Below are positions 1-64,000 of a stretch of DNA of 64,000 bases, one piece after another. Position 1 is the first letter of the stretch; the number at the start of each line of letters is the position of its first letter. Source of the stretch: a virus. Taxonomy: Duplodnaviria > Caudoviricetes. Under the pieces are notes generated by a model, which was not told the origin of the DNA, searched no databases, and worked only from the letters and a program-made list of their open reading frames with translations. The stretch lies in the IMG/VR virus record IMGVR_UViG_2751185783_000001, positions 32,001-96,000 of that record. One strand, given 5' to 3'. A program made the translations under genes and the position numbers.

Positions 1-2
1 AC

Positions 3-659
3 CAGGACGTCGCCCGCCGGCTGTATGAGGAGAGCCAGGACGCCGCCCGCCAAGCCGGTGACAAACTCCTCGAAGGCAACGCATACGCGTTCCTCGCCTA
101 CCAGCAGCTCGGCACCGACCTGCCGACCGCGGTGAAGAACGCCGACGCGTCGTGTGAGGCGGCCGGGGACACTGCGGTCGGGTCGGCCGGGGCTCTGCTC
201 AACGAGCGCCGGGCGTGGGCGCACGCCCTTGCCGGGAACGCCAAGGAGACCGCCGCGGCCCTCGACCGGGCGCGGGAGGTCATCACCCAGGGCAACGACC
301 GGCCGAACCCGGACTGGTCGGCGTGGGTCGACGACACCGAACTTCAGATCATGACCGGGCGTTGCTGGACCGAACTGAAACGGCCCCTGCGCGCGGTACC
401 AGTCCTCAAAACGGTCCTCGCCGGGTTCGATGACACCTACGCCCGGGACAAGGCCCTCTACTCGACGTGGCTGGCCGCCTCATACTTCGACGCCGGCGAG
501 ATCGAGGAATGTGCGGCAACCGCGGACCGGATCCTGGATCTGACGGCAGGAGTGGCGTCGGTGCGCCCACGACAGCAACTCGCCCCCGTGCTGATGAAGT
601 TGCAGGACCACAAGGACCTGCCGGAGGTCGCCGCGGTACTGGAGAAGGCCCGAGGCTAA
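3..659 (+). CDS. XRE-family regulator, C-terminal TPR-like region (5' truncated by window edge)
   Basis: Frame is open from position 3 (QDVARRLYEESQDAARQAGD...). Helical repeats and the RDKALYSTWLA...GEIEECA pattern are typical of actinomycete XRE-TPR regulators. Confidence 0.65.
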   Translation, partial: QDVARRLYEESQDAARQAGDKLLEGNAYAFLAYQQLGTDLPTAVKNADASCEAAGDTAVGSAGALLNERRAWAHALAGNAKETAAALDRAREVITQGNDRPNPDWSAWVDDTELQIMTGRCWTELKRPLRAVPVLKTVLAGFDDTYARDKALYSTWLAASYFDAGEIEECAATADRILDLTAGVASVRPRQQLAPVLMKLQDHKDLPEVAAVLEKARG

Positions 660-1003
660 TCCTCATGCTCGCTGTCCTGGACTGTGCGCCGTACCCAGTC
701 CAGGTAGCCGCCTGACCCGGCTGCCACTCGCAGGCCCAGCACCTCCGGGTTGGTCCACGGGTGATGTTCGATCAGTAGCTTCTCGAGTTCGTCGTACCGG
801 TCGGCGGTGGTCCGCAGGATTAGCTGCCACTCCACACCTTCGCCGGACTCGCCGGCATGCCAGAACACCGACTTCACCGGCCCTACCACCTGGGCGCCCG
901 CAGCCAGGCGTGACTTCACCGCCAGCCGGGCCAGCTCGAGCGCTCCCTGTTCGGTGCCGGTGGCGGTGCTGACCTGGATGATGTCGGTGCTGTCGGATCC
1001 CAT
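656..1003 (-). CDS. cutA: CutA divalent-cation tolerance family protein
   Basis: IQVSTATG...LARLAVKSRLAAGAQVVGPVKSVFW...EWQLILRTT...HHPWTNPEV...YLDWV. ATG at 1003 inside the longer track ORF 656..1630. Confidence 0.85.
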   Translation of the reverse strand: MGSDSTDIIQVSTATGTEQGALELARLAVKSRLAAGAQVVGPVKSVFWHAGESGEGVEWQLILRTTADRYDELEKLLIEHHPWTNPEVLGLRVAAGSGGYLDWVRRTVQDSEHED

Positions 1004-1027
1004 GGTCTCGACCTTAGTGTCGAACGG

Positions 1028-1759
1028 GTGACGGCCTACATCACCGACGGATCCGGACCGCCCATCGTCCTCATCTCCCAGCTCGATTCCAGCGCCGACA
1101 TCTGGGCGCCGCTGCTCCCGCACCTCGACGGCTTGCGCACGGTCACCTACGACCGGCCCGGCACCGGCAGTGCGCCGCCACGGCCCGCACCCAACCCGCC
1201 GATCCCGCACAGCGGCTTCGCCCGGGAGCTCGCCGGGTTGCTGCGCTGGCACGACGTCCGCGAACCGGCGATCCTTGTCGGGCATTCGTTCGGCGCGCTC
1301 ATCGCCCGCGCCTACGCTGCCACCTGGCCGGACCGGGTCGCCGGCCTGGTCATCGTCGACGGGGCCATCCCGCAGTTCCACCTGATGCCCAGCGCCGAGA
1401 AGAAGATCGACGGCGGCACCGAGATCGATGTGGTCGCCGGGCAGGCCGAAATCCTCGCCGCGCCCACCCCCACCGTGCCCGCGGCAGTCGTCGTCCGCAC
1501 CCACGGGCGCTGGGACGGGCTCGTCCAGCCGCCGCACCCCGCCGTCGAGGACGTGTGGCTCACCAGCCAACGCCTGCTCGCCCGCGACTGGAACTGCCCG
1601 CTCATCATCGCCGACAACAGCGGCCACCAATTGCAGCGGGAAGCGCCCTCACTGGTCACCTACGCCATCCGTACCGTCCGGGACGCTGTCGTGTCGGGGG
1701 AACCGGTGAAAACGGATCCGCAGGCGGCTGAGGCTGCTGGCGGACATCTCGACAGCTGA
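1028..1759 (+). CDS. Alpha/beta fold hydrolase
   Basis: YDRPGTGS, nucleophile elbow GHSFG, and catalytic His in SGH. Confidence 0.85.
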   Translation: MTAYITDGSGPPIVLISQLDSSADIWAPLLPHLDGLRTVTYDRPGTGSAPPRPAPNPPIPHSGFARELAGLLRWHDVREPAILVGHSFGALIARAYAATWPDRVAGLVIVDGAIPQFHLMPSAEKKIDGGTEIDVVAGQAEILAAPTPTVPAAVVVRTHGRWDGLVQPPHPAVEDVWLTSQRLLARDWNCPLIIADNSGHQLQREAPSLVTYAIRTVRDAVVSGEPVKTDPQAAEAAGGHLDS

Positions 1760-1768
1760 ACACGAGAC

Positions 1769-1803
1769 GGCCCGCACCCTGCGATGGGGTGCGGGCCTTT
1801 TTG
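1769..1803 (+). terminator. Rho-independent terminator
   Basis: GGCCCGCACCC-loop-GGGTGCGGGCC followed by TTTTT, just after the hydrolase stop. Confidence 0.8.
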
Positions 1804-1900
1804 CGTCGTGGCTACTTCGTCGACCAGGATCCGACGGTGTCCGCGCCCGCTACCCGCACCCTGGTACCCATCCGAAGGTCGGCAGTGGGCAGAGTGTCTC

Positions 1901-2437
1901 CTAGGGGGCATGATTGCGCAGGTACTCGGCAGCCTTCAAGAGTCGTTCGTGATTCTCTGCGAACAATCCTAGGGCCGTATTGCAGTGACGACACAATAAA
2001 GCGCGGACCTTGCCGGTCTTGTGGCAATGATCAATATCGAGGTTCTCCCCGACGGGAGGGCGTAGGCAAATTGCGCAACGATTCCCTTGGGCCTCCACCA
2101 GGGCTCTTAACTGTTCGACAGTAAGGTCATACTTCTTCAGCCGATCCAGAGTTCTGTCTCTCTTGCGTACCCGCGGTCGCCGCTCAGCAGACCCAGGCTG
2201 GCAGCGCCATCCGCCCCTATCTGATGCAGGGCGTCGACGAATCTTCGTGCCAGGTCCGCATTCTGCGCAATCCGCCAAAAGCAGTTCTGGATCAACATTG
2301 GAGAGGCGATGCTTTTTGTGTCCTTGAGGCACGAATCCATCATTGCGCACCAGTAGGTGATTCTTGAAATCCAAGACGCCCGGCCGCACCGGGCCCAACC
2401 AGGTAGCGACACATCGAGGCGTGGGACGTTCGTCCAA
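1901..2437 (-). CDS. Endonuclease VII domain protein (start uncertain)
   Basis: KYDLT...QGNRCAIC...IDHCHKTGKVRALLCRHCNTALG...AAEYL is the EndoVII signature; DNA is visibly more AT-rich than its flanks. Confidence 0.85.
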   Translation of the reverse strand: MDERPTPRCVATWLGPVRPGVLDFKNHLLVRNDGFVPQGHKKHRLSNVDPELLLADCAECGPGTKIRRRPASDRGGWRCQPGSAERRPRVRKRDRTLDRLKKYDLTVEQLRALVEAQGNRCAICLRPPVGENLDIDHCHKTGKVRALLCRHCNTALGLFAENHERLLKAAEYLRNHAP

Positions 2438-2454
2438 CTGGCGCCGTCGATCGG

Positions 2455-2856
2455 CTATTCGTCGATGACTTCCAGAGTGCGCCGGCCGCCGTCGACGTCC
2501 GCGTACCGGTCCGGGTGGCAGGTCATCACGTCCACATCCATGTGAATCGCCATCATCGCCGCCGACGCGCAGTCCGGGCGGCCCGTCAACTGCTGCAACG
2601 CCACCAGCGCATCCCAGTCGCCGCCGTCATCGACGATCAAAGCGGTCGCCGGGTGCGCCAACAGCAGGTCCAGGCGGTCCCGGTCCAGCATGCCCGTGGC
2701 GTGCCCGGCCTCGACCAGGCACCACAGCGGGATCAGGACCGCCCCGTGCTCGTCGTCGATCTCAGCGAGAGTCTCGCCGACCGCCAGCGAGCCGCGAAGC
2801 CACGACGTGATCGCGCTCGAGTCGAATACCAGCTGGACTGTCCGGGCGCCGGTCAC
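2455..2856 (-). CDS. PIN-domain (VapC-like) protein
   Basis: LVFDSSAI N-terminus, PLWCLVEA and DCASAAMMAI acidic pattern; 133 aa; GTGA-coupled to a small upstream gene. Confidence 0.55.
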   Translation of the reverse strand: MTGARTVQLVFDSSAITSWLRGSLAVGETLAEIDDEHGAVLIPLWCLVEAGHATGMLDRDRLDLLLAHPATALIVDDGGDWDALVALQQLTGRPDCASAAMMAIHMDVDVMTCHPDRYADVDGGRRTLEVIDE

Positions 2857-3032
2857 GCCGGGCGGGCCCGCAACTGCTCGAGGAACGCCGCCCGGGCCGC
2901 AGGATCGTGACGTTCCCGGGCAGCGAGCCTGCGCTGACGGGCACGGGCCTTGCCTTCCTCGGTGACGATCAGCCCCATCCGGGCATGAACCTCATCCAGG
3001 CTAAGTTTCGGCGTGCCGGTGTCCTGTTCCAT
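2853..3032 (-). CDS. Small putative antitoxin, 59 aa (not in ORF track)
   Basis: MEQDTGTPKLSLDEVHARMGLIVTEEGKARARQRRLAARERHDPAARAAFLEQLRARPA*; its stop overlaps the PIN gene start (GTGA). Confidence 0.55.
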   Translation of the reverse strand: MEQDTGTPKLSLDEVHARMGLIVTEEGKARARQRRLAARERHDPAARAAFLEQLRARPA

Positions 3033-3081
3033 GGCTCGAGGGTAGACCCGAGCGCCCGGCGGGCGGTATCAGCCGCGGGTG

Positions 3082-3402
3082 TCACAGCAGGCCGAAGTGC
3101 GAGAACACGATCCGGTGTTCATTCTCCTGGATCTCGTAGTAACAGACCACCGGGCGGCCCTCGACCAGCAGCGGGTGGCGTCGAAGCGTGAACACCCTGC
3201 ACCGCATCGGGAAGTGATCGCTGAACATGCCTTCCTGGTTCTCGAACGGCTCACAGTCGCTGCCACGGGGATTGTCCTGAAGGCTGTAGTGCCACTGTTC
3301 GACCTCGGCGAGAACCTCCGGAGAAGGCACCGGGCCGCCTGCCCATTCGCCCAGCGCCTCCTCGAAGTTCTCCAGCTTCCACTTGCCGGGCCAGTCGGAC
3401 AT
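3082..3402 (-). CDS. Putative RelE/ParE-like toxin
   Basis: 106 aa, with RBS. Helix then LQDNP, and C-terminal VVCYYEIQENEHRIVFSHFG resembling the RelE-fold strands. Downstream of a Panacea-like gene. Confidence 0.45.
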   Translation of the reverse strand: MSDWPGKWKLENFEEALGEWAGGPVPSPEVLAEVEQWHYSLQDNPRGSDCEPFENQEGMFSDHFPMRCRVFTLRRHPLLVEGRPVVCYYEIQENEHRIVFSHFGLL

Positions 3403-3423
3403 GGTGCTCCTTCGGGGATAGGG

Positions 3424-3876
3424 CTAGCCCCCCGTGCGCGCCTTACGCCGTGCAGCGAAGTCGGCCGCCTCAGCCTCGGTCGGTTTCGCCTGGCGTTCGA
3501 CGGGCCGGCGGAACCAGTCGTTGAGCCATGACCATTCGATGCGGGAATCGTCGGCGGCATTGCGGGCTAACTGCCAGGCGGTGGAGATCTGCACGAGGGA
3601 CAGCAGGTCGGCGTCACGCAGGTCCGCGTAACGGCTCAGGGCGTAGCCGATGTAGCCGAGTTGCCGGTTGTCGAGATCTTCGGGGGTCTCGTCCGGGCTG
3701 TCGTCGACGTGGACGCCGTCGGGGGTGGCGTACATCGGTTCGGCGAACAGGGGGCTTCCGGTGCCGGCCAGGTAGTGGCCTTGGGCGAAGAACAGCAGCA
3801 GGCGCAGGCGGGTGCCGGTCTGGTCGGGGCGGCGTTGCTCTATGGCGGTGATGACGGAGTTGACGCTCGTAGTCAT
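3424..3876 (-). CDS. Panacea (DUF4065/SocA-like) antitoxin, divergent
   Basis: LRLLLFFAQGHYLAGTGSPLFAEPMYATPDG matches the LQKLLYYAQG..L...G.PLF.E...AW..G pattern. ATG at 3876 inside track ORF 3424..4173. Confidence 0.65.
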   Translation of the reverse strand: MTTSVNSVITAIEQRRPDQTGTRLRLLLFFAQGHYLAGTGSPLFAEPMYATPDGVHVDDSPDETPEDLDNRQLGYIGYALSRYADLRDADLLSLVQISTAWQLARNAADDSRIEWSWLNDWFRRPVERQAKPTEAEAADFAARRKARTGG

Positions 3877-4129
3877 CGGCGCAACGTAGGACGGCCGGGA
3901 GATCAGTTGAAGACCCGGTTCCGGTGATGGATCTGGCACGCCCGGTAAGTCTGCGGCGGGCAGGGTGGTTGCCGTTGCCGGGGTCGCCGCTGAACTCGCC
4001 ACGTCACGAAACGTATCGATGCCGCTACTCAATGTGTGTCGGATCACGGACGCATCACGAAAGACCATCATCACTCCTTCTGCAAACTCGGTCGGAATAC
4101 CTCCACCAGAGAAACCGCCGTAAACCCGG

Positions 4130-5941
4130 TCACTTCGCATACACGTGACCCCAGTTGACGCCACGCCGCTCACCCAGGCCCGCCTCGATCTGCACCGGCA
4201 ACGAACCGCCTGCGGGCGCCCACGGGAAACTCAGCGCCGCCAACACGGTCTGCTCCACATCACCCGCGATACCAGCAGGAACGCTCAGGATCACCTCGTC
4301 ATGCACGACAGCCCGCAACATCGGCACCACCTCAACAGGCAGCCGCAGCAAGCCCTCCATCATGATGTCCCGCGCGCAGCCCTGACCCATCAGCGCCGGA
4401 GCCTGCGTCCACGCCCGGTCCGGGTCCACCCGCAGCGGCCGGCCGAACCCGTTGTCCAGCACCCGCCCCGCCTTGCCGTCCGCGCGGACCCGGTCCCGCC
4501 ACGCCACCAGCCCGGGGAACTGGGCACGCATCCCCGCGTCGAACTTGCGGGCCACCTGCTCCGACACCCCGGCGTTACGCACCAAACCGTTGATCGACAT
4601 GCCGTAGTTCCAGCCGTGCCCCAAAGCCTTCGCCTCATCACGGCGGCCCGGGTCACCCCAGACCCGGGTGGCCACCTCCCGGTGCAGGTCCAGGCCGGGC
4701 GCGAACATCGCCAGATACGCCGGGTCCTGCGACAGGGCCGCCAACGCCCGGGCGTCGACCTGCGACAGGTCCGCGGAGATCAGTACATGGCCGGGCTCCG
4801 ACAGGAACACCTCCCGCTCGGCGTACTTCCCGCCGCGTTTACCCATCACCGTCAGCCCGGGTTTCGTCGTCGACCAGCGCCCCGACGCCTGGAACATGCC
4901 GATCTCCGGATGCACCCGGTCACCGACGAGATACTGCTGCACCGTCTCGTAAACGGTCCGGACCCCGTTCAGCGACCCGACCAGGTCCACCAGGGCCATC
5001 ACGTCCGGACGGCCCGTGAACACGGCGGCCACCTCGGCGAGAGCGTCCTTACCGAACGACGGCTGCCCGTTCTCCGTGACCGGCAGCCGCACCCCCAGAT
5101 CGGCGAAGGCGCGCACGATCGCCGCCTTGCCTTCCGCGGTGGCGTGCGGTGACTTCGACACCCCGCCGCCCTTGCGCGCTGCGGGAAGCCCGTACCGGGC
5201 GGACAGGTCCGCGAGATGCCCGGCGCGGACGGCACGGTTCGCCGCCACCCGCCGCTCGAGTTCGGGCACATCGACCCGGAACCCGTTCATGCGGATCCGG
5301 GCGGCCACCGCGGCAACATGATGCTCCCGGCGAAGGTACGGCCCGGTCCGCAGTTGTCGTCCGAGCCGTGCGGTCAGGTCGACGTCACCGGCCAGGTAGC
5401 GCACGTACCGTTCGTCGTCCAGGGGGATCCGGTCGAAGCCGCCGTGCTGGCGGGCGAGGGCCTTCAGGTCGCCGGTCTTGGTGGCGCCGAGCAGGCGGTC
5501 GCCCATGCTGTCCAGGCTGTACTCGCGCAGGATCTGCGCCTGCTTCATGCCCGGCGCCGGCGGGTCGTTGAGGATCCCCGCCAACTTGGTGTCGAACACT
5601 CGGCCTGCGGCGGCCATGCCGAGCAGGTCGATGCTGTGGTGCAGGGCCATGGCGACCAGGTCGAAGGCGAGGACGTTGTGGCCGATGACCAGCCGTGCCC
5701 GACCGATGGCATCGGCAAGTTGGGCCGGGTCGTCGGTGATGGTGATCCGGTCGCCGGTCTGGTAGCCGCAGAGCCGGATGAACCCGGGCTGCCGGTGCCA
5801 CATCTGGTCTTCGCTGGCGGTCTCGATGTCGAGGGCGACCACACCGGGCGGCAGGGTGACGGCGCCGCGGGTGTTGAGGGTGCGGTGGTCGAGCCGGGGG
5901 TAGGGGACGTCGAACAGGGTGGGTTCTTCGACGGCTGTCAT
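4130..5941 (-). CDS. Family A DNA polymerase with 3'-5' exonuclease and no 5'-3' exonuclease
   Basis: ExoI ALDIET, ExoII GHNVLAFDL, ExoIII YLAGDV, QASGRWS, motif A DLSQVDAR, motif B KALGHGWNYG, motif C VHDE. ATG at 5941 overlaps the upstream stop (ATGA). Confidence 0.9.
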   Translation of the reverse strand: MTAVEEPTLFDVPYPRLDHRTLNTRGAVTLPPGVVALDIETASEDQMWHRQPGFIRLCGYQTGDRITITDDPAQLADAIGRARLVIGHNVLAFDLVAMALHHSIDLLGMAAAGRVFDTKLAGILNDPPAPGMKQAQILREYSLDSMGDRLLGATKTGDLKALARQHGGFDRIPLDDERYVRYLAGDVDLTARLGRQLRTGPYLRREHHVAAVAARIRMNGFRVDVPELERRVAANRAVRAGHLADLSARYGLPAARKGGGVSKSPHATAEGKAAIVRAFADLGVRLPVTENGQPSFGKDALAEVAAVFTGRPDVMALVDLVGSLNGVRTVYETVQQYLVGDRVHPEIGMFQASGRWSTTKPGLTVMGKRGGKYAEREVFLSEPGHVLISADLSQVDARALAALSQDPAYLAMFAPGLDLHREVATRVWGDPGRRDEAKALGHGWNYGMSINGLVRNAGVSEQVARKFDAGMRAQFPGLVAWRDRVRADGKAGRVLDNGFGRPLRVDPDRAWTQAPALMGQGCARDIMMEGLLRLPVEVVPMLRAVVHDEVILSVPAGIAGDVEQTVLAALSFPWAPAGGSLPVQIEAGLGERRGVNWGHVYAK

Positions 5942-6471
5942 CTGGGGCCGTGTCCCGGGTATGTCTGGCGGCAGTCGGTGCAGAGTCCGACGTCGAACCA
6001 CAGTAGGCCGAGGATCACCGAGGCGGTGTAGATCCCATCGTCTGTTGCCGGACCGGCGCAGACGTGGCCGCAGCCGTCGCAGGTTGCGCTCGCGATGGAG
6101 TTGCGCGGCGGGTACAGAAGCCCAGTGCAGGCGGCGCAAACGATCAGGCCCGGTTTCCAGGCGACCGCAAACACTGGTTTCGGGCTGTACGGCGAGGGGC
6201 TGTGGCGGCAGGTGGTGGCGGTATCGAGGAGCCACCAGACCAGGGCGTCGATCAGGGAGAGGCGGATCCAATCGGGGAGATCCTGGGGAGCCAGTGGGGT
6301 GAGCGGTGCGCCTTGCAGGGTTGAGGCGGCTTCGCCGAGTCGGCGAATTTCGTCGCCGGCGGCCTGCTGCTGGTCGGTGAACCAGGTCGGCAGGGCGTTG
6401 CGGGCCTCGGCGGCGAAGGCGGCGAGACGCGGATCGTTGAGCAGTTCATCGAAGATGACCGTGTAGTTCAT
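5938..6471 (-). CDS. Cys-rich putative Zn-binding protein
   Basis: CRH, CAAC, CDGC and CTDC motifs; GGAG RBS; coupled to the polymerase gene. Confidence 0.6.
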   Translation of the reverse strand: MNYTVIFDELLNDPRLAAFAAEARNALPTWFTDQQQAAGDEIRRLGEAASTLQGAPLTPLAPQDLPDWIRLSLIDALVWWLLDTATTCRHSPSPYSPKPVFAVAWKPGLIVCAACTGLLYPPRNSIASATCDGCGHVCAGPATDDGIYTASVILGLLWFDVGLCTDCRQTYPGHGPR

Positions 6472-6524
6472 GAGGACTCCTGCCGTCGTTTGGTACCTTT
6501 GCGGATTTTTTGATCAGTGGATCT

Positions 6525-6625
6525 CCCTGGACAGTTGGACAGTTGAAGTGCGTTTTGGAGGTCGGTCTATCGCACAGGTAAGAAGCTAGGGTCAAAAACG
6601 CTTTCAACTGTCCAACTGTCCAGGG
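6525..6625. repeat. Perfect 23-bp inverted repeat, candidate replication origin
   Basis: CCCTGGACAGTTGGACAGTTGAA (6525-6547) and its exact reverse complement (6603-6625) flank an AT-richer spacer just downstream of the helicase. Confidence 0.75.
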
Positions 6626-6630
6626 CAAGA

Positions 6631-8103
6631 TCACGGCGAGAGCGGCAGGAACCGGGTCTTCACGCACACATCCGTGTACCGGACCGTCCCGCTCTTCTCC
6701 TTCAAAAACCCGAGACGTTGCAGCTCAGAACCCAACTTCGTCTGCGTCACCGGCCGACCCCGCTGCCGGGTCACGTCCCACCACTTCGTGTACGACTCGA
6801 ACATCAGAGCCGCCGACACAGTCTCCCCGTCGACCCGCTCCAGCGCGTCCCCAGCAAACTGAGCCGCCGGAGATGCCTCGGACATGCCCGCCGCCGTCTG
6901 CCGCCGGATGGCCTCCGGCGCCTCCAACGGGCCCTTGCCTGTCCAGTGCTGAATGATCGCGTTCAGGAACCCGGACGTCTCCGCCTTCAGCTCGTCCTTG
7001 AACGACTCCCGCAGCTGGGTACGGTCGATCTCGTAATCCCAGGAGATCTCCACATACCGACGTTCCATACCGCCGTCCGCCGACCATGACGGCCGGTTGT
7101 TCGTGTCCATCTGGAACAGGATCTTCGGGGAGAACGTCACCGCTTCCTTGCCCATCGCCCGACCCTGCAACTGCCCACCACCGGTGATCTTCTTGAGCAT
7201 GCCCAGGTTGTAGGCCGCGCCCTCCTCCGGCTCGTCACAGAACACCAGCCGGGCACCCCGCATCGCCGCCAGCTCCGACCGGTACACCTCCCGGGCGTTC
7301 TTCGTACCCTTCAGAATCACCTCCACCGGCAGCTCCGTCGCATAGTCACCGGCCACCGCCGTCAACAGGCCCGCCATCGTGCTCTTGCCGTTCCCGCCCG
7401 CCGCGCCCCGGTTCACCACGAACTTCTCCATGCCCATGCCGGACAAGCCGCGCGCCCACATTTGAAGCTGGAACCGGCGTACGTCCTCGTCCGGCTGGTA
7501 GTCCTTGAACGCCTTGGCGACCTTCGGGGCTTCCTCATCCGGGTCGTACGCGCAAGCGGTCTTGGTGTTCATGTCCGTTGGCCGGGTGGCTCGGATCGAC
7601 GTCGCACCGTCAGGATGCAGCTCGATCATCCAGCCGTTGGCGGTCGGCAACAGCCACGGCGCCCCGTCGAGCGGCGGAGCGTCGAACGCAGACACTGGCG
7701 TGGCGACGCCCGGAGAACCCCGGGCGATCTTCATCGCCTGGTTCTGTTGGCTGCCACCGGAGAAACCGGTGAGTTCGACGCACTGCTCACGGCTGAGGCC
7801 CTTGGCGCTGTCGTCGAGCAATGCCCGCGTGTAGTCCTTGATCGTGGCCACCAACTCGGCCAGCACCGCCGGTTCCGCATCCGGCACCCACTTCGCGCCG
7901 TTGTGGTGCAGCCATCCCAACTCCCTGCACCACCGGAAACGGCCCTGCAAGCGGGGGATCAGTAACTCGGCGAGCTTGACCGCACCGAACGTCTCCACCG
8001 GGCGGGTGCACGATTCGCAGCCGGCACCCTTACCTTCGGCGCCGAGCGGTTCACCATGTTTGCAGGTGTAGTCGGCGCCGTACGGGATCACGCCGCCCAC
8101 CAC
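6631..8103 (-). CDS. D5/P4-family SF3 helicase (D5_N, ATPase, wHTH) with no primase domain
   Basis: GWLHHNGAKW (D5_N), Walker A GGNGKST, Walker B LVFCDE, LKKITGG, motif C DTNNRP, C-terminal ESYTKWW wHTH. Confidence 0.88.
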   Translation of the reverse strand: MVGGVIPYGADYTCKHGEPLGAEGKGAGCESCTRPVETFGAVKLAELLIPRLQGRFRWCRELGWLHHNGAKWVPDAEPAVLAELVATIKDYTRALLDDSAKGLSREQCVELTGFSGGSQQNQAMKIARGSPGVATPVSAFDAPPLDGAPWLLPTANGWMIELHPDGATSIRATRPTDMNTKTACAYDPDEEAPKVAKAFKDYQPDEDVRRFQLQMWARGLSGMGMEKFVVNRGAAGGNGKSTMAGLLTAVAGDYATELPVEVILKGTKNAREVYRSELAAMRGARLVFCDEPEEGAAYNLGMLKKITGGGQLQGRAMGKEAVTFSPKILFQMDTNNRPSWSADGGMERRYVEISWDYEIDRTQLRESFKDELKAETSGFLNAIIQHWTGKGPLEAPEAIRRQTAAGMSEASPAAQFAGDALERVDGETVSAALMFESYTKWWDVTRQRGRPVTQTKLGSELQRLGFLKEKSGTVRYTDVCVKTRFLPLSP

Positions 8104-8534
8104 AGGTCATCTTGCGGATCCTCATCCCAGGGCACCGGGCCGCCGGTGTACGCGCCGATCCGTGGGATGCGTGAGGCGGCGTCTGCGGCTTGCCGGCGGT
8201 TGAGCTTTTTGACCCCGCGCATGGTTGCTTCGGCGCTGAACGACCCGGTGTAGGTGTACATGGCGGCGATGTTCGCCAGCGCGTGTTCGTCACGCTGGCC
8301 GTCCTCGTAGCCCAGGTCGTAGCCCCAGCCCATGAAGATGCGGGTGAGCCAAGCGACCTGGTCGCGGTTGAAGGTCTCCTGGGTGAGGAGTGCGGCGGCA
8401 ACCCGTTCAGCTTTTGCTGCGGGGGTGTCCCCAGGTGGGTCTGTGTCGGTTACCGTCAAGGGAGTCTCCTGCGTAGTCGCGTACGTGGGCGTGACGAATC
8501 GGCCGGGGTGCTCGAACACCTCGGCCGTTGTCAT
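8088..8534 (-). CDS. Hypothetical protein
   Basis: Coupled ORF (ATGA) between the HTH and helicase genes. Confidence 0.55.
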   Translation of the reverse strand: MTTAEVFEHPGRFVTPTYATTQETPLTVTDTDPPGDTPAAKAERVAAALLTQETFNRDQVAWLTRIFMGWGYDLGYEDGQRDEHALANIAAMYTYTGSFSAEATMRGVKKLNRRQAADAASRIPRIGAYTGGPVPWDEDPQDDLWWAA

Positions 8535-8809
8535 GTCTGGGTGTCGACGGGGATGTTGAACCCGACGGCCGAAGCGAGCCGCTCGAGCTGCTCGCGGTAG
8601 CGAATGGCGATCTCTGTACCGGGCTGCCCGCCACGTTCGTAGTAGGCGATTGATCCGTGGCTGACCCGAATCTCGCGGGCAAGGCGGCGAAGGCTGACGT
8701 TCGCGGCGTCCCTGATTGCGCGGCGGATATGGGGTGCGGGGAGCCGGGTGAGGGTGACTTCCTCGGCGAGGGTGAGCGCCCTGATGGGCGGAGTGATGGT
8801 GTCGGTCAT
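8531..8809 (-). CDS. Cro/XRE-type HTH protein
   Basis: RRAIRDAANVSLRRLAREIRVSHGSIAYYERGGQP. Confidence 0.8.
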   Translation of the reverse strand: MTDTITPPIRALTLAEEVTLTRLPAPHIRRAIRDAANVSLRRLAREIRVSHGSIAYYERGGQPGTEIAIRYREQLERLASAVGFNIPVDTQT

Positions 8810-8879
8810 AGGGCCGATCGTATAAGACGCGGCGTCAATCGCCTAGCGATTGACAAAGAGTCGTGCTAGCTTCATTCCC
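8810..8879. promoter_or_regulatory. Divergent promoter region with palindromic operator
   Basis: GTCAATCGC-CTA-GCGATTGAC (8834-8854). A -10-like hexamer lies 7 nt before each ATG (TAGCTT on plus, TACGAT on minus), suggesting leaderless starts. Confidence 0.6.
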
Positions 8880-10421
8880 ATGCCCCTGACAGTGACCGCC
8901 TACCAGGCACCCGACACCGGCCCCACCACACAGCCCGTGCCGGCCACCGTGGAGACCAGCTGGTTCGAGCGCGCCCTGAACGCGTTCACCGACGGCCCCG
9001 CAACCACCCTCACCGCCGCCCTGCTCTCCGCACTCATCGCCGGACTCGGCGTCTACTTCTTCACCCGCCGCCCCGGCAAAAACGACTTCAGCAAGCAGCT
9101 CATGTACATCCCGCTGCTCCTCGTCAACGGCGCCGCCGTCTACGGACAGGTCGCCTTCTTCTACGAGACCGTCGCCCCCACCGCCTGGGCCGTCCCCGGC
9201 AAAATCCTCCTCGCCGTCGTCATCGCCCTCGCCATCGAATCCATCTCGATCTACGTCGGCTGGCACGCCCACGACGCGCTCATCAACAAACTCGGCCACA
9301 CCGCCGCCCGCCTGCGCCGCGCCTCCTACGGCATCGCCGGACTCGTCGCCGCCATCAACTACGCCCACTTCGCCGACTTCTCCGACCGCACCGGTAACCG
9401 CCTCGGCCTCAACGCCGCATCCGTCGCGTTCGGCCTGCTCTCCCTGATCAGCCCCTGGCTGTGGGGACTGCACTCCCGTCGGCTCAAGAACCTGCAACTC
9501 GCCAAGGAAGGCGTCATCGACGCCACCGGCGCCGTGTTCTCCGGCGAACGCGTTCGCTCCTTCCCGCTGCGCTCCTACCTCGCCCGGCGCTGGTCCATCG
9601 ACCGGTACATCACCGACCCGCGGCAGGCGTGGCGCGGCTACAACCACGAACTGCGGATGCGGTGGGCCGCCGACGTCGACCAGCCCGGCTGGTGGCTGCG
9701 CATCAACCCGGCCGCCAGGGTCAAGCAGCTCGCCGAAACCCTCACCGGGCAGAAGCAGCTGTCGTGGGCGATCGCCCTGCACGCCGAAACCCTCACCGGT
9801 GAACTCACCTCCACCCGCGCCGCGGTCGGTGCCGCCGAACGAAACGCCGCCGCGCAGACCGCCCGGGTTACCGCCCTCACCGAGGAACGGGACACCCTCA
9901 CCGGTGAGCTTGAGACGGCCCGCGCCGACATCGAAGACCTCACCGACCAGTTGACCCAGGCGACCTCCGACATCCAGTCCGCGCGCCACGAAATGGCCCT
10001 CACCGTTGAGGCCCGCGACGACCGGATCCGGGAGTTGGAGAAGACCCTTACCGACACCGTCGACAGGCTTACCGGTGAGAACGCTGACGCTCTCCGTAAG
10101 GCGCAGGCGGAGTACACCTCGAAGCTGGCGATCGCCCGCGCCGAGGCTCGGGTGCCGCGCCTCGACGACCGTCGCGGTAAGGCGTCCCCGGTGACCTCGC
10201 CGGCCTCCACCGGTAGGGCCTCACTGACCGATGAAGACGCTGTTCAGAAGATGCTTACCGAGCAGTCCGACCCGAGTTTCGAGTGGTCGAAGAACGCCGT
10301 CCGGGAGCTTCTCGGTGTGGGGTTCGGTAGGGCCGAGAAGCTCATCCCGATGTGGCTTACCGCCGCCCGTGAGAACGCCTCCGGTAAGCCGTCCGGTGGG
10401 GTTGTGGCGGTGAACCAGTGA
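8880..10421 (+). CDS. Multi-pass membrane protein with coiled coil and C-terminal HTH (spread/SpdB-like)
   Basis: Several N-terminal hydrophobic helices, a heptad region, and the HTH-like tail WSKNAVRELLGVGFGRAEKL. Confidence 0.65.
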   Translation: MPLTVTAYQAPDTGPTTQPVPATVETSWFERALNAFTDGPATTLTAALLSALIAGLGVYFFTRRPGKNDFSKQLMYIPLLLVNGAAVYGQVAFFYETVAPTAWAVPGKILLAVVIALAIESISIYVGWHAHDALINKLGHTAARLRRASYGIAGLVAAINYAHFADFSDRTGNRLGLNAASVAFGLLSLISPWLWGLHSRRLKNLQLAKEGVIDATGAVFSGERVRSFPLRSYLARRWSIDRYITDPRQAWRGYNHELRMRWAADVDQPGWWLRINPAARVKQLAETLTGQKQLSWAIALHAETLTGELTSTRAAVGAAERNAAAQTARVTALTEERDTLTGELETARADIEDLTDQLTQATSDIQSARHEMALTVEARDDRIRELEKTLTDTVDRLTGENADALRKAQAEYTSKLAIARAEARVPRLDDRRGKASPVTSPASTGRASLTDEDAVQKMLTEQSDPSFEWSKNAVRELLGVGFGRAEKLIPMWLTAARENASGKPSGGVVAVNQ

Positions 10422-10683
10422 CCCGTCTCCGGGCCGCTCACCGGTTGCTTGCGGTGGGGGCTATCGGTGCGGGGCTCGTCGTCTTGCGCGATGGGTTCAC
10501 CGGTGACCTCACCGCCCACCCGGCCGCCGTCTTGATCTGGGCGGTGTCGACCGTCGGCGTGGGGCTTACCGCCCGCGCGATGCGCCGGACTGCTTACCGC
10601 AACACCCACCACCAGACCCCCAAGGAGAACTGACATGACCGAACCGATCGACACCACCGCCACCGCCGAGGTGACCCTCACCG
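9741..10683. repeat. Dispersed intragenic array of CTYACCG / CGGTRAG
   Basis: 15 forward and 4 reverse exact copies counted by hand, including the palindrome CTCACCGGTGAG (9897) and near-palindrome CTTACCGGTGAG (10068). Confidence 0.75.
10418..10633 (+). CDS. Small two-TM membrane protein
   Basis: GTGA-coupled; two hydrophobic segments. Confidence 0.55.
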   Translation: MTRLRAAHRLLAVGAIGAGLVVLRDGFTGDLTAHPAAVLIWAVSTVGVGLTARAMRRTAYRNTHHQTPKEN

Positions 10684-10859
10684 TCAACGGCCTCACCAAG
10701 ACGTTCACCGCCACCGTCGCCACCAACGGAGACCCCGCCACCGCCGCCCGGTCCGCCCTCGAAGCCGTCGACAACGACGCCACCCAGTGGACGTACAAGG
10801 AGCTGCGGTACGAGCTTGCGGATGCCGTCCGGCAGGAACTCGCGGAGAACCTGCGATGA
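10635..10859 (+). CDS. Hypothetical protein
   Basis: AAGGAG RBS; GC3-rich codons; operon position. Confidence 0.6.
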   Translation: MTEPIDTTATAEVTLTVNGLTKTFTATVATNGDPATAARSALEAVDNDATQWTYKELRYELADAVRQELAENLR

Positions 10860-11053
10860 CCACCGTGTCCCGTGAGGTAGTCCGTAAGGTGCCTGCAACC
10901 GTTGTGACCAGGCGAAACACGAGCCTGAACGTGATCGACGGGCAGGCGCGGCCCACCCGCAAAGTCGCCGCCGAGGCGACCAAGTTCCTGGCCCTGCTGA
11001 TCCTCGCCCTGCTGTTCGCCGGCGGTTTTGCCGCGAGCCTCGGCTACCTCTGA
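10856..11053 (+). CDS. Small membrane protein with C-terminal TM
   Basis: ATGA-coupled start (MTTVSREV); FLALLILALLFAGGFAASL. Confidence 0.55.
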   Translation: MTTVSREVVRKVPATVVTRRNTSLNVIDGQARPTRKVAAEATKFLALLILALLFAGGFAASLGYL

Positions 11054-11102
11054 CCACCCCTCGAAAAGCCGTGCCGAGCACGCACAGAAAGGACCTCAGG
11101 CC

Positions 11103-11555
11103 ATGACCAGCCCCCACCCCATGCCCGATGTGCGTGCATGCACGCACAAAGACAACACGCCTCCTGCCGGGCGTCCCACCAGGGAAAACGCGCCTGGCAG
11201 GCCCTCTCTGAGGGTCGTACCGGCTCCCACGCACATCGCGGAGACCCCGGAAACGGATCAGGACCCTACGGCCTTCTCCGAGCTGCGTACGTCCATCCGA
11301 TCCCACCGCGCCGCCGCCGAACACCCGCCCACCATCGCCGAAGCCGCAGCCACCTGGTGGCCCGACCGCGACCACACCCGCCACGGGATCGCCGGCCAAC
11401 TCGCCAGCGCCGCCGCCGGGCTCGTCCAGCTGATCGGCCTCGCCGCGACGTGGGCCACCGCCCACGTCTTCTTCGGCACCAAAACCCGGGCTGCGATCTT
11501 CGGCCTGCTGATGCTGCTGTCCCTGACCACCTGCACCGCGCTCGACCACCTCTAA
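11103..11555 (+). CDS. Membrane protein of transfer/spread operon
   Basis: Two C-terminal hydrophobic segments; operon position. Confidence 0.5.
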   Translation: MTSPHPMPDVRACTHKDNTPPAGRPTRENAPGRPSLRVVPAPTHIAETPETDQDPTAFSELRTSIRSHRAAAEHPPTIAEAAATWWPDRDHTRHGIAGQLASAAAGLVQLIGLAATWATAHVFFGTKTRAAIFGLLMLLSLTTCTALDHL

Positions 11556-11574
11556 CCCCAGGAAGGGGAGCCCC

Positions 11575-12468
11575 ATGACCGAGTGGCTCAACGCCCACTA
11601 CCTGCAACTCGCCGCCATTGCCGTCGGGTTCCTGCTCCGCTGGGGAGCAGGGCAGTTCCTCGCCAACGCCACCAAGACCGGCAAAGGCGGGGCCCCTCGC
11701 AACGGCCAGGACGGCGGCGGAAAGAAGTCCCGCTGGGACAAGACCCGCATCACCAAGTTCGTTGCCCTCGCCTTCTACTTCGCGTCGGGCTGCCTGTTCG
11801 CGTTCGGCGCCTACCCGGCCGCACAGTGGGTCGTGTCCTGGGGTGGCGGGCTCGGCTCCTGGGTGTCCGTCATCTTCGGTGTTCTCACCCTCGCGGCGGG
11901 CTGGCACTCCCTGCACGGACTCGTCGGCCTCGTCCACGACATGACCGACGGCACCCCCGACGACGAAGCGTTCAAAGCCGCGTTCCTCGTCCCGACGACC
12001 ATCCCGCTCGGCTGGGCCGCCCTAGTCGGCCTGTTCACCAACCCGCGGGGTGCCGCAACCGGCGTGGCAGTGCTGGCCGTATCGGTGGTGACCGCCCTCT
12101 ACGCCCACAAGATCCTGAAGAAGACCCACGCCGCGCAGGGCCACTACAAGCTGTGGATGTGGTTCTCCACGATCATCTGCTGGTTCGTCGGGTTCGCCCA
12201 CATCCCCGCCCTCATCTACCTCAACGACTTCGCCGGCGCGCACCTGCCCGAAGGCGTCGCCTGGCTGTTGCGGATCGTCGTCGTCGCGTCCGGGGTGCTG
12301 TTCGCGATGGTCGGCCTCGGTGACGTGCTCCGTGACTGGACCCCGGAGAAGTGGTCGCAGTGGGCGGCCATGTACAGCACCCCGATCTTCTCGGTCCTCA
12401 GTGTCGCCGTGGCCATGGCCACGGCCAGCGCCGAAACCGGCCTGACCACGATCTTCGCGGCGTTCTGA
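11575..12468 (+). CDS. Polytopic membrane protein with internal repeat
   Basis: About 8 hydrophobic helices; the motifs DMTDGTPD and DVLRDWTPE recur. Confidence 0.7.
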   Translation: MTEWLNAHYLQLAAIAVGFLLRWGAGQFLANATKTGKGGAPRNGQDGGGKKSRWDKTRITKFVALAFYFASGCLFAFGAYPAAQWVVSWGGGLGSWVSVIFGVLTLAAGWHSLHGLVGLVHDMTDGTPDDEAFKAAFLVPTTIPLGWAALVGLFTNPRGAATGVAVLAVSVVTALYAHKILKKTHAAQGHYKLWMWFSTIICWFVGFAHIPALIYLNDFAGAHLPEGVAWLLRIVVVASGVLFAMVGLGDVLRDWTPEKWSQWAAMYSTPIFSVLSVAVAMATASAETGLTTIFAAF

Positions 12469-12581
12469 TGCACACCTACATGATCTCGTGGCTGTCGATC
12501 ACCGGAGACGGCCAGTTCAACCACGGCAACACCGACCGCCCGGTCGTCATGAGCTTTTCCCGTTCCGAGGAGGACCAATGA
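12468..12581 (+). CDS. Microprotein, 37 aa
   Basis: TGATG overlap upstream and ATGA overlap downstream. Confidence 0.35.
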   Translation: MHTYMISWLSITGDGQFNHGNTDRPVVMSFSRSEEDQ

Positions 12582-13348
12582 CCCCCACCCCGCCCGGCAA
12601 CACTGGGCGAACCACCGACGACACCAAAGCCGCCGCGTTCTTTACCGGCGCCCTCACCCTCGCCGCCGGCGGCGCAGGCCTGCTCGTCGCCGGGCTCGTC
12701 CTCGGCTTCGACTGGATGCTGCGCGGCGAACCCGCCGACCGGGAACACCTCGCCTCCCGCCGCCGCGCCGACGCCCGCGACCGCTACAACGACTCGTTCG
12801 CCTGGCTGGAAAACGACCGCGCCGAACAGGCCGCCTACCGGCGGGCCCGCCGGGACTGGTTCAACGCCGACCCGGAAACCCGCGGCAACAGCCCCACCAG
12901 CAGCGAAACGTTCGGGCACGTCATGGCCCGGCTGTGGCACCGGTCGGTCGTCGGCGCGAACCGGTTCCGGAAGGGCTGGGCGCACGGCCGGGAGTCCGCC
13001 GAACTGCGGCGCGCGGACGGCGACCCGAACTGGTGGAAACCCAACCTCAACCCGCACCGCATCCCGAACGACCCGTACCCCACCGGCTCGATGCCCGACG
13101 ACCCCGAACCGCAGCCCACCCCCACACCGGCACCCGATCCGAGCGCCGTCATCGACGCCGAGATCGTGCCCGACGTGCCACAGCCCGGCCCCCGCGACGT
13201 GGTGGTAGTCGGCGCCGACACCGACCCGCAGGCCCATTCCGGCGACGCCGCCCGCAACCAGGCCCTCGACAACCTGGCCGCCGAGGTCAACGGCAGCCGC
13301 CCCACTGGCCCCGCCGACCCGTCACCGCCACTGACCGTCATCCGCTGA
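12578..13348 (+). CDS. Transfer-region protein with N-terminal TM and Pro-rich tail
   Basis: GAGGAGG RBS; ATG at 12578; position upstream of the TraB-like gene. Confidence 0.6.
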   Translation: MTPTPPGNTGRTTDDTKAAAFFTGALTLAAGGAGLLVAGLVLGFDWMLRGEPADREHLASRRRADARDRYNDSFAWLENDRAEQAAYRRARRDWFNADPETRGNSPTSSETFGHVMARLWHRSVVGANRFRKGWAHGRESAELRRADGDPNWWKPNLNPHRIPNDPYPTGSMPDDPEPQPTPTPAPDPSAVIDAEIVPDVPQPGPRDVVVVGADTDPQAHSGDAARNQALDNLAAEVNGSRPTGPADPSPPLTVIR

Positions 13349-13364
13349 CCCCCGGGAGAACACC

Positions 13365-13817
13365 ATGAGCACAGCAGTCAGCCCCACAACTGGCGGCAGC
13401 ATCACCCCCAACACCGCCGGACCCGGAACCGCCCTGGCCGCCCCCGGCGGCACCGGAGCAGCCGGCGCCGCCACCATGTCCATGGTCCGCATGACCGCCC
13501 TACTCGAGCAGGCACGCAAGGCCCTGCTGATCCTTCAGGACGTCGGCGTCGACCTGCTCCGCGAGTCCGCCGCCACCAAGGACACCGCCGACTACCTGAC
13601 CGCCTCGTTCGGCGAACGCATCTCCCTCGAGGAGATCGTCACGATCGCAACGATGCTCGGGCAGATCGCCGACGCCAGCCTGAACGTGGTCGCGCAGGGC
13701 CACGACTCGGTCCGGGCGGCGCTGGCCGCGAACTTCCAGGTCCTCGTTGTCCAGGAGCAGCTGCACGCTCTCGGCGCGGACGGCGGCTACGTCGACTCGC
13801 AGCGCCGCGCCGGATAA
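13365..13817 (+). CDS. Small helical transfer-region protein
   Basis: GGAG RBS; amphipathic helices; directly upstream of the TraB-like ATPase. Confidence 0.6.
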   Translation: MSTAVSPTTGGSITPNTAGPGTALAAPGGTGAAGAATMSMVRMTALLEQARKALLILQDVGVDLLRESAATKDTADYLTASFGERISLEEIVTIATMLGQIADASLNVVAQGHDSVRAALAANFQVLVVQEQLHALGADGGYVDSQRRAG

Positions 13818-13917
13818 ACCCGCCCCGCGCACTGCGGTGCCGCCCACGACCCTCACGGTCTGGGCGGTGCCGGATTACACGGGACACCCTACCGCCTGAT
13901 CTTTGGAGACGACCGCC

Positions 13918-16827
13918 ATGACCATGCCTGTAGCCCCGACCCGACCGCCCGCCCCGAAGGGTGCCCTGCCCGCCGGTATCGTGCTGTCCCGCTACTGGAG
14001 GGAATCACCCGGCGGGCCGTTGACCAAACACGACCACGACCGGCCGGTCGACGAGGACACCGACGAGCCGGTCGGACTGTGGTGGATGTGCCCCGCCGCC
14101 GCCACCTGCAAGACCGGCGAGTGGGTGTTCCGCACCGCCGAAGACAAGCCGGGCCGGCCGAAGAAGAAGTTCTGCGCCGAACACGGCACGGAACTGATGC
14201 CGGGCCGCGCCGAACCGGACGACGACAACCCGAAGCAGGCCGCCCGGAACTGGCTACAGCAGCGCCTGACCGAGAAGGCCACCGCCGCGAAGCAGGCCAC
14301 CCGTGACGCCGCCCAGCAGCGCATCGGCGCGCTCCGGGCGGCCGGACGAGACGAAGCGGACCGGCTGCGCCGGGACCTGCGCGAACACGTTCCGTCCGCC
14401 GCGGTGTCGTTCGGCGCGCTGGTTGCCGACTGGGCGCTGCTGTACGAACTCGACGCGCTGCCCACCTACGCCACCGGTGCGGGCCTGGCAGTCGGCGGGA
14501 CGCTGCTCGCCTACTGGGCGGTGTACGTCGGTGAGCTGGTGTGGGCCCGCCGGATGGGCTACACGATCCGGGAGTTGCCGGCGTCGGTGCGGTCCCGCGC
14601 GCGTTCCCGGGCGCGGTGGATCGCCGCGGGGGTTCTGTCGACGGGGGTGTGGCTGCTGATCGCGGAGACGATCGGCGCCGACCTGGGCAACGCGTGGGGT
14701 GTGGTGGCGAACATGATGGCCGCCGTGATGATCGGCGTCGTCAACTACAACCCGTGGCAGGCGATGGTCGAACGCCGCAAGGCCGAAGCCCGTGCCCGGG
14801 TGGAGGCCGCGGAGGAAGCGGCCCGGGCGGAGGAGGAACGCCTCACGGCCGAGGCTGCCGAACGAGACCGGCGCCGCATGGCCGCCGAAGAAGCCGCCCG
14901 TGTTGCGGAGGAAGCCGCCCAGACGGAGGCCCGCAAGATTGTGACCGTCACCGACGACACGGTCACCGCGGGCCGTAAGTTCGCCGAACGCTGGGAGAAG
15001 GTCGCCGCCGACGCGAAGGCCCGCAACATGGGCCCCGGCTTCGAGATCTGGCGCACCGCCGTGGTGCCGGAGCAGACCCGCAAGCTCACCGCCGTTGTCG
15101 GCGGCGAGACCGTGGTGATCGGCCACGAGTTCCTGATCCGTGCCGAACCCGGCGTGCTGGCCCCGCGAAACGGGATGAACGTGTCGCCGTTCTTGCAGAT
15201 GAAGACGTGGCTGTCGTCGATGCTCGAACTCGACGACGGCATGCTTGACCTTGCCTACCAGCCGAAGCGCCTCGACGACGGCAAGACCGACACCGAAGTG
15301 CTGATCAACCACGGGCTGGTGACCCTGTTCGACACCCACCCGCTCGGTGAGGCCGTCAAACACCCCGGCCCGTCGGGCGTGTACACCGACGCGAAGGGCG
15401 CCCGGTGGGGGTTCGCCGGCCGGGACCTGCGCGGCAACCCGGTCTACCGGAGCCGGTGGACGCCCGGGCAGGCCGGTGGTGGTGTGCGGGTGGGTGTGAC
15501 CGGCATGGGCAAGTCGGTGGTGACGCAGGTCGGCGCCTACAACGATCTGCTCCTCGGCATCCTGCCGATCATCCACGATGCGGGTAAGAACGCCATGGAC
15601 TTCGTGGACTTCTACGGCATCATCCCGGTGGGTCACACCATCGAACACCGGGAGATCATCCGGGAGTCGTTGTGGCACGAGATGAAACGACGCCAGGCGT
15701 GGATCAACACGCAGACCGCCGTCGGTCTGGGTGGCATGGAAGTCACCGCCGACCCCACCTGGGATCCGGTCCGTGGCGGCCCGCCGATCCGGTGCACGTG
15801 GGAGGAGTTCCACATGCACATGTCCGACCCGAAGTTCATTCAGTACCTCGGTGCGCAGGTCCGCCTTCAGCGGGCCACCGCCATCATGGCCGAAGGCGCC
15901 TCCCAGGGGTCGGGCCTGGCGGACTGGGGTGACCAGCAGATGAAAGAGCAGATGACCGAAATCTCGCTGGAGATGATGCGGGTCTCCGACCACACCGCGA
16001 GGCTCGCCGGCTACCAGGGCGGGCTGATGCCGTCCACGCTGCCGTCGCTGCCCGGCATGATGGTCAGCCAGGTACTGAAGGGAGATCCGGTCGCCTACCG
16101 GTCGGCGTTCATGCCCCGCGACCCGAGTAACCCCGAGTCGCTGATCTACCGGCTGAAGCGGCCCAACGGCACCCCCGAAGGCGAACAGATCGTGTTCGCC
16201 CCGCAGCTGCCGCCGGAGACCATCGCCGTGTTCAAGGAGCATGGACTGATGGACCTGTGGGAGAAAGGCAAGACCAAGTCTGGTCGAGAGCAGCTTCAGT
16301 CCGAAGCCGACCCGGTCGAGTCGACGGTCATGCCCGACATGCTCGAGGCGATCCTCGGCGGGCAGCCCACCCCGAAGCCGCGGCTGCGCGCCGATGAGGT
16401 CGTCTTGGGCCTGCTGAAGAACGAGGACGACAACGGGCGCGGCGGACTCACCCAGCAGCAGATGCTCGCGTCGCCGTGGTGGGCGCAGATCGAGGGGGAG
16501 TGGACGAAGAACGCCGGCATCCCCTCACACACCACGATCGGCCGGGCCTGCAAGAACCTGTCCGGGCTGGAATCCCCGCTGATCGGCTCCGACGAGGGGA
16601 CCCCCGCCCGCTGGTCGCTGCTGCCCGCAGGGTCGGCACGCGGGGAGCAGGCGTTGACGCTGCTGCGGTCAGCCGGCGTACTCGGCAAGCAGGCCCAATC
16701 CCAGACGCGGGCGTCTGGGATGGACATCGCAGGCCTGGAACGGCAGGCGATGCTCGAGGCCGAACAGGCAGCCCTGATTCAGGAACTGGTGCGGGAAGCT
16801 GCCGGGCTGACAGGACCGGGGCAGTGA
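13918..16827 (+). CDS. TraB/FtsK-SpoIIIE-like membrane ATPase (putative conjugative DNA translocase)
   Basis: N-terminal TMs, coiled coil, Walker A GVTGMGKS, Walker B-like CTWEEFH, PGM motif, C-terminal wHTH-like region. Confidence 0.75.
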   Translation: MTMPVAPTRPPAPKGALPAGIVLSRYWRESPGGPLTKHDHDRPVDEDTDEPVGLWWMCPAAATCKTGEWVFRTAEDKPGRPKKKFCAEHGTELMPGRAEPDDDNPKQAARNWLQQRLTEKATAAKQATRDAAQQRIGALRAAGRDEADRLRRDLREHVPSAAVSFGALVADWALLYELDALPTYATGAGLAVGGTLLAYWAVYVGELVWARRMGYTIRELPASVRSRARSRARWIAAGVLSTGVWLLIAETIGADLGNAWGVVANMMAAVMIGVVNYNPWQAMVERRKAEARARVEAAEEAARAEEERLTAEAAERDRRRMAAEEAARVAEEAAQTEARKIVTVTDDTVTAGRKFAERWEKVAADAKARNMGPGFEIWRTAVVPEQTRKLTAVVGGETVVIGHEFLIRAEPGVLAPRNGMNVSPFLQMKTWLSSMLELDDGMLDLAYQPKRLDDGKTDTEVLINHGLVTLFDTHPLGEAVKHPGPSGVYTDAKGARWGFAGRDLRGNPVYRSRWTPGQAGGGVRVGVTGMGKSVVTQVGAYNDLLLGILPIIHDAGKNAMDFVDFYGIIPVGHTIEHREIIRESLWHEMKRRQAWINTQTAVGLGGMEVTADPTWDPVRGGPPIRCTWEEFHMHMSDPKFIQYLGAQVRLQRATAIMAEGASQGSGLADWGDQQMKEQMTEISLEMMRVSDHTARLAGYQGGLMPSTLPSLPGMMVSQVLKGDPVAYRSAFMPRDPSNPESLIYRLKRPNGTPEGEQIVFAPQLPPETIAVFKEHGLMDLWEKGKTKSGREQLQSEADPVESTVMPDMLEAILGGQPTPKPRLRADEVVLGLLKNEDDNGRGGLTQQQMLASPWWAQIEGEWTKNAGIPSHTTIGRACKNLSGLESPLIGSDEGTPARWSLLPAGSARGEQALTLLRSAGVLGKQAQSQTRASGMDIAGLERQAMLEAEQAALIQELVREAAGLTGPGQ

Positions 16828-16832
16828 CCGTT

Positions 16833-17069
16833 TCAGGAACCGTGGCGCTGTACCCAGATTTCGAGGTAGGCGCTTTCGGGCTGGAAGTCGCTGTAGACCC
16901 AGCGCCGCTTGCGGACAGTGCCCGCAAGGTAGGCCTTCTTGAGGTCGTGATGGTCGTGCGACCTCAAGAAGATCTCATCGCCGGTGGCCGGCACGCCGAA
17001 GGTCGTGTCGAGGGTGTACTTGCCACCGACCGGTTTGCCGTCGGCGTTGTCGATGAGGAATACCTGCAT
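16833..17069 (-). CDS. Hypothetical protein
   Basis: 78-aa globular-looking ORF, antisense insert in the transfer operon. Confidence 0.5.
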   Translation of the reverse strand: MQVFLIDNADGKPVGGKYTLDTTFGVPATGDEIFLRSHDHHDLKKAYLAGTVRKRRWVYSDFQPESAYLEIWVQRHGS

Positions 17070-17123
17070 GAGCTGAGGGTAGCGGCCGGATCGCTGTATG
17101 ACGATCTGGCCGCTACCGGAGAA

Positions 17124-17615
17124 TCAGCGGGAGAACCGGGCCCCAACGTCGAGGCGCAGCGCCGTGAACCCGCGGTTGATGTGCGCCACGACTTCGGCGA
17201 GCGCCTCCACCCGTACCGGTTCGGTCAGCCCGTCCACAACCCGCCGGGCATGTTCCTGCCCGCCGTCGTTCAGCGCGGCGAACACTGTCCCGGCGCCGGA
17301 ATGGGCGAACGCCAGCTGGGTGATGACGTCCCGGCTGTTCGGACTGTGGGCGACCGCGGCGACCGCAATGGTGTGCGCGGTGAGGATCGGATCGGCGGCG
17401 ACCTCGGCGAGGTGCTGGCCGTAGCAGTCCTGATTCCACAGGTTCGCGGCCACGGCGCGCCAGATCGGGGTGGTGTCGCGGTCCCACATGCCGTTACCGG
17501 GCAGCCGCCGGTCGTCTCCGTATTCCATGGAGTCGGCCCAGTCGGCGCCGGTGGGTGCCGGGAATGGGTGGGTAGGGTCGCAGGGCAGGCCGGTGATGGG
17601 TTCAAAGTCGGTCAC
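17124..17615 (-). CDS. Hypothetical protein
   Basis: 163 aa, GC3-biased codons. Confidence 0.55.
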   Translation of the reverse strand: MTDFEPITGLPCDPTHPFPAPTGADWADSMEYGDDRRLPGNGMWDRDTTPIWRAVAANLWNQDCYGQHLAEVAADPILTAHTIAVAAVAHSPNSRDVITQLAFAHSGAGTVFAALNDGGQEHARRVVDGLTEPVRVEALAEVVAHINRGFTALRLDVGARFSR

Positions 17616-17656
17616 GGATCGACGCTACTGGCTGCCTTCTTCGGGTGGGGTGTCCG

Positions 17657-18358
17657 ATGACTGCCACGATCCCGCCGCATGCGGATGTGCGGGACTGCCG
17701 CCTGTACCGGTTCCGCGTCTACCACCCCGACGACATGGGCCTGCCCGCCGGGCAGCGGCGGATCGTGCTGGGCTACATCGGCGAGACCGTGCGCATGCCC
17801 ATCGCGAGGCTGATCGAGCACCTGTATGACCAGCCGTGGGCGGACACGATCGTGGGCTGGGATGTCGACCCGCGGGTCTTCGCCGGCAAGGACGCGGTGC
17901 TGGCGGCTGAGCGAGTGGCGATCGAGACGGAGCAGCCGCTCTACAACGTTGAGCACAACCGGGGTAACCCGTACCGGATTCCGCCGCCGCTGGCGATCCG
18001 GCAGCGGCGGCAGCGGGACGCCACCGACCAGGCCCGGCCGCGGTGGGTGCATCCGGACGACCGTGGTGGTGCGACCCGGGCACCGGCCCGGCCGCGCGCG
18101 GCGCAGCCTCCGGTAGTCAAGCCGTGGTCGTCGCGGCGCAAGCACCTGACGGGGCTCGGCGCGGGCTGGGCGGTGTTGTCGGCCGCGTCGTGGATCGTCC
18201 TGGCGACGCAGGGGCTGCTCAACCTGGAGACGTTCGGGGTGGTCACGGTCGTGGCGCTGGTAATGACGGTGTGGCTGTGGGCGGGCGTGCCGGTCAGCCG
18301 GAAGGGCCGGCGGAAGGCGAAGTCGCGGATCCGGCGCCGGTTGCGGGCCCGGCGGTGA
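17657..18358 (+). CDS. GIY-YIG nuclease with two C-terminal TM helices
   Basis: LYRF...GYIGET.R...RLIEH...PW...AERVAIETEQPLYN, then two hydrophobic helices and a basic tail. Confidence 0.8.
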   Translation: MTATIPPHADVRDCRLYRFRVYHPDDMGLPAGQRRIVLGYIGETVRMPIARLIEHLYDQPWADTIVGWDVDPRVFAGKDAVLAAERVAIETEQPLYNVEHNRGNPYRIPPPLAIRQRRQRDATDQARPRWVHPDDRGGATRAPARPRAAQPPVVKPWSSRRKHLTGLGAGWAVLSAASWIVLATQGLLNLETFGVVTVVALVMTVWLWAGVPVSRKGRRKAKSRIRRRLRARR

Positions 18359-18621
18359 CCCACCCGGGCTGGTGTGAGCAGTGCGAGTCCGGGCCGGGCA
18401 TGTTGCGGCACCGGTCGCGTCTGGTCCGGGTGGGTGCCCGCACGCAGTTGTCTGACCGCGGTGTGGTGTCTGTCCGGTTGTCGTCGACGGGGCATGGCCC
18501 GACATGGCTGGAGGTGCGGGTGGCGCACCGGATCGTGGCGACCGCTGAACTCGGCCTCGAGGACGCGGCGGTGCTGCGGGACGGGCTGACCTTCTTGTTG
18601 CACGCGGCGGGCCCGTCGTAG
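18355..18621 (+). CDS. Hypothetical protein (HPxWC motif)
   Basis: GTGA-coupled; THPGWCEQC...H. Confidence 0.5.
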   Translation: MTHPGWCEQCESGPGMLRHRSRLVRVGARTQLSDRGVVSVRLSSTGHGPTWLEVRVAHRIVATAELGLEDAAVLRDGLTFLLHAAGPS

Positions 18622-18717
18622 CCGCTTTGCCCGTACCTGTCGGGTGTGCGGATGGTGCTGGTCCGGGCGTCGTGGCGTAGGCCGGGGTACACATGCACCC
18701 CGGCCTATCGTCAGGAG

Positions 18718-18948
18718 ATGAACGATCACCGTCCCGCCCCAGGTCAGCCTCGTAGGAGCCCGAACGCAGGCCACGCTTGGGGCGACCCGGAAAGAGGCGG
18801 TGCGGTCACTGGAGGGTCGTCGCCTGACGGATACGTGTGGGTCAACGTGCAGCGGGCCACTGGCCTGACGGCGCGGCTCGCCCCCGACCAGGCTGAAGCG
18901 CTCGGTGATCAACTGTACGTGTGGGCGCGGCAGGCCCGCGGCCGGTAG
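18718..18948 (+). CDS. Hypothetical protein
   Basis: ATG at 18718; followed by a terminator hairpin. Confidence 0.45.
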   Translation: MNDHRPAPGQPRRSPNAGHAWGDPERGGAVTGGSSPDGYVWVNVQRATGLTARLAPDQAEALGDQLYVWARQARGR

Positions 18949-18965
18949 TCCGAGACGCAGAGATG

Positions 18966-19012
18966 GCCCCGCCCCGGCCCGAGAGCGAATCTCAGGCAGG
19001 GGCGGGGCTTTC
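18966..19012 (+). terminator. Stem-loop terminator
   Basis: GCCCCGCCCC...GGGGCGGGGC followed by TTTC. Confidence 0.55.
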
Positions 19013-19084
19013 TGCTGTTCACGGGGCACCGGAGTCGTAGCCGGGCAACTATGATCGCCGATCAACCTGATCAGGGGAGGCGGC

Positions 19085-19435
19085 ATGCGCACCACCGTCA
19101 AGGAGAACGTGCTTCGCCGGATCCCGGCGTTCGCCCGTGGCCGGCACCCGGACGACATCGGCTGGGCGCAGATCCTGGCCGCAACCGTGGCCGAGATGCT
19201 GTTCGTGGCCGCGCTCAAAGCGGTCGGCCTGGTGGTGCTCGTGTGGATCGTGCACACCCACTGGTGGCCTGCGGTGCCCGAGCTTGAGTATCCGGTTGCG
19301 GTGGCGGTCATGGTGCTGGTCCGGGCGCTCACGTTGCCTGCCTCGTGGCACAGCGAAACGCCCCCGCCCGCACCTGGCTCCCTGGCGGGGGAGCGCAGAC
19401 GCGAGCGGGGACACACGGTGCCGGGCGGGGTGTGA
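19085..19435 (+). CDS. Membrane protein
   Basis: GGGGAGG RBS; hydrophobic segments. Confidence 0.55.
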   Translation: MRTTVKENVLRRIPAFARGRHPDDIGWAQILAATVAEMLFVAALKAVGLVVLVWIVHTHWWPAVPELEYPVAVAVMVLVRALTLPASWHSETPPPAPGSLAGERRRERGHTVPGGV

Positions 19436-19481
19436 CTCGCAGAAACCGCGGACCCGCCCGGCGCGATCAGGGGGACGGCCG

Positions 19482-19829
19482 TTACTCGTACGGATCCGGC
19501 GTGGGGCCGGTTGGTCCGGCCGGGGTGACCTGGGCGCGGGTGAGGAGCATCAGCACCGCCAGCACGAGTCCGTTGACCGCGCCGACGGTTTCCTGCGAGA
19601 CGTGCAGGCCGTAGCCGGCGAACAGCGCCGCCGCCGCGGTGACCGCGTACGTGAATGCGGCGGGCGCGATCGGCCGGACGTGGATGGCGTTGATGACGCC
19701 GAGCCCGGCGTTGAACGCGGCGACGATCAGCGCGGCCTGCTCGGCGCTCAGCCAATCGAAACCAAACGTGACGATGAGGCCGAGGGCGGCGCTGAGCACG
19801 CCGAGGATCAGGGTGGGTTCACGGCGCAT
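19482..19829 (-). CDS. Actinophage holin-like membrane protein
   Basis: MRREPTLILG...four short TMs...LTRAQVTP; the REP start and RxxVTP end are seen in actinophage holins. Confidence 0.6.
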   Translation of the reverse strand: MRREPTLILGVLSAALGLIVTFGFDWLSAEQAALIVAAFNAGLGVINAIHVRPIAPAAFTYAVTAAAALFAGYGLHVSQETVGAVNGLVLAVLMLLTRAQVTPAGPTGPTPDPYE

Positions 19830-19901
19830 GCGATCTCCAAGGGGTCTGTGTGGGTGGCTGTGTGGCAGGCGGGTCCGGCACAGGGCGAGTAGGGTCCGCA
19901 T

Positions 19902-20135
19902 GTGGCGGAAGATCAAGACGTGGACCCGGTGTGGGAATGGGTCAAAGCCGAAGCCGACGCCCATCACGGCGGGGACCGGAAAGCCGCGGTCCGGGCGATC
20001 CTGACCGCCGCGTACGAGTCCGAACGGCGGCCCGGGGACCCGTGGGCGTACCTCGAAGCCCGGCAGCGCGGGCGGCCCGGCTCGGCCCGATTCTCACCGG
20101 CCGGTGCTGACCCGGTCGAGGGTGAGCCCTACTGA
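19902..20135 (+). CDS. Hypothetical protein
   Basis: 77-aa ORF in the plus-strand insert. Confidence 0.4.
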   Translation: MAEDQDVDPVWEWVKAEADAHHGGDRKAAVRAILTAAYESERRPGDPWAYLEARQRGRPGSARFSPAGADPVEGEPY

Positions 20136-20307
20136 TCGTGGCGGCCGGACAGTGCCAGCACCCGTCACAGTTCGTCCAGGTCGATGGCGAGGAACAGGCG
20201 CAGCCGCATCCCGCCTCCCGTTCCGGTTACACCCGGCCGGCACTCAATCCGCACCCGCCCGGCACCGATCAGGTGGAGGACCGGTCGGTTCGAGTGCGGG
20301 AGTTGTC

Positions 20308-20529
20308 ATGCCGAAAGAACTGCTGGCGGGCCTGTTCGTGTACGGGACGCTCGGCGCTCTCGCGCTGTGGGCGCAGTACCTGTTCATCGCCGCAGCGGTA
20401 CGCCGGGGGATTCTGACCGCTCAGAAGGTCCTGGATCGGGAGGCGCAGCGACGCCCGGTACCGCCGAAGACGGCTCCGACCGTACCTGGGGCGCCCGGTC
20501 AGGCGTGGCTGCCTCAGCATCAGGGTTGA
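20308..20529 (+). CDS. Small single-TM protein
   Basis: GGGAG RBS; MPKELLAGLFVYG...IAAAVRRGI. Confidence 0.55.
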   Translation: MPKELLAGLFVYGTLGALALWAQYLFIAAAVRRGILTAQKVLDREAQRRPVPPKTAPTVPGAPGQAWLPQHQG

Positions 20530-20532
20530 CCG

Positions 20533-20763
20533 GTGCTGCCGGTTGCGGAAGCCGCCGCGAAAGGGCCGGGCGTGGCGGGGCTGCTGCTGTGCGGCGTGTT
20601 CACGATCCTCGGGGCGCTGCTGTTCTACTGGCTGATCGCGGCGTCCGTATGCCGGGGGATCGAGCTGGCGCAGCAGCGGGCGAAGATGCGCGCCCGGAAA
20701 CGGGCGGGTGTGTCTTTGCGGAAACAGTTCGCGGAGGACTGGGAGGAGAGGCGGAAGCGTTGA
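20533..20763 (+). CDS. Small single-TM protein, paralogue of upstream gene
   Basis: TM followed by IAASVCRGI. Confidence 0.5.
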   Translation: MLPVAEAAAKGPGVAGLLLCGVFTILGALLFYWLIAASVCRGIELAQQRAKMRARKRAGVSLRKQFAEDWEERRKR

Positions 20764-20803
20764 GCCCCAGGCTTCTGCGCCCCATGTCACCCTCTCGGAG
20801 GTG

Positions 20804-20844
20804 TCTCTAGTCAGCTATAGACATAATCTCTAGCTCGCTATAGA
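20804..20844. promoter_or_regulatory. Tandem imperfect palindromic operators
   Basis: TCTCTAGTCAGCTATAGA (20804) and TCTCTAGCTCGCTATAGA (20827), upstream of an HTH gene. Confidence 0.65.
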
Positions 20845-20882
20845 TTTGGTGCATCAGGTTCCCGCCGACCACGGAGGACACG

Positions 20883-21284
20883 ATGCCCACCTACACCGTC
20901 GTGATCGAAGCCAGCAACAACGACGGCACCATCTGGCAAGCGCTCGCACCCAGCGAAACCGTCGAAGACGACGCCACCGCCGAAGACATCGCCCAGTGGA
21001 CCGCCAGCAACCAGAACATCGCCGAAGGCAACAACTGGCGCGTCCGCGTCTGGAACGGAGCCGACGCCGACATCCACACCACCCCGAACGCCGAATACGT
21101 GGCCGGCGAAGATGACCTGATCGCCGAACTCCGGATGGCCCGGCTTCGGATTGCCGAATTGACCGACCAGCGTGACAACCTCATCCAGCAGCTGATGGAC
21201 ACCGGCGTTCCGCGCGCCAGGATCGCGAACGCGGCCGGGCTGAGGGAAGCCCGTCTCTACCAGATCCGCGACGGCCGCCGGTGA
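20883..21284 (+). CDS. Protein with C-terminal HTH
   Basis: GGAGG RBS; RDNLIQQLMDTGVPRARIANAAGLREARLYQIR. Confidence 0.7.
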   Translation: MPTYTVVIEASNNDGTIWQALAPSETVEDDATAEDIAQWTASNQNIAEGNNWRVRVWNGADADIHTTPNAEYVAGEDDLIAELRMARLRIAELTDQRDNLIQQLMDTGVPRARIANAAGLREARLYQIRDGRR

Positions 21285-21333
21285 GTTCCTGGACCGCAGG
21301 CCCCAATCCTCATCTTTCCGGAAGGGCTCTCAA

Positions 21334-21699
21334 ATGATCACGCACATCGTCTACATCGGCACCGCGCCGGAAGTCCTGTCCGGCAACTGCTACGACCTCA
21401 CCATCCACCCGGTCACCCCGGTGGTCGTCGGTGTCGACGACGACAACAACGACATCATCCAGTACGAGCCCGGCGCGGACGTCGTGCTGAACACCGAACT
21501 GCCCGTGGCCGTCGGCAACGAACCCGACGAGGAGACGGGTGAGGAGCCGGTGACCCGCGCGATCTACGAGGCGGAGCAGCTGGTGCAGAAGGCGGGCTAT
21601 TCGCTGATCGATTTCGGCGGTACGGAGAGCGTCAACGATGAGGGCATCTGGTATGCGGAGACGAACGCGTTTTCCGCGTATCTGAGGTTCAACGGGTAA
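21334..21699 (+). CDS. Acidic hypothetical protein
   Basis: 121 aa, strongly D/E-rich. Confidence 0.6.
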   Translation: MITHIVYIGTAPEVLSGNCYDLTIHPVTPVVVGVDDDNNDIIQYEPGADVVLNTELPVAVGNEPDEETGEEPVTRAIYEAEQLVQKAGYSLIDFGGTESVNDEGIWYAETNAFSAYLRFNG

Positions 21700-21716
21700 A
21701 CGGTTCGTGGATTGCG

Positions 21717-21740
21717 CGGCCCCCGCTTGGGGGCCGTTTC
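21717..21740 (+). terminator. Rho-independent terminator
   Basis: CGGCCCCC-GCTT-GGGGGCCG-TTT. Confidence 0.6.
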
Positions 21741-21857
21741 CATGTGCGGGTTCGGTGGGGATTGCCGCAGCTCAGCCCGGGTGTTGGCGGCGGGGTGCGC
21801 CCACAAAGATCCACATAGGGCGTGGGAGAATCAGGAGGTCATAAATAGAGATCCCCG

Positions 21858-22646
21858 GTGAGTTCCCGCGAGGGAACCAACCGCAAGGTGGTGGAACACC
21901 AAGCGCACCGGGGCTGGACGCCTTACGAGGAGGCTTCCGATGGTTATTTTGTCATGCCCGCACTCTGTCCGCGTGCCTACGGGGGCAGCGGCGTGAAGCG
22001 GCTGTTCGACCTCGACAACGAAGAGATCCCGTTCATTCGGCGCTGGAACGCGCTCACCGCGGTTCTGCTGGTCGAGCCTTCCGTCAAGCTCGTCGCCCGC
22101 CTCGCCATGGACTTCGCCGACTTCGACGACGGCGCGTCGTGCTTCCCCAGCATCGAGATGATGACCCGCGAATCCGGGCTCAGTGACCGAACTGTCCGGA
22201 ATGGCTGGGCCGTTCTTCGGGGACTCGGCATGGCCGTCCGGGTGTCCCGGGGCGGCTCGTATCGCGGACATGCCGACGAGTACCAGTTGCAGATTCCCGA
22301 CAACTGGCGAACATTGCCCCTGCTCGGACCTCACCGCCGCAAGTTCACGTGCCCCGGCTGCGGGAACCTGTTCAACCCGGACGCCCACAGCATCCTCGCG
22401 GACAGGCTCAAGGGCAGCGCCAAGCCGGACGGCAGGCCGCGCGCGAAGGCGGGCGACGGCGTCGCGTGGATCATTGGGCGATTGGCGTTCTGCTCGTGGC
22501 CGAGCAGCACCGGCCGCAAGGGAAGCCGGGCCTGCACTGACGCGTGGGATGTGAAGCGCCGAGAGAAGGGCGAAAAGGTCTGGGATCAGACCGACGCCTC
22601 GGGGAAGTGGGCAGTGTTCTGGGAGGCGCAAGGTGATCCCTGGTAG
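21858..22646 (+). CDS. wHTH replication-initiator-like protein with Cys motif (start uncertain)
   Basis: CFPSIEMMTRESGLSDRTVRNGWAVLRGLG...EYQL (HTH_36-type); CPGC; followed directly by repeats. Confidence 0.7.
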   Translation: MSSREGTNRKVVEHQAHRGWTPYEEASDGYFVMPALCPRAYGGSGVKRLFDLDNEEIPFIRRWNALTAVLLVEPSVKLVARLAMDFADFDDGASCFPSIEMMTRESGLSDRTVRNGWAVLRGLGMAVRVSRGGSYRGHADEYQLQIPDNWRTLPLLGPHRRKFTCPGCGNLFNPDAHSILADRLKGSAKPDGRPRAKAGDGVAWIIGRLAFCSWPSSTGRKGSRACTDAWDVKRREKGEKVWDQTDASGKWAVFWEAQGDPW

Positions 22647-22649
22647 GGC

Positions 22650-22750
22650 GGTAACGGTTACCGGATGGTGGTAACGGTTACCGGTAGAGGGTGGTAACGG
22701 TTACCGGACCCCCTGGCAACGGTTACCGCACCCGGTGGTAACCGTTGCCG
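22650..22750. repeat. Iteron-like array of five 13-bp quasi-palindromes
   Basis: GGTAACGGTTACC at 22650, 22670, 22693; GGCAACGGTTACC at 22715; inverted GGTAACCGTTGCC at 22737; period 20-23 bp. Confidence 0.85.
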
Positions 22751-22855
22751 ACCACCTACTCATAGACCAACTCATAAGACCAAATCATCAAACCGTGTCC
22801 CGCGCTGCGCTTCGCTTCGACGCGGGCGCGCACGACCGAAGGAGCGATGGGGGAA

Positions 22856-22878
22856 CTGTCCGGGACAGTCCCGGACAG
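22856..22878. repeat. Perfect 11-1-11 palindrome
   Basis: CTGTCCGGGAC-A-GTCCCGGACAG. Confidence 0.7.
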
Positions 22879-23084
22879 ACTCAGGACAGGTGAGGCATCC
22901 AACCCAAACCCGCACCGGGAGTGAGCGATCCGACCGGCCCGTCGACTGCTTGCTCCCGGTGCGCCTTTGACCTTCAACCACGCACCGACGGAAGGTCAGC
23001 GTCCGGCTCGGCTGCCCGTCTACCTCCCGGCGGGCGGTGCGCAGTCTGCGAAGCCCGTGCGATGTCGGGTGCGAAGCTCGCCCG

Positions 23085-23378
23085 TCAGGTAATCAGCCCC
23101 TCCGGCCATGCCGGGGGAGGCGGTGGCTGCCCGTCGGCGATGTGCCGGCGCAGCGCACCGATGTAGTCGCCCTGGATGCGCTGGGTTCGCCGCAGGTCGG
23201 CGACCTCGCCCCGCAGGGCGGCGATCTCTTCTTGATGCTGGTCGATCATCTGCTGCCCGGCGTCCGACCGCAGCTTCCGGTTCGACCCGCGATAGGTGAA
23301 GTAGGCGGCGGCGACCACACCCAGCAGCGTCAGCGCAGGGCCGAGGAGGCTCAGGAGCGGGTCCACGACGGCTTCCAT
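23085..23378 (-). CDS. Lysis-cassette membrane protein (TM plus coiled coil)
   Basis: N-terminal TM, QQMIDQHQEE coiled coil, and PPPPAWP tail common in actinophage lysis cassettes. Confidence 0.7.
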   Translation of the reverse strand: MEAVVDPLLSLLGPALTLLGVVAAAYFTYRGSNRKLRSDAGQQMIDQHQEEIAALRGEVADLRRTQRIQGDYIGALRRHIADGQPPPPPAWPEGLIT

Positions 23379-23779
23379 CCTCCCGGAATGGGGCGGCGGG
23401 CCGCCGGTGGGATCCCTCCCGCCACCAGGTAGACGAACGCGGCGAACGCCAGCCAGATCACCGCCGACACGTAGCCGCGGTCAACCTGCCCGGCGATCCA
23501 CCCGAACAGGGCCAGCAGGCCCCAGGCGACTTTCAAGGCGACGGCGGCCATGAACGCAACCGTGTCGTAGGTGCGGAACGCGTAGATCAGGCACACCGTC
23601 CCGACCGCACCCCACACGGCGGCCCACGCCACCAGGGGCAGGACGGAACCCATGTACTCGTAGAACGCGACCATGGGCCGGGTGGCGGTGAGGAGCCCGT
23701 AGCAGTAGACGGCGTCGAGGACGAAGAAGAAGATCAGGGCTGCGCCGCGCCGGCCGATCCGTTCGGACAGGCCGCTCAC
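23351..23779 (-). CDS. Lysis-cassette four-TM membrane protein
   Basis: IGRRGAALIFF start; four TMs; coupled to the endolysin. Confidence 0.7.
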   Translation of the reverse strand: MSGLSERIGRRGAALIFFFVLDAVYCYGLLTATRPMVAFYEYMGSVLPLVAWAAVWGAVGTVCLIYAFRTYDTVAFMAAVALKVAWGLLALFGWIAGQVDRGYVSAVIWLAFAAFVYLVAGGIPPAARRPIPGGWKPSWTRS

Positions 23780-24612
23780 CGGGACGGGGCCGCAAGTTCA
23801 CGCAGCGCCCCGACGAACGCAGCCTGAAGCTGGGCGGGGGTGACGTTGATGCCGGGCAGCAGCGGAGTGAGCGCCCGGGCCAGTGCGGTCTCGTCGATCA
23901 GGTCTTTCGCGGCGAGTGCCGCCACCCCGGTTTTGGCCTGTCCGGCGCTGTCGCGGCCGGCGACCGCCGCGTTGAGGATGTTCAGCAGGAACGAGTTGAC
24001 CGTCCAGTGCGTGTTGGGGGTGCCGTCCGCGTTCTTCGACCCGGCCGGTGCGGGCACCACACCGTCGGTGCCGAGGACCGCGGTGGCGAGGGCGGCCCGC
24101 ACATCCTGGTCCTTCAGCAGCGCCAGGAATTCGGCTTTGGTCATGGTGTCCTCCTCGGCGAGGCCCCACGGCCTGACGTCGTTTTCTTGGGCGGTGGTGT
24201 AGCGGGCGGAGAAGTGCGCGTGTTCGGTGTGCGGGGACGCGCCGCTGTACGCGCGCCACGTCCAGCCCCACGACCGGGAGGCGATCCGCCGGTCGTAGAT
24301 GATGTTCTGCAACCGGTCGTCGGCCCCGGCGCGATGCCGGTCGGCGATGGTCTGCACGATCCGGCCCATCGACCAGCCGGCAGGCCACGGCCCGCTGGAG
24401 TCGACGTCGATCGCATGGACCTCGTCCACCGAGTCCGCATCCTTGCCGCGCAGCTTCGGCGACGACTCGTCCGGCAGATGATCGGAGGTGCCCGCCGCCT
24501 GGTGTGCCAGGTCGCCGATTGCCCCGTCTGACCGTTTGTCCCGGCCCGGCGCCAGGCGGTCGATCTCAGCGCGCAGGCACACCAGGCACGGCACGAGCAC
24601 CCAGCCCGCCAT
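23776..24612 (-). CDS. Endolysin (M15/LAS-type Zn peptidase)
   Basis: SDGAIGDLAH...SDH...HAIDVD...HTEHAHFS; ATG at 24612. Confidence 0.8.
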   Translation of the reverse strand: MAGWVLVPCLVCLRAEIDRLAPGRDKRSDGAIGDLAHQAAGTSDHLPDESSPKLRGKDADSVDEVHAIDVDSSGPWPAGWSMGRIVQTIADRHRAGADDRLQNIIYDRRIASRSWGWTWRAYSGASPHTEHAHFSARYTTAQENDVRPWGLAEEDTMTKAEFLALLKDQDVRAALATAVLGTDGVVPAPAGSKNADGTPNTHWTVNSFLLNILNAAVAGRDSAGQAKTGVAALAAKDLIDETALARALTPLLPGINVTPAQLQAAFVGALRELAAPSR

Positions 24613-24803
24613 CAGCCCACAGCCCTGTTCGCCTCGATCTGCCGCACCCGCCGCGCCGTCTCGATCGACTCTTCGGCGACACTGTGATGCCAGTCGTCGT
24701 GGAAGACACGGCCTTTCTCCGGGACCGCCACACCGCACACCATGCACGGGTAGAGCAGTGTTCCGGCGGGCAGCGGGATCGGCCCGATACAAATCAGACT
24801 CAC
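24612..24803 (-). CDS. Small Zn-finger-like protein
   Basis: CMVC...HDDWH; coupled on both sides. Confidence 0.5.
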   Translation of the reverse strand: MSLICIGPIPLPAGTLLYPCMVCGVAVPEKGRVFHDDWHHSVAEESIETARRVRQIEANRAVG

Positions 24804-25138
24804 GGCGCCTCCTCCGCGTCCTCGAAGCCGTCGCACGGGTCGCCGGCATGCGCCTCAGGGGAGTCGCCCAACGACACGACCGGCATCGGATCCGCGTCGA
24901 GGGGCAGCCGGTCCCAGTCGATGCGCCGTTCGCCCGTGGTCGGCCCGTGCGGGTAGATCAGGCTGTTGTCGTGGGACGTGTCGAGCAGCCACGTTCTATC
25001 GGGGCCGGGCAGATAACGCCAGGCCAGGCCGTTCAGCTTGTCGACGGCGAGGAACCCGTCCGGGTGGTCCACCGTCACGAGCTCGCCGCCGAGTGGGCCG
25101 CCCACGCAGCGGCGGTCAGGGGATGGAGAGGTCGACAC
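24800..25138 (-). CDS. Hypothetical phage protein
   Basis: CVGGPLGG motif; GGAGGAG RBS. Confidence 0.55.
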   Translation of the reverse strand: MSTSPSPDRRCVGGPLGGELVTVDHPDGFLAVDKLNGLAWRYLPGPDRTWLLDTSHDNSLIYPHGPTTGERRIDWDRLPLDADPMPVVSLGDSPEAHAGDPCDGFEDAEEAP

Positions 25139-25322
25139 GTGTCTCCTCCGGATTCCCGAACGCACGGTACGGCGCCTGCTGTGGGAGTGGTGCGGCGCGG
25201 GCGGTCAGCCGCTGGATCTCTTCTTCCTGCCGGGCCACCAGCAGCCTGAGTCTCGCGATCTCAAATTCGATCGGGTAGTCCGTCTGGATCTGCTTCAGCA
25301 GGTCGTCGGCGTCGAGATGCAC
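25116..25322 (-). CDS. Small coiled-coil phage protein
   Basis: VHLDADDLLKQIQ...EIARLRLLVARQEEEI; GAGGAG RBS. Confidence 0.5.
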   Translation of the reverse strand: MHLDADDLLKQIQTDYPIEFEIARLRLLVARQEEEIQRLTARAAPLPQQAPYRAFGNPEETRVDLSIP

Positions 25323-25394
25323 CGCGGCTCCTCTCGTTGCGGAATCGACTAACGTCGTTGGGTGATGTGCCCCCGCGCCCCGGGAGGACCGGCG

Positions 25395-25853
25395 ATGCCC
25401 GACGACACCGACCAGATCACCGTGGACGTCATCCACCACACCGGCACCGGACCCGACAAACGCACGCAGCAAAAGATCACCCAGAAGCCCGGTGAGCAGG
25501 TCACCGGTGACCTGCGCTGCCAGGAATGCGGCCCGGTGCGGACGGTCATCCGGTCCAGCCGCGACCATCGCGCCCGCATCTACGCGTACCGCACGCTCGG
25601 ATACGCGGCTGCCGGATGCGCGGTCCTGGCCGTAGCCGCACCGATCGTGAACCCGCACATGCCGACGGCCCTGCTGGTCACCTGCCTCGTGCTGGCCGCG
25701 GTGTTCGCGGTCTCCGCGATCTGGTGCACGAAAGCCGCCGCGACTGTGCCGCTGTGGGTAGGGCCCCTGCCGGGGCCACACGACATCAGGCCCGGCCGGG
25801 CACCTCAGCAGTGGGGGCCGCGCTTCGAACGCCGGAAACGACCGGGCCGCTGA
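25395..25853 (+). CDS. Antisense moron-like membrane protein (CxxC plus two TMs)
   Basis: GGAGG RBS; CQEC; two hydrophobic helices; opposite strand to the late operon. Confidence 0.55.
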   Translation: MPDDTDQITVDVIHHTGTGPDKRTQQKITQKPGEQVTGDLRCQECGPVRTVIRSSRDHRARIYAYRTLGYAAAGCAVLAVAAPIVNPHMPTALLVTCLVLAAVFAVSAIWCTKAAATVPLWVGPLPGPHDIRPGRAPQQWGPRFERRKRPGR

Positions 25854-25979
25854 CACCGGCAGGTCACCGGTGGCCGGCGGGGATCCGGTCGCAGTGCCGG
25901 CAGAAGAACAGCAGCCAACCCGTCGGGGCCTGCCGGGCGTACATGGCGAGCGGGCACCATGCGCACCTGCGCAGGCGGG

Positions 25980-26414
25980 TCACAGCGGTTTGGCGAGGAA
26001 CGCGAGCAGGCCGGGCGTGCGGGCCTGGTATTCGGTGATGCTGGCGTCGTAGAACTTCTTCAGCCCGGTCCGCAGGTCCGCCCCGGGCACGCCCAGCTTC
26101 AGCAGGTACAGGCCCTGGTCGTAGAACACCTGCCGGGCGTCGAGGTTGACCCAGCCGCCCGGGCCGGGGATAGCGTTGACCGCGGCAACGTTCGGATCCA
26201 CCTGCGGCTGGACCAGCCACTCCAGGCCGGACGATCCCTGCCGCACGTAGCCCCACAGGGTCACACCCGACACGGTGATCGAGTCGATCGACGTGGGCAG
26301 CGGCGTACCAGCCGGAATGGCGATCATCCGCCCGGCGTACTGCTGCTGCCCGGACGGGGTGTTTCCGTCGACGGCGATCGTCAGCCAGGTCGGATTGCCC
26401 AGATTCACAGGCAT
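25980..26414 (-). CDS. Hypothetical tail-region protein
   Basis: AAAGGA RBS; follows the last tail gene. Confidence 0.6.
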   Translation of the reverse strand: MPVNLGNPTWLTIAVDGNTPSGQQQYAGRMIAIPAGTPLPTSIDSITVSGVTLWGYVRQGSSGLEWLVQPQVDPNVAAVNAIPGPGGWVNLDARQVFYDQGLYLLKLGVPGADLRTGLKKFYDASITEYQARTPGLLAFLAKPL

Positions 26415-26427
26415 GACGGGGGTCCTT

Positions 26428-29034
26428 TCAGCTCATCCACGGGCCGATGCCGGTGGTGCCATTCCCGCCGAGGGTGATCCACCGATACTCGTAGTCGACG
26501 CCGGACGCCGGCCCCCAGTCGGCGTGGACGGCTGCGGGTGGGGCGCCGGACAGGATCCGCACGCCCGGGTCGGTGTTGGCTTCGCGGAGGTCCACGTCGT
26601 CGACGTAGAACGCATCGCCCACCGCGGGTGTGCCGGTCAGGCCGATGACCGCCGCGGCCCGTGCCGCCCCGACCACAGACGATGGGTCGCCGGTGTATTC
26701 GACGTACATCCACGCGCCCGCGATGGCATTACTGACGGTGGCGCCTTCCTGCGCGAGGTAGGTGCCGCCAGCGTCGAGCCAGTTGACCTGCACCCGGATC
26801 GCCTTGTTGGACGTGTCCGGGCGGATCCACCCGGACACGGTGATACTGCGTCCGCGGGCGATGGTGTCGGTGATGAGCGGCTGCACCGAGTTGATGACCT
26901 GCGAATCCGCCGCGGCGCCAGTGGGTACGAGCCGTGCGGATCCGGCGCCGGAACGGGCCTGGGCGGTGGAGTAGGACAAGGTGCCGCCCTGGCCGAACCA
27001 GCCGGTCACGTTGCCAGCGAAGCCCGGGTTGGTGAGCAGATTCGCTGTGGTTTTCGGCCGCCGGTAGAGGTCCTGGGTGACGATCGCCGCTTGTGCCCCC
27101 ACCGCGGCTAGCGAGCTCGAGGTGACGGTGATGGTGCCCGCGGCGGTTGACGGTGTGAACGCGGAGATCACCGCTGGTGGTGCGTTGTATTGGACGGTGA
27201 ATGACCTGGTCGTGTCCGCGCTGGGCAGCTGTTCCAGGTTGTACGTGTTGAGGGTGGCCGTCCAGCCGGTGACGTTGCCCAGCCGGTACGGGATCGTGTA
27301 TTCGGTGGCGTCGAAGCCCATCATCGGCCCGGAGTCCCACACGACCAGGCCGCCCGGATTGGTGGCCAGGCGGATCCGGACCCCGGTCTGTTCGGCAACC
27401 GTCCACTGCACGGTGACGGTGTCCGCGGTCAGGACAGCCGCGGCGGCGGGGGAGGTGATGGTCGGGTTGACCTGCACGCTCGGCACGAGGACCAGGGCGG
27501 TGGAGTAGCCGGCCGACGCGGTGCCCGCCGAGTCCCACACTTTGACCCGGTAGGTGTGGTTGGCGTCCGAGCCGGAACCCCACGCGGTGGCGAGGGTGAC
27601 GTTCGGGTTGACGGACGCGTTCTGCACCTCGGACGCCTGCCAGGTGCTGTCGGAGGCCCGCCAGTAGGCGATGGTGCCGGCGCCGATCTGCCGGGACAGG
27701 GCGTATGAGCCCTGCGTCTGACCAGGGTCGGCATCAACGAATGACCACACCAGGGGCAGGGCTGCGTTGACGTTGGCCGGGCCGCCGCTGGTGTACGCCT
27801 GCCCGCCGGTCTGGAACTGGGCGATCGACGGCGGGGTCGCATTACTTTGCGCCGTGTGGGTGATCGTGTACGGGCTTGAGCTGCCGGACACGGTGAACAG
27901 ATCGAAGCGGGCGTTTCCGCCATTGCCGCCTCTGCGCACACCCCATTCGGTGGCGGACGTGACCGCGGTGGCGACGGCGATCGACCAGGATCCCCACGTG
28001 CCGGTGGCCCGCACGTAGTCGACCTGGTAGAGGACGGCGGTGGAGGTGCCGACCGCGTAGATCCGGATGTCTTTGGTGGCCTGGTCGTAGGTGACCGCGC
28101 AGTTACGGATCACGCCGGTCGGATGTACCGGCGAATCGAAGGTGGTGGTGACCGTGTTGGCCTTGTTGCGCTGGTACACGCGCACCACAGTGGTGTCGTC
28201 GGGGGAGGGGACCGCCATCAGCCACTGCTGCCCGTCCCACCGCCCGGCCGTGAAGTCCTGCGACGACGGCAGGGTGGAGCGGATGACTACCGGGTTCGCC
28301 GGGCCTTGCCAGCCGGCGGTGCCGCTCATCCACGCGACTTTGACCATGCGGATTTCGGGGCGGCCCCACGTGACCCACACGTTGGGGGTGCTGGTGGTGT
28401 AGCCGTCGCCGTTGTGTTCGACCTCGATGGAGATCCCGCTGCGGCCTGGGTTGCCTGCGGACGTCCACATGCGGGTGCCGGTGATCAGCCCGTTGTTGAG
28501 GTAGATCTCCCCGGCGTTCTTGCGGATGCTGACGCCGTGTAGGTAGACGCCGTGGGTGGACGCGGTTGTGTCGGTGTACGCGGCGCCGACGATGATGGCG
28601 TACGCGCCGTCGGGATGCCGGTAGACGGCGAGGTCGACGCCTTGGAATCGGGCGCCGGGAATGCCGCCGTTCGCCGGGCTGCCGGACACCTGCAACGGGC
28701 TCGACCAGGACGCGTTGGACAAATTCAAACGCCGATACCAGAGGGTGTCGACCCCGCCGCCGCCGGTCGTGCCGACCCGGTAGGCGAGGTGCAGATATCC
28801 GGCCGTCTCGAAGATCGGCGACGACCACTCCTGCAACCCGGTCACCGTGATCGACGCGTACGACGCCCACGAGCCGCCCTTGTCGACGCTGCGGTAGACG
28901 GTCAGGACCGTCGCCGCGGTACGGACCAGCGTGAAGTAGTGGTCCGTGGTGGCGTTGACGTACCGGCGGGTCATCGTCGGCACCCCGGGCGGGGCCAGAC
29001 AGTCCGCGACGGTCGACGTGCCCACAGCAGCCAC
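26428..29034 (-). CDS. Minor tail / receptor-binding protein with carbohydrate-binding module
   Basis: Asp-box RSVDKGGSW, Ig/FN3-like segments, CBM-like NLLTNPGF...FYVDDV. Confidence 0.7.
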   Translation of the reverse strand: MAAVGTSTVADCLAPPGVPTMTRRYVNATTDHYFTLVRTAATVLTVYRSVDKGGSWASYASITVTGLQEWSSPIFETAGYLHLAYRVGTTGGGGVDTLWYRRLNLSNASWSSPLQVSGSPANGGIPGARFQGVDLAVYRHPDGAYAIIVGAAYTDTTASTHGVYLHGVSIRKNAGEIYLNNGLITGTRMWTSAGNPGRSGISIEVEHNGDGYTTSTPNVWVTWGRPEIRMVKVAWMSGTAGWQGPANPVVIRSTLPSSQDFTAGRWDGQQWLMAVPSPDDTTVVRVYQRNKANTVTTTFDSPVHPTGVIRNCAVTYDQATKDIRIYAVGTSTAVLYQVDYVRATGTWGSWSIAVATAVTSATEWGVRRGGNGGNARFDLFTVSGSSSPYTITHTAQSNATPPSIAQFQTGGQAYTSGGPANVNAALPLVWSFVDADPGQTQGSYALSRQIGAGTIAYWRASDSTWQASEVQNASVNPNVTLATAWGSGSDANHTYRVKVWDSAGTASAGYSTALVLVPSVQVNPTITSPAAAAVLTADTVTVQWTVAEQTGVRIRLATNPGGLVVWDSGPMMGFDATEYTIPYRLGNVTGWTATLNTYNLEQLPSADTTRSFTVQYNAPPAVISAFTPSTAAGTITVTSSSLAAVGAQAAIVTQDLYRRPKTTANLLTNPGFAGNVTGWFGQGGTLSYSTAQARSGAGSARLVPTGAAADSQVINSVQPLITDTIARGRSITVSGWIRPDTSNKAIRVQVNWLDAGGTYLAQEGATVSNAIAGAWMYVEYTGDPSSVVGAARAAAVIGLTGTPAVGDAFYVDDVDLREANTDPGVRILSGAPPAAVHADWGPASGVDYEYRWITLGGNGTTGIGPWMS

Positions 29035-29047
29035 AGCGCGCCTCCTT

Positions 29048-29746
29048 CTACAGGACGGGTTGGTTGGCGCGCACGCCCTCGTCGATCTCCACCTGGAACC
29101 AGGCGTTGTGGTCGGCGGTGATCGACCCGGTGCCGGAGATGCGCCGCCACCGCAGTGTCGCCGTGTACGTCCCCGCCGGGACGTTGATCAGCCGTCGGGC
29201 CCCAGAACCGGCCCCGTACACGCTGGCCTGCGAGAAGTAAATGAACCCGACCGGCACGTCCGTCGGCGTGTACCCGGCGCCGCCCGCTGTCGGGGTGAGC
29301 CGGACCGCCCACCCGGCGCGGGTGAACGTGCCCGAACTCATGGCCATGAACGTGGCCGACAGGCGCACATATGTGCCGTCGTACATTTTCGAGAAGGAGA
29401 AGGACCCGAACTCGGTGAGATCCACGAACGTTGCGGACGTCATGCCCGCGGTCGTCCCGCTGAGGCCCTCAACAACCCGGGACGCCTCGCCGAAACCGGG
29501 CCCGGCGAACGCCCCGGTGACCACCCAGTCTTTGCCGTATTTGTCGAGCGTGACCCGGTGGCCCTGCCGCGCGAACACGCTGCCGAGGATCTTCACCGGC
29601 ATTGCCGTGGCGGCCCCATCGAACAACACGGTCGCGCCCGGTCCGCTGGTGTCGACGTCCACGACGGTGCCGGTTGCCCGGGTGGTCTGGCCGGCGAGGC
29701 TGATGCGCTGATCGACGATGGTGATGAGGTCTTCGGAATACGCCAC
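29048..29746 (-). CDS. Minor tail protein
   Basis: N-terminal OB-like TGTVVDV...ATVLFDG; tail position. Confidence 0.65.
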   Translation of the reverse strand: MAYSEDLITIVDQRISLAGQTTRATGTVVDVDTSGPGATVLFDGAATAMPVKILGSVFARQGHRVTLDKYGKDWVVTGAFAGPGFGEASRVVEGLSGTTAGMTSATFVDLTEFGSFSFSKMYDGTYVRLSATFMAMSSGTFTRAGWAVRLTPTAGGAGYTPTDVPVGFIYFSQASVYGAGSGARRLINVPAGTYTATLRWRRISGTGSITADHNAWFQVEIDEGVRANQPVL

Positions 29747-29759
29747 CAGCAGCCCCCTT

Positions 29760-30893
29760 CTACCGGGCGATGACCCGCCATTCCTGCGTCATCTCGCCCG
29801 CGTCCGGGGGGAGTGGCAACGTCCATGAAGTGACCTGCGCGTCGGCGAGCAGGTCGGCGGTGGCCACGTAGATGCGGTCGTAGTGCCAGTGCAGCGGGTT
29901 GGGGGCACTGGTGACGGTGACGACGGTGGGGATGTCCATGTCCGCTTGGATGATCTGCTGGGCTTGCACGATCAGGGACGCTTGGTCGGCGGTGTCGACC
30001 CCGACGACCTTAGGGATGACCAGGCCGCCGCGGGCGTCCACCGACGTTTCGCCCACACTCTGGTTGACCCAGGTCCACATGCCGTCGCCGTCGACCGGTG
30101 CCGCCGCGTCGATGTTGTTCGACCTGTACACGACCCACTTGTTGGGGGCGGCGAAGTAGTCGTGGACGACCTGCCTGTCCACGCCCAGCATCGTCGTGGC
30201 CTGGTCGTCGGTGTACGTCCACTCCGCGGCCCGTTCGGCGGGCAGCTGATACGGGTGGCAGCGCAGCCGGCCGTCCCAGTCGGCCCAGATCCCGGCGTAG
30301 CCGATGGACGCGAGCAGGTCGTTGACGATGGACAGCCAGGTGACGGTGTCTTCCATCGCCCACACCCGCGACGTCGGTGCGACCGTCGAGGCGGAGGTCG
30401 GGTCGATGATGTACTGGGTTAAGCCGTGCGCGAGGAGGATCTGCTCGACGACCTCGAGGTAGGAGGCGCCTGCGGCGATCGCGTAGGTGTCGCCGACGGG
30501 CTGTTGAAGCCGCAACAGCAGGTCGTAGCCTTCGATTTCAAACATGGGTGGGCTTTCCGCCGTGGAGTAGGCGGGCACCGACGTGTGGTAGACGCCCAGG
30601 TTGAACCGGGCGGTTACCGTCCCGTCCGCTAGGACGATGTAGGGGCGGACCAGTCCGGCACCCCAGTCCAGCTCCCGTGACACCTTCAGGCTGGCGGCGC
30701 CGTGCAGGTCGGCGTAGCTGTTGCGGCTGACCTGGCCGCCGGCCAGGTGGTCGGAGATGTCCTCGATCACGTTCAGGGCCAGGTCGATGATTTCGAGGCC
30801 GCCGGAGACGGTGAGCGCCTCCGACTCCTGGAGCAGCGTCCTGACCTGCGCGGTGGCCAGAGCGGCGCGGGGGCCGTCGGTGGGCGGCTGCAC
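29760..30893 (-). CDS. Minor tail (hub-like) protein
   Basis: FNLGVY, WLSIVNDLLASIGY..IWADWDG, PNKWV; GTG at 30893. Confidence 0.7.
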   Translation of the reverse strand: MQPPTDGPRAALATAQVRTLLQESEALTVSGGLEIIDLALNVIEDISDHLAGGQVSRNSYADLHGAASLKVSRELDWGAGLVRPYIVLADGTVTARFNLGVYHTSVPAYSTAESPPMFEIEGYDLLLRLQQPVGDTYAIAAGASYLEVVEQILLAHGLTQYIIDPTSASTVAPTSRVWAMEDTVTWLSIVNDLLASIGYAGIWADWDGRLRCHPYQLPAERAAEWTYTDDQATTMLGVDRQVVHDYFAAPNKWVVYRSNNIDAAAPVDGDGMWTWVNQSVGETSVDARGGLVIPKVVGVDTADQASLIVQAQQIIQADMDIPTVVTVTSAPNPLHWHYDRIYVATADLLADAQVTSWTLPLPPDAGEMTQEWRVIAR

Positions 30894-30907
30894 AGGATCA
30901 CCCCCGT

Positions 30908-31282
30908 TCAGACGCCTTCGACGGTGGTCGTCACATGCAGGGTGACCTGCGCCGAGTACATGGTGGCCGGCATGTACTCGCCTACCGTCACGTCGAAGAA
31001 CACGCCAAACCACTTGTTACCGCGGTGGTCGCGGAGTTGGACGTGGGCGCCGAGCCACGATTTCAGCGTGTCTACCTGTGCCGCCGTCAGCATGACGAAC
31101 GTGCGGGCCACTTCCGCCTTGGTGCCGACGGTGGTGATGGCCCGCCGCCGCCCGGACGCGTAGGTGCGGACCTCACCGTCGATGCCGTAGCCGGTGGTGC
31201 GGTCCCGGGCCGACGGGCCGGAGATGGCTTCTCCGGTGTCGACCCGGTTCAACCACAAAGCGTTGAGCACGACGGACGCCAC
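30908..31282 (-). CDS. Distal-tail-like protein
   Basis: First gene after the tape measure; LRDHRGNKWFG. Confidence 0.6.
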   Translation of the reverse strand: MASVVLNALWLNRVDTGEAISGPSARDRTTGYGIDGEVRTYASGRRRAITTVGTKAEVARTFVMLTAAQVDTLKSWLGAHVQLRDHRGNKWFGVFFDVTVGEYMPATMYSAQVTLHVTTTVEGV

Positions 31283-31286
31283 CGCA

Positions 31287-34200
31287 TCACCCCCGCGCCA
31301 TCACCGGTGTCGACCGGGCCGACTGGACCGTGCGGCGGGTGCCCGACAGCATTGCCGCCGCCACGCCGGGCGCCACGTCTCCGATGGCGGAGATGAGCTT
31401 TTCGAGGCGGTCGATGACCTGTTCCATCGTCGGCGCCGGGGTGACGGTTTCGTTGCGGCCGGTCCCGTTGTAGATGGGCGGGGACCAGCCGGGTTGCAGC
31501 CAGCCGCCGGTGTCCATGACGGGGAACTGTGACTGGCCCTTGCCGAATTTCGGCAGGATCGCGCCGAGGCGGGCCGCCCAGTGGTCGTGGGCGTTGCCGC
31601 CCGAAAAATTGTGCTGGTTCCACACTGCCCCGGTGTAGGTGTGCTTCCTGCCGTTGTGCAGGTTGTACTGCTGATACGGGGTGATCAGCTCCTTGGTGAT
31701 GTTGCGGTAGTGGTCGTAGATGTACTTCGCCACGCTCTTGTCCGGCGGCACATCCACGGCCCGGTCTGTGCCGTGATACGACGGGTTGCCGGACAGGGTG
31801 CGGGCGCCCGGCCGGAACCCGGAGATCAGCCGCAGCCCGGGGAACTGCGCGCGCAAGGCCCGCATCATTCCCGCGCTGCCGCCGAACGGCGACGACCCGT
31901 TACCGGGGCCGGACGTGCCCGATGATCCCGGCGCGGCTACGAATCCGGTCACCTTGTCGACCGCGGCGTCCAGGAGCTTGCCCGGGACGGCGGTGACGAG
32001 TTTGCCCCACGGCAAGTCCTTGCCGGGCACCAGGTTGGTGAGGTTCCCGACGAGGGTTTTGATACCGCCGGCGGGGTCAGCCAGCAGACCCTTCGCCCCC
32101 GTGAGGACGTCCGATGCCTTGCCTCTGATCTTCTTCCACAGGTCCCCCAGGCCGTCACCGCTGCCGATGATGCCGCCCGACTTGAACTGGCCAGACATGG
32201 CCCGGCGTACGGCAGGGACGCCGCCAGTACGGGCGGCCTGATTCATCGTGTTGACCCAGTCGGTGCCAACCGCACGCCCAAACTCGGGCCGCATGACCGG
32301 CTCGCCGCCGGACAAGTCGAGGGTGCCGCCGGTCGGCGAGTAGAACCGGTGGACGTCACGGCCCGGGGTGTAGCCGGGCAGAACACCGCCCTTCGCGAAG
32401 CCCTTTGGCAGGGAAATCTTGGCGGCTTCCTTGACCCCGAAGAACTTCGCGATCTTGTTGTAGCCGCCGATCAGTCCGCCGTTCAACACGGTGTTGACCA
32501 CAAAACGGACTGGCTCTTTCGCCACGTCGGTCAACTTCGACCACGCCGTTTTGATCGCCCCGACGCCGGTGGTGAAAGCGTTCGGGATTGTCTTCGTGAC
32601 GAATGTCTGGATCGGGGTGAACACGTTGTTCTTGATGGCCGTCCACACGTCACCCAGGCCGGTACGGATCGCCCCGAATGCCGTGGTCACCTTCGTCTTC
32701 GCGGTGGCGAACGCGTTTGGGATCGTCTCCATCACAAACGTGCGCATCGGCGTGAACACATTCGTTTTGATCGACGTCCACGCCGACGACAGGCTGTTAC
32801 GGATCTCCGTCCAGCGCGCGGACGCCTTCTCCTTGAGCTGCTGGAAGCCGTTCGGGATGGTTACCGTGACGAAGGTCTTCAGCGGGTTGAACACCTGCTG
32901 GACGAGTTGGTTCCAGGCGCCGGTGATGGCCTTGCCCGCGGCGTCGAAGAACCCGCCGATTTTCTTCGCCCAGCTGATCGCGGTGAGGATCCAGCCCTGG
33001 ATGAGGGTGACCCACTTCTCCGCGTCGGTGATCAGTTTGCCCATGGCGGGCAGCCACACATTGACCAGCTTGCCGATGAATTCGCTGGCCATCGCCACCC
33101 ACAGGCGGATCTTGTTCTGGTTCTCGGGGTCGCGCAGCCAACCCAAAACCCGGGTGAGGACGCCTTCGACGCCGCCGAGGAACGACCCGGAGGCTTCCTT
33201 CGACTGCGGGAACAGGATCGCGATGATCTCGCCGAAGATGCGGAAGACCAGCCCGCCGATCCGGAAGATCTGATCCAGCGTCTTCGCGGCCCCGGCCATG
33301 AACGAGTCGAGCTTGCCGGACTCGTCCGCGCTCTTCATCCACGCGCCGAACTTGGTGAAGATCCCGCCGATCAGATCGCCGATGACCTGAAGGACAGGCT
33401 TCGCGCTGTCGCCCAGCCGGGCCAGCCCGTCGAACAGGCCCGGCAACCCGGCACCGATCCGGGACATCATCTCGCCGAACCCGTCGACTGCGCCCTTCAC
33501 GTTCTTGATGAATCCGGCCTCGCCGAACTTCTTGAATAGGCCGTCGCCGATGATGTTCAGCCGGTCCGCGAGCCCACCCAACGACTCCTTCAGGTGCGGA
33601 ATCCACGTGTCCGCAAGCTTCTGCACCTGCCCGGACACGCCATCGAGGAGCCGGTCCTGCACGAATTTGCGCAGCTCCCCGAACGGCTCCCGCAAACCGA
33701 ACAGAGTCTTCACCAGGTCGCGGGCGTTCGGGCTCAGCTCCGCCATCTGCTGGTTGAGTTTCTCCAGCGCGGACCCGCCGGCGAGCCCGGCCTGAGTGGA
33801 CGCCTGCCCCAGTGCCCGCTGCGCCGCCGTCACCGCCTGCGACGCCTGCGCCAGCTGGTAGGCACCCTGACGCTGCTGGTTCTGCCTCGAACGGCGCGCC
33901 TCATCCAGCGCACGCTCAGCCGCCTCGACTTTCTGCGCCCCGGCGACCCGGGCATCCTCCGCGGCCTGCTGCGCCTTACGGACCTCCGCCTCAGCGGCTG
34001 CCACACCGCGGCGGGCATCCGCCACACCCTTGTCGGCCTGCGCGATGCGTTCCCGTGCCCGCGTGACCTCGTCGGACCCCTCGACGCCCTTCTTGACGGC
34101 GTCCTGCTGTTCCGCCGCGAGGCGTTTGCCGCGGACGGCGAGGTCGTTGAGTTGGGCGACCTGCCGTTCGTAGGTGAGTTGCGCTTGGGCCTTCTGCTCG

Positions 34201-35729
34201 GCGGTGGCCTTCGGATCCGCGAGGACCTTGTTCAGGGCCTTCTGCGCCTCGGCCACATCCAGTTGGGCCTGCCGCTGGTCCAAGCCGTTGTTTTTGACCG
34301 CGCTGGCGAGGTCTTCGAGGTTACGTCGCGCGTCCTCCTGCGCCTCGGTCAGATCGCGGCGAACCTGCAACGCCGCCCGCTCGGCATCCGTCAACGCCAG
34401 CTGGGCGTCACGGACCCGTTGCCCGGCGGCGACGATCTGTTCCTGCGCGGCTTTGGCTTGGCGGGCAGCTTCTTGCCGGGCCTGACCGACCGCCCGTTCG
34501 GCGTCGGCGATCTGCTGCGCGGCACGACGGGACGCCTCCGCCAGGGTGGCGCGGGTGTTGGCCTGCGCCGCGAGCGCCGACTTCACCTGATCACTGGCGT
34601 TCGCGACCGCGTTCTGAGCGCCGGCGAACGACGCCGACGACTTCGCCGCCTCGTCCTGCGCCGCGACCATCGCCGAGAAAGCGCCGCCGACCCCGCCCAA
34701 CCCCAGCTTGAGAGTGAGCGCGCCAGCCGCCAGCCCGAACAGTGCCCCGGACGCGGCACCCAGCAGGCCGCCGACCGTGGCGACCACCGGGGCCAGCGCC
34801 AGAAACGCCACACCCAAACCGACTGTCGCCGCAGCACCGGCCAGCAACGCCGTGACAACCGCGCCGATGGCCAGATTCAGGCCGCCCGTCGCCGCGGTCA
34901 GCGCGGCACCCGACGCCGCGGCCCCCACCATCGCCGTGCTGATCTGCCCGCCCGCCTGCACCGCGGACTGGCCCAATGTCGAGAAGAACGTGCCGGCGAT
35001 CCCGGACACGCCGGAGAACGCCTGCCCGAGCAGCCCGGCGACCGTGCCCGCAAGGGAGGTGACGCCCTGCTGCGCCCGGCCGGTGTCGACGTCCACATCG
35101 ACGTCGACGTCCCTGCCGTCGAGCTTGTCGACCTGAGCGGTCAGGGCGGCCAGCTTCGCCACCGCAGCGGCAACATCGGCCTTGACCTGCACGCTCGGCG
35201 ACTGCGCCGCGAGAGCCTGCAACTGCTGCTCCAGGTAGCGGACCTCGGCGACCGCCCGCCCGGCGTCCAGGTCCACGCCGATCGTCTTCGACGCGAGCGC
35301 CCCCAGCTGGGCGGACAGGTCCCGCAGCTGCTGCTCGGCCTTGTCTTTCGCCACCCCGACGGTGATCGGCGGCAGGGCCTTGGCGGCCTGCGTCAGCTGC
35401 TTTTTGAAACCGTCGGCGAACGACCCGCCGGACTCCTCACCGGACTTGCGGGTGCGGGTCTTGTCCGGGCCGACCGGCGCGTCCTTCGTCTTCTCACGCG
35501 CCCGGTCGGTGAAGCCCTTCGCGAACTCGTCGGCGACGGCCTTACCGATGTCGGCGCCGGACGCGGCCATGACCTTCGTCAGAGACTCGGCGAGGGACTT
35601 GCCCAGAGTCCGGCCTGCGGTCTTGCCGGCCTTGTCGAGGTCCCCGTCGAGAGCCCGTTCGGTGTCCTGCCGGAACGACGACGTGTCCGGCCGGATGCGC
35701 ACGAAGGCGGTAGCGAGCGGGGTACCCAC
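31287..35729 (-). CDS. Tape measure protein with C-terminal peptidase-like domain
   Basis: 1480 aa; LATAFVRIRPD start; coiled coils; aromatic periodic repeats; FAKGGV; SGFRPG..SYH...AVDV..HDH. Confidence 0.92.
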   Translation of the reverse strand: MGTPLATAFVRIRPDTSSFRQDTERALDGDLDKAGKTAGRTLGKSLAESLTKVMAASGADIGKAVADEFAKGFTDRAREKTKDAPVGPDKTRTRKSGEESGGSFADGFKKQLTQAAKALPPITVGVAKDKAEQQLRDLSAQLGALASKTIGVDLDAGRAVAEVRYLEQQLQALAAQSPSVQVKADVAAAVAKLAALTAQVDKLDGRDVDVDVDVDTGRAQQGVTSLAGTVAGLLGQAFSGVSGIAGTFFSTLGQSAVQAGGQISTAMVGAAASGAALTAATGGLNLAIGAVVTALLAGAAATVGLGVAFLALAPVVATVGGLLGAASGALFGLAAGALTLKLGLGGVGGAFSAMVAAQDEAAKSSASFAGAQNAVANASDQVKSALAAQANTRATLAEASRRAAQQIADAERAVGQARQEAARQAKAAQEQIVAAGQRVRDAQLALTDAERAALQVRRDLTEAQEDARRNLEDLASAVKNNGLDQRQAQLDVAEAQKALNKVLADPKATAEQKAQAQLTYERQVAQLNDLAVRGKRLAAEQQDAVKKGVEGSDEVTRARERIAQADKGVADARRGVAAAEAEVRKAQQAAEDARVAGAQKVEAAERALDEARRSRQNQQRQGAYQLAQASQAVTAAQRALGQASTQAGLAGGSALEKLNQQMAELSPNARDLVKTLFGLREPFGELRKFVQDRLLDGVSGQVQKLADTWIPHLKESLGGLADRLNIIGDGLFKKFGEAGFIKNVKGAVDGFGEMMSRIGAGLPGLFDGLARLGDSAKPVLQVIGDLIGGIFTKFGAWMKSADESGKLDSFMAGAAKTLDQIFRIGGLVFRIFGEIIAILFPQSKEASGSFLGGVEGVLTRVLGWLRDPENQNKIRLWVAMASEFIGKLVNVWLPAMGKLITDAEKWVTLIQGWILTAISWAKKIGGFFDAAGKAITGAWNQLVQQVFNPLKTFVTVTIPNGFQQLKEKASARWTEIRNSLSSAWTSIKTNVFTPMRTFVMETIPNAFATAKTKVTTAFGAIRTGLGDVWTAIKNNVFTPIQTFVTKTIPNAFTTGVGAIKTAWSKLTDVAKEPVRFVVNTVLNGGLIGGYNKIAKFFGVKEAAKISLPKGFAKGGVLPGYTPGRDVHRFYSPTGGTLDLSGGEPVMRPEFGRAVGTDWVNTMNQAARTGGVPAVRRAMSGQFKSGGIIGSGDGLGDLWKKIRGKASDVLTGAKGLLADPAGGIKTLVGNLTNLVPGKDLPWGKLVTAVPGKLLDAAVDKVTGFVAAPGSSGTSGPGNGSSPFGGSAGMMRALRAQFPGLRLISGFRPGARTLSGNPSYHGTDRAVDVPPDKSVAKYIYDHYRNITKELITPYQQYNLHNGRKHTYTGAVWNQHNFSGGNAHDHWAARLGAILPKFGKGQSQFPVMDTGGWLQPGWSPPIYNGTGRNETVTPAPTMEQVIDRLEKLISAIGDVAPGVAAAMLSGTRRTVQSARSTPVMARG

Positions 35730-35750
35730 GGCACCCCCTCGACGGCTCTC

Positions 35751-36088
35751 TCAGGAGGGAAGGGTGCGGGAGAATTCGCGGGTCAACGCATCGTCGAGCC
35801 GGTCAGCGTGCAACGGCGCGTACAGGTCGTCGTCGAACTGCCGCATGATCCGGGCCCGGTCCTTGCCGTCCGCCATGACGAGGGCGTCCAGCAGCTGCCG
35901 CTTCAGGTAGGTGTAGACCAGGTTGCACAGCCGGCGCGGTGTCAGGCCGTCAAGCGGGCCCGCATCTGTTCCGCCGTCTCCAGGCTCTCCCCGTACCCCT
36001 GCACCAGACGCAAGGTCGAGGACCCCTTCGAGTTCGCCGATGTTGCGGGCGGCCCAGCCGAGGAGACGGCGGGCCGCCGGGTAGGGCG
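35751..36088 (-). CDS. Tail assembly chaperone, -1 frameshift extension
   Basis: Open -1 frame PYPAARRLLGWA... from CGCCCTAC (36081-36088) up to just before the tape measure gene. Confidence 0.6.
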
Positions 36089-36412
36089 GGCGGTCACCAA
36101 CTCGATGGCCTGCCCCACCACGGCCAGCAGGTCGTCCTCGTCGGCGGCGGTCTCGTCGGCGTGGTCGCCGAACCGTTCCCAGTCCTCCTCGACGATGCAC
36201 GCCCTGAGGAGCTTGTACATGGCGGCCAGGGTTTTCATGCCGCCGGTTTCCTCGCCGGAGTCGGCCATCGCCGCGAACCGCAGCAACGCCATCTTGCCGA
36301 TCTTGTCGCGGAGTTTGAAGTGTTCACCCATGAACTCGATGCGCAGGTCGTCGACGAGTTCGATACCTTCGGCGCGGGCCTGGAGTTCGTGGACGTCGAG
36401 GACATCAGCCAC
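35942..36412 (-). CDS. Tail assembly chaperone
   Basis: Between major tail and tape measure genes; ARPTRRPAVSSAG motif; GTG at 36412. Confidence 0.75.
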   Translation of the reverse strand: MADVLDVHELQARAEGIELVDDLRIEFMGEHFKLRDKIGKMALLRFAAMADSGEETGGMKTLAAMYKLLRACIVEEDWERFGDHADETAADEDDLLAVVGQAIELVTARPTRRPAVSSAGPPATSANSKGSSTLRLVQGYGESLETAEQMRARLTA

Positions 36413-36986
36413 GGATCGTCCCGGCGGTGTCGTACAGATAGGGGTCACCGTTCGCGTCCGGCTCGAACTTGAAGTTGACGGGCAGGCCCGCATTGTCGGC
36501 GCCCTTACGGCGGCTGATGGAGATCGAACCGACCTGGAAGGCCTGCTGCGCGACGATCCGCTCGGTGGAGTCGCTGGACTCCCAGCCGATCATGCAGCGG
36601 ATTTCCTGCCCGAGTGCCGGCAGTTTGTACGTGGTCCTCAGTGTCGCCCCCGAGCCGGAGGTGGTGAGGGTGCCGCCGTTGAAGACCCTGCGCATGTTCG
36701 TGGCGTGGATCTGCATCATCTCGAATTCCATGCCGACCGTGCGGCCGGTGGTGACGTTGGCGATGGCTTCCAGGTATTCGGCGGCCTCCACCTCCTCCGA
36801 GTCGAGTTCCACGGAGAAGTCGTGGCCCTCCCTCGTCACGCCGAGGAGGTTCCAGCCGACCGGCCATGCGTCGGTGAACACCGACCCGGCCACCGTGTAC
36901 GAGGGGAGGCTGGTGCCGAGGTTGGCGTACAGCAGCCATCCGGCGCCGAACGACAGGGCGTTCTTCGGCGCGACCATACTGGGCAT
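36405..36986 (-). CDS. Major tail protein
   Basis: GAGWLLYA...WNLLGVTREG; position; AAAGGA RBS. Confidence 0.8.
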   Translation of the reverse strand: MPSMVAPKNALSFGAGWLLYANLGTSLPSYTVAGSVFTDAWPVGWNLLGVTREGHDFSVELDSEEVEAAEYLEAIANVTTGRTVGMEFEMMQIHATNMRRVFNGGTLTTSGSGATLRTTYKLPALGQEIRCMIGWESSDSTERIVAQQAFQVGSISISRRKGADNAGLPVNFKFEPDANGDPYLYDTAGTIRG

Positions 36987-37086
36987 GAAGATCCTTTCCG
37001 GGGCGCTGCGCCCTGAAGCGAGGCATGACGAAGACCGCCGTGGCGTCACGCCAGGCGGTGAGGAGAAGTGCGAGAAAGGGGCGCGG

Positions 37087-37500
37087 TCAGGTCGCGCGCA
37101 GGAACAGATCCGCTGACACCACGTAGCGGGGGACCGGGCCGTCCGGCGACCAGAACGGGGCCGTCACGTTGTCCGCCACCAGCACCGCCCCCGCGCCGGC
37201 CCGGCCGTCGAGGGCTTCGAGTTCGTTGGCGACCGCCGTCGCGGCGAGTGATGCGGCTTCACGGGTGCGGGCGTAGACGAGCCACGACAGCAGTGCCCTC
37301 ATGTCGGGGTTCTCCGCCGACAACGCGGCCGAGCCGCCGACGAGCTGGATTTCCGCCCACGGCTGGTTGTCGCCCCGTAGCTGTCCTCGAATCGCGCCTT
37401 TGGCGAGCGGGTTGCCCGGCCCGACGAGGGTGGAGGTGAGGGAGTTCGTCCAGTCCCGGGCGACTTGTTCGGCGTCGGCGAACACCGGCAACGGGATCAC
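37087..37500 (-). CDS. Tail terminator-like protein
   Basis: FADAEQ...PFWSPDGPVPRYV; position. Confidence 0.65.
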   Translation of the reverse strand: MIPLPVFADAEQVARDWTNSLTSTLVGPGNPLAKGAIRGQLRGDNQPWAEIQLVGGSAALSAENPDMRALLSWLVYARTREAASLAATAVANELEALDGRAGAGAVLVADNVTAPFWSPDGPVPRYVVSADLFLRAT

Positions 37501-37926
37501 CTACCTGTCCCGGGCGGCCTCGATGCTGGGGCGGATGAACGGTTGAGCTTCGGTGCCGGGGTGCTGGACTTCTCGGCCGAAGACGCGCCCGTCGGCGGCG
37601 CGCAGCGGGTAGTCGCCCTTCGGCCGGATGACGTGCGGTGCCGTACCGAACTCGACGTCCACCGGGTAGGGATGCCCATCGGGGGTTTCCGCGGTCGGCC
37701 CGACGTCGGCGTAGATCCCTTCGGCGTCACGGCCGTTTCGGACGGTGATGCTGTCGCGCATGTACCCGGGCTCCCGGCCGTGGGAGCCGTCCGCCGACAC
37801 CGGTGCGAGGCGTTCCTGTTCGGCCTCGACCCGGGCAGCCCGGGCCGCGAGGTCCTCCCCGACCGGGCCGCGCGCCGACCGCAGCAGCCGGTCCTCTTCG
37901 CGCCGGTTCCAGCGGATGCGGGCCAT
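37501..37926 (-). CDS. HK97 gp10-like neck protein
   Basis: VEFGTAPHVIRPK...VQHPGTEAQPFIRP. Confidence 0.8.
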   Translation of the reverse strand: MARIRWNRREEDRLLRSARGPVGEDLAARAARVEAEQERLAPVSADGSHGREPGYMRDSITVRNGRDAEGIYADVGPTAETPDGHPYPVDVEFGTAPHVIRPKGDYPLRAADGRVFGREVQHPGTEAQPFIRPSIEAARDR

Positions 37927-38429
37927 CAGAGGTTGTCGTAGTCGAAGTCCTGGAGCTGGGCGACGGTCGAGTCCTTCGCAGTCTGCTCATTCATGCCGCG
38001 GGCGATCGCGTACTTCACCCATTCCGGCTTCTTCGCGTCCTGGGTCGGCGGCTCCGGCGTGTTGGCCTGCTCCGCTGCCTGTTCGGCGACCGCGTCGGGC
38101 AGCGGCTCGTCGACGACCTGTACACCCTCGACTACGGTCGGGTCCACGTCGAAGACCGGCTGGCGGTCGGCCATCTGGTCGCGGGTCATGTCGTCGATCT
38201 CCGCCTGGTCGAGGCCCTGACCGAGCCAGTACGCCTCCCACTCGTGGCGGCGGGCGTTACCTGCTGGCCGGGGGATGACGTTGACGTTGGCGGGCAGGAC
38301 CTCGCGGCCTACGACGAGGCCGAGGTTCTGCACGGCGTCGGCGGTGACGTCGTCGCCGGGGTTGTAGGCGCGGACCCCGTTCGGGCCCTGGATGGCGGTG
38401 ACGGCGGTGTATTCGGCGTTCGGTCGCAT
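37926..38429 (-). CDS. Hypothetical head-tail region protein
   Basis: Coupled ORF; repeated PxxxAxxxEW motif. Confidence 0.6.
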   Translation of the reverse strand: MRPNAEYTAVTAIQGPNGVRAYNPGDDVTADAVQNLGLVVGREVLPANVNVIPRPAGNARRHEWEAYWLGQGLDQAEIDDMTRDQMADRQPVFDVDPTVVEGVQVVDEPLPDAVAEQAAEQANTPEPPTQDAKKPEWVKYAIARGMNEQTAKDSTVAQLQDFDYDNL

Positions 38430-38431
38430 GA

Positions 38432-38767
38432 TCAGGCCCCAATCACCCAGTATTTGATCTCGGTGGCGGTTCCGTCGATGGTCAGACCGACCCTGCCGTT
38501 GGCATCTCCGTAGTTAGCCGGCACCCGCACCAGCTGGTATGTGCTCGCCGCGATCGCATAGCGGCGCTTACCTGGCGTTGCCGCGCTGCCCACCGGCAGG
38601 CCGTCGAAGAGGTAGCCGATCGCCAGGTCCACGTTGTGAACTCCGGCGCCGGAGTTGAACACCAGCAGGGTGCATCCGGCAGGAACCGTGTCGGCGGACG
38701 CGGTTCCGTTGCGCTGGACGATGGCGACGCCCGCGCTGCTGGGGGCGTCGGCGGCGTAGTCAGCCAC
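38432..38767 (-). CDS. Small structural protein
   Basis: Beta-rich, 111 aa; AAGGAG RBS. Confidence 0.6.
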   Translation of the reverse strand: MADYAADAPSSAGVAIVQRNGTASADTVPAGCTLLVFNSGAGVHNVDLAIGYLFDGLPVGSAATPGKRRYAIAASTYQLVRVPANYGDANGRVGLTIDGTATEIKYWVIGA

Positions 38768-38782
38768 GGATTCTCCTTCGGG

Positions 38783-39541
38783 TTAGTAGAGGTAGCGGTC
38801 GCCCCACGGCACCGCGGCGGGGAACGAATAAATCGGGAGAACCTCGAAGGATCCGTCGGCGTCGCCGTCCTCGAGGTCACGGATCGCGGCTTGGAGCCGG
38901 TCGAGGTCTTTGTCCGCGCGCGCCTCGAGGGCGGCGGCGGTGGCGAGGCTGTCTTGACCGGTGCGGTCGTCGCCGTACGCGCGCAGGATCATCGCCGCGG
39001 CCCGGCGGGCGGCGATCGCCGACGCGAGGGGGTGCAGGCTGTCGGGGACCGTTCCGGCGAGGGCTTGGACTTCGGCGACCGCATCGTTGATGTGGCGCTG
39101 GGCGACGTCGCCGGTCGGGTTGGTGCGTTGATCGAACGTGCCCAATTCGATCGCGCTGCCGGGTGTGGTCTGGTCGACGGTCAGCCGCGGCACATAGGCG
39201 GCGACCCGGGACAGGCCTGGCGACCAGGTTGGGCCTCCCGCTGCCGGGGGTGCGGTGACCCACACCTCGACGTCTTCGGTGCCCTCACCGGTGCCGGTGG
39301 TCTGCCAGTGCAGGACGGTCCGGCCGGGCAGCGGGTAGACGATCGGGTCGACGGCCTGCCAGCGCTGCGTGTACTCGGCCGGGCTGGAGCCGGGAACCTG
39401 CACGAGTGGGCCCGCGGCGACCGGCACCGGCACGGCTGGGGCGCCGGGGAACACGGCGGTCAGCGTGACCACGGTGTCGATCGCGGCCGGGGCGACGACG
39501 ATCCACGGCTGGTCGGCGTCACCGACACCAAGATCCGACAT
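38783..39541 (-). CDS. Head-tail adaptor with N-terminal Ig-like domain
   Basis: GTFDQRTNPT...AIAARRAAAMI...YSFP; ATG at 39541. Confidence 0.6.
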   Translation of the reverse strand: MSDLGVGDADQPWIVVAPAAIDTVVTLTAVFPGAPAVPVPVAAGPLVQVPGSSPAEYTQRWQAVDPIVYPLPGRTVLHWQTTGTGEGTEDVEVWVTAPPAAGGPTWSPGLSRVAAYVPRLTVDQTTPGSAIELGTFDQRTNPTGDVAQRHINDAVAEVQALAGTVPDSLHPLASAIAARRAAAMILRAYGDDRTGQDSLATAAALEARADKDLDRLQAAIRDLEDGDADGSFEVLPIYSFPAAVPWGDRYLY

Positions 39542-41655
39542 CACACCCCCGTTCCGAGGCCGCGGCTGCTGCCGGTCGTGTACGTGGGCCGGACGGCACC
39601 GGTAGTGAAGGCGCCCGGGCGGCGGGGCAGGATCGGGGTGTCGTTGCCGAACCCGGTCAGGGCGGGCAGGCTCGCGGCGAGGGCACCGGTAGCGGTCGCG
39701 GATCCTGTCGCGGCGCCGGCGAGCGCGGGTAGGACGGCGGCGGCCTGCCCGGGTGTGGTGAGTGCTGCGGCGATCGTGGCGGTGAGCTGCGGTAGCCCCG
39801 CCGACAGGATGGCGGCGACGGTGACGGTTCCGGCGGCGGAACCTGTGACGGTGGGCAGGACGGTCGTGCCGACGCCCGCGGTGGTGGCCGTGCCTGAGGC
39901 GGCGGCTTGGACGGCGGGTAGTGCCGGGGCAGCTGTTCCGGCGGCCCGCGCAGAACCCGCCCCGGAGGCGGCGAGGGCCGGGAGTAGTGCCGCAGCGGCG
40001 CCGGACGTGCTTGCGGATCCGGCCCCGGCCCCGGTGAGGGCGGGCAGCGACGCGCCGATCTGCCCTGATGCCCCACCGCCGGTGGCGGCGCCGCGGAAGG
40101 CAGCGGCGAGCAGATACCGGTCGTAGGCGGGCCCGGTCCACGACACCGACGGCGTTTCAGCGGCAGGCCCGGCCGGGGTTTTCGCGGCGACGGCACCGTA
40201 CGCGCCGGTCGTGCCGCTGCCGGACGACCCGGATGTCAGCCCGGTGTACCCGGACGACCAGGCGGGTGCGGCCGGGGCGGTAGTGAAGTTGTGGACGGCG
40301 GCGAACGCGATCACCAGGTCGTTGCCGTCGACCAGCGCACCGGTGGACGGGGCGGGGCTGGCGCTCGCGGCGAGGAACGGGGCCTGTTCGGCGACGCTCA
40401 CGTCCAGGCCTGCGGTGTTCGCCACCCGCACCCACAAGGCGGACGTGTTGGAGGCGACCCCGCCACCCAAGTCGATGGTGGCGGTGCCGGTGCCGCCAGC
40501 ACGGGTGTACAGGTAGGCGCCCTGGAAACCGACGGACGAGACGACCAGGTCCCAGCCGGGCACGCTCACGGTGTTGTCGGAGTTGATGGCCAGGACATCC
40601 AGCACGCCGGGGCCGGTGGTGCCGCCGCCCGTGTACGTGACCACAGTGCCTGAGGTCGTGAACGCGAACGCCTGCGGTGTGCCGGTGACGGTCGGCGCCA
40701 CTGGTGTTCCGGTTACGTTGCCCGCTGCTTGGCCGGCCAGCGGGGGCAGGGCGGGGGTGCCTGTTGCTGACGCCCGCCCGGCACCGGTGGCCGTGCCGGT
40801 GAGTGTGGGCAGTGCGGCAGCCGAGGTTCCCGTGGCCCGGCTCGTGCCGGTCCCGGCCGCGGTGAGTGCCGGCAGGGTGGGCCCGGCTGTTCCGGAGTTC
40901 CGCACCGTTCCGGCCGCCGCGCCGGTGACCGCGGGAAGGACCGGGGTGGCCGTGCCCGTGCTGCGTGCCGTTCCGGATCCGGCCGCGGTCAGGGCGGGCA
41001 GCGCCGGGGTTGCGGTGCCGGAAGCCTGCGCCGAACCGGTCCCTGCACCGGTCACGGCGGGCAGTGACACCGCGGCGGTACCGGTGGCACTCGGCACCGT
41101 GTTGACGTTGTCGGCCTCGGCGACGTTCGCCGTGCCGCTGTCGCGGTGCGCCTCGACGTTCAGACTGAGGTCTGCCGCGGCGGCCAGCCACGCCGGGGTG
41201 GTGAGCGTCCGCAGCGTCGTCCACGCCGACGCGTCCGGGCTCGTCTCGAACAGGGTGTTGCCGCCGGAGACCCGGATCCGCACCCACCGGTGGGAGGTCG
41301 CGCTGTACGCGACCGTTGACGGTGCCGGATCGTAGTAACCCGACCTGCTCTTGGCCTGGATATTGCCGGTGACCGTGTCGATGTGGATGCTGACGTCGGT
41401 GCCGCCGGGCTGACCCGGCGAGTAGAGCAGCACATCGACGTAGCACTCAGTCGCGCCGTTCGCCGCGGGCGCCCACACCTGGAGGTACACGCTGTCGAGG
41501 GTGTGGACGTACCCGGACTGGAGGGCGGCGTAGCCGGTACCGCACGGAATCTGGACCCGGCCGCCGCTTTCGGTGATGCCGCCGTACGAATTCGGCCACT
41601 TCGACGACAGGGTCCCGTCGTCGAAGTCGTCGACGAGGGTGGAGGTGGCGGGCAT
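39541..41655 (-). CDS. Large A/G/T-rich virion protein with ~21-aa repeats (head-fibre candidate)
   Basis: N-terminal lectin-like domain (LVDDFDDG...WVRIR); two blocks of LPA(L/V)TxxxxG repeats. Confidence 0.6.
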   Translation of the reverse strand: MPATSTLVDDFDDGTLSSKWPNSYGGITESGGRVQIPCGTGYAALQSGYVHTLDSVYLQVWAPAANGATECYVDVLLYSPGQPGGTDVSIHIDTVTGNIQAKSRSGYYDPAPSTVAYSATSHRWVRIRVSGGNTLFETSPDASAWTTLRTLTTPAWLAAAADLSLNVEAHRDSGTANVAEADNVNTVPSATGTAAVSLPAVTGAGTGSAQASGTATPALPALTAAGSGTARSTGTATPVLPAVTGAAAGTVRNSGTAGPTLPALTAAGTGTSRATGTSAAALPTLTGTATGAGRASATGTPALPPLAGQAAGNVTGTPVAPTVTGTPQAFAFTTSGTVVTYTGGGTTGPGVLDVLAINSDNTVSVPGWDLVVSSVGFQGAYLYTRAGGTGTATIDLGGGVASNTSALWVRVANTAGLDVSVAEQAPFLAASASPAPSTGALVDGNDLVIAFAAVHNFTTAPAAPAWSSGYTGLTSGSSGSGTTGAYGAVAAKTPAGPAAETPSVSWTGPAYDRYLLAAAFRGAATGGGASGQIGASLPALTGAGAGSASTSGAAAALLPALAASGAGSARAAGTAAPALPAVQAAASGTATTAGVGTTVLPTVTGSAAGTVTVAAILSAGLPQLTATIAAALTTPGQAAAVLPALAGAATGSATATGALAASLPALTGFGNDTPILPRRPGAFTTGAVRPTYTTGSSRGLGTGV

Positions 41656-41681
41656 CCGCGCACCCCCTCACCCCGTGCCGG

Positions 41682-42113
41682 TCAGGCTGCGGGCATCGTC
41701 AGGGTCAGCGAGGTCACCGCGACGGTCAGGCCGATCGAGATGGTGGTGGTGTTCAGCTGAAGATCGCCGCCGCCGCCGGTGGCGGTGACCGACCCGTCGA
41801 CCATGCCCAGGCCGGTCGTGCCCGCTTCGGTGGAGTCGACGAGCCGCCACCACCCGGCGGTGCCCGCGGCGACACCGGTGCCGGACAGGGCCGGTGACTG
41901 CGCCGCGGTGATCACACCGGCGGAGGCGGCCCCGAAGCTGGGATCGTTGAGGGTGATCTCGGCCAGCAGGGTGCCCGACGCGGTAGTTCCCGGCCCGGCA
42001 GGCTGAGTACCGGTGTAGATGCGCAGCCTGCCCGCGGCGGGACCGCCGTCAACGAGGTCACGGACCGCCCCGGCAAGGGCGTTACGGGCGGCGGTGGAGA
42101 TTCGGATGGCCAT
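41682..42113 (-). CDS. Virion structural protein
   Basis: RLRIYTGTQP...GTAGWWRL...DGSV, a common prophage structural family. Confidence 0.65.
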   Translation of the reverse strand: MAIRISTAARNALAGAVRDLVDGGPAAGRLRIYTGTQPAGPGTTASGTLLAEITLNDPSFGAASAGVITAAQSPALSGTGVAAGTAGWWRLVDSTEAGTTGLGMVDGSVTATGGGGDLQLNTTTISIGLTVAVTSLTLTMPAA

Positions 42114-42157
42114 CGGTGCCGCCCTCCCAGACGGTCAACACGCAGTGGAAGTTGGGT

Positions 42158-42195
42158 CCTGCGGGGCCGGGCCCGTCCAAGCCCGGCCCCGCAGG
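42158..42195. terminator. Intergenic hairpin
   Basis: CCTGCGGGGCCGGGC / GCCCGGCCCCGCAGG, a perfect 15-bp stem after the post-capsid gene. Confidence 0.55.
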
Positions 42196-42199
42196 AAGA

Positions 42200-42742
42200 T
42201 CAGGACTGCTGCTTTGCCAGCTTGATCAGGTCGGCCTTGTCGGCGTCCTTGACCGCGTCGTAGTCCTGGCCGCGGCCCACCAGGTACTCCACCCACACGG
42301 CCTGACCGGCGCGCCCGTCCGGCTCCGCACCGCCGTCGGGCAGCTTCGCCCGCGCCGCGGCCCGCTTCTCGGCGAGTTCCTGATCGGCCTTCGACGGTTC
42401 GGTGGCCTTGTCGATCGCGCCCTGATCCGTCACCGTCTCCCGGATGCGGTCGGCGGCGCCGAGAGCCGGATCGGTGCGGGGCTCCTCCGGTTTGCCGCCG
42501 CGCAGCACGTCCACGGTCACCGCGTCGAGCCCTCGCGCCGGATCCTGCTGTACTGCGGCATTCGGTGCGATCGGCGTGGCGCCCATCTCGGCGATCAGCC
42601 CGTTGTCCAGCAGATGCTTCAGCCGGTCCGCCGACACGCCCGCGGGGACCGGCGCGCCCTTGTACAGCATCTGCATCGACCGGGTACCGCCCAGTTCCTG
42701 CACTTCGACGTGGGCGCATTCGCCCACCACCTGATATGTCAT
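42200..42742 (-). CDS. Hypothetical protein after major capsid
   Basis: ATG at 42742; C-terminal WVEYL...KADLI motif. Confidence 0.6.
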   Translation of the reverse strand: MTYQVVGECAHVEVQELGGTRSMQMLYKGAPVPAGVSADRLKHLLDNGLIAEMGATPIAPNAAVQQDPARGLDAVTVDVLRGGKPEEPRTDPALGAADRIRETVTDQGAIDKATEPSKADQELAEKRAAARAKLPDGGAEPDGRAGQAVWVEYLVGRGQDYDAVKDADKADLIKLAKQQS

Positions 42743-42743
42743 G

Positions 42744-43685
42744 TCAGGTGCCCGAGATCTGCCGGGCAGCGAGGGGGTCGGTGACGACCGGGACGGTGAG
42801 CCGGCGCGCCCACACGTTCCACGCGTCCCGGTTCTTGATCCGGTCGGTCTGGACCTGGATGCCGTTCTCCGCGGACGCGTAGCCGGGGTCGAGGTCCGTT
42901 TCGTCGGCGAGGCCGCCGAGGGCGTGGGAGTCGAGGACCCACACACTGTCGGTGCCGCCGGGCATGTTCGCCACCGGCGTCTTGATGACCTTCAGGTCGG
43001 CGATCGTCTCGATCGTCCCGCCGTAGATCGGGTTGTCGGTCGTCTCCCGCTTGCGGAGCTGGGCGACCTTGTCGTCGGACACCATGTACGCGTACTTGGT
43101 GTTCGTCATCAGGATCGTGTCGGCCTTGTAGCCCATCTCCTGGCCGTCGATCGCCGCCTTGGTCAGCTCGATGTCGCGCAGGATCGTGGCGGTGGCCAGG
43201 TTCGACCAGGCGGCGGTCGCGGTGATCGGGGTGGCGTTGACCGCCGACACGATCGCGGCGATGGTCAGCCGGTCGATCTTCTGGATGAGGGTGTTGATGA
43301 CGATCCGTAGCGCCCAGTCGATCGCGCTGCCCATCGGCACCGACCGCTTGATGCGCTCGTCGGTGAGTTCGGTGGCCTGGCCCCACTTCTTCACCTGCGC
43401 CAGCGCGGCCGTGCCGGACAGCGGCAGGGCCCGCGGGTACTCACTGCCGGGCGCGACGGCGGTGATGCTGCGGTTGGTGAAGAGGGGCTGGTCGTTGATC
43501 TCGTACGCGACCGCGCCGCCGCTCGACCGGTACTTGGCCAGCAGTAGCTGGTCCGCGACGAACTGGATGTCGGTCAGCTCCCGCAGACGGCGCGAGATGG
43601 CCGTCGGGCTGGCAAGCATCCGGTTGATCGTGAGGAGATCACCGGACAGGCTCGCCGGAGCGGGCGGATATGCCTGAAGCGGCAT
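42744..43685 (-). CDS. Major capsid protein
   Basis: 313 aa; VAPGSEYP, VKKWG, VPVVTDPLAA; follows protease and decoration genes. Confidence 0.85.
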   Translation of the reverse strand: MPLQAYPPAPASLSGDLLTINRMLASPTAISRRLRELTDIQFVADQLLLAKYRSSGGAVAYEINDQPLFTNRSITAVAPGSEYPRALPLSGTAALAQVKKWGQATELTDERIKRSVPMGSAIDWALRIVINTLIQKIDRLTIAAIVSAVNATPITATAAWSNLATATILRDIELTKAAIDGQEMGYKADTILMTNTKYAYMVSDDKVAQLRKRETTDNPIYGGTIETIADLKVIKTPVANMPGGTDSVWVLDSHALGGLADETDLDPGYASAENGIQVQTDRIKNRDAWNVWARRLTVPVVTDPLAARQISGT

Positions 43686-43792
43686 CGGGTCCTGCCTTTC
43701 GCCCTGCGTCTGGGCATGAAAAAGCCCCGCACGCAGGGCGCCGGGGTGAGGTCTGGTCCGAGGGGCTATTCAGTTGTGTGGGGCTGGAGCGG

Positions 43793-44182
43793 TCAGCACT
43801 CCATCCACGTCACCAGCGCCGTGTCCGCGGCAGTGGTGAGGGCGACGCCGAGGGCCGCGCGGGCATTGTTGATGTCCCCGGCGGTCGCACCCGACGCGGC
43901 AGCGAGCGAGGCGACGTTCCCGGACGCGGCGGCGTACACGTTGTCCCCGGCGGTGATCGCACCGGCGGCGGTGGTGATGTGGACCTGGCCGCGGCCGTGC
44001 ATCGGGCCTTCCGCGCCGGATGCGATGTCGCAGCCCGCCACTCCGATGACCTTCGACCCTGCGGTGGCGGTCGCGACGGTGCCGTTACCGGACACCATGA
44101 GCGTCTTGCCGCCGACGACGGCGCCGGAGGTGGTGACGGTGATGACGTCACCGGGCATGTACAGCGGGGCGTAGTCGGGCAT
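43793..44182 (-). CDS. Capsid decoration/cement protein (DUF2190-like)
   Basis: IGVAGCD...AAGAITAGD...LGVALT; ATG at 44182. Confidence 0.75.
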   Translation of the reverse strand: MPDYAPLYMPGDVITVTTSGAVVGGKTLMVSGNGTVATATAGSKVIGVAGCDIASGAEGPMHGRGQVHITTAAGAITAGDNVYAAASGNVASLAAASGATAGDINNARAALGVALTTAADTALVTWMEC

Positions 44183-45291
44183 CAGGCACCGGCCTTCTGC
44201 GCGCCGAACACGCGCTCGTAGTCGGCTTCGAACGCGGTGTCCGCGCCGGACGGCTCGGGGGCGCCGGTGACACCGGACGCCATGACCGGCACGGCGTAGC
44301 CGACGGCGATCCGGCCGAGGGTGCGGGTGGTGACGCCCGGCGCCTCGTCGTAGTCCGTCTCCCACTGCTCACGCTCGTGTGGCTTGAACTTGCCCTCACG
44401 CTGCGCGGTGTCGAGAACGGATGCTTTGACGGTCTTCGCGGTGTCGGCGTCCTGCGCGGCGATCCGCGCGGACATCGTCTCGACCTGAGAGGCGAGAACG
44501 GTCACCTCCTTGCGGAGCTCGTCCTTCTCCGCTTCGGCCTTCTCCGCCTTCTCGGTGGCCGCGGCACTCGCGGCGACCATTTCCGGTGTCGGCGCGGGTT
44601 CCGGAATAGGCTGGTCGGCCTTGGCCTTCAGCGCGTCGATCGCCGCGAGCGCGGCCGTCTCGTCGGCGTCAGCGTCGAGGCCGAGCCGCGAGCGCATCTC
44701 GTCGCTCAGGGACATCTTGTCCTCCAGGGTTGTGTTGGGGTCCGGCTCGGCGGCCGGTAAGGGTGTCGGCGCGGAGGCGTACACGACGGCGTGCACCCGC
44801 TCGCCGCAGTCGGGTGTGCCGGCGGTGGCGGCAACACCGAGCAGGCCGGGAAGGTCCTGCACGGATTTGAGGGTGGCGACGGCGGGCGGGGTGACACCGA
44901 GCAACGCGACCGCAGTCAGGGCGAACGGGTGTTCGTGGCCGAGCCCGCACCGGTACCGGTAGGCGCCCTCGATGCTGCGGTCGGGGTAGGCGGCGGCCTG
45001 CACCTGCGACAGCCAGGGCAGGGCCACCTGGTCGCCGATGAGGGCATGCCCGTCGTCGGACAGCCGCAGGTCTTCGAACCAGCCCAGGGCGGGTTCGCCG
45101 TCGCCGCCGTTGTTGAACCGCTCGTCGGTGTGCCCCAGCTTGAGCCGCGGCCGGCGGACGGCCGCGCATTGTTGGGCTTCGACGGCGGCGGCCAGGTCGG
45201 CGGGGGTGGGGGACCAGGCGCCGGTGGAAGCGCCCCAGGTGCCGGTGCGGATGAGTTCGATGCCGGTGCGGCGCGCAAGGCCGGTGGGCAC
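44182..45291 (-). CDS. Capsid maturation protease / scaffold (Mu I-like)
   Basis: ELIRTGTW, LKLGH, PALGW, YPDRSIE, LTAVALLGVTPPAV; coiled-coil C-terminus. Confidence 0.85.
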   Translation of the reverse strand: MPTGLARRTGIELIRTGTWGASTGAWSPTPADLAAAVEAQQCAAVRRPRLKLGHTDERFNNGGDGEPALGWFEDLRLSDDGHALIGDQVALPWLSQVQAAAYPDRSIEGAYRYRCGLGHEHPFALTAVALLGVTPPAVATLKSVQDLPGLLGVAATAGTPDCGERVHAVVYASAPTPLPAAEPDPNTTLEDKMSLSDEMRSRLGLDADADETAALAAIDALKAKADQPIPEPAPTPEMVAASAAATEKAEKAEAEKDELRKEVTVLASQVETMSARIAAQDADTAKTVKASVLDTAQREGKFKPHEREQWETDYDEAPGVTTRTLGRIAVGYAVPVMASGVTGAPEPSGADTAFEADYERVFGAQKAGA

Positions 45292-45327
45292 TGCCGCCTC
45301 CTTTCGGGGTCGGCGGTGCCGGGTGTG

Positions 45328-45465
45328 TTACTGGTCCGTAGTGACGCTCTTGCGGGTAGGGGATGCGGGACGGTACTGCCCGATCAGGTCTTGCAGTTGG
45401 GCGGAGAGGAGATCGTCCACGGAGGCCGGGGCCGCTGCGGCGGCGAGCATCTGCTGCCGGTTCAT
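45328..45465 (-). CDS. Microprotein
   Basis: ATGA-coupled; MNRQQMLAAA...; GGAG RBS. Confidence 0.35.
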   Translation of the reverse strand: MNRQQMLAAAAAPASVDDLLSAQLQDLIGQYRPASPTRKSVTTDQ

Positions 45466-45644
45466 CTCTGCTCTCCGCCGGTGCTGCCAGGGACCGGGCC
45501 AGCCGCCGGTTCGGCGAGGACCGGCGGCTGGTAGCCGCCGTCCATCCGGTCTACGAGTGAGCTGGCAGGTGGAACAGCGGTGACAGTGGCCGGCACCTCG
45601 TCGGTTGCCCACCTCTGGGCAAGGGAAGCCGGTTTCGCTTTCAT
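45462..45644 (-). CDS. Microprotein
   Basis: ATGA overlap with the ART gene stop; GAGG RBS. Confidence 0.4.
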   Translation of the reverse strand: MKAKPASLAQRWATDEVPATVTAVPPASSLVDRMDGGYQPPVLAEPAAGPVPGSTGGEQR

Positions 45645-48600
45645 GCGATCACCTCGATGTCTAGGACCCGGATACCGTTTTCGTCGACTCCGCGGTCGGC
45701 TACCACGCGACGACGCTGGCCGCGGGCGGTCAGGATTTCGGCTTCGTGCTGGAAATCAAGCCATACCTCGTCGGGACGCCCCATCGGGGATACCTGGACG
45801 CCGGGAGAGCCCTTGGGCAGCAAGATCCTCATCATGACCGGCGGCATGTCGGGTTCTTCCATCTGGGCGACTTGGGCGAACTGGCTGGCGACTCGGACGT
45901 CGGCGGTGGTGGAGGCGAAAGCCGAATCCTCCCACTCCATCCCGGTGACGTCGGGCCCCCAGGCGTCACCGAAGATTTTCCCCGGGTCTTTGATCGTCCG
46001 GTAGACCAGTACGTCTTTCGGTAGCGGCGAGGCAGCCATCGCATCGTCGATCTTCTTCACCACATCGGTGATCTCAGGACCGCCATCAGCGGTACCACGC
46101 AGGTAGGAGTTGATCTCGGAGAACGCCTCGCCCTGGTATGTGGCCAGTGCATCCCCGATTACAGCGCTCTGGGATTCCGACCAGCCGGAAGGCACAGAAA
46201 TGGGGATCCCGGACCCGAACCTGACGGGAACAGAATCAAGGCCGCCCTGACCTTGTGCAGCCTTCTTCGCTGCGGCATCCCAACCAGAGGCTGTCATCCC
46301 ACCGGACACAACGCCACCCGGCGCTGGGCCGGCAGCGGGAGTTTCCTGCCCGGCGGGTACCGCGGTACCGTTTCCACCAGCCCGGGCAGGGGCGGGCGCG
46401 GCTTCCTGTTTGCCCGCCTGCTGTCCAGCGCCGGCCTTCGGCAACACGCGGACGTCGATCTGGCGGATCCCGTCGACCACACCGCGGTCGGTTACGACCT
46501 CGATCTCGTGGCCGCGGTCGATGAGGATCTCGGCCTCGGACGGATCACGTGGGTCGTAGAGGTCGATCGCCTTGGTGCCGGCAGGGACGGCCACCCGCAT
46601 CTGGACGGGGTCTTCGCCGCGGGAGAACGGGGCGATCGCGCCGGTGTCGGTGGACGTCGACAGGAAGCCGTCCTCGCGCCAGCGCATGCCGGTCAGGTCG
46701 CCGTCGAGGCGGTCGCCGAACATGGCCCGGGACTGCCGGATCCCGCGCAGGACGGTGATGTCAGCGTTCAATTCCGAGCCGGTCATCGCGTCGTCGATCC
46801 CGGCGATCGCCTTCTGGGTCTGGGCGTTGCCGGGGCCGCCGGTCCGCAGCGCGCCGTTGATCCGTTTGAAGTCGGTGCCGTTGCGGGAGTCCTGGTAGCC
46901 CTCGAGGCCTGCGCGCTGGGTGTCGGTCAGATCGTTGCCGGGCCGGTGCGGGCCTTTCGGGATGGCTGCGGAGACTGCGGCCCGGTCGATCTCGGCGGAA
47001 GCCGGCGCCGGGACGGCCGGTTGCGCCGGGGTGGGCAGACCGGTACCCGCCGTCGTCTCGCTGGGCGCAGGCCCGGACGGGGTCTGTGGCGCCGTCTGCG
47101 GGGCGGCCCCCTCCCCGGCGGACAGGCCCTGCTGGCGCTTGTCGCGGATGACGTCCGGTTTGAGGTCGTCGCGCCGGTCCGGGTCCGCGTACTGGGCCTC
47201 GAGGTCCGCGACCGCACGGGCGACCGCCGTGTCGATCTCCAGTTTGCCTTCGCGGGACTCGTGCCGCCGGTTGTGGGCCTTCTGCCTGACCTGATCGGCC
47301 AGACGACGGCCGGACATCCCGCCCTTGTCCCATTTGGCCAGAGCCTGCGACAGGGCGTCGGTCTCCATGCCGTCACGGCGGACCAGGGGGATCGCCCACA
47401 GCTGGTCCATCAGCTTGCGCAGGGCGTCCGGGGTCGAGTCCGGGACCTCCGGTGCCGGGCCGTCGGGCGCGTCGAGACCGATGACCGCCAGTTGCACGGC
47501 CCGCTTACCGGGCCCGTCTGGCAGCCGGCCGGCGAGCATCTTGAGCTGGTCGAGCTGGGCCTGGGCGGGCAGACGTCCCATGACGGTGTCGGTTGCCATC
47601 CGGCCAAGGTGTTCGGCCAGCGGGAGGCCGTCGACGTCGAGCATCCGGTCGGCGCCGAGCATGCCGACGGCCTGGCCGATCTCGCCGTCGGCGTGGAACG
47701 CGACCGGGCTGTCGGGGTCGGCGCCCCATTTGTTGTCCGACAGCGGCTGGGTGCTCATGACCCGCGGCAGCGGGCCACCCGGCTGGGCCGTCGGCGCGTC
47801 GGGCACGTTTGCGGTTGTCGGGGTCTCGGGTGCGAGGGCGGAGGAGGGCGGCGCCGCGGGGAGCTGGTTCTCCGGGTTTTCGCTATTCTGCACGGCGGCC
47901 GGTTCAGCGGCTGGTTCGGCCGCTGGACCGGAGGTGTCCCCGCCGTTGCCGCGCCGGTCCGGTTCGTTGGTGGAGATCAGGTGCTTGGGCTCAGGGCCGA
48001 TGACGATCGCCGCGTCGAGTTCGGCCTGCGACAACTCGCCGCGGGCGGGGTCCGGCTCGAGGCGGATCCGGCGTGCCCGGTCGAGGCGGCGCAGCTCGGC
48101 GTCGGCGTCTTCGCGGGACATGCCGGGCAGCTGGTCGCGGACCTTCGCCAACAGGACCAGGTCGCCGGGCTTGCGGCCGTCGGCGGTCAGGGCATCGTGG
48201 ATGGCGTCCATGATCTGGTCGGCGGGCGTGGCGGGCTCGGCCCCACCAGCCGGGCCAGGGACAGAGACGTCCCTACGGTTCTCGTCAGCGACGCCGGACG
48301 GCTTCGACACCGGGTCGGCCTTGGCGGCGCCGGATCCCTGGGAATCCGCACCGCGGTCCAGGCCTGGTGCCTGAGGGGTGCCCGCTTCCCGGTCGTTGTT
48401 GCCTTCGGTACCCATCTCGTCGGCGACCAGCGCATCCACGAGCTGGGACTTACGCAGCCTGCCCGGCCTGAGCCCACGCTCACGCATCATGGCCTGCAAC
48501 TCGGGCACCCGGTTCTTCATCAGATCCGCACGGACCTGATCGGCGCCTTCCGGCTGCTCGCTACTGGCGTCGTCCGCTGCGGGCGCCTTCTCCGCGGGCG

Positions 48601-49336
48601 GGGGAGCCGTCTTCGCCGGCGCGGAAGGCCGCGCCGTGGGCGGAGCCTGCTCGGCCGGTGCGTCAGCGGACGGGCCGTCCAGCGCCTTCTCGTCGCCCTT
48701 GCCTGCCTCCGCGCCCTTCTTCGACAGCACGGCTACGTGCATGTCGTAGCCGCCCGCACTGTTCGCCTCGACTTTGGTGACGACCATGTCCAAGTCCCGG
48801 CCGAGGATCACTTCGCCGGTCTCCGGGTTCACCGCGGCGCGCGTACCGGCCGGGGCAGAAATACGCATCCGCACGTCGCCTTTGGTGGCGCGGACCGTAC
48901 CGACGGAGGTGGGCGCGTAGGCGGCGTCACGAACCCGCATGCCGACCAGGCCGTCCGGACCGGCCGGACCGAACGCGGCGACCGGCACCCGCCGGGACAG
49001 CATCACGTCGTCGGGCAGATCCACCATCGCGGCGTCCATGGCCGTGACCGACGGGTCGCCGGTTTTGCCCGCACGCAGCGCCTTGTGGGTGTCGACGTAC
49101 CCGCCCGCGACATACGAGGCGACGGCCTGGCGGTGGGCGGCGGGGGCGATCGGCTCGAGGTAGGCGGGTGCCTTGGTCCCGACGATGCCCTTCTTCGGCC
49201 GCAGCCCGGAGGTGATCTGTTCGGCCAGGCCGATCTCGGCCCGGCTGGCGGGCGCGGACCGGGACCGGGTGAACCGGCCGTTCTTGTCCCGCGGGTGCAG
49301 CGACGGGATCCACTTCTTGACGGCCACGATCACCAC
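45641..49336 (-). CDS. Head-region protein with VIP2-like ADP-ribosyltransferase domains (two intact, one degenerate) and SAP-like motif
   Basis: VLRG..FLSTS..SEAEIL and VYRT..FASTT..HEAEIL; N-terminal HPRDKNGRF. Confidence 0.85.
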   Translation of the reverse strand: MVIVAVKKWIPSLHPRDKNGRFTRSRSAPASRAEIGLAEQITSGLRPKKGIVGTKAPAYLEPIAPAAHRQAVASYVAGGYVDTHKALRAGKTGDPSVTAMDAAMVDLPDDVMLSRRVPVAAFGPAGPDGLVGMRVRDAAYAPTSVGTVRATKGDVRMRISAPAGTRAAVNPETGEVILGRDLDMVVTKVEANSAGGYDMHVAVLSKKGAEAGKGDEKALDGPSADAPAEQAPPTARPSAPAKTAPPPAEKAPAADDASSEQPEGADQVRADLMKNRVPELQAMMRERGLRPGRLRKSQLVDALVADEMGTEGNNDREAGTPQAPGLDRGADSQGSGAAKADPVSKPSGVADENRRDVSVPGPAGGAEPATPADQIMDAIHDALTADGRKPGDLVLLAKVRDQLPGMSREDADAELRRLDRARRIRLEPDPARGELSQAELDAAIVIGPEPKHLISTNEPDRRGNGGDTSGPAAEPAAEPAAVQNSENPENQLPAAPPSSALAPETPTTANVPDAPTAQPGGPLPRVMSTQPLSDNKWGADPDSPVAFHADGEIGQAVGMLGADRMLDVDGLPLAEHLGRMATDTVMGRLPAQAQLDQLKMLAGRLPDGPGKRAVQLAVIGLDAPDGPAPEVPDSTPDALRKLMDQLWAIPLVRRDGMETDALSQALAKWDKGGMSGRRLADQVRQKAHNRRHESREGKLEIDTAVARAVADLEAQYADPDRRDDLKPDVIRDKRQQGLSAGEGAAPQTAPQTPSGPAPSETTAGTGLPTPAQPAVPAPASAEIDRAAVSAAIPKGPHRPGNDLTDTQRAGLEGYQDSRNGTDFKRINGALRTGGPGNAQTQKAIAGIDDAMTGSELNADITVLRGIRQSRAMFGDRLDGDLTGMRWREDGFLSTSTDTGAIAPFSRGEDPVQMRVAVPAGTKAIDLYDPRDPSEAEILIDRGHEIEVVTDRGVVDGIRQIDVRVLPKAGAGQQAGKQEAAPAPARAGGNGTAVPAGQETPAAGPAPGGVVSGGMTASGWDAAAKKAAQGQGGLDSVPVRFGSGIPISVPSGWSESQSAVIGDALATYQGEAFSEINSYLRGTADGGPEITDVVKKIDDAMAASPLPKDVLVYRTIKDPGKIFGDAWGPDVTGMEWEDSAFASTTADVRVASQFAQVAQMEEPDMPPVMMRILLPKGSPGVQVSPMGRPDEVWLDFQHEAEILTARGQRRRVVADRGVDENGIRVLDIEVIA

Positions 49337-49345
49337 CCCGTCCTG

Positions 49346-51538
49346 TCACCACATGGGGGCGATGAACCCTCGGCACCGTCCGCGGCCAGCGCATGACCGG
49401 AATCCGTTGTGCGGGTAGTCGCCGATCGCGGCCCGCAGGGTGGTGTACACCCGGCCGGACACGTCGGCGCAGGCCTCACACCTGCTGCGGTCGTTGATCT
49501 CGTTCGCTTGGAAGCGGGTGCCCTGCGGGGCCTGCTCAAGGACTGACAGGCGCCCGGCGTGCTGGGCGGCCGACAGCAGCGCACCGAGATGGTCGGCGAC
49601 CATGCCCTTCTCGGTGGCCGACAGCCCGTTGAGGTGTTCACCGACCGCGTCGGCGATCTCACCCGGCGGGCTCCCGGCCAGTTGCAGCGCGGCCCGTCCG
49701 GCACCGGACGCATACCCGGCGGCGATGATGTGCGCGACTGCGGTTGCCGTGTCCCGGACCGTGTCCGCGGTGACGTTCCCGTCCAGGTTCAGGCCGTGCC
49801 CGGCGGCCTCGGCGACCACGTCGGCGGCGGCGGTCCTGGCGAGTTTGCTGCCCGCGGTGTCGAGGACCGTGGCCTGCGCGGCGATCACCCCCGCCGACAC
49901 GGCCAGTTGGCCGAGCAGGCTCACATCGCCGTGTTCGGCGGCGTCACGGGCTTGTTCGGTGAGTTCGTCGACCATCGGCCCGGCGATGGCGGGCCACCGT
50001 TTGAGGAGTCCGGCCTTGGCGTCTTCCCACTGCTGTTGCAGGTTCTCGGCCGCGGTATCGGCCTTCGCCGCCTGGACGGTGACGGGCTCGCCGGCGGGCT
50101 CCTGGCCGCCGTCGGTTTTCCCGCCGAACAGGCCCCAGTCCAGGTCGGCCTGCCGTGCGGCGACGTCGGGCGGGATGTCGATGGCGTCCGGTTCATCAGG
50201 GACGCCCGGCGCGGTGGCAGGGACCGGAACAGCGTTCAAGTCCGGAACCTCACCCGGCGTCTGGCCCGGTGTCTGCGGCGTGGGCAGGTCTACGCCCGGG
50301 GCCACGACCGGCTGCGCCGGCTGTTCCCGCTCGGGGAGCCGGTATTCGCGGCGTACCCACGCCTCGAGGCCGGGGTCGGCGGACATGGCGCCGGACGACA
50401 GGAGCAGTTGCAGCGACTCGGCGGTCACCTCACGCCGGGACCCGACACCGGACACGACCACGCGGGGGACCGGCTCGTCCTCGCCGTAGTTCCAGTCAAC
50501 GATCCGGGCAGCAATCTGACGAGTGGCGACGTCCGCGATCAGCTCAGCCTCGGACTCGAGGGCCAGGTGCAGGGCGTCCATAAACGCGGTGCCGAGTGCG
50601 CGGCTCCCGTTCGGGGTTTCACCGAGTTCAAACGCATTCATCAGCGCGGACGCAGCACACTGCTGATCGAGCCAGCGCAGGAACTCCTGCGACTGCGGTA
50701 GCCCGCCACTGATCCCAAGGATCTTCATGACGAACCCGGGCGGGGTCGCCGCACCCGCGGAGATTCCGGCACGGGCCGCCTGAGCCACCTGGGCGGCTTC
50801 GGCCATCTGCGCTTGGGTCGGGTTCGTGCCGGGGATCGGCTCGAGGACGGGTACGCCGGCGGACCAGCGGACGTTGGCGACGGCGTAGGCCCGCCGCACC
50901 TCCTCCTTGATCAGCCAGGAGGCGTAGGAGGGACGCAGAAGGGACGTGCCCGCCCAGTTCGAGCCTTCGCGGTCGCGGGCGTACCAAACCAGGTTCTTCG
51001 CCCGCATCTGCGGATTCTTCAGGTCCGACGCCTGATCCTGGGTGGCGCCGGTCAGTAGCCCGGTCTTGCCGTCGGTGTGGATGTGGCTGATGGTCCACTG
51101 CGGGCGATCCCACAATCCGGCCAGCCGTGCCTTACCGCCGACGATCTCGGCTTCCAACTCGAACGCGGAGAACCCGAACGACACCATGCGGGTCACCGCA
51201 CGTAGGTGATCGCCCCACGACACACCGCGCAGCCGGGCCGCGCCAGGCTTGTCCTTGCCCTTGATCGCCAGGCCCATGCCGTCGGCCACGTGTTTGACGA
51301 CCGCAGGCCGGCACCCTTCCGGGTCGAGCTGCCACTGGGCGCGGGTCAGGTTCAGCACCCAACCCGAGATGATCGAGCTGAGTTTCGGGTCGCGGCGCAT
51401 CTTCGCGAACACCGGAATCGACATGGGGAACGTCAGATCCGGCACGTGTTCGAGGACGTCGAGGTAGATGCCGGCGAAAGTGTCGTTGCCGAGCCGGTAC
51501 GGGTCGACATAGCCGGACACTTTTGTGGGGGCGGTCAT
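49346..51538 (-). CDS. Portal protein (DUF935/Mu gp29-like) fused to MuF-like domain
   Basis: MRRDP, GFSAFE, GTSLLRPSY, GSRALG, IVDWNYG; C-terminal CEAC...CAGRGRCRG. Confidence 0.85.
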   Translation of the reverse strand: MTAPTKVSGYVDPYRLGNDTFAGIYLDVLEHVPDLTFPMSIPVFAKMRRDPKLSSIISGWVLNLTRAQWQLDPEGCRPAVVKHVADGMGLAIKGKDKPGAARLRGVSWGDHLRAVTRMVSFGFSAFELEAEIVGGKARLAGLWDRPQWTISHIHTDGKTGLLTGATQDQASDLKNPQMRAKNLVWYARDREGSNWAGTSLLRPSYASWLIKEEVRRAYAVANVRWSAGVPVLEPIPGTNPTQAQMAEAAQVAQAARAGISAGAATPPGFVMKILGISGGLPQSQEFLRWLDQQCAASALMNAFELGETPNGSRALGTAFMDALHLALESEAELIADVATRQIAARIVDWNYGEDEPVPRVVVSGVGSRREVTAESLQLLLSSGAMSADPGLEAWVRREYRLPEREQPAQPVVAPGVDLPTPQTPGQTPGEVPDLNAVPVPATAPGVPDEPDAIDIPPDVAARQADLDWGLFGGKTDGGQEPAGEPVTVQAAKADTAAENLQQQWEDAKAGLLKRWPAIAGPMVDELTEQARDAAEHGDVSLLGQLAVSAGVIAAQATVLDTAGSKLARTAAADVVAEAAGHGLNLDGNVTADTVRDTATAVAHIIAAGYASGAGRAALQLAGSPPGEIADAVGEHLNGLSATEKGMVADHLGALLSAAQHAGRLSVLEQAPQGTRFQANEINDRSRCEACADVSGRVYTTLRAAIGDYPHNGFRSCAGRGRCRGFIAPMW

Positions 51539-51554
51539 GATGCCACCGCCTCGG

Positions 51555-52862
51555 TCACATAGCTGCGCTCATCAGGTCGACCTCGCCCGCAACGGCCGGG
51601 CGGTGCGGGTACTGGATGCCGTTCGGCCGTCGCCAGGTGCCCTCGGTGGTTTTCACTCCGTAGCGGACCGCGTCGAGCCCGTGGTCATCGACCTTGATCG
51701 GGGCGTCCTCGCCCTTCCGGGCCTTCTTCTCGTCCCACGAGTAGCCGGGGAACTCATCAATCAGGTGCTTGCAGGAGCGGTGCACCTTCAGCTTGTCGTG
51801 GCCGAGAAGACCGGCCACCGTCCGGATGCCGTCGGCGACACCGTTGTCCGCGGGGGTCGGCGTGACGCCGTCGCGGTACAGCTGCTGAATGAACGACGCG
51901 GCTGACGGGTCTACGACCGTCGACTCAGGAACTACGCCGGGCAGATCCGCTGGGATGCGCTTGTATCCGCGTTGCCAGTTCAGTAAGGCCGTGGAGTACT
52001 CGGCATCGGTCATCGACCGCCGGGTCTCCCGGGCGGCGTGGCGCCACTCGGACGCCACGTACACCGTCTGCGAGGCGTCGATGCCGAGCAGTAGGCCGTG
52101 AAATGGGTTGGATGTCCCGTAGTCGATCGAGGTGCAGATCCACCGCCAGATCGGCGGGATCAGGTCGATGACGTGCCGTTCCGGGTCCCACATGTCGTAG
52201 ACGGCGCCCTCGGCTACCACCCATGCCCCGTCGATGAACCGCTTGTACCAGAGCCCGACGTATTCCTTTTTTAAGGACGCGACGTATGCCGGGTCAAGCG
52301 ATTCGTTGTCCTCGAGCTGGAACTGCCACCAGCGTAGGTCCAGTTCCCCGACGCGGAGCATGAACTTCTTCCGAAGCCAGTGTGCGGGGTTGTCGGGGTT
52401 GGTGGTGGCGAACAGCTTCGCGCCGGGCACCGACAGGCGGGCAAGGAGTTGGTTCCAGTACGCCTCAGGTACGAGGGTGGCTTCGTCGATGTATGCGCCG
52501 GCGCAGGTCATGCCGCGGAGGCGTTCTTCGGCACGGGCGTCATTCGCGGTGATCACTTCGACGGTGCGGCCGAGGATGTTGGCGGTGGGGGCACCACGTG
52601 TGTAGTGGATCCGCTTGGCCCAGTCGCCGGTGATGGCGGGATCCATGAGCGGGCCGAACACGTTCCGGGCACAAGTGTCGAGAGTCTTGGCGCCGACCAT
52701 CAACTGTCCGCCTCGGGGCGCGTTGGACACGTAGATGAGCCAGCGCAGCAGCGATGCGATCGTCTTGCCCGATCGCACGGCACCTGTCCAGATGTTGATG
52801 CGCGCGTTTGCATGCGCGATCGACATCGCTTGCTTGGTCGACAGTGCGGCCTCAGGCGTCAC
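51555..52862 (-). CDS. terL: Terminase large subunit (PBSX-like)
   Basis: GAVRSGKT, YIDE, TTNPD, IDYG, DPSAA, DHGLDAVRY. Confidence 0.93.
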   Translation of the reverse strand: MTPEAALSTKQAMSIAHANARINIWTGAVRSGKTIASLLRWLIYVSNAPRGGQLMVGAKTLDTCARNVFGPLMDPAITGDWAKRIHYTRGAPTANILGRTVEVITANDARAEERLRGMTCAGAYIDEATLVPEAYWNQLLARLSVPGAKLFATTNPDNPAHWLRKKFMLRVGELDLRWWQFQLEDNESLDPAYVASLKKEYVGLWYKRFIDGAWVVAEGAVYDMWDPERHVIDLIPPIWRWICTSIDYGTSNPFHGLLLGIDASQTVYVASEWRHAARETRRSMTDAEYSTALLNWQRGYKRIPADLPGVVPESTVVDPSAASFIQQLYRDGVTPTPADNGVADGIRTVAGLLGHDKLKVHRSCKHLIDEFPGYSWDEKKARKGEDAPIKVDDHGLDAVRYGVKTTEGTWRRPNGIQYPHRPAVAGEVDLMSAAM

Positions 52863-53352
52863 CGGTGCCGTGTTTCTCCTGGAGCCCGGCGAGGAGAGCG
52901 CTGAGTAGAGAGCCAGCCGTGGCGGGGTCGCTGACATCGTGGCGCTCGAGCACCAGGTGCTTGTCGATCGCGGTGGCCGCGGAGACGAGTAGGTTCTTCA
53001 GGTCGCCAGTGGGCGGGCGTTGAAGAAGGTGTTCCTCGTAGGTGTTGTCCTTGCCGCCGAAGTTGAATACCAGGTGCGGTTGGTCCATCTGATCGAGGAG
53101 TTCGTTGGCTTTATTGAGGAACCGCCGCGCGGTCTTCACTCGCAGGGCCTTGTTGTCGAGCGCCGCCGCCTCAGTAGCTTTTTTCGTATGTGTCCGCTCA
53201 AATGCGTCGCTCACACCGGCTTGGCGGGCGATGTTGGTGACGGTGCCGGAGGAGACGCCGTGTTTCGTGGCGATCTTTCGGTTACCGAGCACCCCGGAAC
53301 GGATGTCGTCAAGGATCGCGGCGCGTACGTCGTCGGGGATGCGGGGCGGCAT
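52852..53352 (-). CDS. terS: Terminase small subunit
   Basis: N-terminal HTH (IATKHGVSSGTVTNIA); overlaps terL start. Confidence 0.7.
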   Translation of the reverse strand: MPPRIPDDVRAAILDDIRSGVLGNRKIATKHGVSSGTVTNIARQAGVSDAFERTHTKKATEAAALDNKALRVKTARRFLNKANELLDQMDQPHLVFNFGGKDNTYEEHLLQRPPTGDLKNLLVSAATAIDKHLVLERHDVSDPATAGSLLSALLAGLQEKHGTGDA

Positions 53353-53368
53353 GTCACCCCGTTCTGGG

Positions 53369-53548
53369 TCAGTGTGGTTCGGCGATGCGGCAGTACAGGG
53401 CTTGGTCCCGGAATTTCACGGGCTTCCAGCAGGTGTTGCCGCGGACTTTGAGGTGGCCTCGCGGACAGATCGCGATCTCGGGGTTGCGGCCGATGTGTTC
53501 GGCGAGCCAGGCGAGGGAGAAGGGGATCTCGTCGGGGTCGTCGGTCAC
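53369..53548 (-). CDS. Small hypothetical protein
   Basis: GTGA-coupled; Cys/His motif. Confidence 0.4.
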   Translation of the reverse strand: MTDDPDEIPFSLAWLAEHIGRNPEIAICPRGHLKVRGNTCWKPVKFRDQALYCRIAEPH

Positions 53549-53790
53549 GCGGCGGCCCTCGTTCGTCCGCGTCGCCGGGTGGCGCGCTCGGCGGCCATGA
53601 CGTCGCCGTACCTGTAGAGGTGCCGGCCCCACGGGTCGGTGCCGCGGCGTTCAAGTTTGTGCCGGTCGCCGGTGTCGGGGTCGCGCCAGCCGCGGGACAC
53701 CCAGGAGGTGATCGAGCTGGGGGAGACGCGTGCGGCGTGGGCGGCGGTGTCGCGGTCGATGAGGGCGTCGAAGTCGGGGGTCACGTTCAC
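53545..53790 (-). CDS. HTH DNA-binding protein (MerR/Xis-like)
   Basis: AAHAARVSPSSITSWVSRG...LYRYGDV. Confidence 0.7.
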   Translation of the reverse strand: MNVTPDFDALIDRDTAAHAARVSPSSITSWVSRGWRDPDTGDRHKLERRGTDPWGRHLYRYGDVMAAERATRRRGRTRAAA

Positions 53791-53804
53791 CCCCCGGAAA
53801 TGCG

Positions 53805-53839
53805 AAAAGCTCCGGCAACCTGGTGGGGTTGTCGGAGCT
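53805..53839 (-). terminator. Hairpin with T-run at the early/late junction
   Basis: AGCTCCGGCAACC / GGTTGTCGGAGCT stem, followed by TTTT on the minus strand. Confidence 0.5.
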
Positions 53840-53883
53840 GTGTGCCCCTGTGTGGATGCAATGCACCTAGGGGTGTACGCAAT

Positions 53884-54750
53884 CTAGCGCGTGGCGGCGG
53901 GTTCGCCAAGGTCCGTAACCCGGGTGTGTCGCTGTTCGGCGACGAGGGTTTTCAGCCAGTCGCCGTATTCGTCGTCGTGGAGGACGGCCTGGCAGTCGGG
54001 GTTGACGCAGGTGATGTTGCCGCCGGGCTGCCGGTAGAGGGTGATGAGGTCGCAGCGTTTGCAGGCGACGCCGGCACAGTGTTCGGGTCGGGGTTCGGTT
54101 TGTCCGGTGGCTGCGCGGAGTGCGCCGCGGAGGTTGCGGACGGCGGTGGCGAAGTCGGCGAGTTGTTCGTAGTGGTCGCAGATGCGGTTGATGCGGGCGC
54201 GGAGCCACGTCAGGAGTTCGGGGACGGTGGGTGCGGGGAGCTGGTCTGCGCCGTACACGTTGTCGCGGATGTGCCGGGCCCAGCCGTCGAGGATGGTGGG
54301 TGCGGACAGGTGCCCGCTCTGGTCTTCCGGGATGGCCTGGTCGGTGAGGCCGGGGACGCGTGCCGGCTGTTTGAGGTCGAACGCGGCGGCGCTGATCGGG
54401 ATCGGTCGTTCTCGTGATCCGGTGACGTGGGGTGCGCGGCTGCGGGAGTTGATGGGTGCGACGCCGCCGAGCGGGGCGAGGGGGTCGGCCCATGCGGTGC
54501 CGAGGCTGACGGTGCGCCGCTGGTTGTTCTTCAGGTATTCGACGCCGCTGCGCTGGTAGGTGCGCTGGTCGACGATGACTGGTTCCTCGTTGAGGAGGTC
54601 GGCCCAGAGGTGGCCGATCTCGGTGAGCCACCGGCCGAGGAGTGCCCGGTCGCTGTCGCAGACGGGCGGGTCGTGGGGTGTGCGGGGGGTGCGGTCGGGG
54701 CGGGTCAGGGGGCAGAGGGTGCAGGTGTCGGCGTGGCTCGAATCGCTCAT
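53884..54750 (-). CDS. Cys-rich protein, possible late-gene regulator
   Basis: N- and C-terminal CxxC clusters; position just before the packaging genes. Confidence 0.55.
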   Translation of the reverse strand: MSDSSHADTCTLCPLTRPDRTPRTPHDPPVCDSDRALLGRWLTEIGHLWADLLNEEPVIVDQRTYQRSGVEYLKNNQRRTVSLGTAWADPLAPLGGVAPINSRSRAPHVTGSRERPIPISAAAFDLKQPARVPGLTDQAIPEDQSGHLSAPTILDGWARHIRDNVYGADQLPAPTVPELLTWLRARINRICDHYEQLADFATAVRNLRGALRAATGQTEPRPEHCAGVACKRCDLITLYRQPGGNITCVNPDCQAVLHDDEYGDWLKTLVAEQRHTRVTDLGEPAATR

Positions 54751-55101
54751 CAGGGTGATCGCCTCCTGGCCGTGGAGCGGCTACGGTTCCGGGAGGCCAC
54801 CGGGGGACGCTGGGGGTCTGCGGTTGGTGATGGCGGCGCCGGGTTGAGGTTGGACTCCCCGGCGCCGTTTCGCGGTTCAGTTCCAGATGCCGGCCCACGG
54901 GTCGTCGAGTGGCGGGGCTGGTCGTTTTCGGCCAGGCCAGGGGCGACAGGTGGGTGTGCGGGTCACGCGGGAATCTTGCCACCGCGTGCCGGTCTGCGGC
55001 CGGGTCGTGCAGCTTGTGAGTGAATCAAGGGCTGAGCGGGCGCAGGACTTGATCGATACGAGCTACCCATAGTCGGGTATACAAAGCGGAGTCCCGTTGC
55101 C

Positions 55102-55317
55102 TCACGCGCCCGCTGAACCGGTCTCCTGGCGTTGCTCCGCGAGAGCGTCGAACAGGTCCGGCCCGTCCTGCCCGGTATCCGGCGCCGACCCGATCAGACC
55201 CAGGAACGTCGCACAGTCCCGGCCGAACCCCTTCACCAGCCGTTCCGCCCGCGTCTTCTTGCCACACCGCGCGCACCGCACCCAGCGGGATCCGGCCGCC
55301 GGGTGGGTGATGACCAT
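55102..55317 (-). CDS. Small Zn-finger protein (DUF6011-like)
   Basis: RCARCGKK...GFGRDC. Confidence 0.5.
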   Translation of the reverse strand: MVITHPAAGSRWVRCARCGKKTRAERLVKGFGRDCATFLGLIGSAPDTGQDGPDLFDALAEQRQETGSAGA

Positions 55318-55358
55318 CAGGGACCCATGGCTTCCGGCGGCCGGCGGTTCCGTCCGCC

Positions 55359-55946
55359 TCAACGATCGGCCGCCGCCCACGGCAGTTGAGCATCCGCCGG
55401 GGCCGGGTTGAGGACCATGTCGTCGCGCCACTTCCCTGCCGCCTGGAGCGCCTTCACGCAGTGGGCGGTGCCGGACTTCGGCCGGACCGGGCCGAGTACC
55501 ACGAAGTCGTCCGCACCCGGAAACGACCGGCACCCGTCGACCATGAACAGGTTCCGCCACACGTTGGCGTGCAGCCCGTCCAACGTGAGCGCGGACGTCC
55601 CGTGGACCTGCTCCATCACGAAGGTGGTCCGCTCCGCGTAGTCGGCGATCACAGCGAACTCGGCCGTCCGGTCCCGGCCAAGCTGCGACGCCCGGCCCCA
55701 GTAATGCCGGGCGTAGCCCTTGTTCGGCAGGGCCAGCCACAGGCGGACCTGCAAGCGCATCGCCGCCCGGGCCAGGCACTCGTCCATCCCCTCGGCGCCG
55801 CCGGACATGACAACCAGCCGGGACCCGTGTTCCAGCACCCGGGCGGCGATGCGCTCCAGGACCAGGTCCAGCACGCGCAGCCGCGTCTCCTTCGGCGCAA
55901 TCACCAAGCTGCGGGACCCGGTACCCGCCAACACGGCGTCGGTCAT
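55359..55946 (-). CDS. SLOG/YspA-like nucleotide-binding protein
   Basis: AGTGSR, MSGGAEGMD, RNLFMVD, SGTAHCV. Confidence 0.75.
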   Translation of the reverse strand: MTDAVLAGTGSRSLVIAPKETRLRVLDLVLERIAARVLEHGSRLVVMSGGAEGMDECLARAAMRLQVRLWLALPNKGYARHYWGRASQLGRDRTAEFAVIADYAERTTFVMEQVHGTSALTLDGLHANVWRNLFMVDGCRSFPGADDFVVLGPVRPKSGTAHCVKALQAAGKWRDDMVLNPAPADAQLPWAAADR

Positions 55947-56434
55947 GACGACACCCGCTCGTCCCAGTCCAGCCCGTACTCGCAGCCGCCCACCGGCGGA
56001 CCCCAGGTGCCGGGCCCGTGCACATCCACCAGGGCCGGTCGCCCTTCCGTGTCGACGTCGACCCAGATCCGCACGCCGCCCACATCCAGCGTCCACCGGG
56101 CGGGGCCGGTCTTCTCGACGTGCAGCCACCCGCCGATGACCACCTCGTCCTGCTCACGACCCTGCTCCTGAGCAGGATCACGGTGGGCGTCACGCAGGCT
56201 CGCCACCGGGCACGGGTGCAGGTGCGCCCGCAACTCCAGGTCCGGATGCCCGCAGTCGCACACCCGTTCCACGACGGTGAGGAGTTCGGCGATCCGGCGG
56301 GCTAACAGGTCACGGTCGCCGTTGACGACGAACGCCACAGACTCGTCATCCGGGCGCCGGCCATCCTCGTCCGCGGGCCCGGCGCCCTCACGGACGACCG
56401 TGATGCCCTGGTTGCCGCCGGTCCGGTAGGTCAT
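55943..56434 (-). CDS. Hypothetical protein
   Basis: GAGGAG RBS; coupled to the SLOG gene. Confidence 0.5.
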   Translation of the reverse strand: MTYRTGGNQGITVVREGAGPADEDGRRPDDESVAFVVNGDRDLLARRIAELLTVVERVCDCGHPDLELRAHLHPCPVASLRDAHRDPAQEQGREQDEVVIGGWLHVEKTGPARWTLDVGGVRIWVDVDTEGRPALVDVHGPGTWGPPVGGCEYGLDWDERVSS

Positions 56435-56473
56435 GCGGGTCTCCTCGTCTCGGGTGGGGCAGGATGGGCGGCA

Positions 56474-56506
56474 GGGGAGCTGAGCGATACCAGCGTTCAG
56501 CTCCCC
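56474..56506. terminator. Hairpin downstream of dnaB
   Basis: GGGGAGCTGA...TCAGCTCCCC. Confidence 0.5.
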
Positions 56507-56523
56507 GCCAACGTCAGAGCAGG

Positions 56524-57852
56524 TCAGATGGCCATGTCCACAAATCTGGACAGGTGCAACTGCGCGGCCACCGTAACGGTGTCCGTCGCCCCGTTCCGGT
56601 GCTTGGCCACGATGAAGTCCGCCTCGCCCGCCCGCGGCGACTCCTTGTCGTAGTAGTCGTCACGGTGCAGCAGGATCACCACATCGGCGTCCTGCTCGAT
56701 CGAGCCGGACTCACGCAGGTCCGACAGCTGGGGGCGCTTGTCCTGGCGCTGCTCAGGGCCGCGGCTCAGCTGACTCACCGCGATCACCGGGCACTCGATC
56801 TCCTTCGCCAGCAGCTTCAGGCCACGGGACAGCTCGGAAACCTCCTGCTGTCGGGACTCGGTGCGTTTCGGCGATGACATCAACTGGAGGTAGTCGACGA
56901 CCAGCAGCCGCAGATTGTGCTTCTTCTTCAAGCTGCGGGCCTTCGACCGGATCTGCGCCAATCCCATGTTCGGGGTGTCGTCCACGAAGATCGGTGCCTC
57001 GGAGATCTCACCCATCCTGCGGGCCATCCGCGACCAGTCGTCATCCGACAACTGCCCCGACCGGAGCACGTGCAGCGGCACCCGCGCTTCGGCCGACAGC
57101 ATCCGGGTCACCATCTCGACCTTCGACATCTCCAGCGTGAAGAACGCCGATGCCATCCCCGCCTGGATCGCCGCATGCCGGGCGATGTCCAGGCCGGCCG
57201 TCGACTTCCCCAGCCCGGGGCGGGCGCCGACGATGATGAGCTGCCCGGGCTGCAACCCGTTGAGGAGCCGGTCCAGGTCTTTGAACCCGGTCGGCACCCC
57301 CAGCAGCGCACTGTCCTTCGAGCCCGCGGCCTCGATGTCGTCCATGACGGGGGTGAACACCTCACCGGCCCGGACAGTCTCCCCGGCACCGCGTTCCACG
57401 GTGATGTCGTAGACGGCCTGCTGCGCCAGGTCCACCACGTCGGCGAGTTCGACTCCGGCCGCGTTCGCTGACCCGTAGCCGAGCTGCGCGATCCGGACAC
57501 CGGCTTCGACCAGGCGCCGCGAGACGGCCCGCTGCTGCACGATCCGCGCATACCAGCCGGCGTTTCCCGCCGTGGGCACCTGCTCGATCAGGGTGTTCAG
57601 GTACAGCACCCCACCGGTCCGTTCGAGTTCTCCGGCATCGAACAGGGCGCCCGCCAGTGTCCGTGCGTCTGCGGGCTCACCGCGCCCGTGCAGGGCGACG
57701 ATCGCCCCGAACAGGGTGGCGTGGACCGGCCGGTAGAAGTCGGCGGCGGTGACGATCTCCGTCACGTCGTCGATGACCCCAGCGGACAGGAGCATCCCGC
57801 CGAGGGTGGCCTGCTCTGCCTCGATGTCGTGCGGTGGCGTCCGGTCGCTCAT
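56524..57852 (-). CDS. dnaB: Replicative DNA helicase DnaB
   Basis: PPHDIEAEQ, GARPGLGKS, VVDYLQLM, SQLSR, DLRESGSIEQDAD, KHRNG. Confidence 0.97.
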   Translation of the reverse strand: MSDRTPPHDIEAEQATLGGMLLSAGVIDDVTEIVTAADFYRPVHATLFGAIVALHGRGEPADARTLAGALFDAGELERTGGVLYLNTLIEQVPTAGNAGWYARIVQQRAVSRRLVEAGVRIAQLGYGSANAAGVELADVVDLAQQAVYDITVERGAGETVRAGEVFTPVMDDIEAAGSKDSALLGVPTGFKDLDRLLNGLQPGQLIIVGARPGLGKSTAGLDIARHAAIQAGMASAFFTLEMSKVEMVTRMLSAEARVPLHVLRSGQLSDDDWSRMARRMGEISEAPIFVDDTPNMGLAQIRSKARSLKKKHNLRLLVVDYLQLMSSPKRTESRQQEVSELSRGLKLLAKEIECPVIAVSQLSRGPEQRQDKRPQLSDLRESGSIEQDADVVILLHRDDYYDKESPRAGEADFIVAKHRNGATDTVTVAAQLHLSRFVDMAI

Positions 57853-58283
57853 CGTCCGGCCTCCTCGTCCCAGTCGGGCCCTGCGGTGATCGCCCGCAGT
57901 TGGTCCATCGCCGACACCGGCGGCGGGGACTGCGATTCCAGGTGCGCGCCGATCGCCGCCAGCACCTCCCGGACCGTGGCGGCACCGGCCGACATGCGGA
58001 CCTGCCGGTTCATGTCGTCCTCGAACTTCGACGGCAGTGCCCGGGCGTCCGACGGCTCCAGACGGCGGCGCTCGGCACGGATCGCTTTCACGCCCTGGCG
58101 GACGTCGGCGGGCATCAGCCGTTCCCGGGATTCCCGGTAGTGCCGCACCACGGCGGCCTTCGCGTCGTCGAGCGGGATGTCGTCGAGGGCCAGATGCCAC
58201 GCCTCGACGTCGGCATCACCGACCTTGCGGTAGTCGAAGGTGCCGGCCAGCGTCAGCAGCAGCACCACCTCAGCTCTGTCCAC
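57849..58283 (-). CDS. Helicase loader/inhibitor-like protein
   Basis: LLTLAGTFDYRKVGDADVEAW..L...AKAAV...LMPADV; between initiator and DnaB. Confidence 0.65.
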   Translation of the reverse strand: MDRAEVVLLLTLAGTFDYRKVGDADVEAWHLALDDIPLDDAKAAVVRHYRESRERLMPADVRQGVKAIRAERRRLEPSDARALPSKFEDDMNRQVRMSAGAATVREVLAAIGAHLESQSPPPVSAMDQLRAITAGPDWDEEAGR

Positions 58284-59304
58284 GTTGTGCCTCCTCAAGG
58301 CGTCGGTACTTCTCGTACAGGGATTGGTTGTCGGCGACTCGTTGGTCAGCGGGGGACCGGACTTCGTTGCGCCGTCCGTTGTCGTCGATTCGGGCTAGGG
58401 CGTTGCCGGGCTCGTTGATGGGCATGGAGCCGCGGACCCCGGTGCGCTCTTCGAAGCGTTCCTGGTCTGAGCGCATCCAGTTGCGCCACGCCTTGTCCCA
58501 GTCCTTCTTGAGTTCCTTGCCTTTTTGGCCGTCAGCGAAGTACTCGATGAACTTGTCCGTGGCGAAGCGCCCGACATTCGGGGTTTCTTTTCTGGCCCAC
58601 GCCATCATTTCTTCGGATACCTGCCAGCCGGCGGGGAGGGGCAGGTTCTCTTTGGTGATGATGCGACTGAGGCGCTTCCGACCCCTGGTGGCTCCGCCCG
58701 CTGGTTTGTTTTCGGAGTCAGGCTGCCGCTGTTCCGGTACCACAAACAGCGCATCACCGGTGTCGACACCATCGCGCGCGCTCTCCTCCGAAGGAGGAGA
58801 AGGTTCAGGTTGGTACACATGGTTCAGTTCTTTGTGTCCCGCTGTGGCACTAGCCTGGTCCCGCTCTGGCACTAGCCCTAGTCCCGCTGTGGCACTAGTC
58901 CCGCTCTGGGACCAGTCCTCAAGTTGGTCCCGCTCCGGGACTAGTCCCGCTGTGGCACTAGCCTCAGGCTCGTTCTCGGCGGCGCTGGGCGACTCTTCTG
59001 TGGCGACCGAAGAGGGGATGGTGAGCAGATAGCAGGTCTTCTCCTTGTTCTTTTGCGCCGCCTTCTTGGTCGGCACCGTTCGTTTTATCCAGCCATTACT
59101 CTCGGCCGAATTGAGAGAGCGGACAACGGTTGAACGGCCCAGCCCCGTGAAATTTGCCAGCTCGGTCAGGCTGGGTTGAAAACGGTCCGGAATGAGTCCC
59201 GTTTCCGGCTCCACCAACGTCACCAAGGTCAGAAGGGTGTGCCGCTCTGGAGCGGGGAGGCCCGACCTGCGGATCGCCCGCATAAGAGTCCAGATATCGG
59301 GCAC
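58270..59304 (-). CDS. Phage replication initiator (wHTH, lambda-O-like architecture)
   Basis: PSLTELANFTGLGRSTV; repeat-coded linker; C-terminal KFIEYF...DWDKAWRNW. Confidence 0.8.
   Translation of the reverse strand: MPDIWTLMRAIRRSGLPAPERHTLLTLVTLVEPETGLIPDRFQPSLTELANFTGLGRSTVVRSLNSAESNGWIKRTVPTKKAAQKNKEKTCYLLTIPSSVATEESPSAAENEPEASATAGLVPERDQLEDWSQSGTSATAGLGLVPERDQASATAGHKELNHVYQPEPSPPSEESARDGVDTGDALFVVPEQRQPDSENKPAGGATRGRKRLSRIITKENLPLPAGWQVSEEMMAWARKETPNVGRFATDKFIEYFADGQKGKELKKDWDKAWRNWMRSDQERFEERTGVRGSMPINEPGNALARIDDNGRRNEVRSPADQRVADNQSLYEKYRRLEEAQRGQS
58836..58961. repeat. Six 18-bp iterons inside the initiator gene (phage origin)
   Basis: GTCCCGCT(G/C)(T/C)GG(C/G)AC(T/C)AG at 58836, 58858, 58881, 58898, 58927, 58944. 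Confidence 0.85.
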
Positions 59305-59347
59305 GAAACCTCCTCGGGCAGTTGGGGTAGGGGTGGTGGCCGGCGCG

Positions 59348-59623
59348 TCAGGACCCAAGCGGGTACTGGTCGTTGCCGTAGATCGCATCCAGCAGGTGCG
59401 GCGGGCAGTGGAACTGGTAGGTCACGAACGGCTCGTCCCCGTCGATCACCTCCCACCAGCGCTTGTCCGTCCGTGGATCGAAACCGTGCTTGGCGGCGAT
59501 CTCTGCGGCGAACTCATCCGGCCGGTCGCCCTCGTAGAAGATGTCCCGACCGCTGGGGAACAGTTCGGCCCAGGTGGTCGCGCCGGTGGACGCGGGCGAA
59601 TCGGGAGTTGCGTGAGTGCTCAT
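59348..59623 (-). CDS. Hypothetical protein
   Basis: ATGA-coupled to the RHH-like gene. Confidence 0.5.
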   Translation of the reverse strand: MSTHATPDSPASTGATTWAELFPSGRDIFYEGDRPDEFAAEIAAKHGFDPRTDKRWWEVIDGDEPFVTYQFHCPPHLLDAIYGNDQYPLGS

Positions 59624-59829
59624 GCGGCATCCGCTGCGAACGTGACCCACTCGTCGGTGCCCTGTTCCTGTCGCTGCTGTTCCAGGGTCTCGGCAACGCT
59701 GCGAAGGTGGAGCCTGAGGGCTTCCCCGACGATGCGGCTGAGGCTGATGTCTGTCTGGTCGGAGACACGCTGTGCGGCTTCCCAGAGTGTCTGGTCTTTC
59801 GGGCGGACGTAGAGGGTCTTGTGGGGCAT
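59620..59829 (-). CDS. Ribbon-helix-helix-like regulator
   Basis: KTLYVRPKDQTLWEAAQ...ISLSRIVGEALR. Confidence 0.65.
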   Translation of the reverse strand: MPHKTLYVRPKDQTLWEAAQRVSDQTDISLSRIVGEALRLHLRSVAETLEQQRQEQGTDEWVTFAADAA

Positions 59830-59866
59830 GGCGTTGCTCCCTTCTGAACTGCGGAAAGTCCAATCC

Positions 59867-59949
59867 TGTGTACGTACATCAACCAGTGAAGCCTATCGCG
59901 ATGTGTACGTACACACCAGTGAAAGCCGATCTCTTTCGTGTACGGACAC
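59867..59949. promoter_or_regulatory. Three GTGTACG(T/G)ACA operators between divergent RHH genes
   Basis: Copies near 59867, 59902 and 59938 (35-bp period); the first two extend with ACCAGTGAA. Confidence 0.75.
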
Positions 59950-59965
59950 GCCGTACCTTTGACCA

Positions 59966-60160
59966 GTGACTACCGCCAACGAACGCCGCAAGACGGTGCG
60001 CCGGCAGATAGCCCTCGCCGATGCGCTCTGGGAACGCCTCGGCCGTCTGGTCGGCGACCGAGGGCGTTCCGAGGTCATCCGTGCGCTCGTGGCCTGGTAT
60101 CTGCGCGAGCCCGGCGCGAAGCTCCCGGAGCGCCCGCCGCGTCAGGATCCGCCCGCCTGA
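59966..60160 (+). CDS. Ribbon-helix-helix-like regulator
   Basis: RQIALADALWERLG...RSEVIRALVAWYLREPGAKLPERP. Confidence 0.7.
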   Translation: MTTANERRKTVRRQIALADALWERLGRLVGDRGRSEVIRALVAWYLREPGAKLPERPPRQDPPA

Positions 60161-60392
60161 GCCCGCCCCGGCTGGTCACCACCCGCGTTCCGTCGGCGAA
60201 CTCGAGCACCGCGGACCCGGACATCCGCTTGTTCCCGTCCGGGTCTTTGCCGCCCTGGTCGCGCACCACCACCTGGCAGCGCTGGCCCGTCCGGTCGATG
60301 CCGTCGCCGAACCACGGCGTCTTCACCGCGCCCGTGCCCGGGAACTCCCAGGTGCGCCACCGCCACGTCCACACGTACGGGAAGTCGATCAC
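60075..60392 (-). CDS. Hypothetical protein
   Basis: GTGA-coupled; VIDFPYVWTWRW...VLEFADG. Confidence 0.45.
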   Translation of the reverse strand: MIDFPYVWTWRWRTWEFPGTGAVKTPWFGDGIDRTGQRCQVVVRDQGGKDPDGNKRMSGSAVLEFADGTRVVTSRGGLRRADPDAAGAPGASRRARADTRPRAHG

Positions 60393-60715
60393 GGCAGCCA
60401 CTTCCGCAGTTCGTTGATCGACCTCCGGGCAACCTTCTGGGCTACGTACTCCCGGCCAACACGCTCCCACTCCCGCCGGTCGTCATCCTGTCCGTGAAGG
60501 CCGCGATCGATCCGTAGGTTTTCGAGTACCTCGCCGCATTCGATCAGCGCAGCCCGTGCCGCGCAGAGGGCACCGAAGGCAACCACGTTGAACGCTGGGT
60601 CCTCCGGCTCGGTCATGTGACTGCCGGCGAGCCGCAGGGCGTCTTCGATGTCCTGCTCGGTGATCAGTCCAACGGGCAGCGGCTCCCGAGCCGGACCCGG
60701 CCAGCGTCCGGTCAC
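60389..60715 (-). CDS. Hypothetical protein
   Basis: GTGA-coupled ORF. Confidence 0.45.
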   Translation of the reverse strand: MTGRWPGPAREPLPVGLITEQDIEDALRLAGSHMTEPEDPAFNVVAFGALCAARAALIECGEVLENLRIDRGLHGQDDDRREWERVGREYVAQKVARRSINELRKWLP

Positions 60716-60942
60716 CGGATCACCCCGGCGCGGATGCCGACCGCTACCGCGTGGGCCCGGTTGCACGCGCCGAGCGTGTCGTAGATGCGCTTCGTCTGGT
60801 GGTCGACGGTGTTGGCGCTGATGCGGAGCCGCCCGGCGATGGCCTGGTTGGACAGGCCGTCCGCGATCAGCACGAGGATCTGCTGCTGCCGGTCTGACAG
60901 AGTGATAGCGGCAGGTAGGCCGGGGGCGAAGAAGTCGGTCAC
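60712..60942 (-). CDS. Stand-alone LuxR-type HTH protein
   Basis: LSDRQQQILVLIADGLSNQAIAGRLRISANTV...LGACNRAHAV. Confidence 0.88.
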   Translation of the reverse strand: MTDFFAPGLPAAITLSDRQQQILVLIADGLSNQAIAGRLRISANTVDHQTKRIYDTLGACNRAHAVAVGIRAGVIR

Positions 60943-61214
60943 CGGTGGGCCGCCTGGTCGATGTCGTGGAGGGTGATCTGCCTGCTGCGCAGGGCGATGA
61001 TCACGGCGTGGGCGCGGTTACGGGCACCGAGGGTGCGGTAGGCCCGCCGGAGGGACGTTTTGACGGATGACCCCTGGATGCCGATGCGGGCCCCGATACG
61101 CGTGTCGGGGAGCCCGCACGCGACGTACGCGAGGATCTGCCGCTGGCGTGGGGTGAGGTGCCCGGGGCGCCCGGCCCCCGCGGTGGGGGCCGGGACGGTG
61201 GCGGGTGCGGTCAT
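60939..61214 (-). CDS. Stand-alone LuxR-type HTH protein
   Basis: LTPRQRQILAYVACG...SVKTSL...LGARNRAHAV. Confidence 0.88.
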   Translation of the reverse strand: MTAPATVPAPTAGAGRPGHLTPRQRQILAYVACGLPDTRIGARIGIQGSSVKTSLRRAYRTLGARNRAHAVIIALRSRQITLHDIDQAAHR

Positions 61215-61474
61215 GCGGGAGTCTCCTGGGGAGCGGATTCGGCGGGACGGGGTTCAGGTGCCGGGGTGCGCCAGGCCCGGAAGTTGCGCGTGTACACCCA
61301 CGTGTAGGCGGCCACCGAAACCAGGAACCCCCACTGGCGGGTGGCCAGCGCGTACGCCAGCCACAGGGCTTGGGCGCCGATTCCAACAGCCCAGCCCCAT
61401 GGGGAGCGGCGGCCGGCGAGCCAGATGCCGAATACGCCGACTGCGGTGAGCGCCCACGACCACAGCTGACTCAC
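61211..61474 (-). CDS. Small PnuC-like membrane protein
   Basis: WSWALTAVGVFGIWLAGRR..WGW...QALW..YA...QWGF...NFRAW. Confidence 0.6.
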   Translation of the reverse strand: MSQLWSWALTAVGVFGIWLAGRRSPWGWAVGIGAQALWLAYALATRQWGFLVSVAAYTWVYTRNFRAWRTPAPEPRPAESAPQETPA

Positions 61475-61866
61475 GAGGCGCCACCCGACGGATTCGAACC
61501 AGCAACCAGCACGGACAGCTCAGCGAGATGGTCTCCACCGCACCAGCCGCACCCATCGGCCCGCAGCACCGTGTGCCGCTCGCTGGGGTAAAGCCGCTCG
61601 GCGCAAGCGACCAGGCTGATGATCTGGCCGTGCGCCTCGTCCAGCGCGGTGAGCAACGCGGCCACGTCCTGGTGGGCGTGTGCGATGAACGCGGCGTCGT
61701 TCCGGCCGTTGCGATGCTCGTCGAGCTGGAGCGGCGGCAGACTGCCGGAGATGACCGCGATCGACGATCCGAGCGAGCCGCTGCCGAACCGGTCGCCCGT
61801 CTTCCACGTGCCCGGCGTGGCCGCTTCGAGGCGGCGCCGGATCGCGGCGATGTTGGGCCTACGCAC
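61471..61866 (-). CDS. Ead/Ea22-like phage protein
   Basis: IRRRLEAATPGTW...DAAFIAHAHQDVAALL. Confidence 0.6.
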   Translation of the reverse strand: MRRPNIAAIRRRLEAATPGTWKTGDRFGSGSLGSSIAVISGSLPPLQLDEHRNGRNDAAFIAHAHQDVAALLTALDEAHGQIISLVACAERLYPSERHTVLRADGCGWCGGDHLAELSVLVAGSNPSGGAS

Positions 61867-62143
61867 TGGGCACCTCCGTGGAATACGGCGCGTAATCCGT
61901 CGCCAGCAGGCCCGCCTCGTGCAGTTCCGCAGCGATGCGTTCCGCCGCGGGCCAGTTAAACGTGCAGTGGAGCAGGTTCGCGGCGGCCTCCTGCGACGGC
62001 AGCTGGATGGTGCTCTGCTGGCCGACGAGCAGGTTGCTATGCGCCAGGTTCTCCGCGGTGCCCAGGGCGCGCTGGCGGAGTTTGAAGTTGCTGCCGATGT
62101 GGGGCTCGACGATGTCGGCAACACGGTTGAGGATGTCGATCAC
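61859..62143 (-). CDS. Hypothetical phage early protein
   Basis: Overlap-coupled ORF. Confidence 0.45.
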   Translation of the reverse strand: MIDILNRVADIVEPHIGSNFKLRQRALGTAENLAHSNLLVGQQSTIQLPSQEAAANLLHCTFNWPAAERIAAELHEAGLLATDYAPYSTEVPSA

Positions 62144-62331
62144 GGCAGATCACCGCCCGACGAATTCGGACGGGTAGCCACGCTCGCGTGGATGGACGCG
62201 ATGGTCTCCAGGCACTGCTCGTGGTCGTGCCCCGGGTCGTCCCGGTGGCTGCACTGCGACTCGGGCACGTCGAGGGGGTTCTGGTTGAGGATCCGCCGGG
62301 CGTGCCGGGCGGCAAGGTCAGAATTACGCAC
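62140..62331 (-). CDS. Hypothetical phage early protein
   Basis: AAGGAGG RBS; coupled. Confidence 0.45.
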   Translation of the reverse strand: MRNSDLAARHARRILNQNPLDVPESQCSHRDDPGHDHEQCLETIASIHASVATRPNSSGGDLP

Positions 62332-62334
62332 GGG

Positions 62335-62718
62335 TCAGCCTCCTTGGCTGGTCGGGGAAGCTTCGCCGGGGTACATCCGCTTGCGAGTGATGCGCCGGCG
62401 CCGGCCCTCACACGCCTCACCCAGGTAGGGGTAGAGGTCGCTGGTGGAGTCGCAGTGCTGGATCACCCGTCGGACGATGTCGATGTCGCCGGGGATCGGG
62501 TCGTCGTTGTCGAGCGGCCCGCCCTTGCCCATCACGCCGTCGGCCTGCCCGGCCCGGTAGCCGAGGACGTAGCCCATGACGGCGGCCTCGCGGGTGACCC
62601 GGCGCTCGAACTTCGTGAGGGTGCGCCACGCGGTGTCGGCCCGCTTGTCGCGTTGTTGCTGTCGGGCGGCGAAGTAGTCGAGGAGACCGGGCGGGAACTC
62701 CGACATCGGGGCGCTCAT
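62335..62718 (-). CDS. Hypothetical phage early protein
   Basis: REAAVMGYVLG motif; coupled. Confidence 0.55.
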   Translation of the reverse strand: MSAPMSEFPPGLLDYFAARQQQRDKRADTAWRTLTKFERRVTREAAVMGYVLGYRAGQADGVMGKGGPLDNDDPIPGDIDIVRRVIQHCDSTSDLYPYLGEACEGRRRRITRKRMYPGEASPTSQGG

Positions 62719-62954
62719 CGGGTCGCCGCCTTGCCGGGCAGGTATTCGAGTCCGTCGGATGTGGGCCAGATCAGGACGTAGTCGTCCCGCCGCGCGCTGT
62801 CGGGCAGGACTGCCAGGTAGGCGTTTGAGGTGCCGATGATGGTGCCGTGCTGGGCGTGCCCGTGGTCGGTGTATCGAACGCGGCCGTGGAGGCTGGCGGG
62901 CACGTTGTAGCGCTCACGGATGTAGGCGAGGGCCGCGTTCGTCTCGGCGGTCAT
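62715..62954 (-). CDS. Hypothetical phage early protein
   Basis: YIRERYNVPA...GTIIG; ATG at 62954. Confidence 0.55.
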   Translation of the reverse strand: MTAETNAALAYIRERYNVPASLHGRVRYTDHGHAQHGTIIGTSNAYLAVLPDSARRDDYVLIWPTSDGLEYLPGKAATR

Positions 62955-63003
62955 CGGGTCACGTCTTCTTCGCGGGTGGGGTACGGGGCGAGGTCCTTGG
63001 TGG

Positions 63004-63195
63004 TCACCACGGGATCTCCTCGGAGCGGGGCGGCAGTTCACCGGTCTGGTTGTGCACGTTGCGCATCTCGTCTACCTCGAACCCGGCCTCGGTCAGCGCC
63101 TTCCGGGCAACCGTCAACGCGTGCGCGGTGTAGCGGAGGTCGGAGTCGTCATCGATGCGGATGGCGGCGATCAAGGTGCGGAAGTGGTGGGCCAT
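63004..63195 (-). CDS. Hypothetical phage early protein
   Basis: TGATG-coupled; MAHHFRTL... Confidence 0.45.
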   Translation of the reverse strand: MAHHFRTLIAAIRIDDDSDLRYTAHALTVARKALTEAGFEVDEMRNVHNQTGELPPRSEEIPW

Positions 63196-63413
63196 CACAT
63201 GCCTTCCCACACGATGCCGTTGCCGCCGCGGCGGATGTCGTCCTTGTGGTCCTTGTGCCACTGCTGGCGCTGGGCGCGGTTTTTGATGAGCGGCGAGTAG
63301 GTGCCGCACTCGCACAGCGCCATGCCGGGTCCGGCGGCGTCACGGGCCCGGACCTTCGGCATGGAGAAGGCCGCGCCTTCGTGGCGCAGGCCGTGGCCGG
63401 CGAGGCGGGTCAT
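63195..63413 (-). CDS. Small Zn-binding phage protein
   Basis: GHGL..EG...CECG...WHKDHK. Confidence 0.55.
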   Translation of the reverse strand: MTRLAGHGLRHEGAAFSMPKVRARDAAGPGMALCECGTYSPLIKNRAQRQQWHKDHKDDIRRGGNGIVWEGM

Positions 63414-63721
63414 CGGGCGGCCTCCATGGCGGCGCGGAGTTCGATGCGGGCGGTGTCGGCGTCGTGCGGGTCGTCGGCGGACTCAATCGCCCGGACCGCG
63501 GTTTCGACACGGCGCAGGCGGTCGCGCTCGTCCTGAAGGTCCGCGAGCCCGTCCGCAAGTCGTCCGGCCCACGCGTGCAGGCGCTCGATCTCGGCGATCA
63601 GGGCGGGGGCGTCGCTGTTGAAGTGCTCGCGGACGGCGGCGGGGACGGCCAGGGACTGGTAGTCCGCCCACCGGTACGCCTCAGCGGCCCGGGCTTGGAC
63701 GGCGACGAGGTCGAGAGTCAT
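63410..63721 (-). CDS. Hypothetical phage early protein
   Basis: GGAGG RBS; DAPALIAEIERL. Confidence 0.55.
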   Translation of the reverse strand: MTLDLVAVQARAAEAYRWADYQSLAVPAAVREHFNSDAPALIAEIERLHAWAGRLADGLADLQDERDRLRRVETAVRAIESADDPHDADTARIELRAAMEAAR

Positions 63722-63999
63722 CGGGCGGCCTCCTCGGCAGCCACGATGCGCGCGTTCTGCTCGACGAGGCGCTTCAGATGGTTCGAGCGGGACTCAGCAC
63801 GTTCAGCGGTGACGCCCTCCGGCCACGGGTTGCAGTACTCGGCGTCGCAGGACCAGTTCACGGTGCGGGCCTCGGCGACGGCCAGACGAATCTCGTCGGT
63901 CAGGGAACCCCAGAACTCGGCCGAGCCCTCGGCCGTGATGGACGCCCAGTCAACCTCGGTAGCGAGGAGCGCCTTACCTGCCGAGCGGCAGCACTCGAT
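63718..63999 (-). CDS. Hypothetical protein (5' truncated by window edge)
   Basis: Open frame IECCRSAGK...EEAAR* with ATGA overlap into the next gene. Confidence 0.45.
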   Translation of the reverse strand: MECCRSAGKALLATEVDWASITAEGSAEFWGSLTDEIRLAVAEARTVNWSCDAEYCNPWPEGVTAERAESRSNHLKRLVEQNARIVAAEEAAR

Positions 64000-64000
64000 G

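Follow-up and report, generated by a model that had tools for sequence, protein, structure and literature searches.

The window analysed here (the whole 64,000-nucleotide stretch of viral DNA) encodes a family A DNA polymerase (PolA) with Asp at the steric gate and His at the position of E. coli Pol I residue 762, and the question it raises is what this pair means for the way the enzyme handles the sugar of its substrates. Solved ternary structures of PolAs place residues 710 and 762 under and next to the sugar of the nucleotide being added; the two positions are the textbook determinants of how family A enzymes select sugars, and both are changed and fixed in one clade. A sequence-only reading had pointed out the two residues and had proposed altered sugar selectivity, consistent with primer synthesis or unusual nucleotides, or else a subfamily trait of actinophage polymerases.

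The polymerase gene is an open frame without stops on the minus strand, with the following features:

4130..5941 (-): polA, family A DNA polymerase (603 aa)
5822..5830 (-): Exo I motif DIE (DxE), proofreading exonuclease
5660..5677 (-): Exo II motif NVLAFD (Nx3(F/Y)D), proofreading exonuclease
5384..5398 (-): Exo III motif YLAGD (Yx3D), proofreading exonuclease
4748..4771 (-): motif A, DLSQVDAR, from the translation and the Klenow alignment
4769-4771 (-): catalytic Asp of motif A, D391 (D705 equivalent)
4754-4756 (-): steric-gate position in motif A, D396 (E710 equivalent), codon GAC
4601..4630 (-): motif B (O-helix), KALGHGWNYG, from the translation and the Klenow alignment
4616-4618 (-): His442 in motif B (F762/B3 position), codon CAC
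4607-4609 (-): Asn445 in motif B (I765 position)
4295..4303 (-): motif C, HDE (H881-D882-E883 equivalents), from the sequence

The product (N-terminus MTAVEEP) has the same sequence as P0002, a protein called in the public collection, and the GC3 of its frame (0.84) is in line with the real genes of the window. It consists of 3'-5' exonuclease and polymerase domains; the 603 residues begin at the exonuclease domain, and no 5' nuclease domain is present. The Pfam model DNA_pol_A (PF00476) is matched at 97.1 bits (cut-off 34.3), and DNA_pol_A_exo1 at 21.9 bits, slightly below its cut-off of 23.6. The catalytic residues D391, R434, K438, Y446 (the Y766 equivalent, in motif B) and H547-D548-E549 are all present, and the TGR-type motif reads QASGRW. 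The polA product is thus a complete family A DNA polymerase in which the catalytic motifs and all three proofreading motifs are intact. It is not a canonical bacterial Pol I: in addition to lacking the 5' nuclease domain, it misses the equivalog cut-offs of the NCBIfam Pol I models NF004397 and TIGR00593 (92 and 73 bits, against 720 and 600). NCBIfam holds no model for the clade described below, the Pol I score of 92 bits being the highest obtained.

The assignment of the two residues rests on a HMMER alignment to the Klenow fragment (1dpi/1d9d/8oo6; E 1e-24) that is gapless across motifs A and B. In the motif A region, SADLSQVDARALAALSQD is paired with SADYSQIELRIMAHLSRD, anchored at Klenow residues D705, S707, Q708 and R712; in the motif B region, RRDEAKALGHGWNYGMS is paired with QRRSAKAINFGLIYGMS, anchored at R754, K758, G763, Y766 and G767. 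As invariant anchors stand on both sides of each motif, the register cannot have shifted. An AlphaFold2 model built from 67 clade sequences (pLDDT 94.1, pTM 0.92) predicts a strand at residues 385-392 with D391 near its end, a helix at 395-404 with D396 in its first turn, and an O-helix at 431-445 that holds H442 one turn ahead of Y446; in the model, the strand-helix of motif A and the O-helix therefore occupy the positions of canonical PolA topology. A Foldseek search with this model returned Aquifex, Bst, Taq and Klenow (TM 0.69-0.73, with approximately 0.72 for Klenow and Bst), together with M. smegmatis Pol I (TM approximately 0.7), at E approximately 1e-22. The polA product and the solved PolAs share only about 20% identity overall, which might favour an alignment artefact with some other residue really at the gate or at 762; such an artefact is extremely improbable, given the gapless motifs between invariant anchors and the fit of the predicted secondary structure. 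The alignment confirms an Asp opposite E710 and a His opposite F762 in the translated product, as the sequence-only reading had stated: both motifs (4601-4771) lie inside the span of 4595-4790 that it had named, and the modelled topology of D396 and H442 argues against another residue at the gate.

The polA product shares its fold (TM approximately 0.7), its catalytic residues and motifs Exo I-III with Klenow, KlenTaq and Bst. The differences from Klenow in the two motifs are E710 to Asp, F762 to His, I765 to Asn, L764 to Trp and N761 to Gly, and the NLQNIP segment of canonical Pol I is replaced by GLTVMGKRGG. A Glu at the steric gate (A2) has been described as conserved across family A, and Asp396 takes its place here; this is a departure within the family and gives no ground for exclusion from it.

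The pair is not confined to this gene. A word-indexed protein search with the polA product returned 326 proteins at E<=1e-10, and Asp and His were both found in 120/120 among the matches listed (39-100% identity). HMMER, run exhaustively over 1.84 billion cluster representatives, returned 305 proteins at E<=1e-30. At the nucleotide level, Megablast of the gene gave no match in the phage collection, the relatives being reached only by protein-level searches. For phylogenetic analysis, sequences were trimmed to the exonuclease and polymerase domains using a clade HMM and aligned, and a FastTree phylogeny was built with 259 clade members (39-100% identity) and nine outgroups. The gate residue is Asp in 259/259 clade members and residue 762 is His in 252/259, while all nine outgroup PolAs carry Glu at the gate. 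D705, R712, K758 and Y766 are each present in 259/259, Asn is found at 765 in 221/259, motif C reads HDE in 257-258 of the 259, and the Exo I-III motifs are conserved.

Seven clade members are without His at 762, five having Leu, Ile or Phe and two having Asn. Because they are nested in the tree, these are secondary losses. The five Leu/Ile/Phe members fall together in one nested subclade of 11, and they have also exchanged Asn765 for Leu or Met and residue 761 for Asp, while Asp710 is kept. These joint changes indicate that 762 and 765 change together, and the retention of Asp in members that lost His indicates that Asp and His are not obligatorily coupled.

With the tree rooted on the host PolA, the earliest-branching member sampled is the polymerase of the Mycobacteroides abscessus prophage prophiGD24-3, whose motifs read DYSNADAR and KPLGHGWSYG. 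A search from this polymerase returned a further 853 proteins (E<=1e-10), whose sources are Mycobacteroides, Nocardia, Saccharopolyspora, Glycomyces and metagenomes; among the 120 matches listed for this basal subclade, every sequence in which the motifs could be located has both Asp and His, and none contradicts the pattern. The pair is far from chance, being fixed across several hundred cluster representatives, and Asp at the gate with His at 762 is the ancestral, fixed signature of one large clade. This clade comprises approximately 300 clusters at 50% identity (E<=1e-30) plus hundreds more in the Mycobacteroides/Nocardia branch, and its PolAs are hosted by actinobacterial phages, prophages and plasmid-like elements. 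It is rare in species-representative genomes: in 400 other genomes of the phylum, with three candidates scored per genome, no further copy was found at E<=1e-60.

The closest described relative is Pas55 of Actinoplanes phage phiAsp2 (41% identity over 94% of the query), which is the prototype of the same clade, has the motifs DLSQVDMR and KAIGHGWNYG, and is associated with the same type of SF3 helicase. The polA product matches the patterns Dxx(Q)(V/I)D(A/M)R and KxxxHGxNYG and is monophyletic with Pas55. The next nearest phage relatives (approximately 26% identity) are the D29-like PolAs, cluster 9 of Czernecki et al. 2023 (PMC10201439), which are likewise replicative exonuclease-polymerase enzymes of actinobacterial phages and prophages. 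In contrast to the polA product, D29-like enzymes (Lucivia, Dexes, Tiger and Thermobifida P318) have a Glu gate and Phe at 762, and they fall outside the Pas55-like clade on the tree; the polA product, which has neither the Glu gate nor Phe at B3 and clusters apart, is not a member of this group. The PolAs of Attoomi, Stoor, Wildwest and Yahalom also have a Glu gate, with Phe or Leu at 762. The earlier suggestion of a subfamily trait therefore stands for one clade, the Pas55-like PolAs, and falls for actinophage polymerases at large.

The window is an integrated siphovirus-like element in a 10.3-Mb actinobacterial genome, and the polA product is its only polymerase. The genes that bear on its replication and on its identity as a phage are as follows:

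1901-2437: endonuclease VII, in the polA module
5938..6471 (-): Cys-rich ORF, 177 aa, directly upstream of polA
6631..8103 (-): P4/D5-type SF3 helicase, D5_N + DUF5906, TIGR01613 above cut-off
31287-35729: tape measure, structural gene
42744-43685: major head protein, structural gene
protease, in the structural/packaging set of the window
49346-51538: portal, in the structural/packaging set
51555-52937: large terminase, packaging gene
56524-58200: DnaB-like helicase, among the replication genes at the far end of the window
58270-59388: O-like initiator, among the replication genes at the far end of the window

The stop codon of the Cys-rich ORF overlaps the polA start (ATGA), so that the two are translationally coupled; the ORF has no match in Pfam, NCBIfam or PHROGs. 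No recognisable primase domain was found in the SF3 helicase, from which the N-terminal primase part of its relatives is absent, and a search of the window for DUF3854, Prim-Pol and Toprim_2 domains gave none. BLASTP of the N-terminal 890 aa of a fusion protein (P0124) against the window helicase, the Cys-rich ORF and a 974-aa ORF showed no similarity. A tRNA gene search of the window was likewise negative.

Primases are common among the relatives. Of 140 new 50%-cluster representatives tabulated from the 150 matches listed of the HMMER scan, 97 are proteins of at least 900 aa with a C-terminal PolA and 39 are stand-alone PolAs. The long representatives tested have the order DUF3854 (Toprim-like) - D5_N - DUF5906 - PolA, and single clade proteins are fusions of PolA with a DnaG-type primase (one) or with an SF3 helicase (one). 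Pas55 itself has been described as an SF3 helicase-DnaG primase-PolA fusion (Kazlauskas, Krupovic and Venclovas 2016, PMC4889955), in a passage of that paper that makes no mention of active-site residues. The polA product is not a fusion of this kind: the polymerase stands alone and the helicase is a separate gene, so that in contrast to Pas55 the module consists of three genes (helicase, Cys-rich ORF and PolA) and the DUF3854/Toprim primase part is absent. Cultured members of the clade are phiAsp2, the Streptomyces phages TP1604, YDN12, Maih and Mischief19, phiSAJS1, Xkcd426, the Satis/Kradal group (approximately 186 kb) and M. abscessus prophages; in four of these the Asp/His motifs were confirmed. 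Polymerases of this type are used by the cultured phages TP1604, Mischief19 and Satis, with DNA genomes of 54-187 kb, and by the prophage prophiGD24-3. A primase or primase/helicase gene lies directly upstream of polA in the three Streptomyces phages TP1604, Mischief19 and Satis, and a ribonucleotide reductase gene lies approximately 1.5 kb from polA in prophiGD24-3. Because the pair is common to enzymes that work beside dedicated primases, a need to self-prime cannot explain it, and the signature predates, and is independent of, any primase loss.

The published record on these positions deals with other residues. The viral PolA literature treats position 762 (B3) as one of Phe, Tyr or Leu (PMC6302109, PMC9069017, PMC10201439). 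In the classification of viral PolAs into 19 clusters, B3 is Phe, Tyr or Leu and A2 is the steric gate (PMC10201439); the text of that paper names neither histidine (beyond the tag) nor aspartate, and neither residue variant is mentioned. A survey of viral PolAs retained a sequence only if its residue 762 was F, L or Y (Keown et al. 2022, PMC9069017), and the Pas55-like clade was therefore excluded from it by design. The clade is absent from the 19 clusters as well and is apparently unclassified. A literature search for E710D or F762H found only unrelated papers. In Bst, the 3'-OH of the dNTP lies above E658 and beside F710 (review PMC10520511). Klenow and Bst discriminate less between sugars when the gate is cut back to Ala, and F762 aids the gate (PMC10520511; bioRxiv 10.64898/2026.05.20.726624); these observations leave room for a real change of selectivity in the polA product.

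We consider it probable that the polA product is an ordinary replicative, proofreading PolA with a co-adapted polar sugar pocket that has kept its selectivity for dNTPs. The usual pocket of Glu and an aromatic residue or Leu would be replaced by polar Asp710, His762 and usually Asn765, with Tyr766 kept, and this polar pocket would still position the 2'-deoxyribose and select dNTPs. Indirect support for this reading comes from the fixation of the residues over hundreds of lineages, the co-variation of 762 with 765, the role of such enzymes as sole polymerases of DNA phages of up to 187 kb, and the intact proofreading. We infer both an Asp-His(-Asn) contact and the preserved dNTP selectivity. 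The pair may instead relax or shift sugar selectivity, towards rNTPs, ddNTPs, 2'-modified nucleotides or sensing of the 3'-OH, and might then be an adaptive trait of the clade, such as replication at low dNTP pools. The changes fall on the two positions of PolA whose part in sugar discrimination is best documented, they are fixed and under purifying selection in hundreds of lineages, and with a polar side chain at 762, as with Tyr in T7, discrimination against ddNTPs is lost. The T7 precedent applies in part: T7 gp5 (Tyr at 762/526) has a hydrogen-bonding B3 side chain beside the 3' position of the sugar, as the polA product would have, but keeps Glu480 at the gate and has a phenol where the polA product has an imidazole. 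Gate relaxation is on record for Ala in Klenow and for Gly in Taq variants and is not known for Asp, which retains the beta and gamma carbons responsible for much of the steric block. This retained block, the role as sole, proofreading polymerase and the ribonucleotide reductase gene near polA in M. abscessus prophages, which points to dNTP supply, make the selectivity shift unlikely on balance. The Asp710-His762-Asn765 pocket could represent a different kind of sugar recognition, by hydrogen bonds to the 3'-OH or 2' position in place of a hydrophobic steric gate, with a measurable tolerance of rNTPs, ddNTPs or 2'-modified nucleotides; we regard this as doubtful. If it is true, the clade offers a natural mesophilic proofreading PolA scaffold with an unusual substrate range, and it might also explain the replication of primase-poor elements like that of the window.

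Two more specialised roles were weighed against the ordinary replicative reading, corresponding to the unusual nucleotides and the primer synthesis of the sequence-only reading, and neither proposal found support. Phage PolA subfamilies with special substrates do exist, among them DpoZ and the UDG-PolAs (PMC10201439), and like the aminoadenine PolAs of the DpoZ group the present clade is a phage subfamily with a diagnostic active-site substitution. Specialisation for a non-canonical base or nucleotide, DpoZ-like or in a hypermodified genome, is nevertheless very unlikely. The DpoZ hallmarks are Phe at B4 and PurZ in the genome, whereas Tyr766 is invariant in the clade (Tyr446 in the polA product), there is no PurZ in the window, and the two adenylosuccinate-synthetase matches of the genome are on other contigs. 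The NCBIfam model phage_DpoZ_1 gives 39 bits where its cut-off asks for 500, and the polA product was accordingly rejected as a DpoZ; Pfam and PHROG scans of approximately 50 window ORFs revealed no nucleotide-metabolism or base-modification gene; and residues 710 and 762 touch the sugar, not the base. The remaining proposal takes CCPol-MP as its model, in which a PolA-like protein has primase activity jointly with a small protein, MP: the polA product would make its own primers together with the Cys-rich protein, and priming would be the purpose of the altered gate. The coupling of polA to a Cys-rich ORF of no known family, the missing primase domains of the window and the lack of a primase part in the helicase would fit such a system. 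Unlike CCPol, which is without most of the exonuclease domain, the polA product has a complete one that looks active; the O-like initiator and DnaB-like helicase could recruit the host DnaG; and the same Asp/His pair occurs in relatives with a DnaG-type or DUF3854 primase, fused or adjacent, among them the Pas55 fusion (PMC4889955). Self-priming is accordingly a most improbable reading.

If selectivity is ordinary, as we favour, the clade still corrects the statement that the gate Glu is universal in family A. Residue 762 is in use as a marker of viral PolAs in ecology and phylogeny, and the Pas55-like clade is a natural experiment on the rebuilding of the sugar pocket that could supply polymerase scaffolds for biotechnology.

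Other divergent PolAs are distinct from the one described here. The divPolA1 enzymes have a truncated thumb and a dead exonuclease and are second polymerases beside a regular one (Yutin et al. 2024, PMC11348598); for the truncated thumb and dead exonuclease they are not part of the Pas55-like clade, and in contrast the polA product has its full length and intact exonuclease motifs, and its element has no other polymerase. The genome carrying the window encodes two further PolAs, both of which retain a Glu gate and one of the usual residues (Phe, Tyr or Leu) at 762. The host Pol I (contig C291) has the motifs DYSQIEMR and KAMNYGLAYG. The third PolA (contig C297) has DAGQLEPR and KLALLGAMYG and fits the APEX type of Czernecki et al., which is marked by Leu at B3 and loss of the exonuclease DxE (PMC10201439); the polA product, with His at B3 and DIE, is not of this type, and the APEX-like gene is a separate locus.

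The element carries two helicase-based replication modules, which lie at opposite ends:

4130-8103 (-), P4/D5-type SF3 helicase, Cys-rich ORF and PolA
56524-59388 (-), O-like initiator and DnaB-like helicase

No recognisable primase domain was found within the 64-kb window. Among the matches listed from the exhaustive HMMER scan (P0124-P0263), the PolA clade is represented by clusters at 50% identity, and in approximately 70% of these the representative is a single polypeptide of 1200-1800 aa that joins a DUF3854 primase, which is Toprim-like, to an SF3 helicase and PolA. One clade representative, P0229, has a LAGLIDADG domain as well, suggesting that this protein contains an intein.

The Mycobacteroides/Nocardia branch of the clade has variants of two polymerase motifs (L013:5001-6785; among the matches listed, P0266-P0385). 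Motif A reads DYSNADAR, in which Gln708 is replaced by Asn and Val/Ile709 by Ala, and motif C is mostly HDA instead of HDE, such that the equivalent of E883 is Ala.

Gene order near polA was compared with that in the contig of a 77%-identical relative. There, polA is immediately preceded, on its own strand, by two genes of 967 aa and 78 aa, suggesting that the window may be rearranged relative to this contig. The window contains the following:

13903-16827 (+), 974-aa ORF with no match in Pfam or PHROG
16833-17069 (-), neighbouring stretch on the opposite strand to the 974-aa ORF

Close to the left end of the element is an endonuclease VII gene, and the alpha/beta hydrolase gene that adjoins it is probably host DNA:

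1028-1759 (+), alpha/beta hydrolase
1901-2437 (-), endonuclease VII (Pfam PF02945, 1.9e-22)

In the head module, a large protein is encoded between the portal and the protease:

45641-49336 (-), 1231-aa head-module protein

This protein has an ADP-ribosyltransferase exoenzyme domain (Pfam PF03496, 1.4e-35; PHROG 3895) and is probably a virion-packaged ADP-ribosyltransferase fused to a MuF-like protein.

Two further genes lie on other contigs of G000, the actinobacterial genome holding the element:

C297:24598-25548 (locus L003), third family A polymerase, motifs DAGQLEPR and KLALLGAMYG
C35:4596-5615 (-), divergent adenylosuccinate-synthetase-like gene, 179 bits

The C297 polymerase is present in addition to a canonical Pol I on C291. 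It has Leu at the 762 position (B3) and appears to belong to the APEX type described by Czernecki et al. 2023 (PMC10201439). The adenylosuccinate-synthetase-like gene, which spans positions 2-359 of the 416 in the profile, is the second in this genome and is separate from purA on C79.

Follow-up and report, generated by a model that had tools for sequence, protein, structure and literature searches.

What does a heptamer do that recurs 19 times within 943 bp of coding DNA, and which protein reads it? The question is raised by a phage-like mobile element of an actinomycete, in which a 64-kb stretch (the window) was analysed and the word CTYACCG was found repeated through part of a gene for a predicted membrane protein. 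Judged from sequence, the copies are candidate docking sites that probably hold the element DNA at the membrane, beside a plasmid-type pump. Relatives of the element lie on contigs of ~86–130 kb, and four are IMG/VR viral contigs of 97–131 kb.

The array and the gene that carries it

An exact scan recovered all 15 forward and four reverse copies listed in the original prediction, together with near-matches (Table 1). The forward CTYACCG copies start on the plus strand at 9741, 9792, 9876, 9897, 9939, 9999, 10047, 10068, 10254, 10356, 10437, 10508, 10565, 10593 and 10677, and the reverse form CGGTRAG is found at 9902, 10073, 10175 and 10382. The whole window contains 61 copies against 21.9 expected from shuffles. 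The density is 19 per kb in the array and 0.69 per kb across the 10.3-Mb assembly, in which any other 1-kb stretch holds at most seven copies, and the cluster is the sole one of its kind in this genome. The genome-wide density of CTTACCG alone is 0.037 per kb, as against eight copies in 550 bp of the array. A cluster of element-specific 7–9-bp repeats, which is a feature of clt/TRS loci, is present here. Some copies had been described as pairing into palindromes, and these were confirmed as a perfect one, CTCACCGGTGAG (9897–9908), and an imperfect one, CTTACCGGTGAG (10068–10079), with 11 of 12 positions matching. CTCACCGGTGAG and GCTTACCG are single sites of the array. An origin by tandem repetition or slippage was rejected, TRF having returned nothing for the array of the window and for that of the related locus L005; the array of L040 is partly periodic by TRF. 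A Chi-like or restriction-related role was also rejected, as the words are restricted to a single kilobase and vary among elements whose hosts belong to one family.

Table 1. Features of the locus, in window coordinates
Feature	Position	Strand	Remarks
Xre-type HTH gene, 92 aa	8531..8809	-	divergent from host gene; Pfam HTH_3 1.8e-6, HTH_31 2.4e-6
21-bp palindrome GTCAATCGC-CTA-GCGATTGAC	8834..8854	.	read from sequence, within the 70 bp between the divergent genes; probable operator or promoter (predicted)
Host gene, 513 aa	8880..10421	+	polytopic membrane N-domain, coiled coil, C-terminal three-helix HTH-like domain
CTYACCG array	9741..10683	.	runs through the coiled-coil/HTH-coding part of the host gene into the two small genes that follow
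Small membrane-protein gene, 71 aa	10418..10634	+	overlaps the host stop (GTGA); four motif copies, two in phase 1
Small gene, 74 aa	10635..10859	+	carries the last motif copy (10677)
Polytopic membrane protein	11575..12468	+	conserved in all related modules, with a common ...EKWSQWAAMY... segment (translations)
TraB-like dsDNA translocase	13918..16827	+	three TM segments, coiled coil, FtsK-type motor, C-terminal winged-helix-like domain

The start of the host gene at ATG 8880 agrees with the MP... start of its homologues. The layout proposed for the protein, with a membrane part, a coiled coil and a C-terminal HTH, was recovered, the HTH as a putative three-helix HTH-like domain: three or more hydrophobic segments (residues 43–61, 109–127 and 179–197), coiled-coil matches over ~273–430, and an AF2 model of the last 78 residues (pLDDT 77) with predicted helices at 16–26, 36–43 and 47–65 and a three-residue turn. 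The C-terminal domain gave no significant structural or Pfam match (Foldseek, VIA, Pfam); the best Foldseek hit was the FtsK gamma domain (E ~0.9), and VIA Z scores were at most 4.7. Analogous array genes have sub-threshold matches to HTH_23 and HTH_28, and shorter homologues of the N-domain have HTH Pfam matches. Homologues of the N-domain are named DUF2637 by UniRef, a name that is the source annotation of those homologues only; neither the host protein nor two homologues so named matched DUF2637 (PF10935) at E up to 1. A host-family profile searched against PDB sequences returned coiled-coil proteins only, PHROGs and NCBIfam gave only coiled-coil noise for the genes of the module, and neither the host protein nor the pump had a tblastn match among deposited plasmids and phages. 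A small divergent gene occupies the Xre position also in L001, L003–L006, L040 and L066, with weak or faint Pfam HTH matches where recorded, and a 17-mer of the gene at 10635..10859 recurs in its counterpart in L002.

Codon usage and the words of related elements

Selection on the DNA itself had been claimed from a forced rare Leu codon and from the passage of the motif into the next gene in another phase. CTT indeed makes up only 4.4% of the Leu codons in the confident genes of the window, and four of the six CTT codons of the host gene lie inside the motif. The copies at 10437 (GCT CAC CGG) and 10593 (GCT TAC CGC), both in the next gene, are in phase 1. The description of the array as frame-independent was overstated for the window because it rests on these two copies, whereas 13 of the 15 forward copies are in phase 0 and are read as Leu-Thr followed by Gly, Ala, Asp, Glu or Val. 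The Leu of the motif stands mostly at a/d positions of the coiled coil, with heptad positions 1 or 4 taken in 7 of the 10 copies located there.

When the protein was kept fixed and codons were drawn from the usage of the element, the array part of the host gene contained 14 copies against 2.9 expected (maximum 9 in 5,000 draws) and the gene at 10418..10634 contained four against 0.57. A codon-preserving null had been named in the original prediction as one test that could refute it. Permutation of the own synonymous codons of the host gene, the strictest null, left 11 forward copies observed against 8.05 expected (p = 0.05), and local-block codon shuffles on both strands gave p = 0.05–0.07. 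Most of the forward-strand excess is removed in this way and a weak excess is left in the window; thus the case for selection at the DNA level rests on the GGT and CTT anomalies, the reverse copies and the comparative evidence. Of the 13 Gly codons in the array part, 10 are GGT, as against 1 of 21 upstream (p = 2e-5), and the same 10 of 13 contrast with 13 T-ending codons among the 146 for other amino acids in the array part (p = 1e-7). Together with the comparative evidence, these data support selection on the DNA of the array, as had been proposed.

The possibility that homologues carry different motifs at the same place was borne out by orthologous and analogous genes in L004, L005, L040, L046, L047 and L065–L068. 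The word is CCTCCG in L004 (17 times), GCTCCG in L005 (13 forward and 17 reverse copies, in all three phases), CCGGACA in L040 (18 times, all phases), TGACGCA in L046 and L067, CTGCGCA in L047, TGCGTAA in L068, GACGCCA in L065 and GTCGCCA in L066, and each of these sets falls in the 3' half of its TM-HTH gene. The words of the relatives thus placed often occupy all three frames and both strands. A 232-bp part of L001, whose protein is 58% identical, has four copies of CGGTAAGG in two phases, two of them written GCG GTA AGG, and GTA is a minor Val codon in the genes of the window. Genes with the word CTCACCG show an excess of the Leu-Thr dipeptide (15 against 4.8 expected, 12 against 4.7, 11 against 3.1 and 12 against 5.5), and L004 and L005, which use other words, do not (4 against 4.0 and 5 against 4.5). 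Because Leu-Thr is enriched only with CTCACCG, the word shapes the peptide and not the reverse.

What the word follows was assessed by comparing the putative DNA-binding parts of the array genes and of the TraB-like proteins. L046 and L067 have a common word, and the C-parts of their array genes are 73% identical with near-identical HTH helices, whereas their TraB winged helices are 48% identical. L046 and L047 differ in word despite TraB winged helices that are 69% identical, and the window and L001 have a common word with TraB winged helices only 16% identical. The helix HTTI(G/M)(R/H)AC is common to the window, L040 and L065, which carry three unrelated words. In L046, a recombinant, the N-part is 83% identical to that of L068, and the C-part with the array is 73% identical to that of L067. 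The word and the TraB-like winged helix were discordant in four comparisons, as judged indirectly from sequence, and the match of word to cognate specificity helix that is typical of clt was not found. On these sequence comparisons, the word tracks the half of the host gene that encodes the HTH and does not track the TraB-like winged helix, although this co-inheritance is partly trivial linkage because the array lies inside the gene. The helices of group A (RAEKLI) and group B (RIPKLI) differ, and CTCACCG is common to both. Two such genes that differ in word are found on a single Actinoplanes contig (L002 with CTCACCG and L040 with CCGGACA), which fits private specificities.

The downstream pump and known systems

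The pump gene starts 3.2 kb downstream of the array end, and the entry P0121 (969 aa) begins at ATG 13918. Its product had no Pfam FtsK_SpoIIIE (PF01580) match and no tblastn match in 72,556 plasmids, and neither BLASTP against two Micromonospora FtsK/HerA-like proteins nor phmmer against PDB sequences returned anything; a fold search was therefore needed. The AF2 model (pLDDT 81) matched the FtsK motor bound to dsDNA (6t8b) in Foldseek with E 1.9e-12 and TM 0.62, and also TcpA and EccC. With this fold and the Walker A sequence GVTGMGKS, the protein is TraB-like with a predicted FtsK/SpoIIIE-type motor. TM segments lie at 195–280, and a helix-helix-helix-strand-strand unit at model residues 476–552 is a candidate winged helix. 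The placing of the array within a TraB-type transfer or spread module, which had been suggested, is supported.

The TraB/clt systems of Streptomyces plasmids and AICEs (pSVH1, pJV1, pWTY27) are similar in having, in the same operon, an FtsK-type dsDNA pump with a membrane anchor and a C-terminal winged helix (both putative in the present pump), a cis array of 7–9-bp element-specific repeats, and small membrane (Spd-like) genes around (PMC3583192, PMC4447253). They differ in that their array is a 50–200-bp block at the end of the tra gene, whereas here ~19 copies are dispersed over ~950 bp of another gene upstream, in that the word here does not co-vary in sequence with the winged helix of the pump, and in that the Pfam and plasmid searches above did not detect the present pump. 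SpdA of Streptomyces plasmids, a precedent for binding by the host protein itself, binds palindromes within its own gene, and pIJ101 SpdA2 is likewise a spread or stability protein with specific sites in its own coding sequence that dictate a peptide motif, SRDD/E there and Leu-Thr-Gly/Asp/Glu here (PMC4170104). SpdA is, however, small and soluble with an N-terminal DNA-binding domain, and its sites are two or three copies of a conserved 12-bp palindrome, CGTCACGTGACG, which many plasmids share and which lies in spdA or beside it (PMC4170104); the present locus has ~19 copies of a lineage-specific 7-mer and a membrane-anchored protein with a C-terminal HTH. SpdB2 of pSVH1 is an oligomeric polytopic membrane protein with a coiled coil that binds dsDNA and works with TraB, and its homologues were reported on actinophages (PMC4447253). 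DNA binding by SpdB2 is, however, non-specific, with no array of sites described, and the host protein had no sequence match in the plasmid collection. The Streptomyces plasmid-phages pZL12/phiZL12 and pSLE1 are likewise tailed-phage genomes that include functions of a plasmid and a region for conjugal transfer that depends on tra (PMC3583192, PMC4487206). The host protein and pump of the present element differ from them in having no detectable similarity to deposited phage or plasmid records. The membrane replication organiser p16.7 of phage phi29 and the RacA/ram system of B. subtilis also fix DNA to the membrane or cell pole through a protein that combines an anchor, a coiled coil and a small helical DNA-binding domain. 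The specific sites of RacA are dispersed as well, but they extend over hundreds of kb, and RacA has an N-terminal wHTH and is not known to be a membrane protein; p16.7 binds DNA without known sequence specificity.

Candidate readers of the array

Both mechanisms originally put forward, an array bound by the protein of its own gene and an intragenic clt, survive the analysis, and the discordance comparisons favour the former and disfavour the latter. We put the probability at roughly one in two that the array is read by the putative HTH of the host protein itself, which would act as a self-docking membrane tether. Against this reading weigh the partly trivial linkage of word and HTH half, the lack of a significant match for the C-terminal domain, the differing group A and group B helices that go with one word, the weak excess under the strictest permutation, and the placement of some Micromonospora arrays described below. 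An intragenic clt, in which a TRS-type loading site is read by the winged helix of the TraB-like translocase and the host gene is merely a carrier, appears unlikely in comparison. The neighbouring 974-aa protein with its FtsK motor fold, TM segments and winged-helix-like tail would suit it, as would the known loci, which are repeat arrays bound by TraB or TraA and extend in some cases into the tra gene (PMC3583192, PMC4447253), and the strongly one-stranded arrays expected of a directional loader (15:4 in the present array, 14:1 in L002, 18:0 in L040 and 8:0 in L046). The arrays of L005, L016 and L042 are, however, mixed in orientation, the present array is five to ten times the described clt length, and one word goes with very different TraB winged helices while different words go with similar ones, and three words accompany an almost identical putative recognition helix. 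Among the Micromonospora loci scanned, the strongest array is placed in the DUF2637-like gene or, where this was checked, immediately behind a gene of the FtsK family; the latter holds for the AICE-like L012, whose FtsK_SpoIIIE gene is followed by an array and whose DUF2637-like gene has none. The two placements could be one and the same clt.

That the word has no function in DNA and is a by-product of a Leu-Thr-rich coiled coil and C-ending codon bias is very improbable. It would account for the in-frame Leu-Thr-X copies, their heptad placement and the small margin under the permutation nulls, but it leaves unexplained the GGT shift, the reverse copies, the phase-1 copies of the next gene, the excess over element codon usage, the rare-codon copies in L001 and the all-frame, both-strand arrays of other words, and homologous coiled coils use another word without Leu-Thr enrichment. 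This reading is largely refuted by the comparative data. Another reader or purpose is improbable as well, be it operators for the divergent Xre repressor, a packaging site, or an origin or organiser of replication attached to the membrane (phi29 p16.7-like, or with lambda O-like iterons inside an initiator gene). The host gene does sit between replication genes (PolA, D5 helicase) and the transfer module, an Xre gene adjoins in most loci, and the layout of TM segments, coiled coil and three-helix DNA-binding domain recalls that of phi29 p16.7. On the other hand, no Xre gene adjoins the arrays of L067 and L068, the window has more typical iteron sets at other places (22653–22740 and 6530–6613), the terminase gene is 41 kb from the array, and the few ORFs scanned around the Micromonospora arrays (8.5-kb stretches) were no phage structural proteins.

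For the self-docking tether, we envisage the copies as docking sites for a protein that act in cis and are written over coding DNA, with the C-terminal HTH of the protein encoded by the same gene as their likeliest reader. The N-domain would be fixed in the membrane and the HTH borne on the coiled-coil stalk, so that many protein copies on ~19 sites in ~950 bp would hold the element DNA at the membrane, close to the small membrane proteins and the TraB-like pump of FtsK type that the same operon encodes. Such a tether could serve cell-to-cell or intramycelial spread, segregation of a phage-plasmid-like element, or both. The array is fitted into the gene by dual coding, with Leu at a/d followed by Thr giving CTC/CTT-ACC-G and Gly as GGT giving the reverse half CGGT. 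More tentatively, these genes may represent widespread, undescribed self-addressed tethers of actinomycete phage-plasmids and AICEs, in which a membrane-anchored HTH protein docks on the lineage-private array of its own gene, perhaps loading in cis as the nascent protein enters the membrane, and presents the DNA to a TraB-type pump. If so, the private words would be an incompatibility or identity code that visibly reshapes the linker sequence of the protein.

If the array is a docking site, it would make testable the way in which mycelial actinomycetes' TraB-type systems and phage-plasmids select and place their DNA, a step that to our knowledge has been described for no more than a few small Streptomyces plasmids. 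The lineage-specific words would be a ready data set for rules of HTH-DNA recognition, and could be markers for classifying these uncultured ~100-kb elements. The array is also a clear natural case of dual coding, in which a putative DNA-binding code written over the protein code sets the amino-acid composition of the coiled coil or linker; the peptide imprint of the words is Leu-Thr here and Ala-Glu, Val-Ala-Thr or Asp-Ala-Asn in the relatives.

The CTYACCG array and the element that carries it

The window represents a phage-like element encoding a Mu-type portal (33-36% identical to actinophage portals), terminase, capsid, PolA and a D5-type helicase, and also a MuF-like protein with an ADP-ribosyltransferase domain, such as MuF-fused phage head proteins have. 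The host gene of the array opens a + strand run of genes for small membrane proteins, which closes with the gene of a 974-aa protein. Besides three TM segments and a coiled coil, the 974-aa protein has a Walker A motif, GVTGMGKS; it matched none of the Pfam, PHROG and NCBIfam models. The AF2 model of its residues 355-974 (pLDDT 81) matched best the FtsK motor bound to dsDNA (E 1.9e-12), followed by TcpA and EccC, and ends in a winged-helix-like unit; as modelled, it is a TraB-like pump. Neither this pump nor the host protein had a match among deposited plasmid and phage records.

All the CTYACCG coordinates of the original prediction were reproduced by exact search, and the palindromes it described were found as two copies of CTYACCGGTGAG. 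Counting both strands, the window contains 61 copies where dinucleotide shuffles predict 21.9, and 19 of the 61 fall within 9741-10683. Across the whole 10.3-Mb assembly the density is 0.69 per kb and 1-kb stretches elsewhere reach seven copies at most, while the CTT form occurs at 0.037 per kb genome-wide versus eight copies in 550 bp at the array. The top k-mers of an unbiased window scan (CGGTAAG/CTTACCG, GCTTACC and CGGTGAG/CTCACCG) all lie at 9.7-10.6 kb. TRF detected no tandem repeat in the array; the copies are therefore short dispersed words in otherwise non-repetitive sequence.

Codon usage and the words of homologues

The array had been called frame-independent, which holds for two copies in the next gene that lie in phase 1. 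In the array part of the host gene, every one of the ten forward copies is in phase 0 and encodes Leu-Thr-(G/D/E/A/V). The motif Leu occupies heptad positions 1 or 4 in 7 of 10 coiled-coil copies, and the gene favours ACC (41/44 Thr) and CTC/CTT (37/56 Leu). Under a codon-preserving null, by which the DNA-level claim was to stand or fall, a weak signal was left in the window alone: permuting the gene's own synonymous codons gave an expectation of 8.05 ± 1.55 copies on the forward strand, where 11 are seen (p=0.05), with p=0.002 when both strands were counted and p=0.05-0.07 for shuffles within local blocks of 60-100 codons. This null is conservative because codon choices possibly imposed by the array are kept. 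A second null fixed the protein and sampled codons according to usage in the element's confident genes: it predicted 2.9 copies for the array part, never more than 9 in 5000 draws, where 14 are present, and 0.57 for the next gene, which has 4. GGT makes up 10 of 13 Gly codons in the array part versus 1 of 21 upstream (p=2e-5) and versus 13 of 146 T-ending codons for other amino acids within that part (p=1e-7); on the opposite strand the ACCG core reads CGGT. Similarly, CTT rises from 0 of 32 Leu codons upstream to 6 of 24 in the array part.

The host protein has about 20 full-length homologues (42-59% identity) and many N-domain-only homologues from Micromonosporaceae. In the locus of a 58% identical protein (L001), the window's word occurs five times forward and five times reverse. 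These occurrences include four of CGGTAAGG within 232 bp, which fall in two phases; two are written GCG GTA AGG, and GTA is a minor codon for Val among genes of the window. CTCACCG occurs 15 times in L002 and 11 times in L006, with one phase-2 copy in each (x-TCA-CCG). Different motifs in homologues, as the original prediction had proposed to look for, were found at the corresponding place in two more distant loci: CCTCCG in L004 (17 copies) and GCTCCG in L005 (13 copies forward and 17 reverse, with all three phases used; 23.9 per kb in the array versus 0.6 per kb in the flanks). Judged from these sequences, the relatives settle the DNA-level question. Their words and the codon anomalies bear out that selection acts on the DNA, and the array is a real DNA-level feature for which the comparative evidence is stronger than the window itself.

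Related modules and the candidate reader of the word

Additional modules were found by searching with the pump, among them four viral contigs in IMG/VR (97-131 kb). Wherever a fetched locus extended far enough upstream, a TM-(linker)-HTH gene with a word array in its 3' half is followed by small membrane genes and then the pump, often with an Xre gene ahead; the exceptions are L041 and L054, which showed no clear array. At least three unrelated families are represented among the array genes, and in L065 and L066 the repetitive protein linker is visibly set by the word (…VATEPATEPAV…). Among Micromonospora AICE-like loci, the strongest array is in the 3' part of a DUF2637-like gene in L011, L015, L016, L018, L026 and L030, and several kb downstream of it in L010, L012, L023 and L032; in L012, the one of these checked, it immediately follows an FtsK_SpoIIIE gene. 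A 127.7-kb Actinoplanes liguriensis scaffold (L002/L007 and L040) has two array genes of different families, with 15 CTCACCG and 18 CCGGACA copies, and only the CCGGACA gene (L040) adjoins a TraB-like gene.

Features of the window, its contig and related loci (L numbers)
Feature	Position	Strand	Description
Host gene	8880-10421	+	ATG set by MP... start of homologues
MuF-like protein, 1231 aa, beside portal	45641-49336	-	ADP-ribosyltransferase exoenzyme domain PF03496, 1.4e-35
Palindrome	8834-8854		GTCAATCGC-CTA-GCGATTGAC, perfect 9-bp arms, in 70-bp gap between Xre and host genes
Repeats	22653-22740		AACGGTTAC five times in about 90 bp, starting right after ORF 21858-22646
Repeats	6530-6613		CAACTGTC/GACAGTTG four times, between PolA and D5-helicase genes
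Short-word clusters	58836-58944 and 59870-60443		AGCGGGAC six times (with TAGTGCCA four times); GTACGTA five times
Repeats, outside window	G000:C269:116351-116532		ten copies of GCAATCACG within 180 bp; 21 kb upstream of the window on its contig
Helicase-gene array	L003/L008:1421-2002		CGCACA/ACACTC 9-12 times
Helicase-gene array	L006:312-585		CACACT 10 times
Low-complexity linkers	L065:3810-4320, L066:3832-4638		Asp-Ala-Asn and Val/Pro-Ala-Thr units every 4-5 residues
Array word	L040		CCGGACA, 18 copies, all forward, all phases
Array word	L046 and L067		TGACGCA
Array word	L047		CTGCGCA
Array word	L068		TGCGTAA
Array word	L065		GACGCCA
Array word	L066		GTCGCCA
Array word	L042		CGGACAG
Array word	L044 and L059		CGTCTC

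Two candidate readers were considered, the C-terminal domain of the host protein itself and the winged helix of the pump. The C-terminal 78 residues are predicted to form a three-helix fold whose turn resembles that of an HTH (pLDDT 77); this is a probable HTH, and no firmer, because the best Foldseek matches, to the FtsK gamma domain, have E about 0.9 and VIA Z is 4.7 or less. HTH signatures are clearer in the analogous array genes. The window's locus and L001 have the word in common although the identity of their pumps is 28% overall, and 16% when the winged helices are compared. The L046 array gene (L046:909-2021) is a recombinant, 83% identical in its N-part to L068:3792-4925 and 73% in its C-part, array and HTH to L067:3939-5054, with which it has the word and near-identical HTH helices in common; the pump winged helices of L046 and L067 are only 48% identical, versus 69% for L046 and L047, whose words differ. 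The two array genes of the Actinoplanes scaffold described above (L002 and L040) differ in their words, and the window's locus, L040 and L065 have a putative recognition helix HTTI(G/M)(R/H)AC in common with three unrelated words. The mosaicism favours the gene's own HTH as the reader, as far as sequence comparison goes, with the caveats that the array lies physically inside the HTH half of the gene, making the word/HTH linkage partly trivial, and that a winged helix could be retargeted by a few residue changes.

The array is a variant of already known kinds, clt and sps. TraB/clt systems combine a pump with element-specific short repeats (PMC3583192, PMC4447253), and the window is alike in both; an intragenic clt read by the pump, one of the two original proposals, is nevertheless rather unlikely, as the position, size and covariation of the array do not fit. 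In SpdA/sps, a spread/stability protein is proven to bind sites in its own gene, and the sites impose a motif on the peptide (PMC4170104). SpdB2 is a membrane protein that binds DNA, interacts with TraB and has phage homologues (PMC4447253), and plasmid-phages such as pZL12 and pSLE1 show phage plus tra to be a known combination (PMC3583192, PMC4487206). The other proposal, a self-addressed membrane tether within a TraB-type module, is our main reading, with a probability of about 0.5. That the word is a by-product of the protein is very improbable: the Leu-Thr dipeptide is three-fold enriched in the host protein (15 versus 4.8), but such enrichment is seen only where the word is CTCACCG and not in L004 or L005, and therefore the word drives the peptide and not the reverse. 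Some other reader or purpose for the array is improbable, though less so than a by-product.

Other short-word sites

The palindrome ahead of the host gene is a likely operator; the corresponding Xre/host-gene gap is exactly 68 bp (3932 to 4001) in several homologous loci. The AACGGTTAC repeats look like the iteron set of a second replicon, and those between the PolA and D5-helicase genes are a possible origin or helicase-loading site. In L003/L008 and L006 an AAA_25 helicase gene precedes the array gene, and the arrays in or just beside it, which are separate from the intragenic one, are probably origin iterons.
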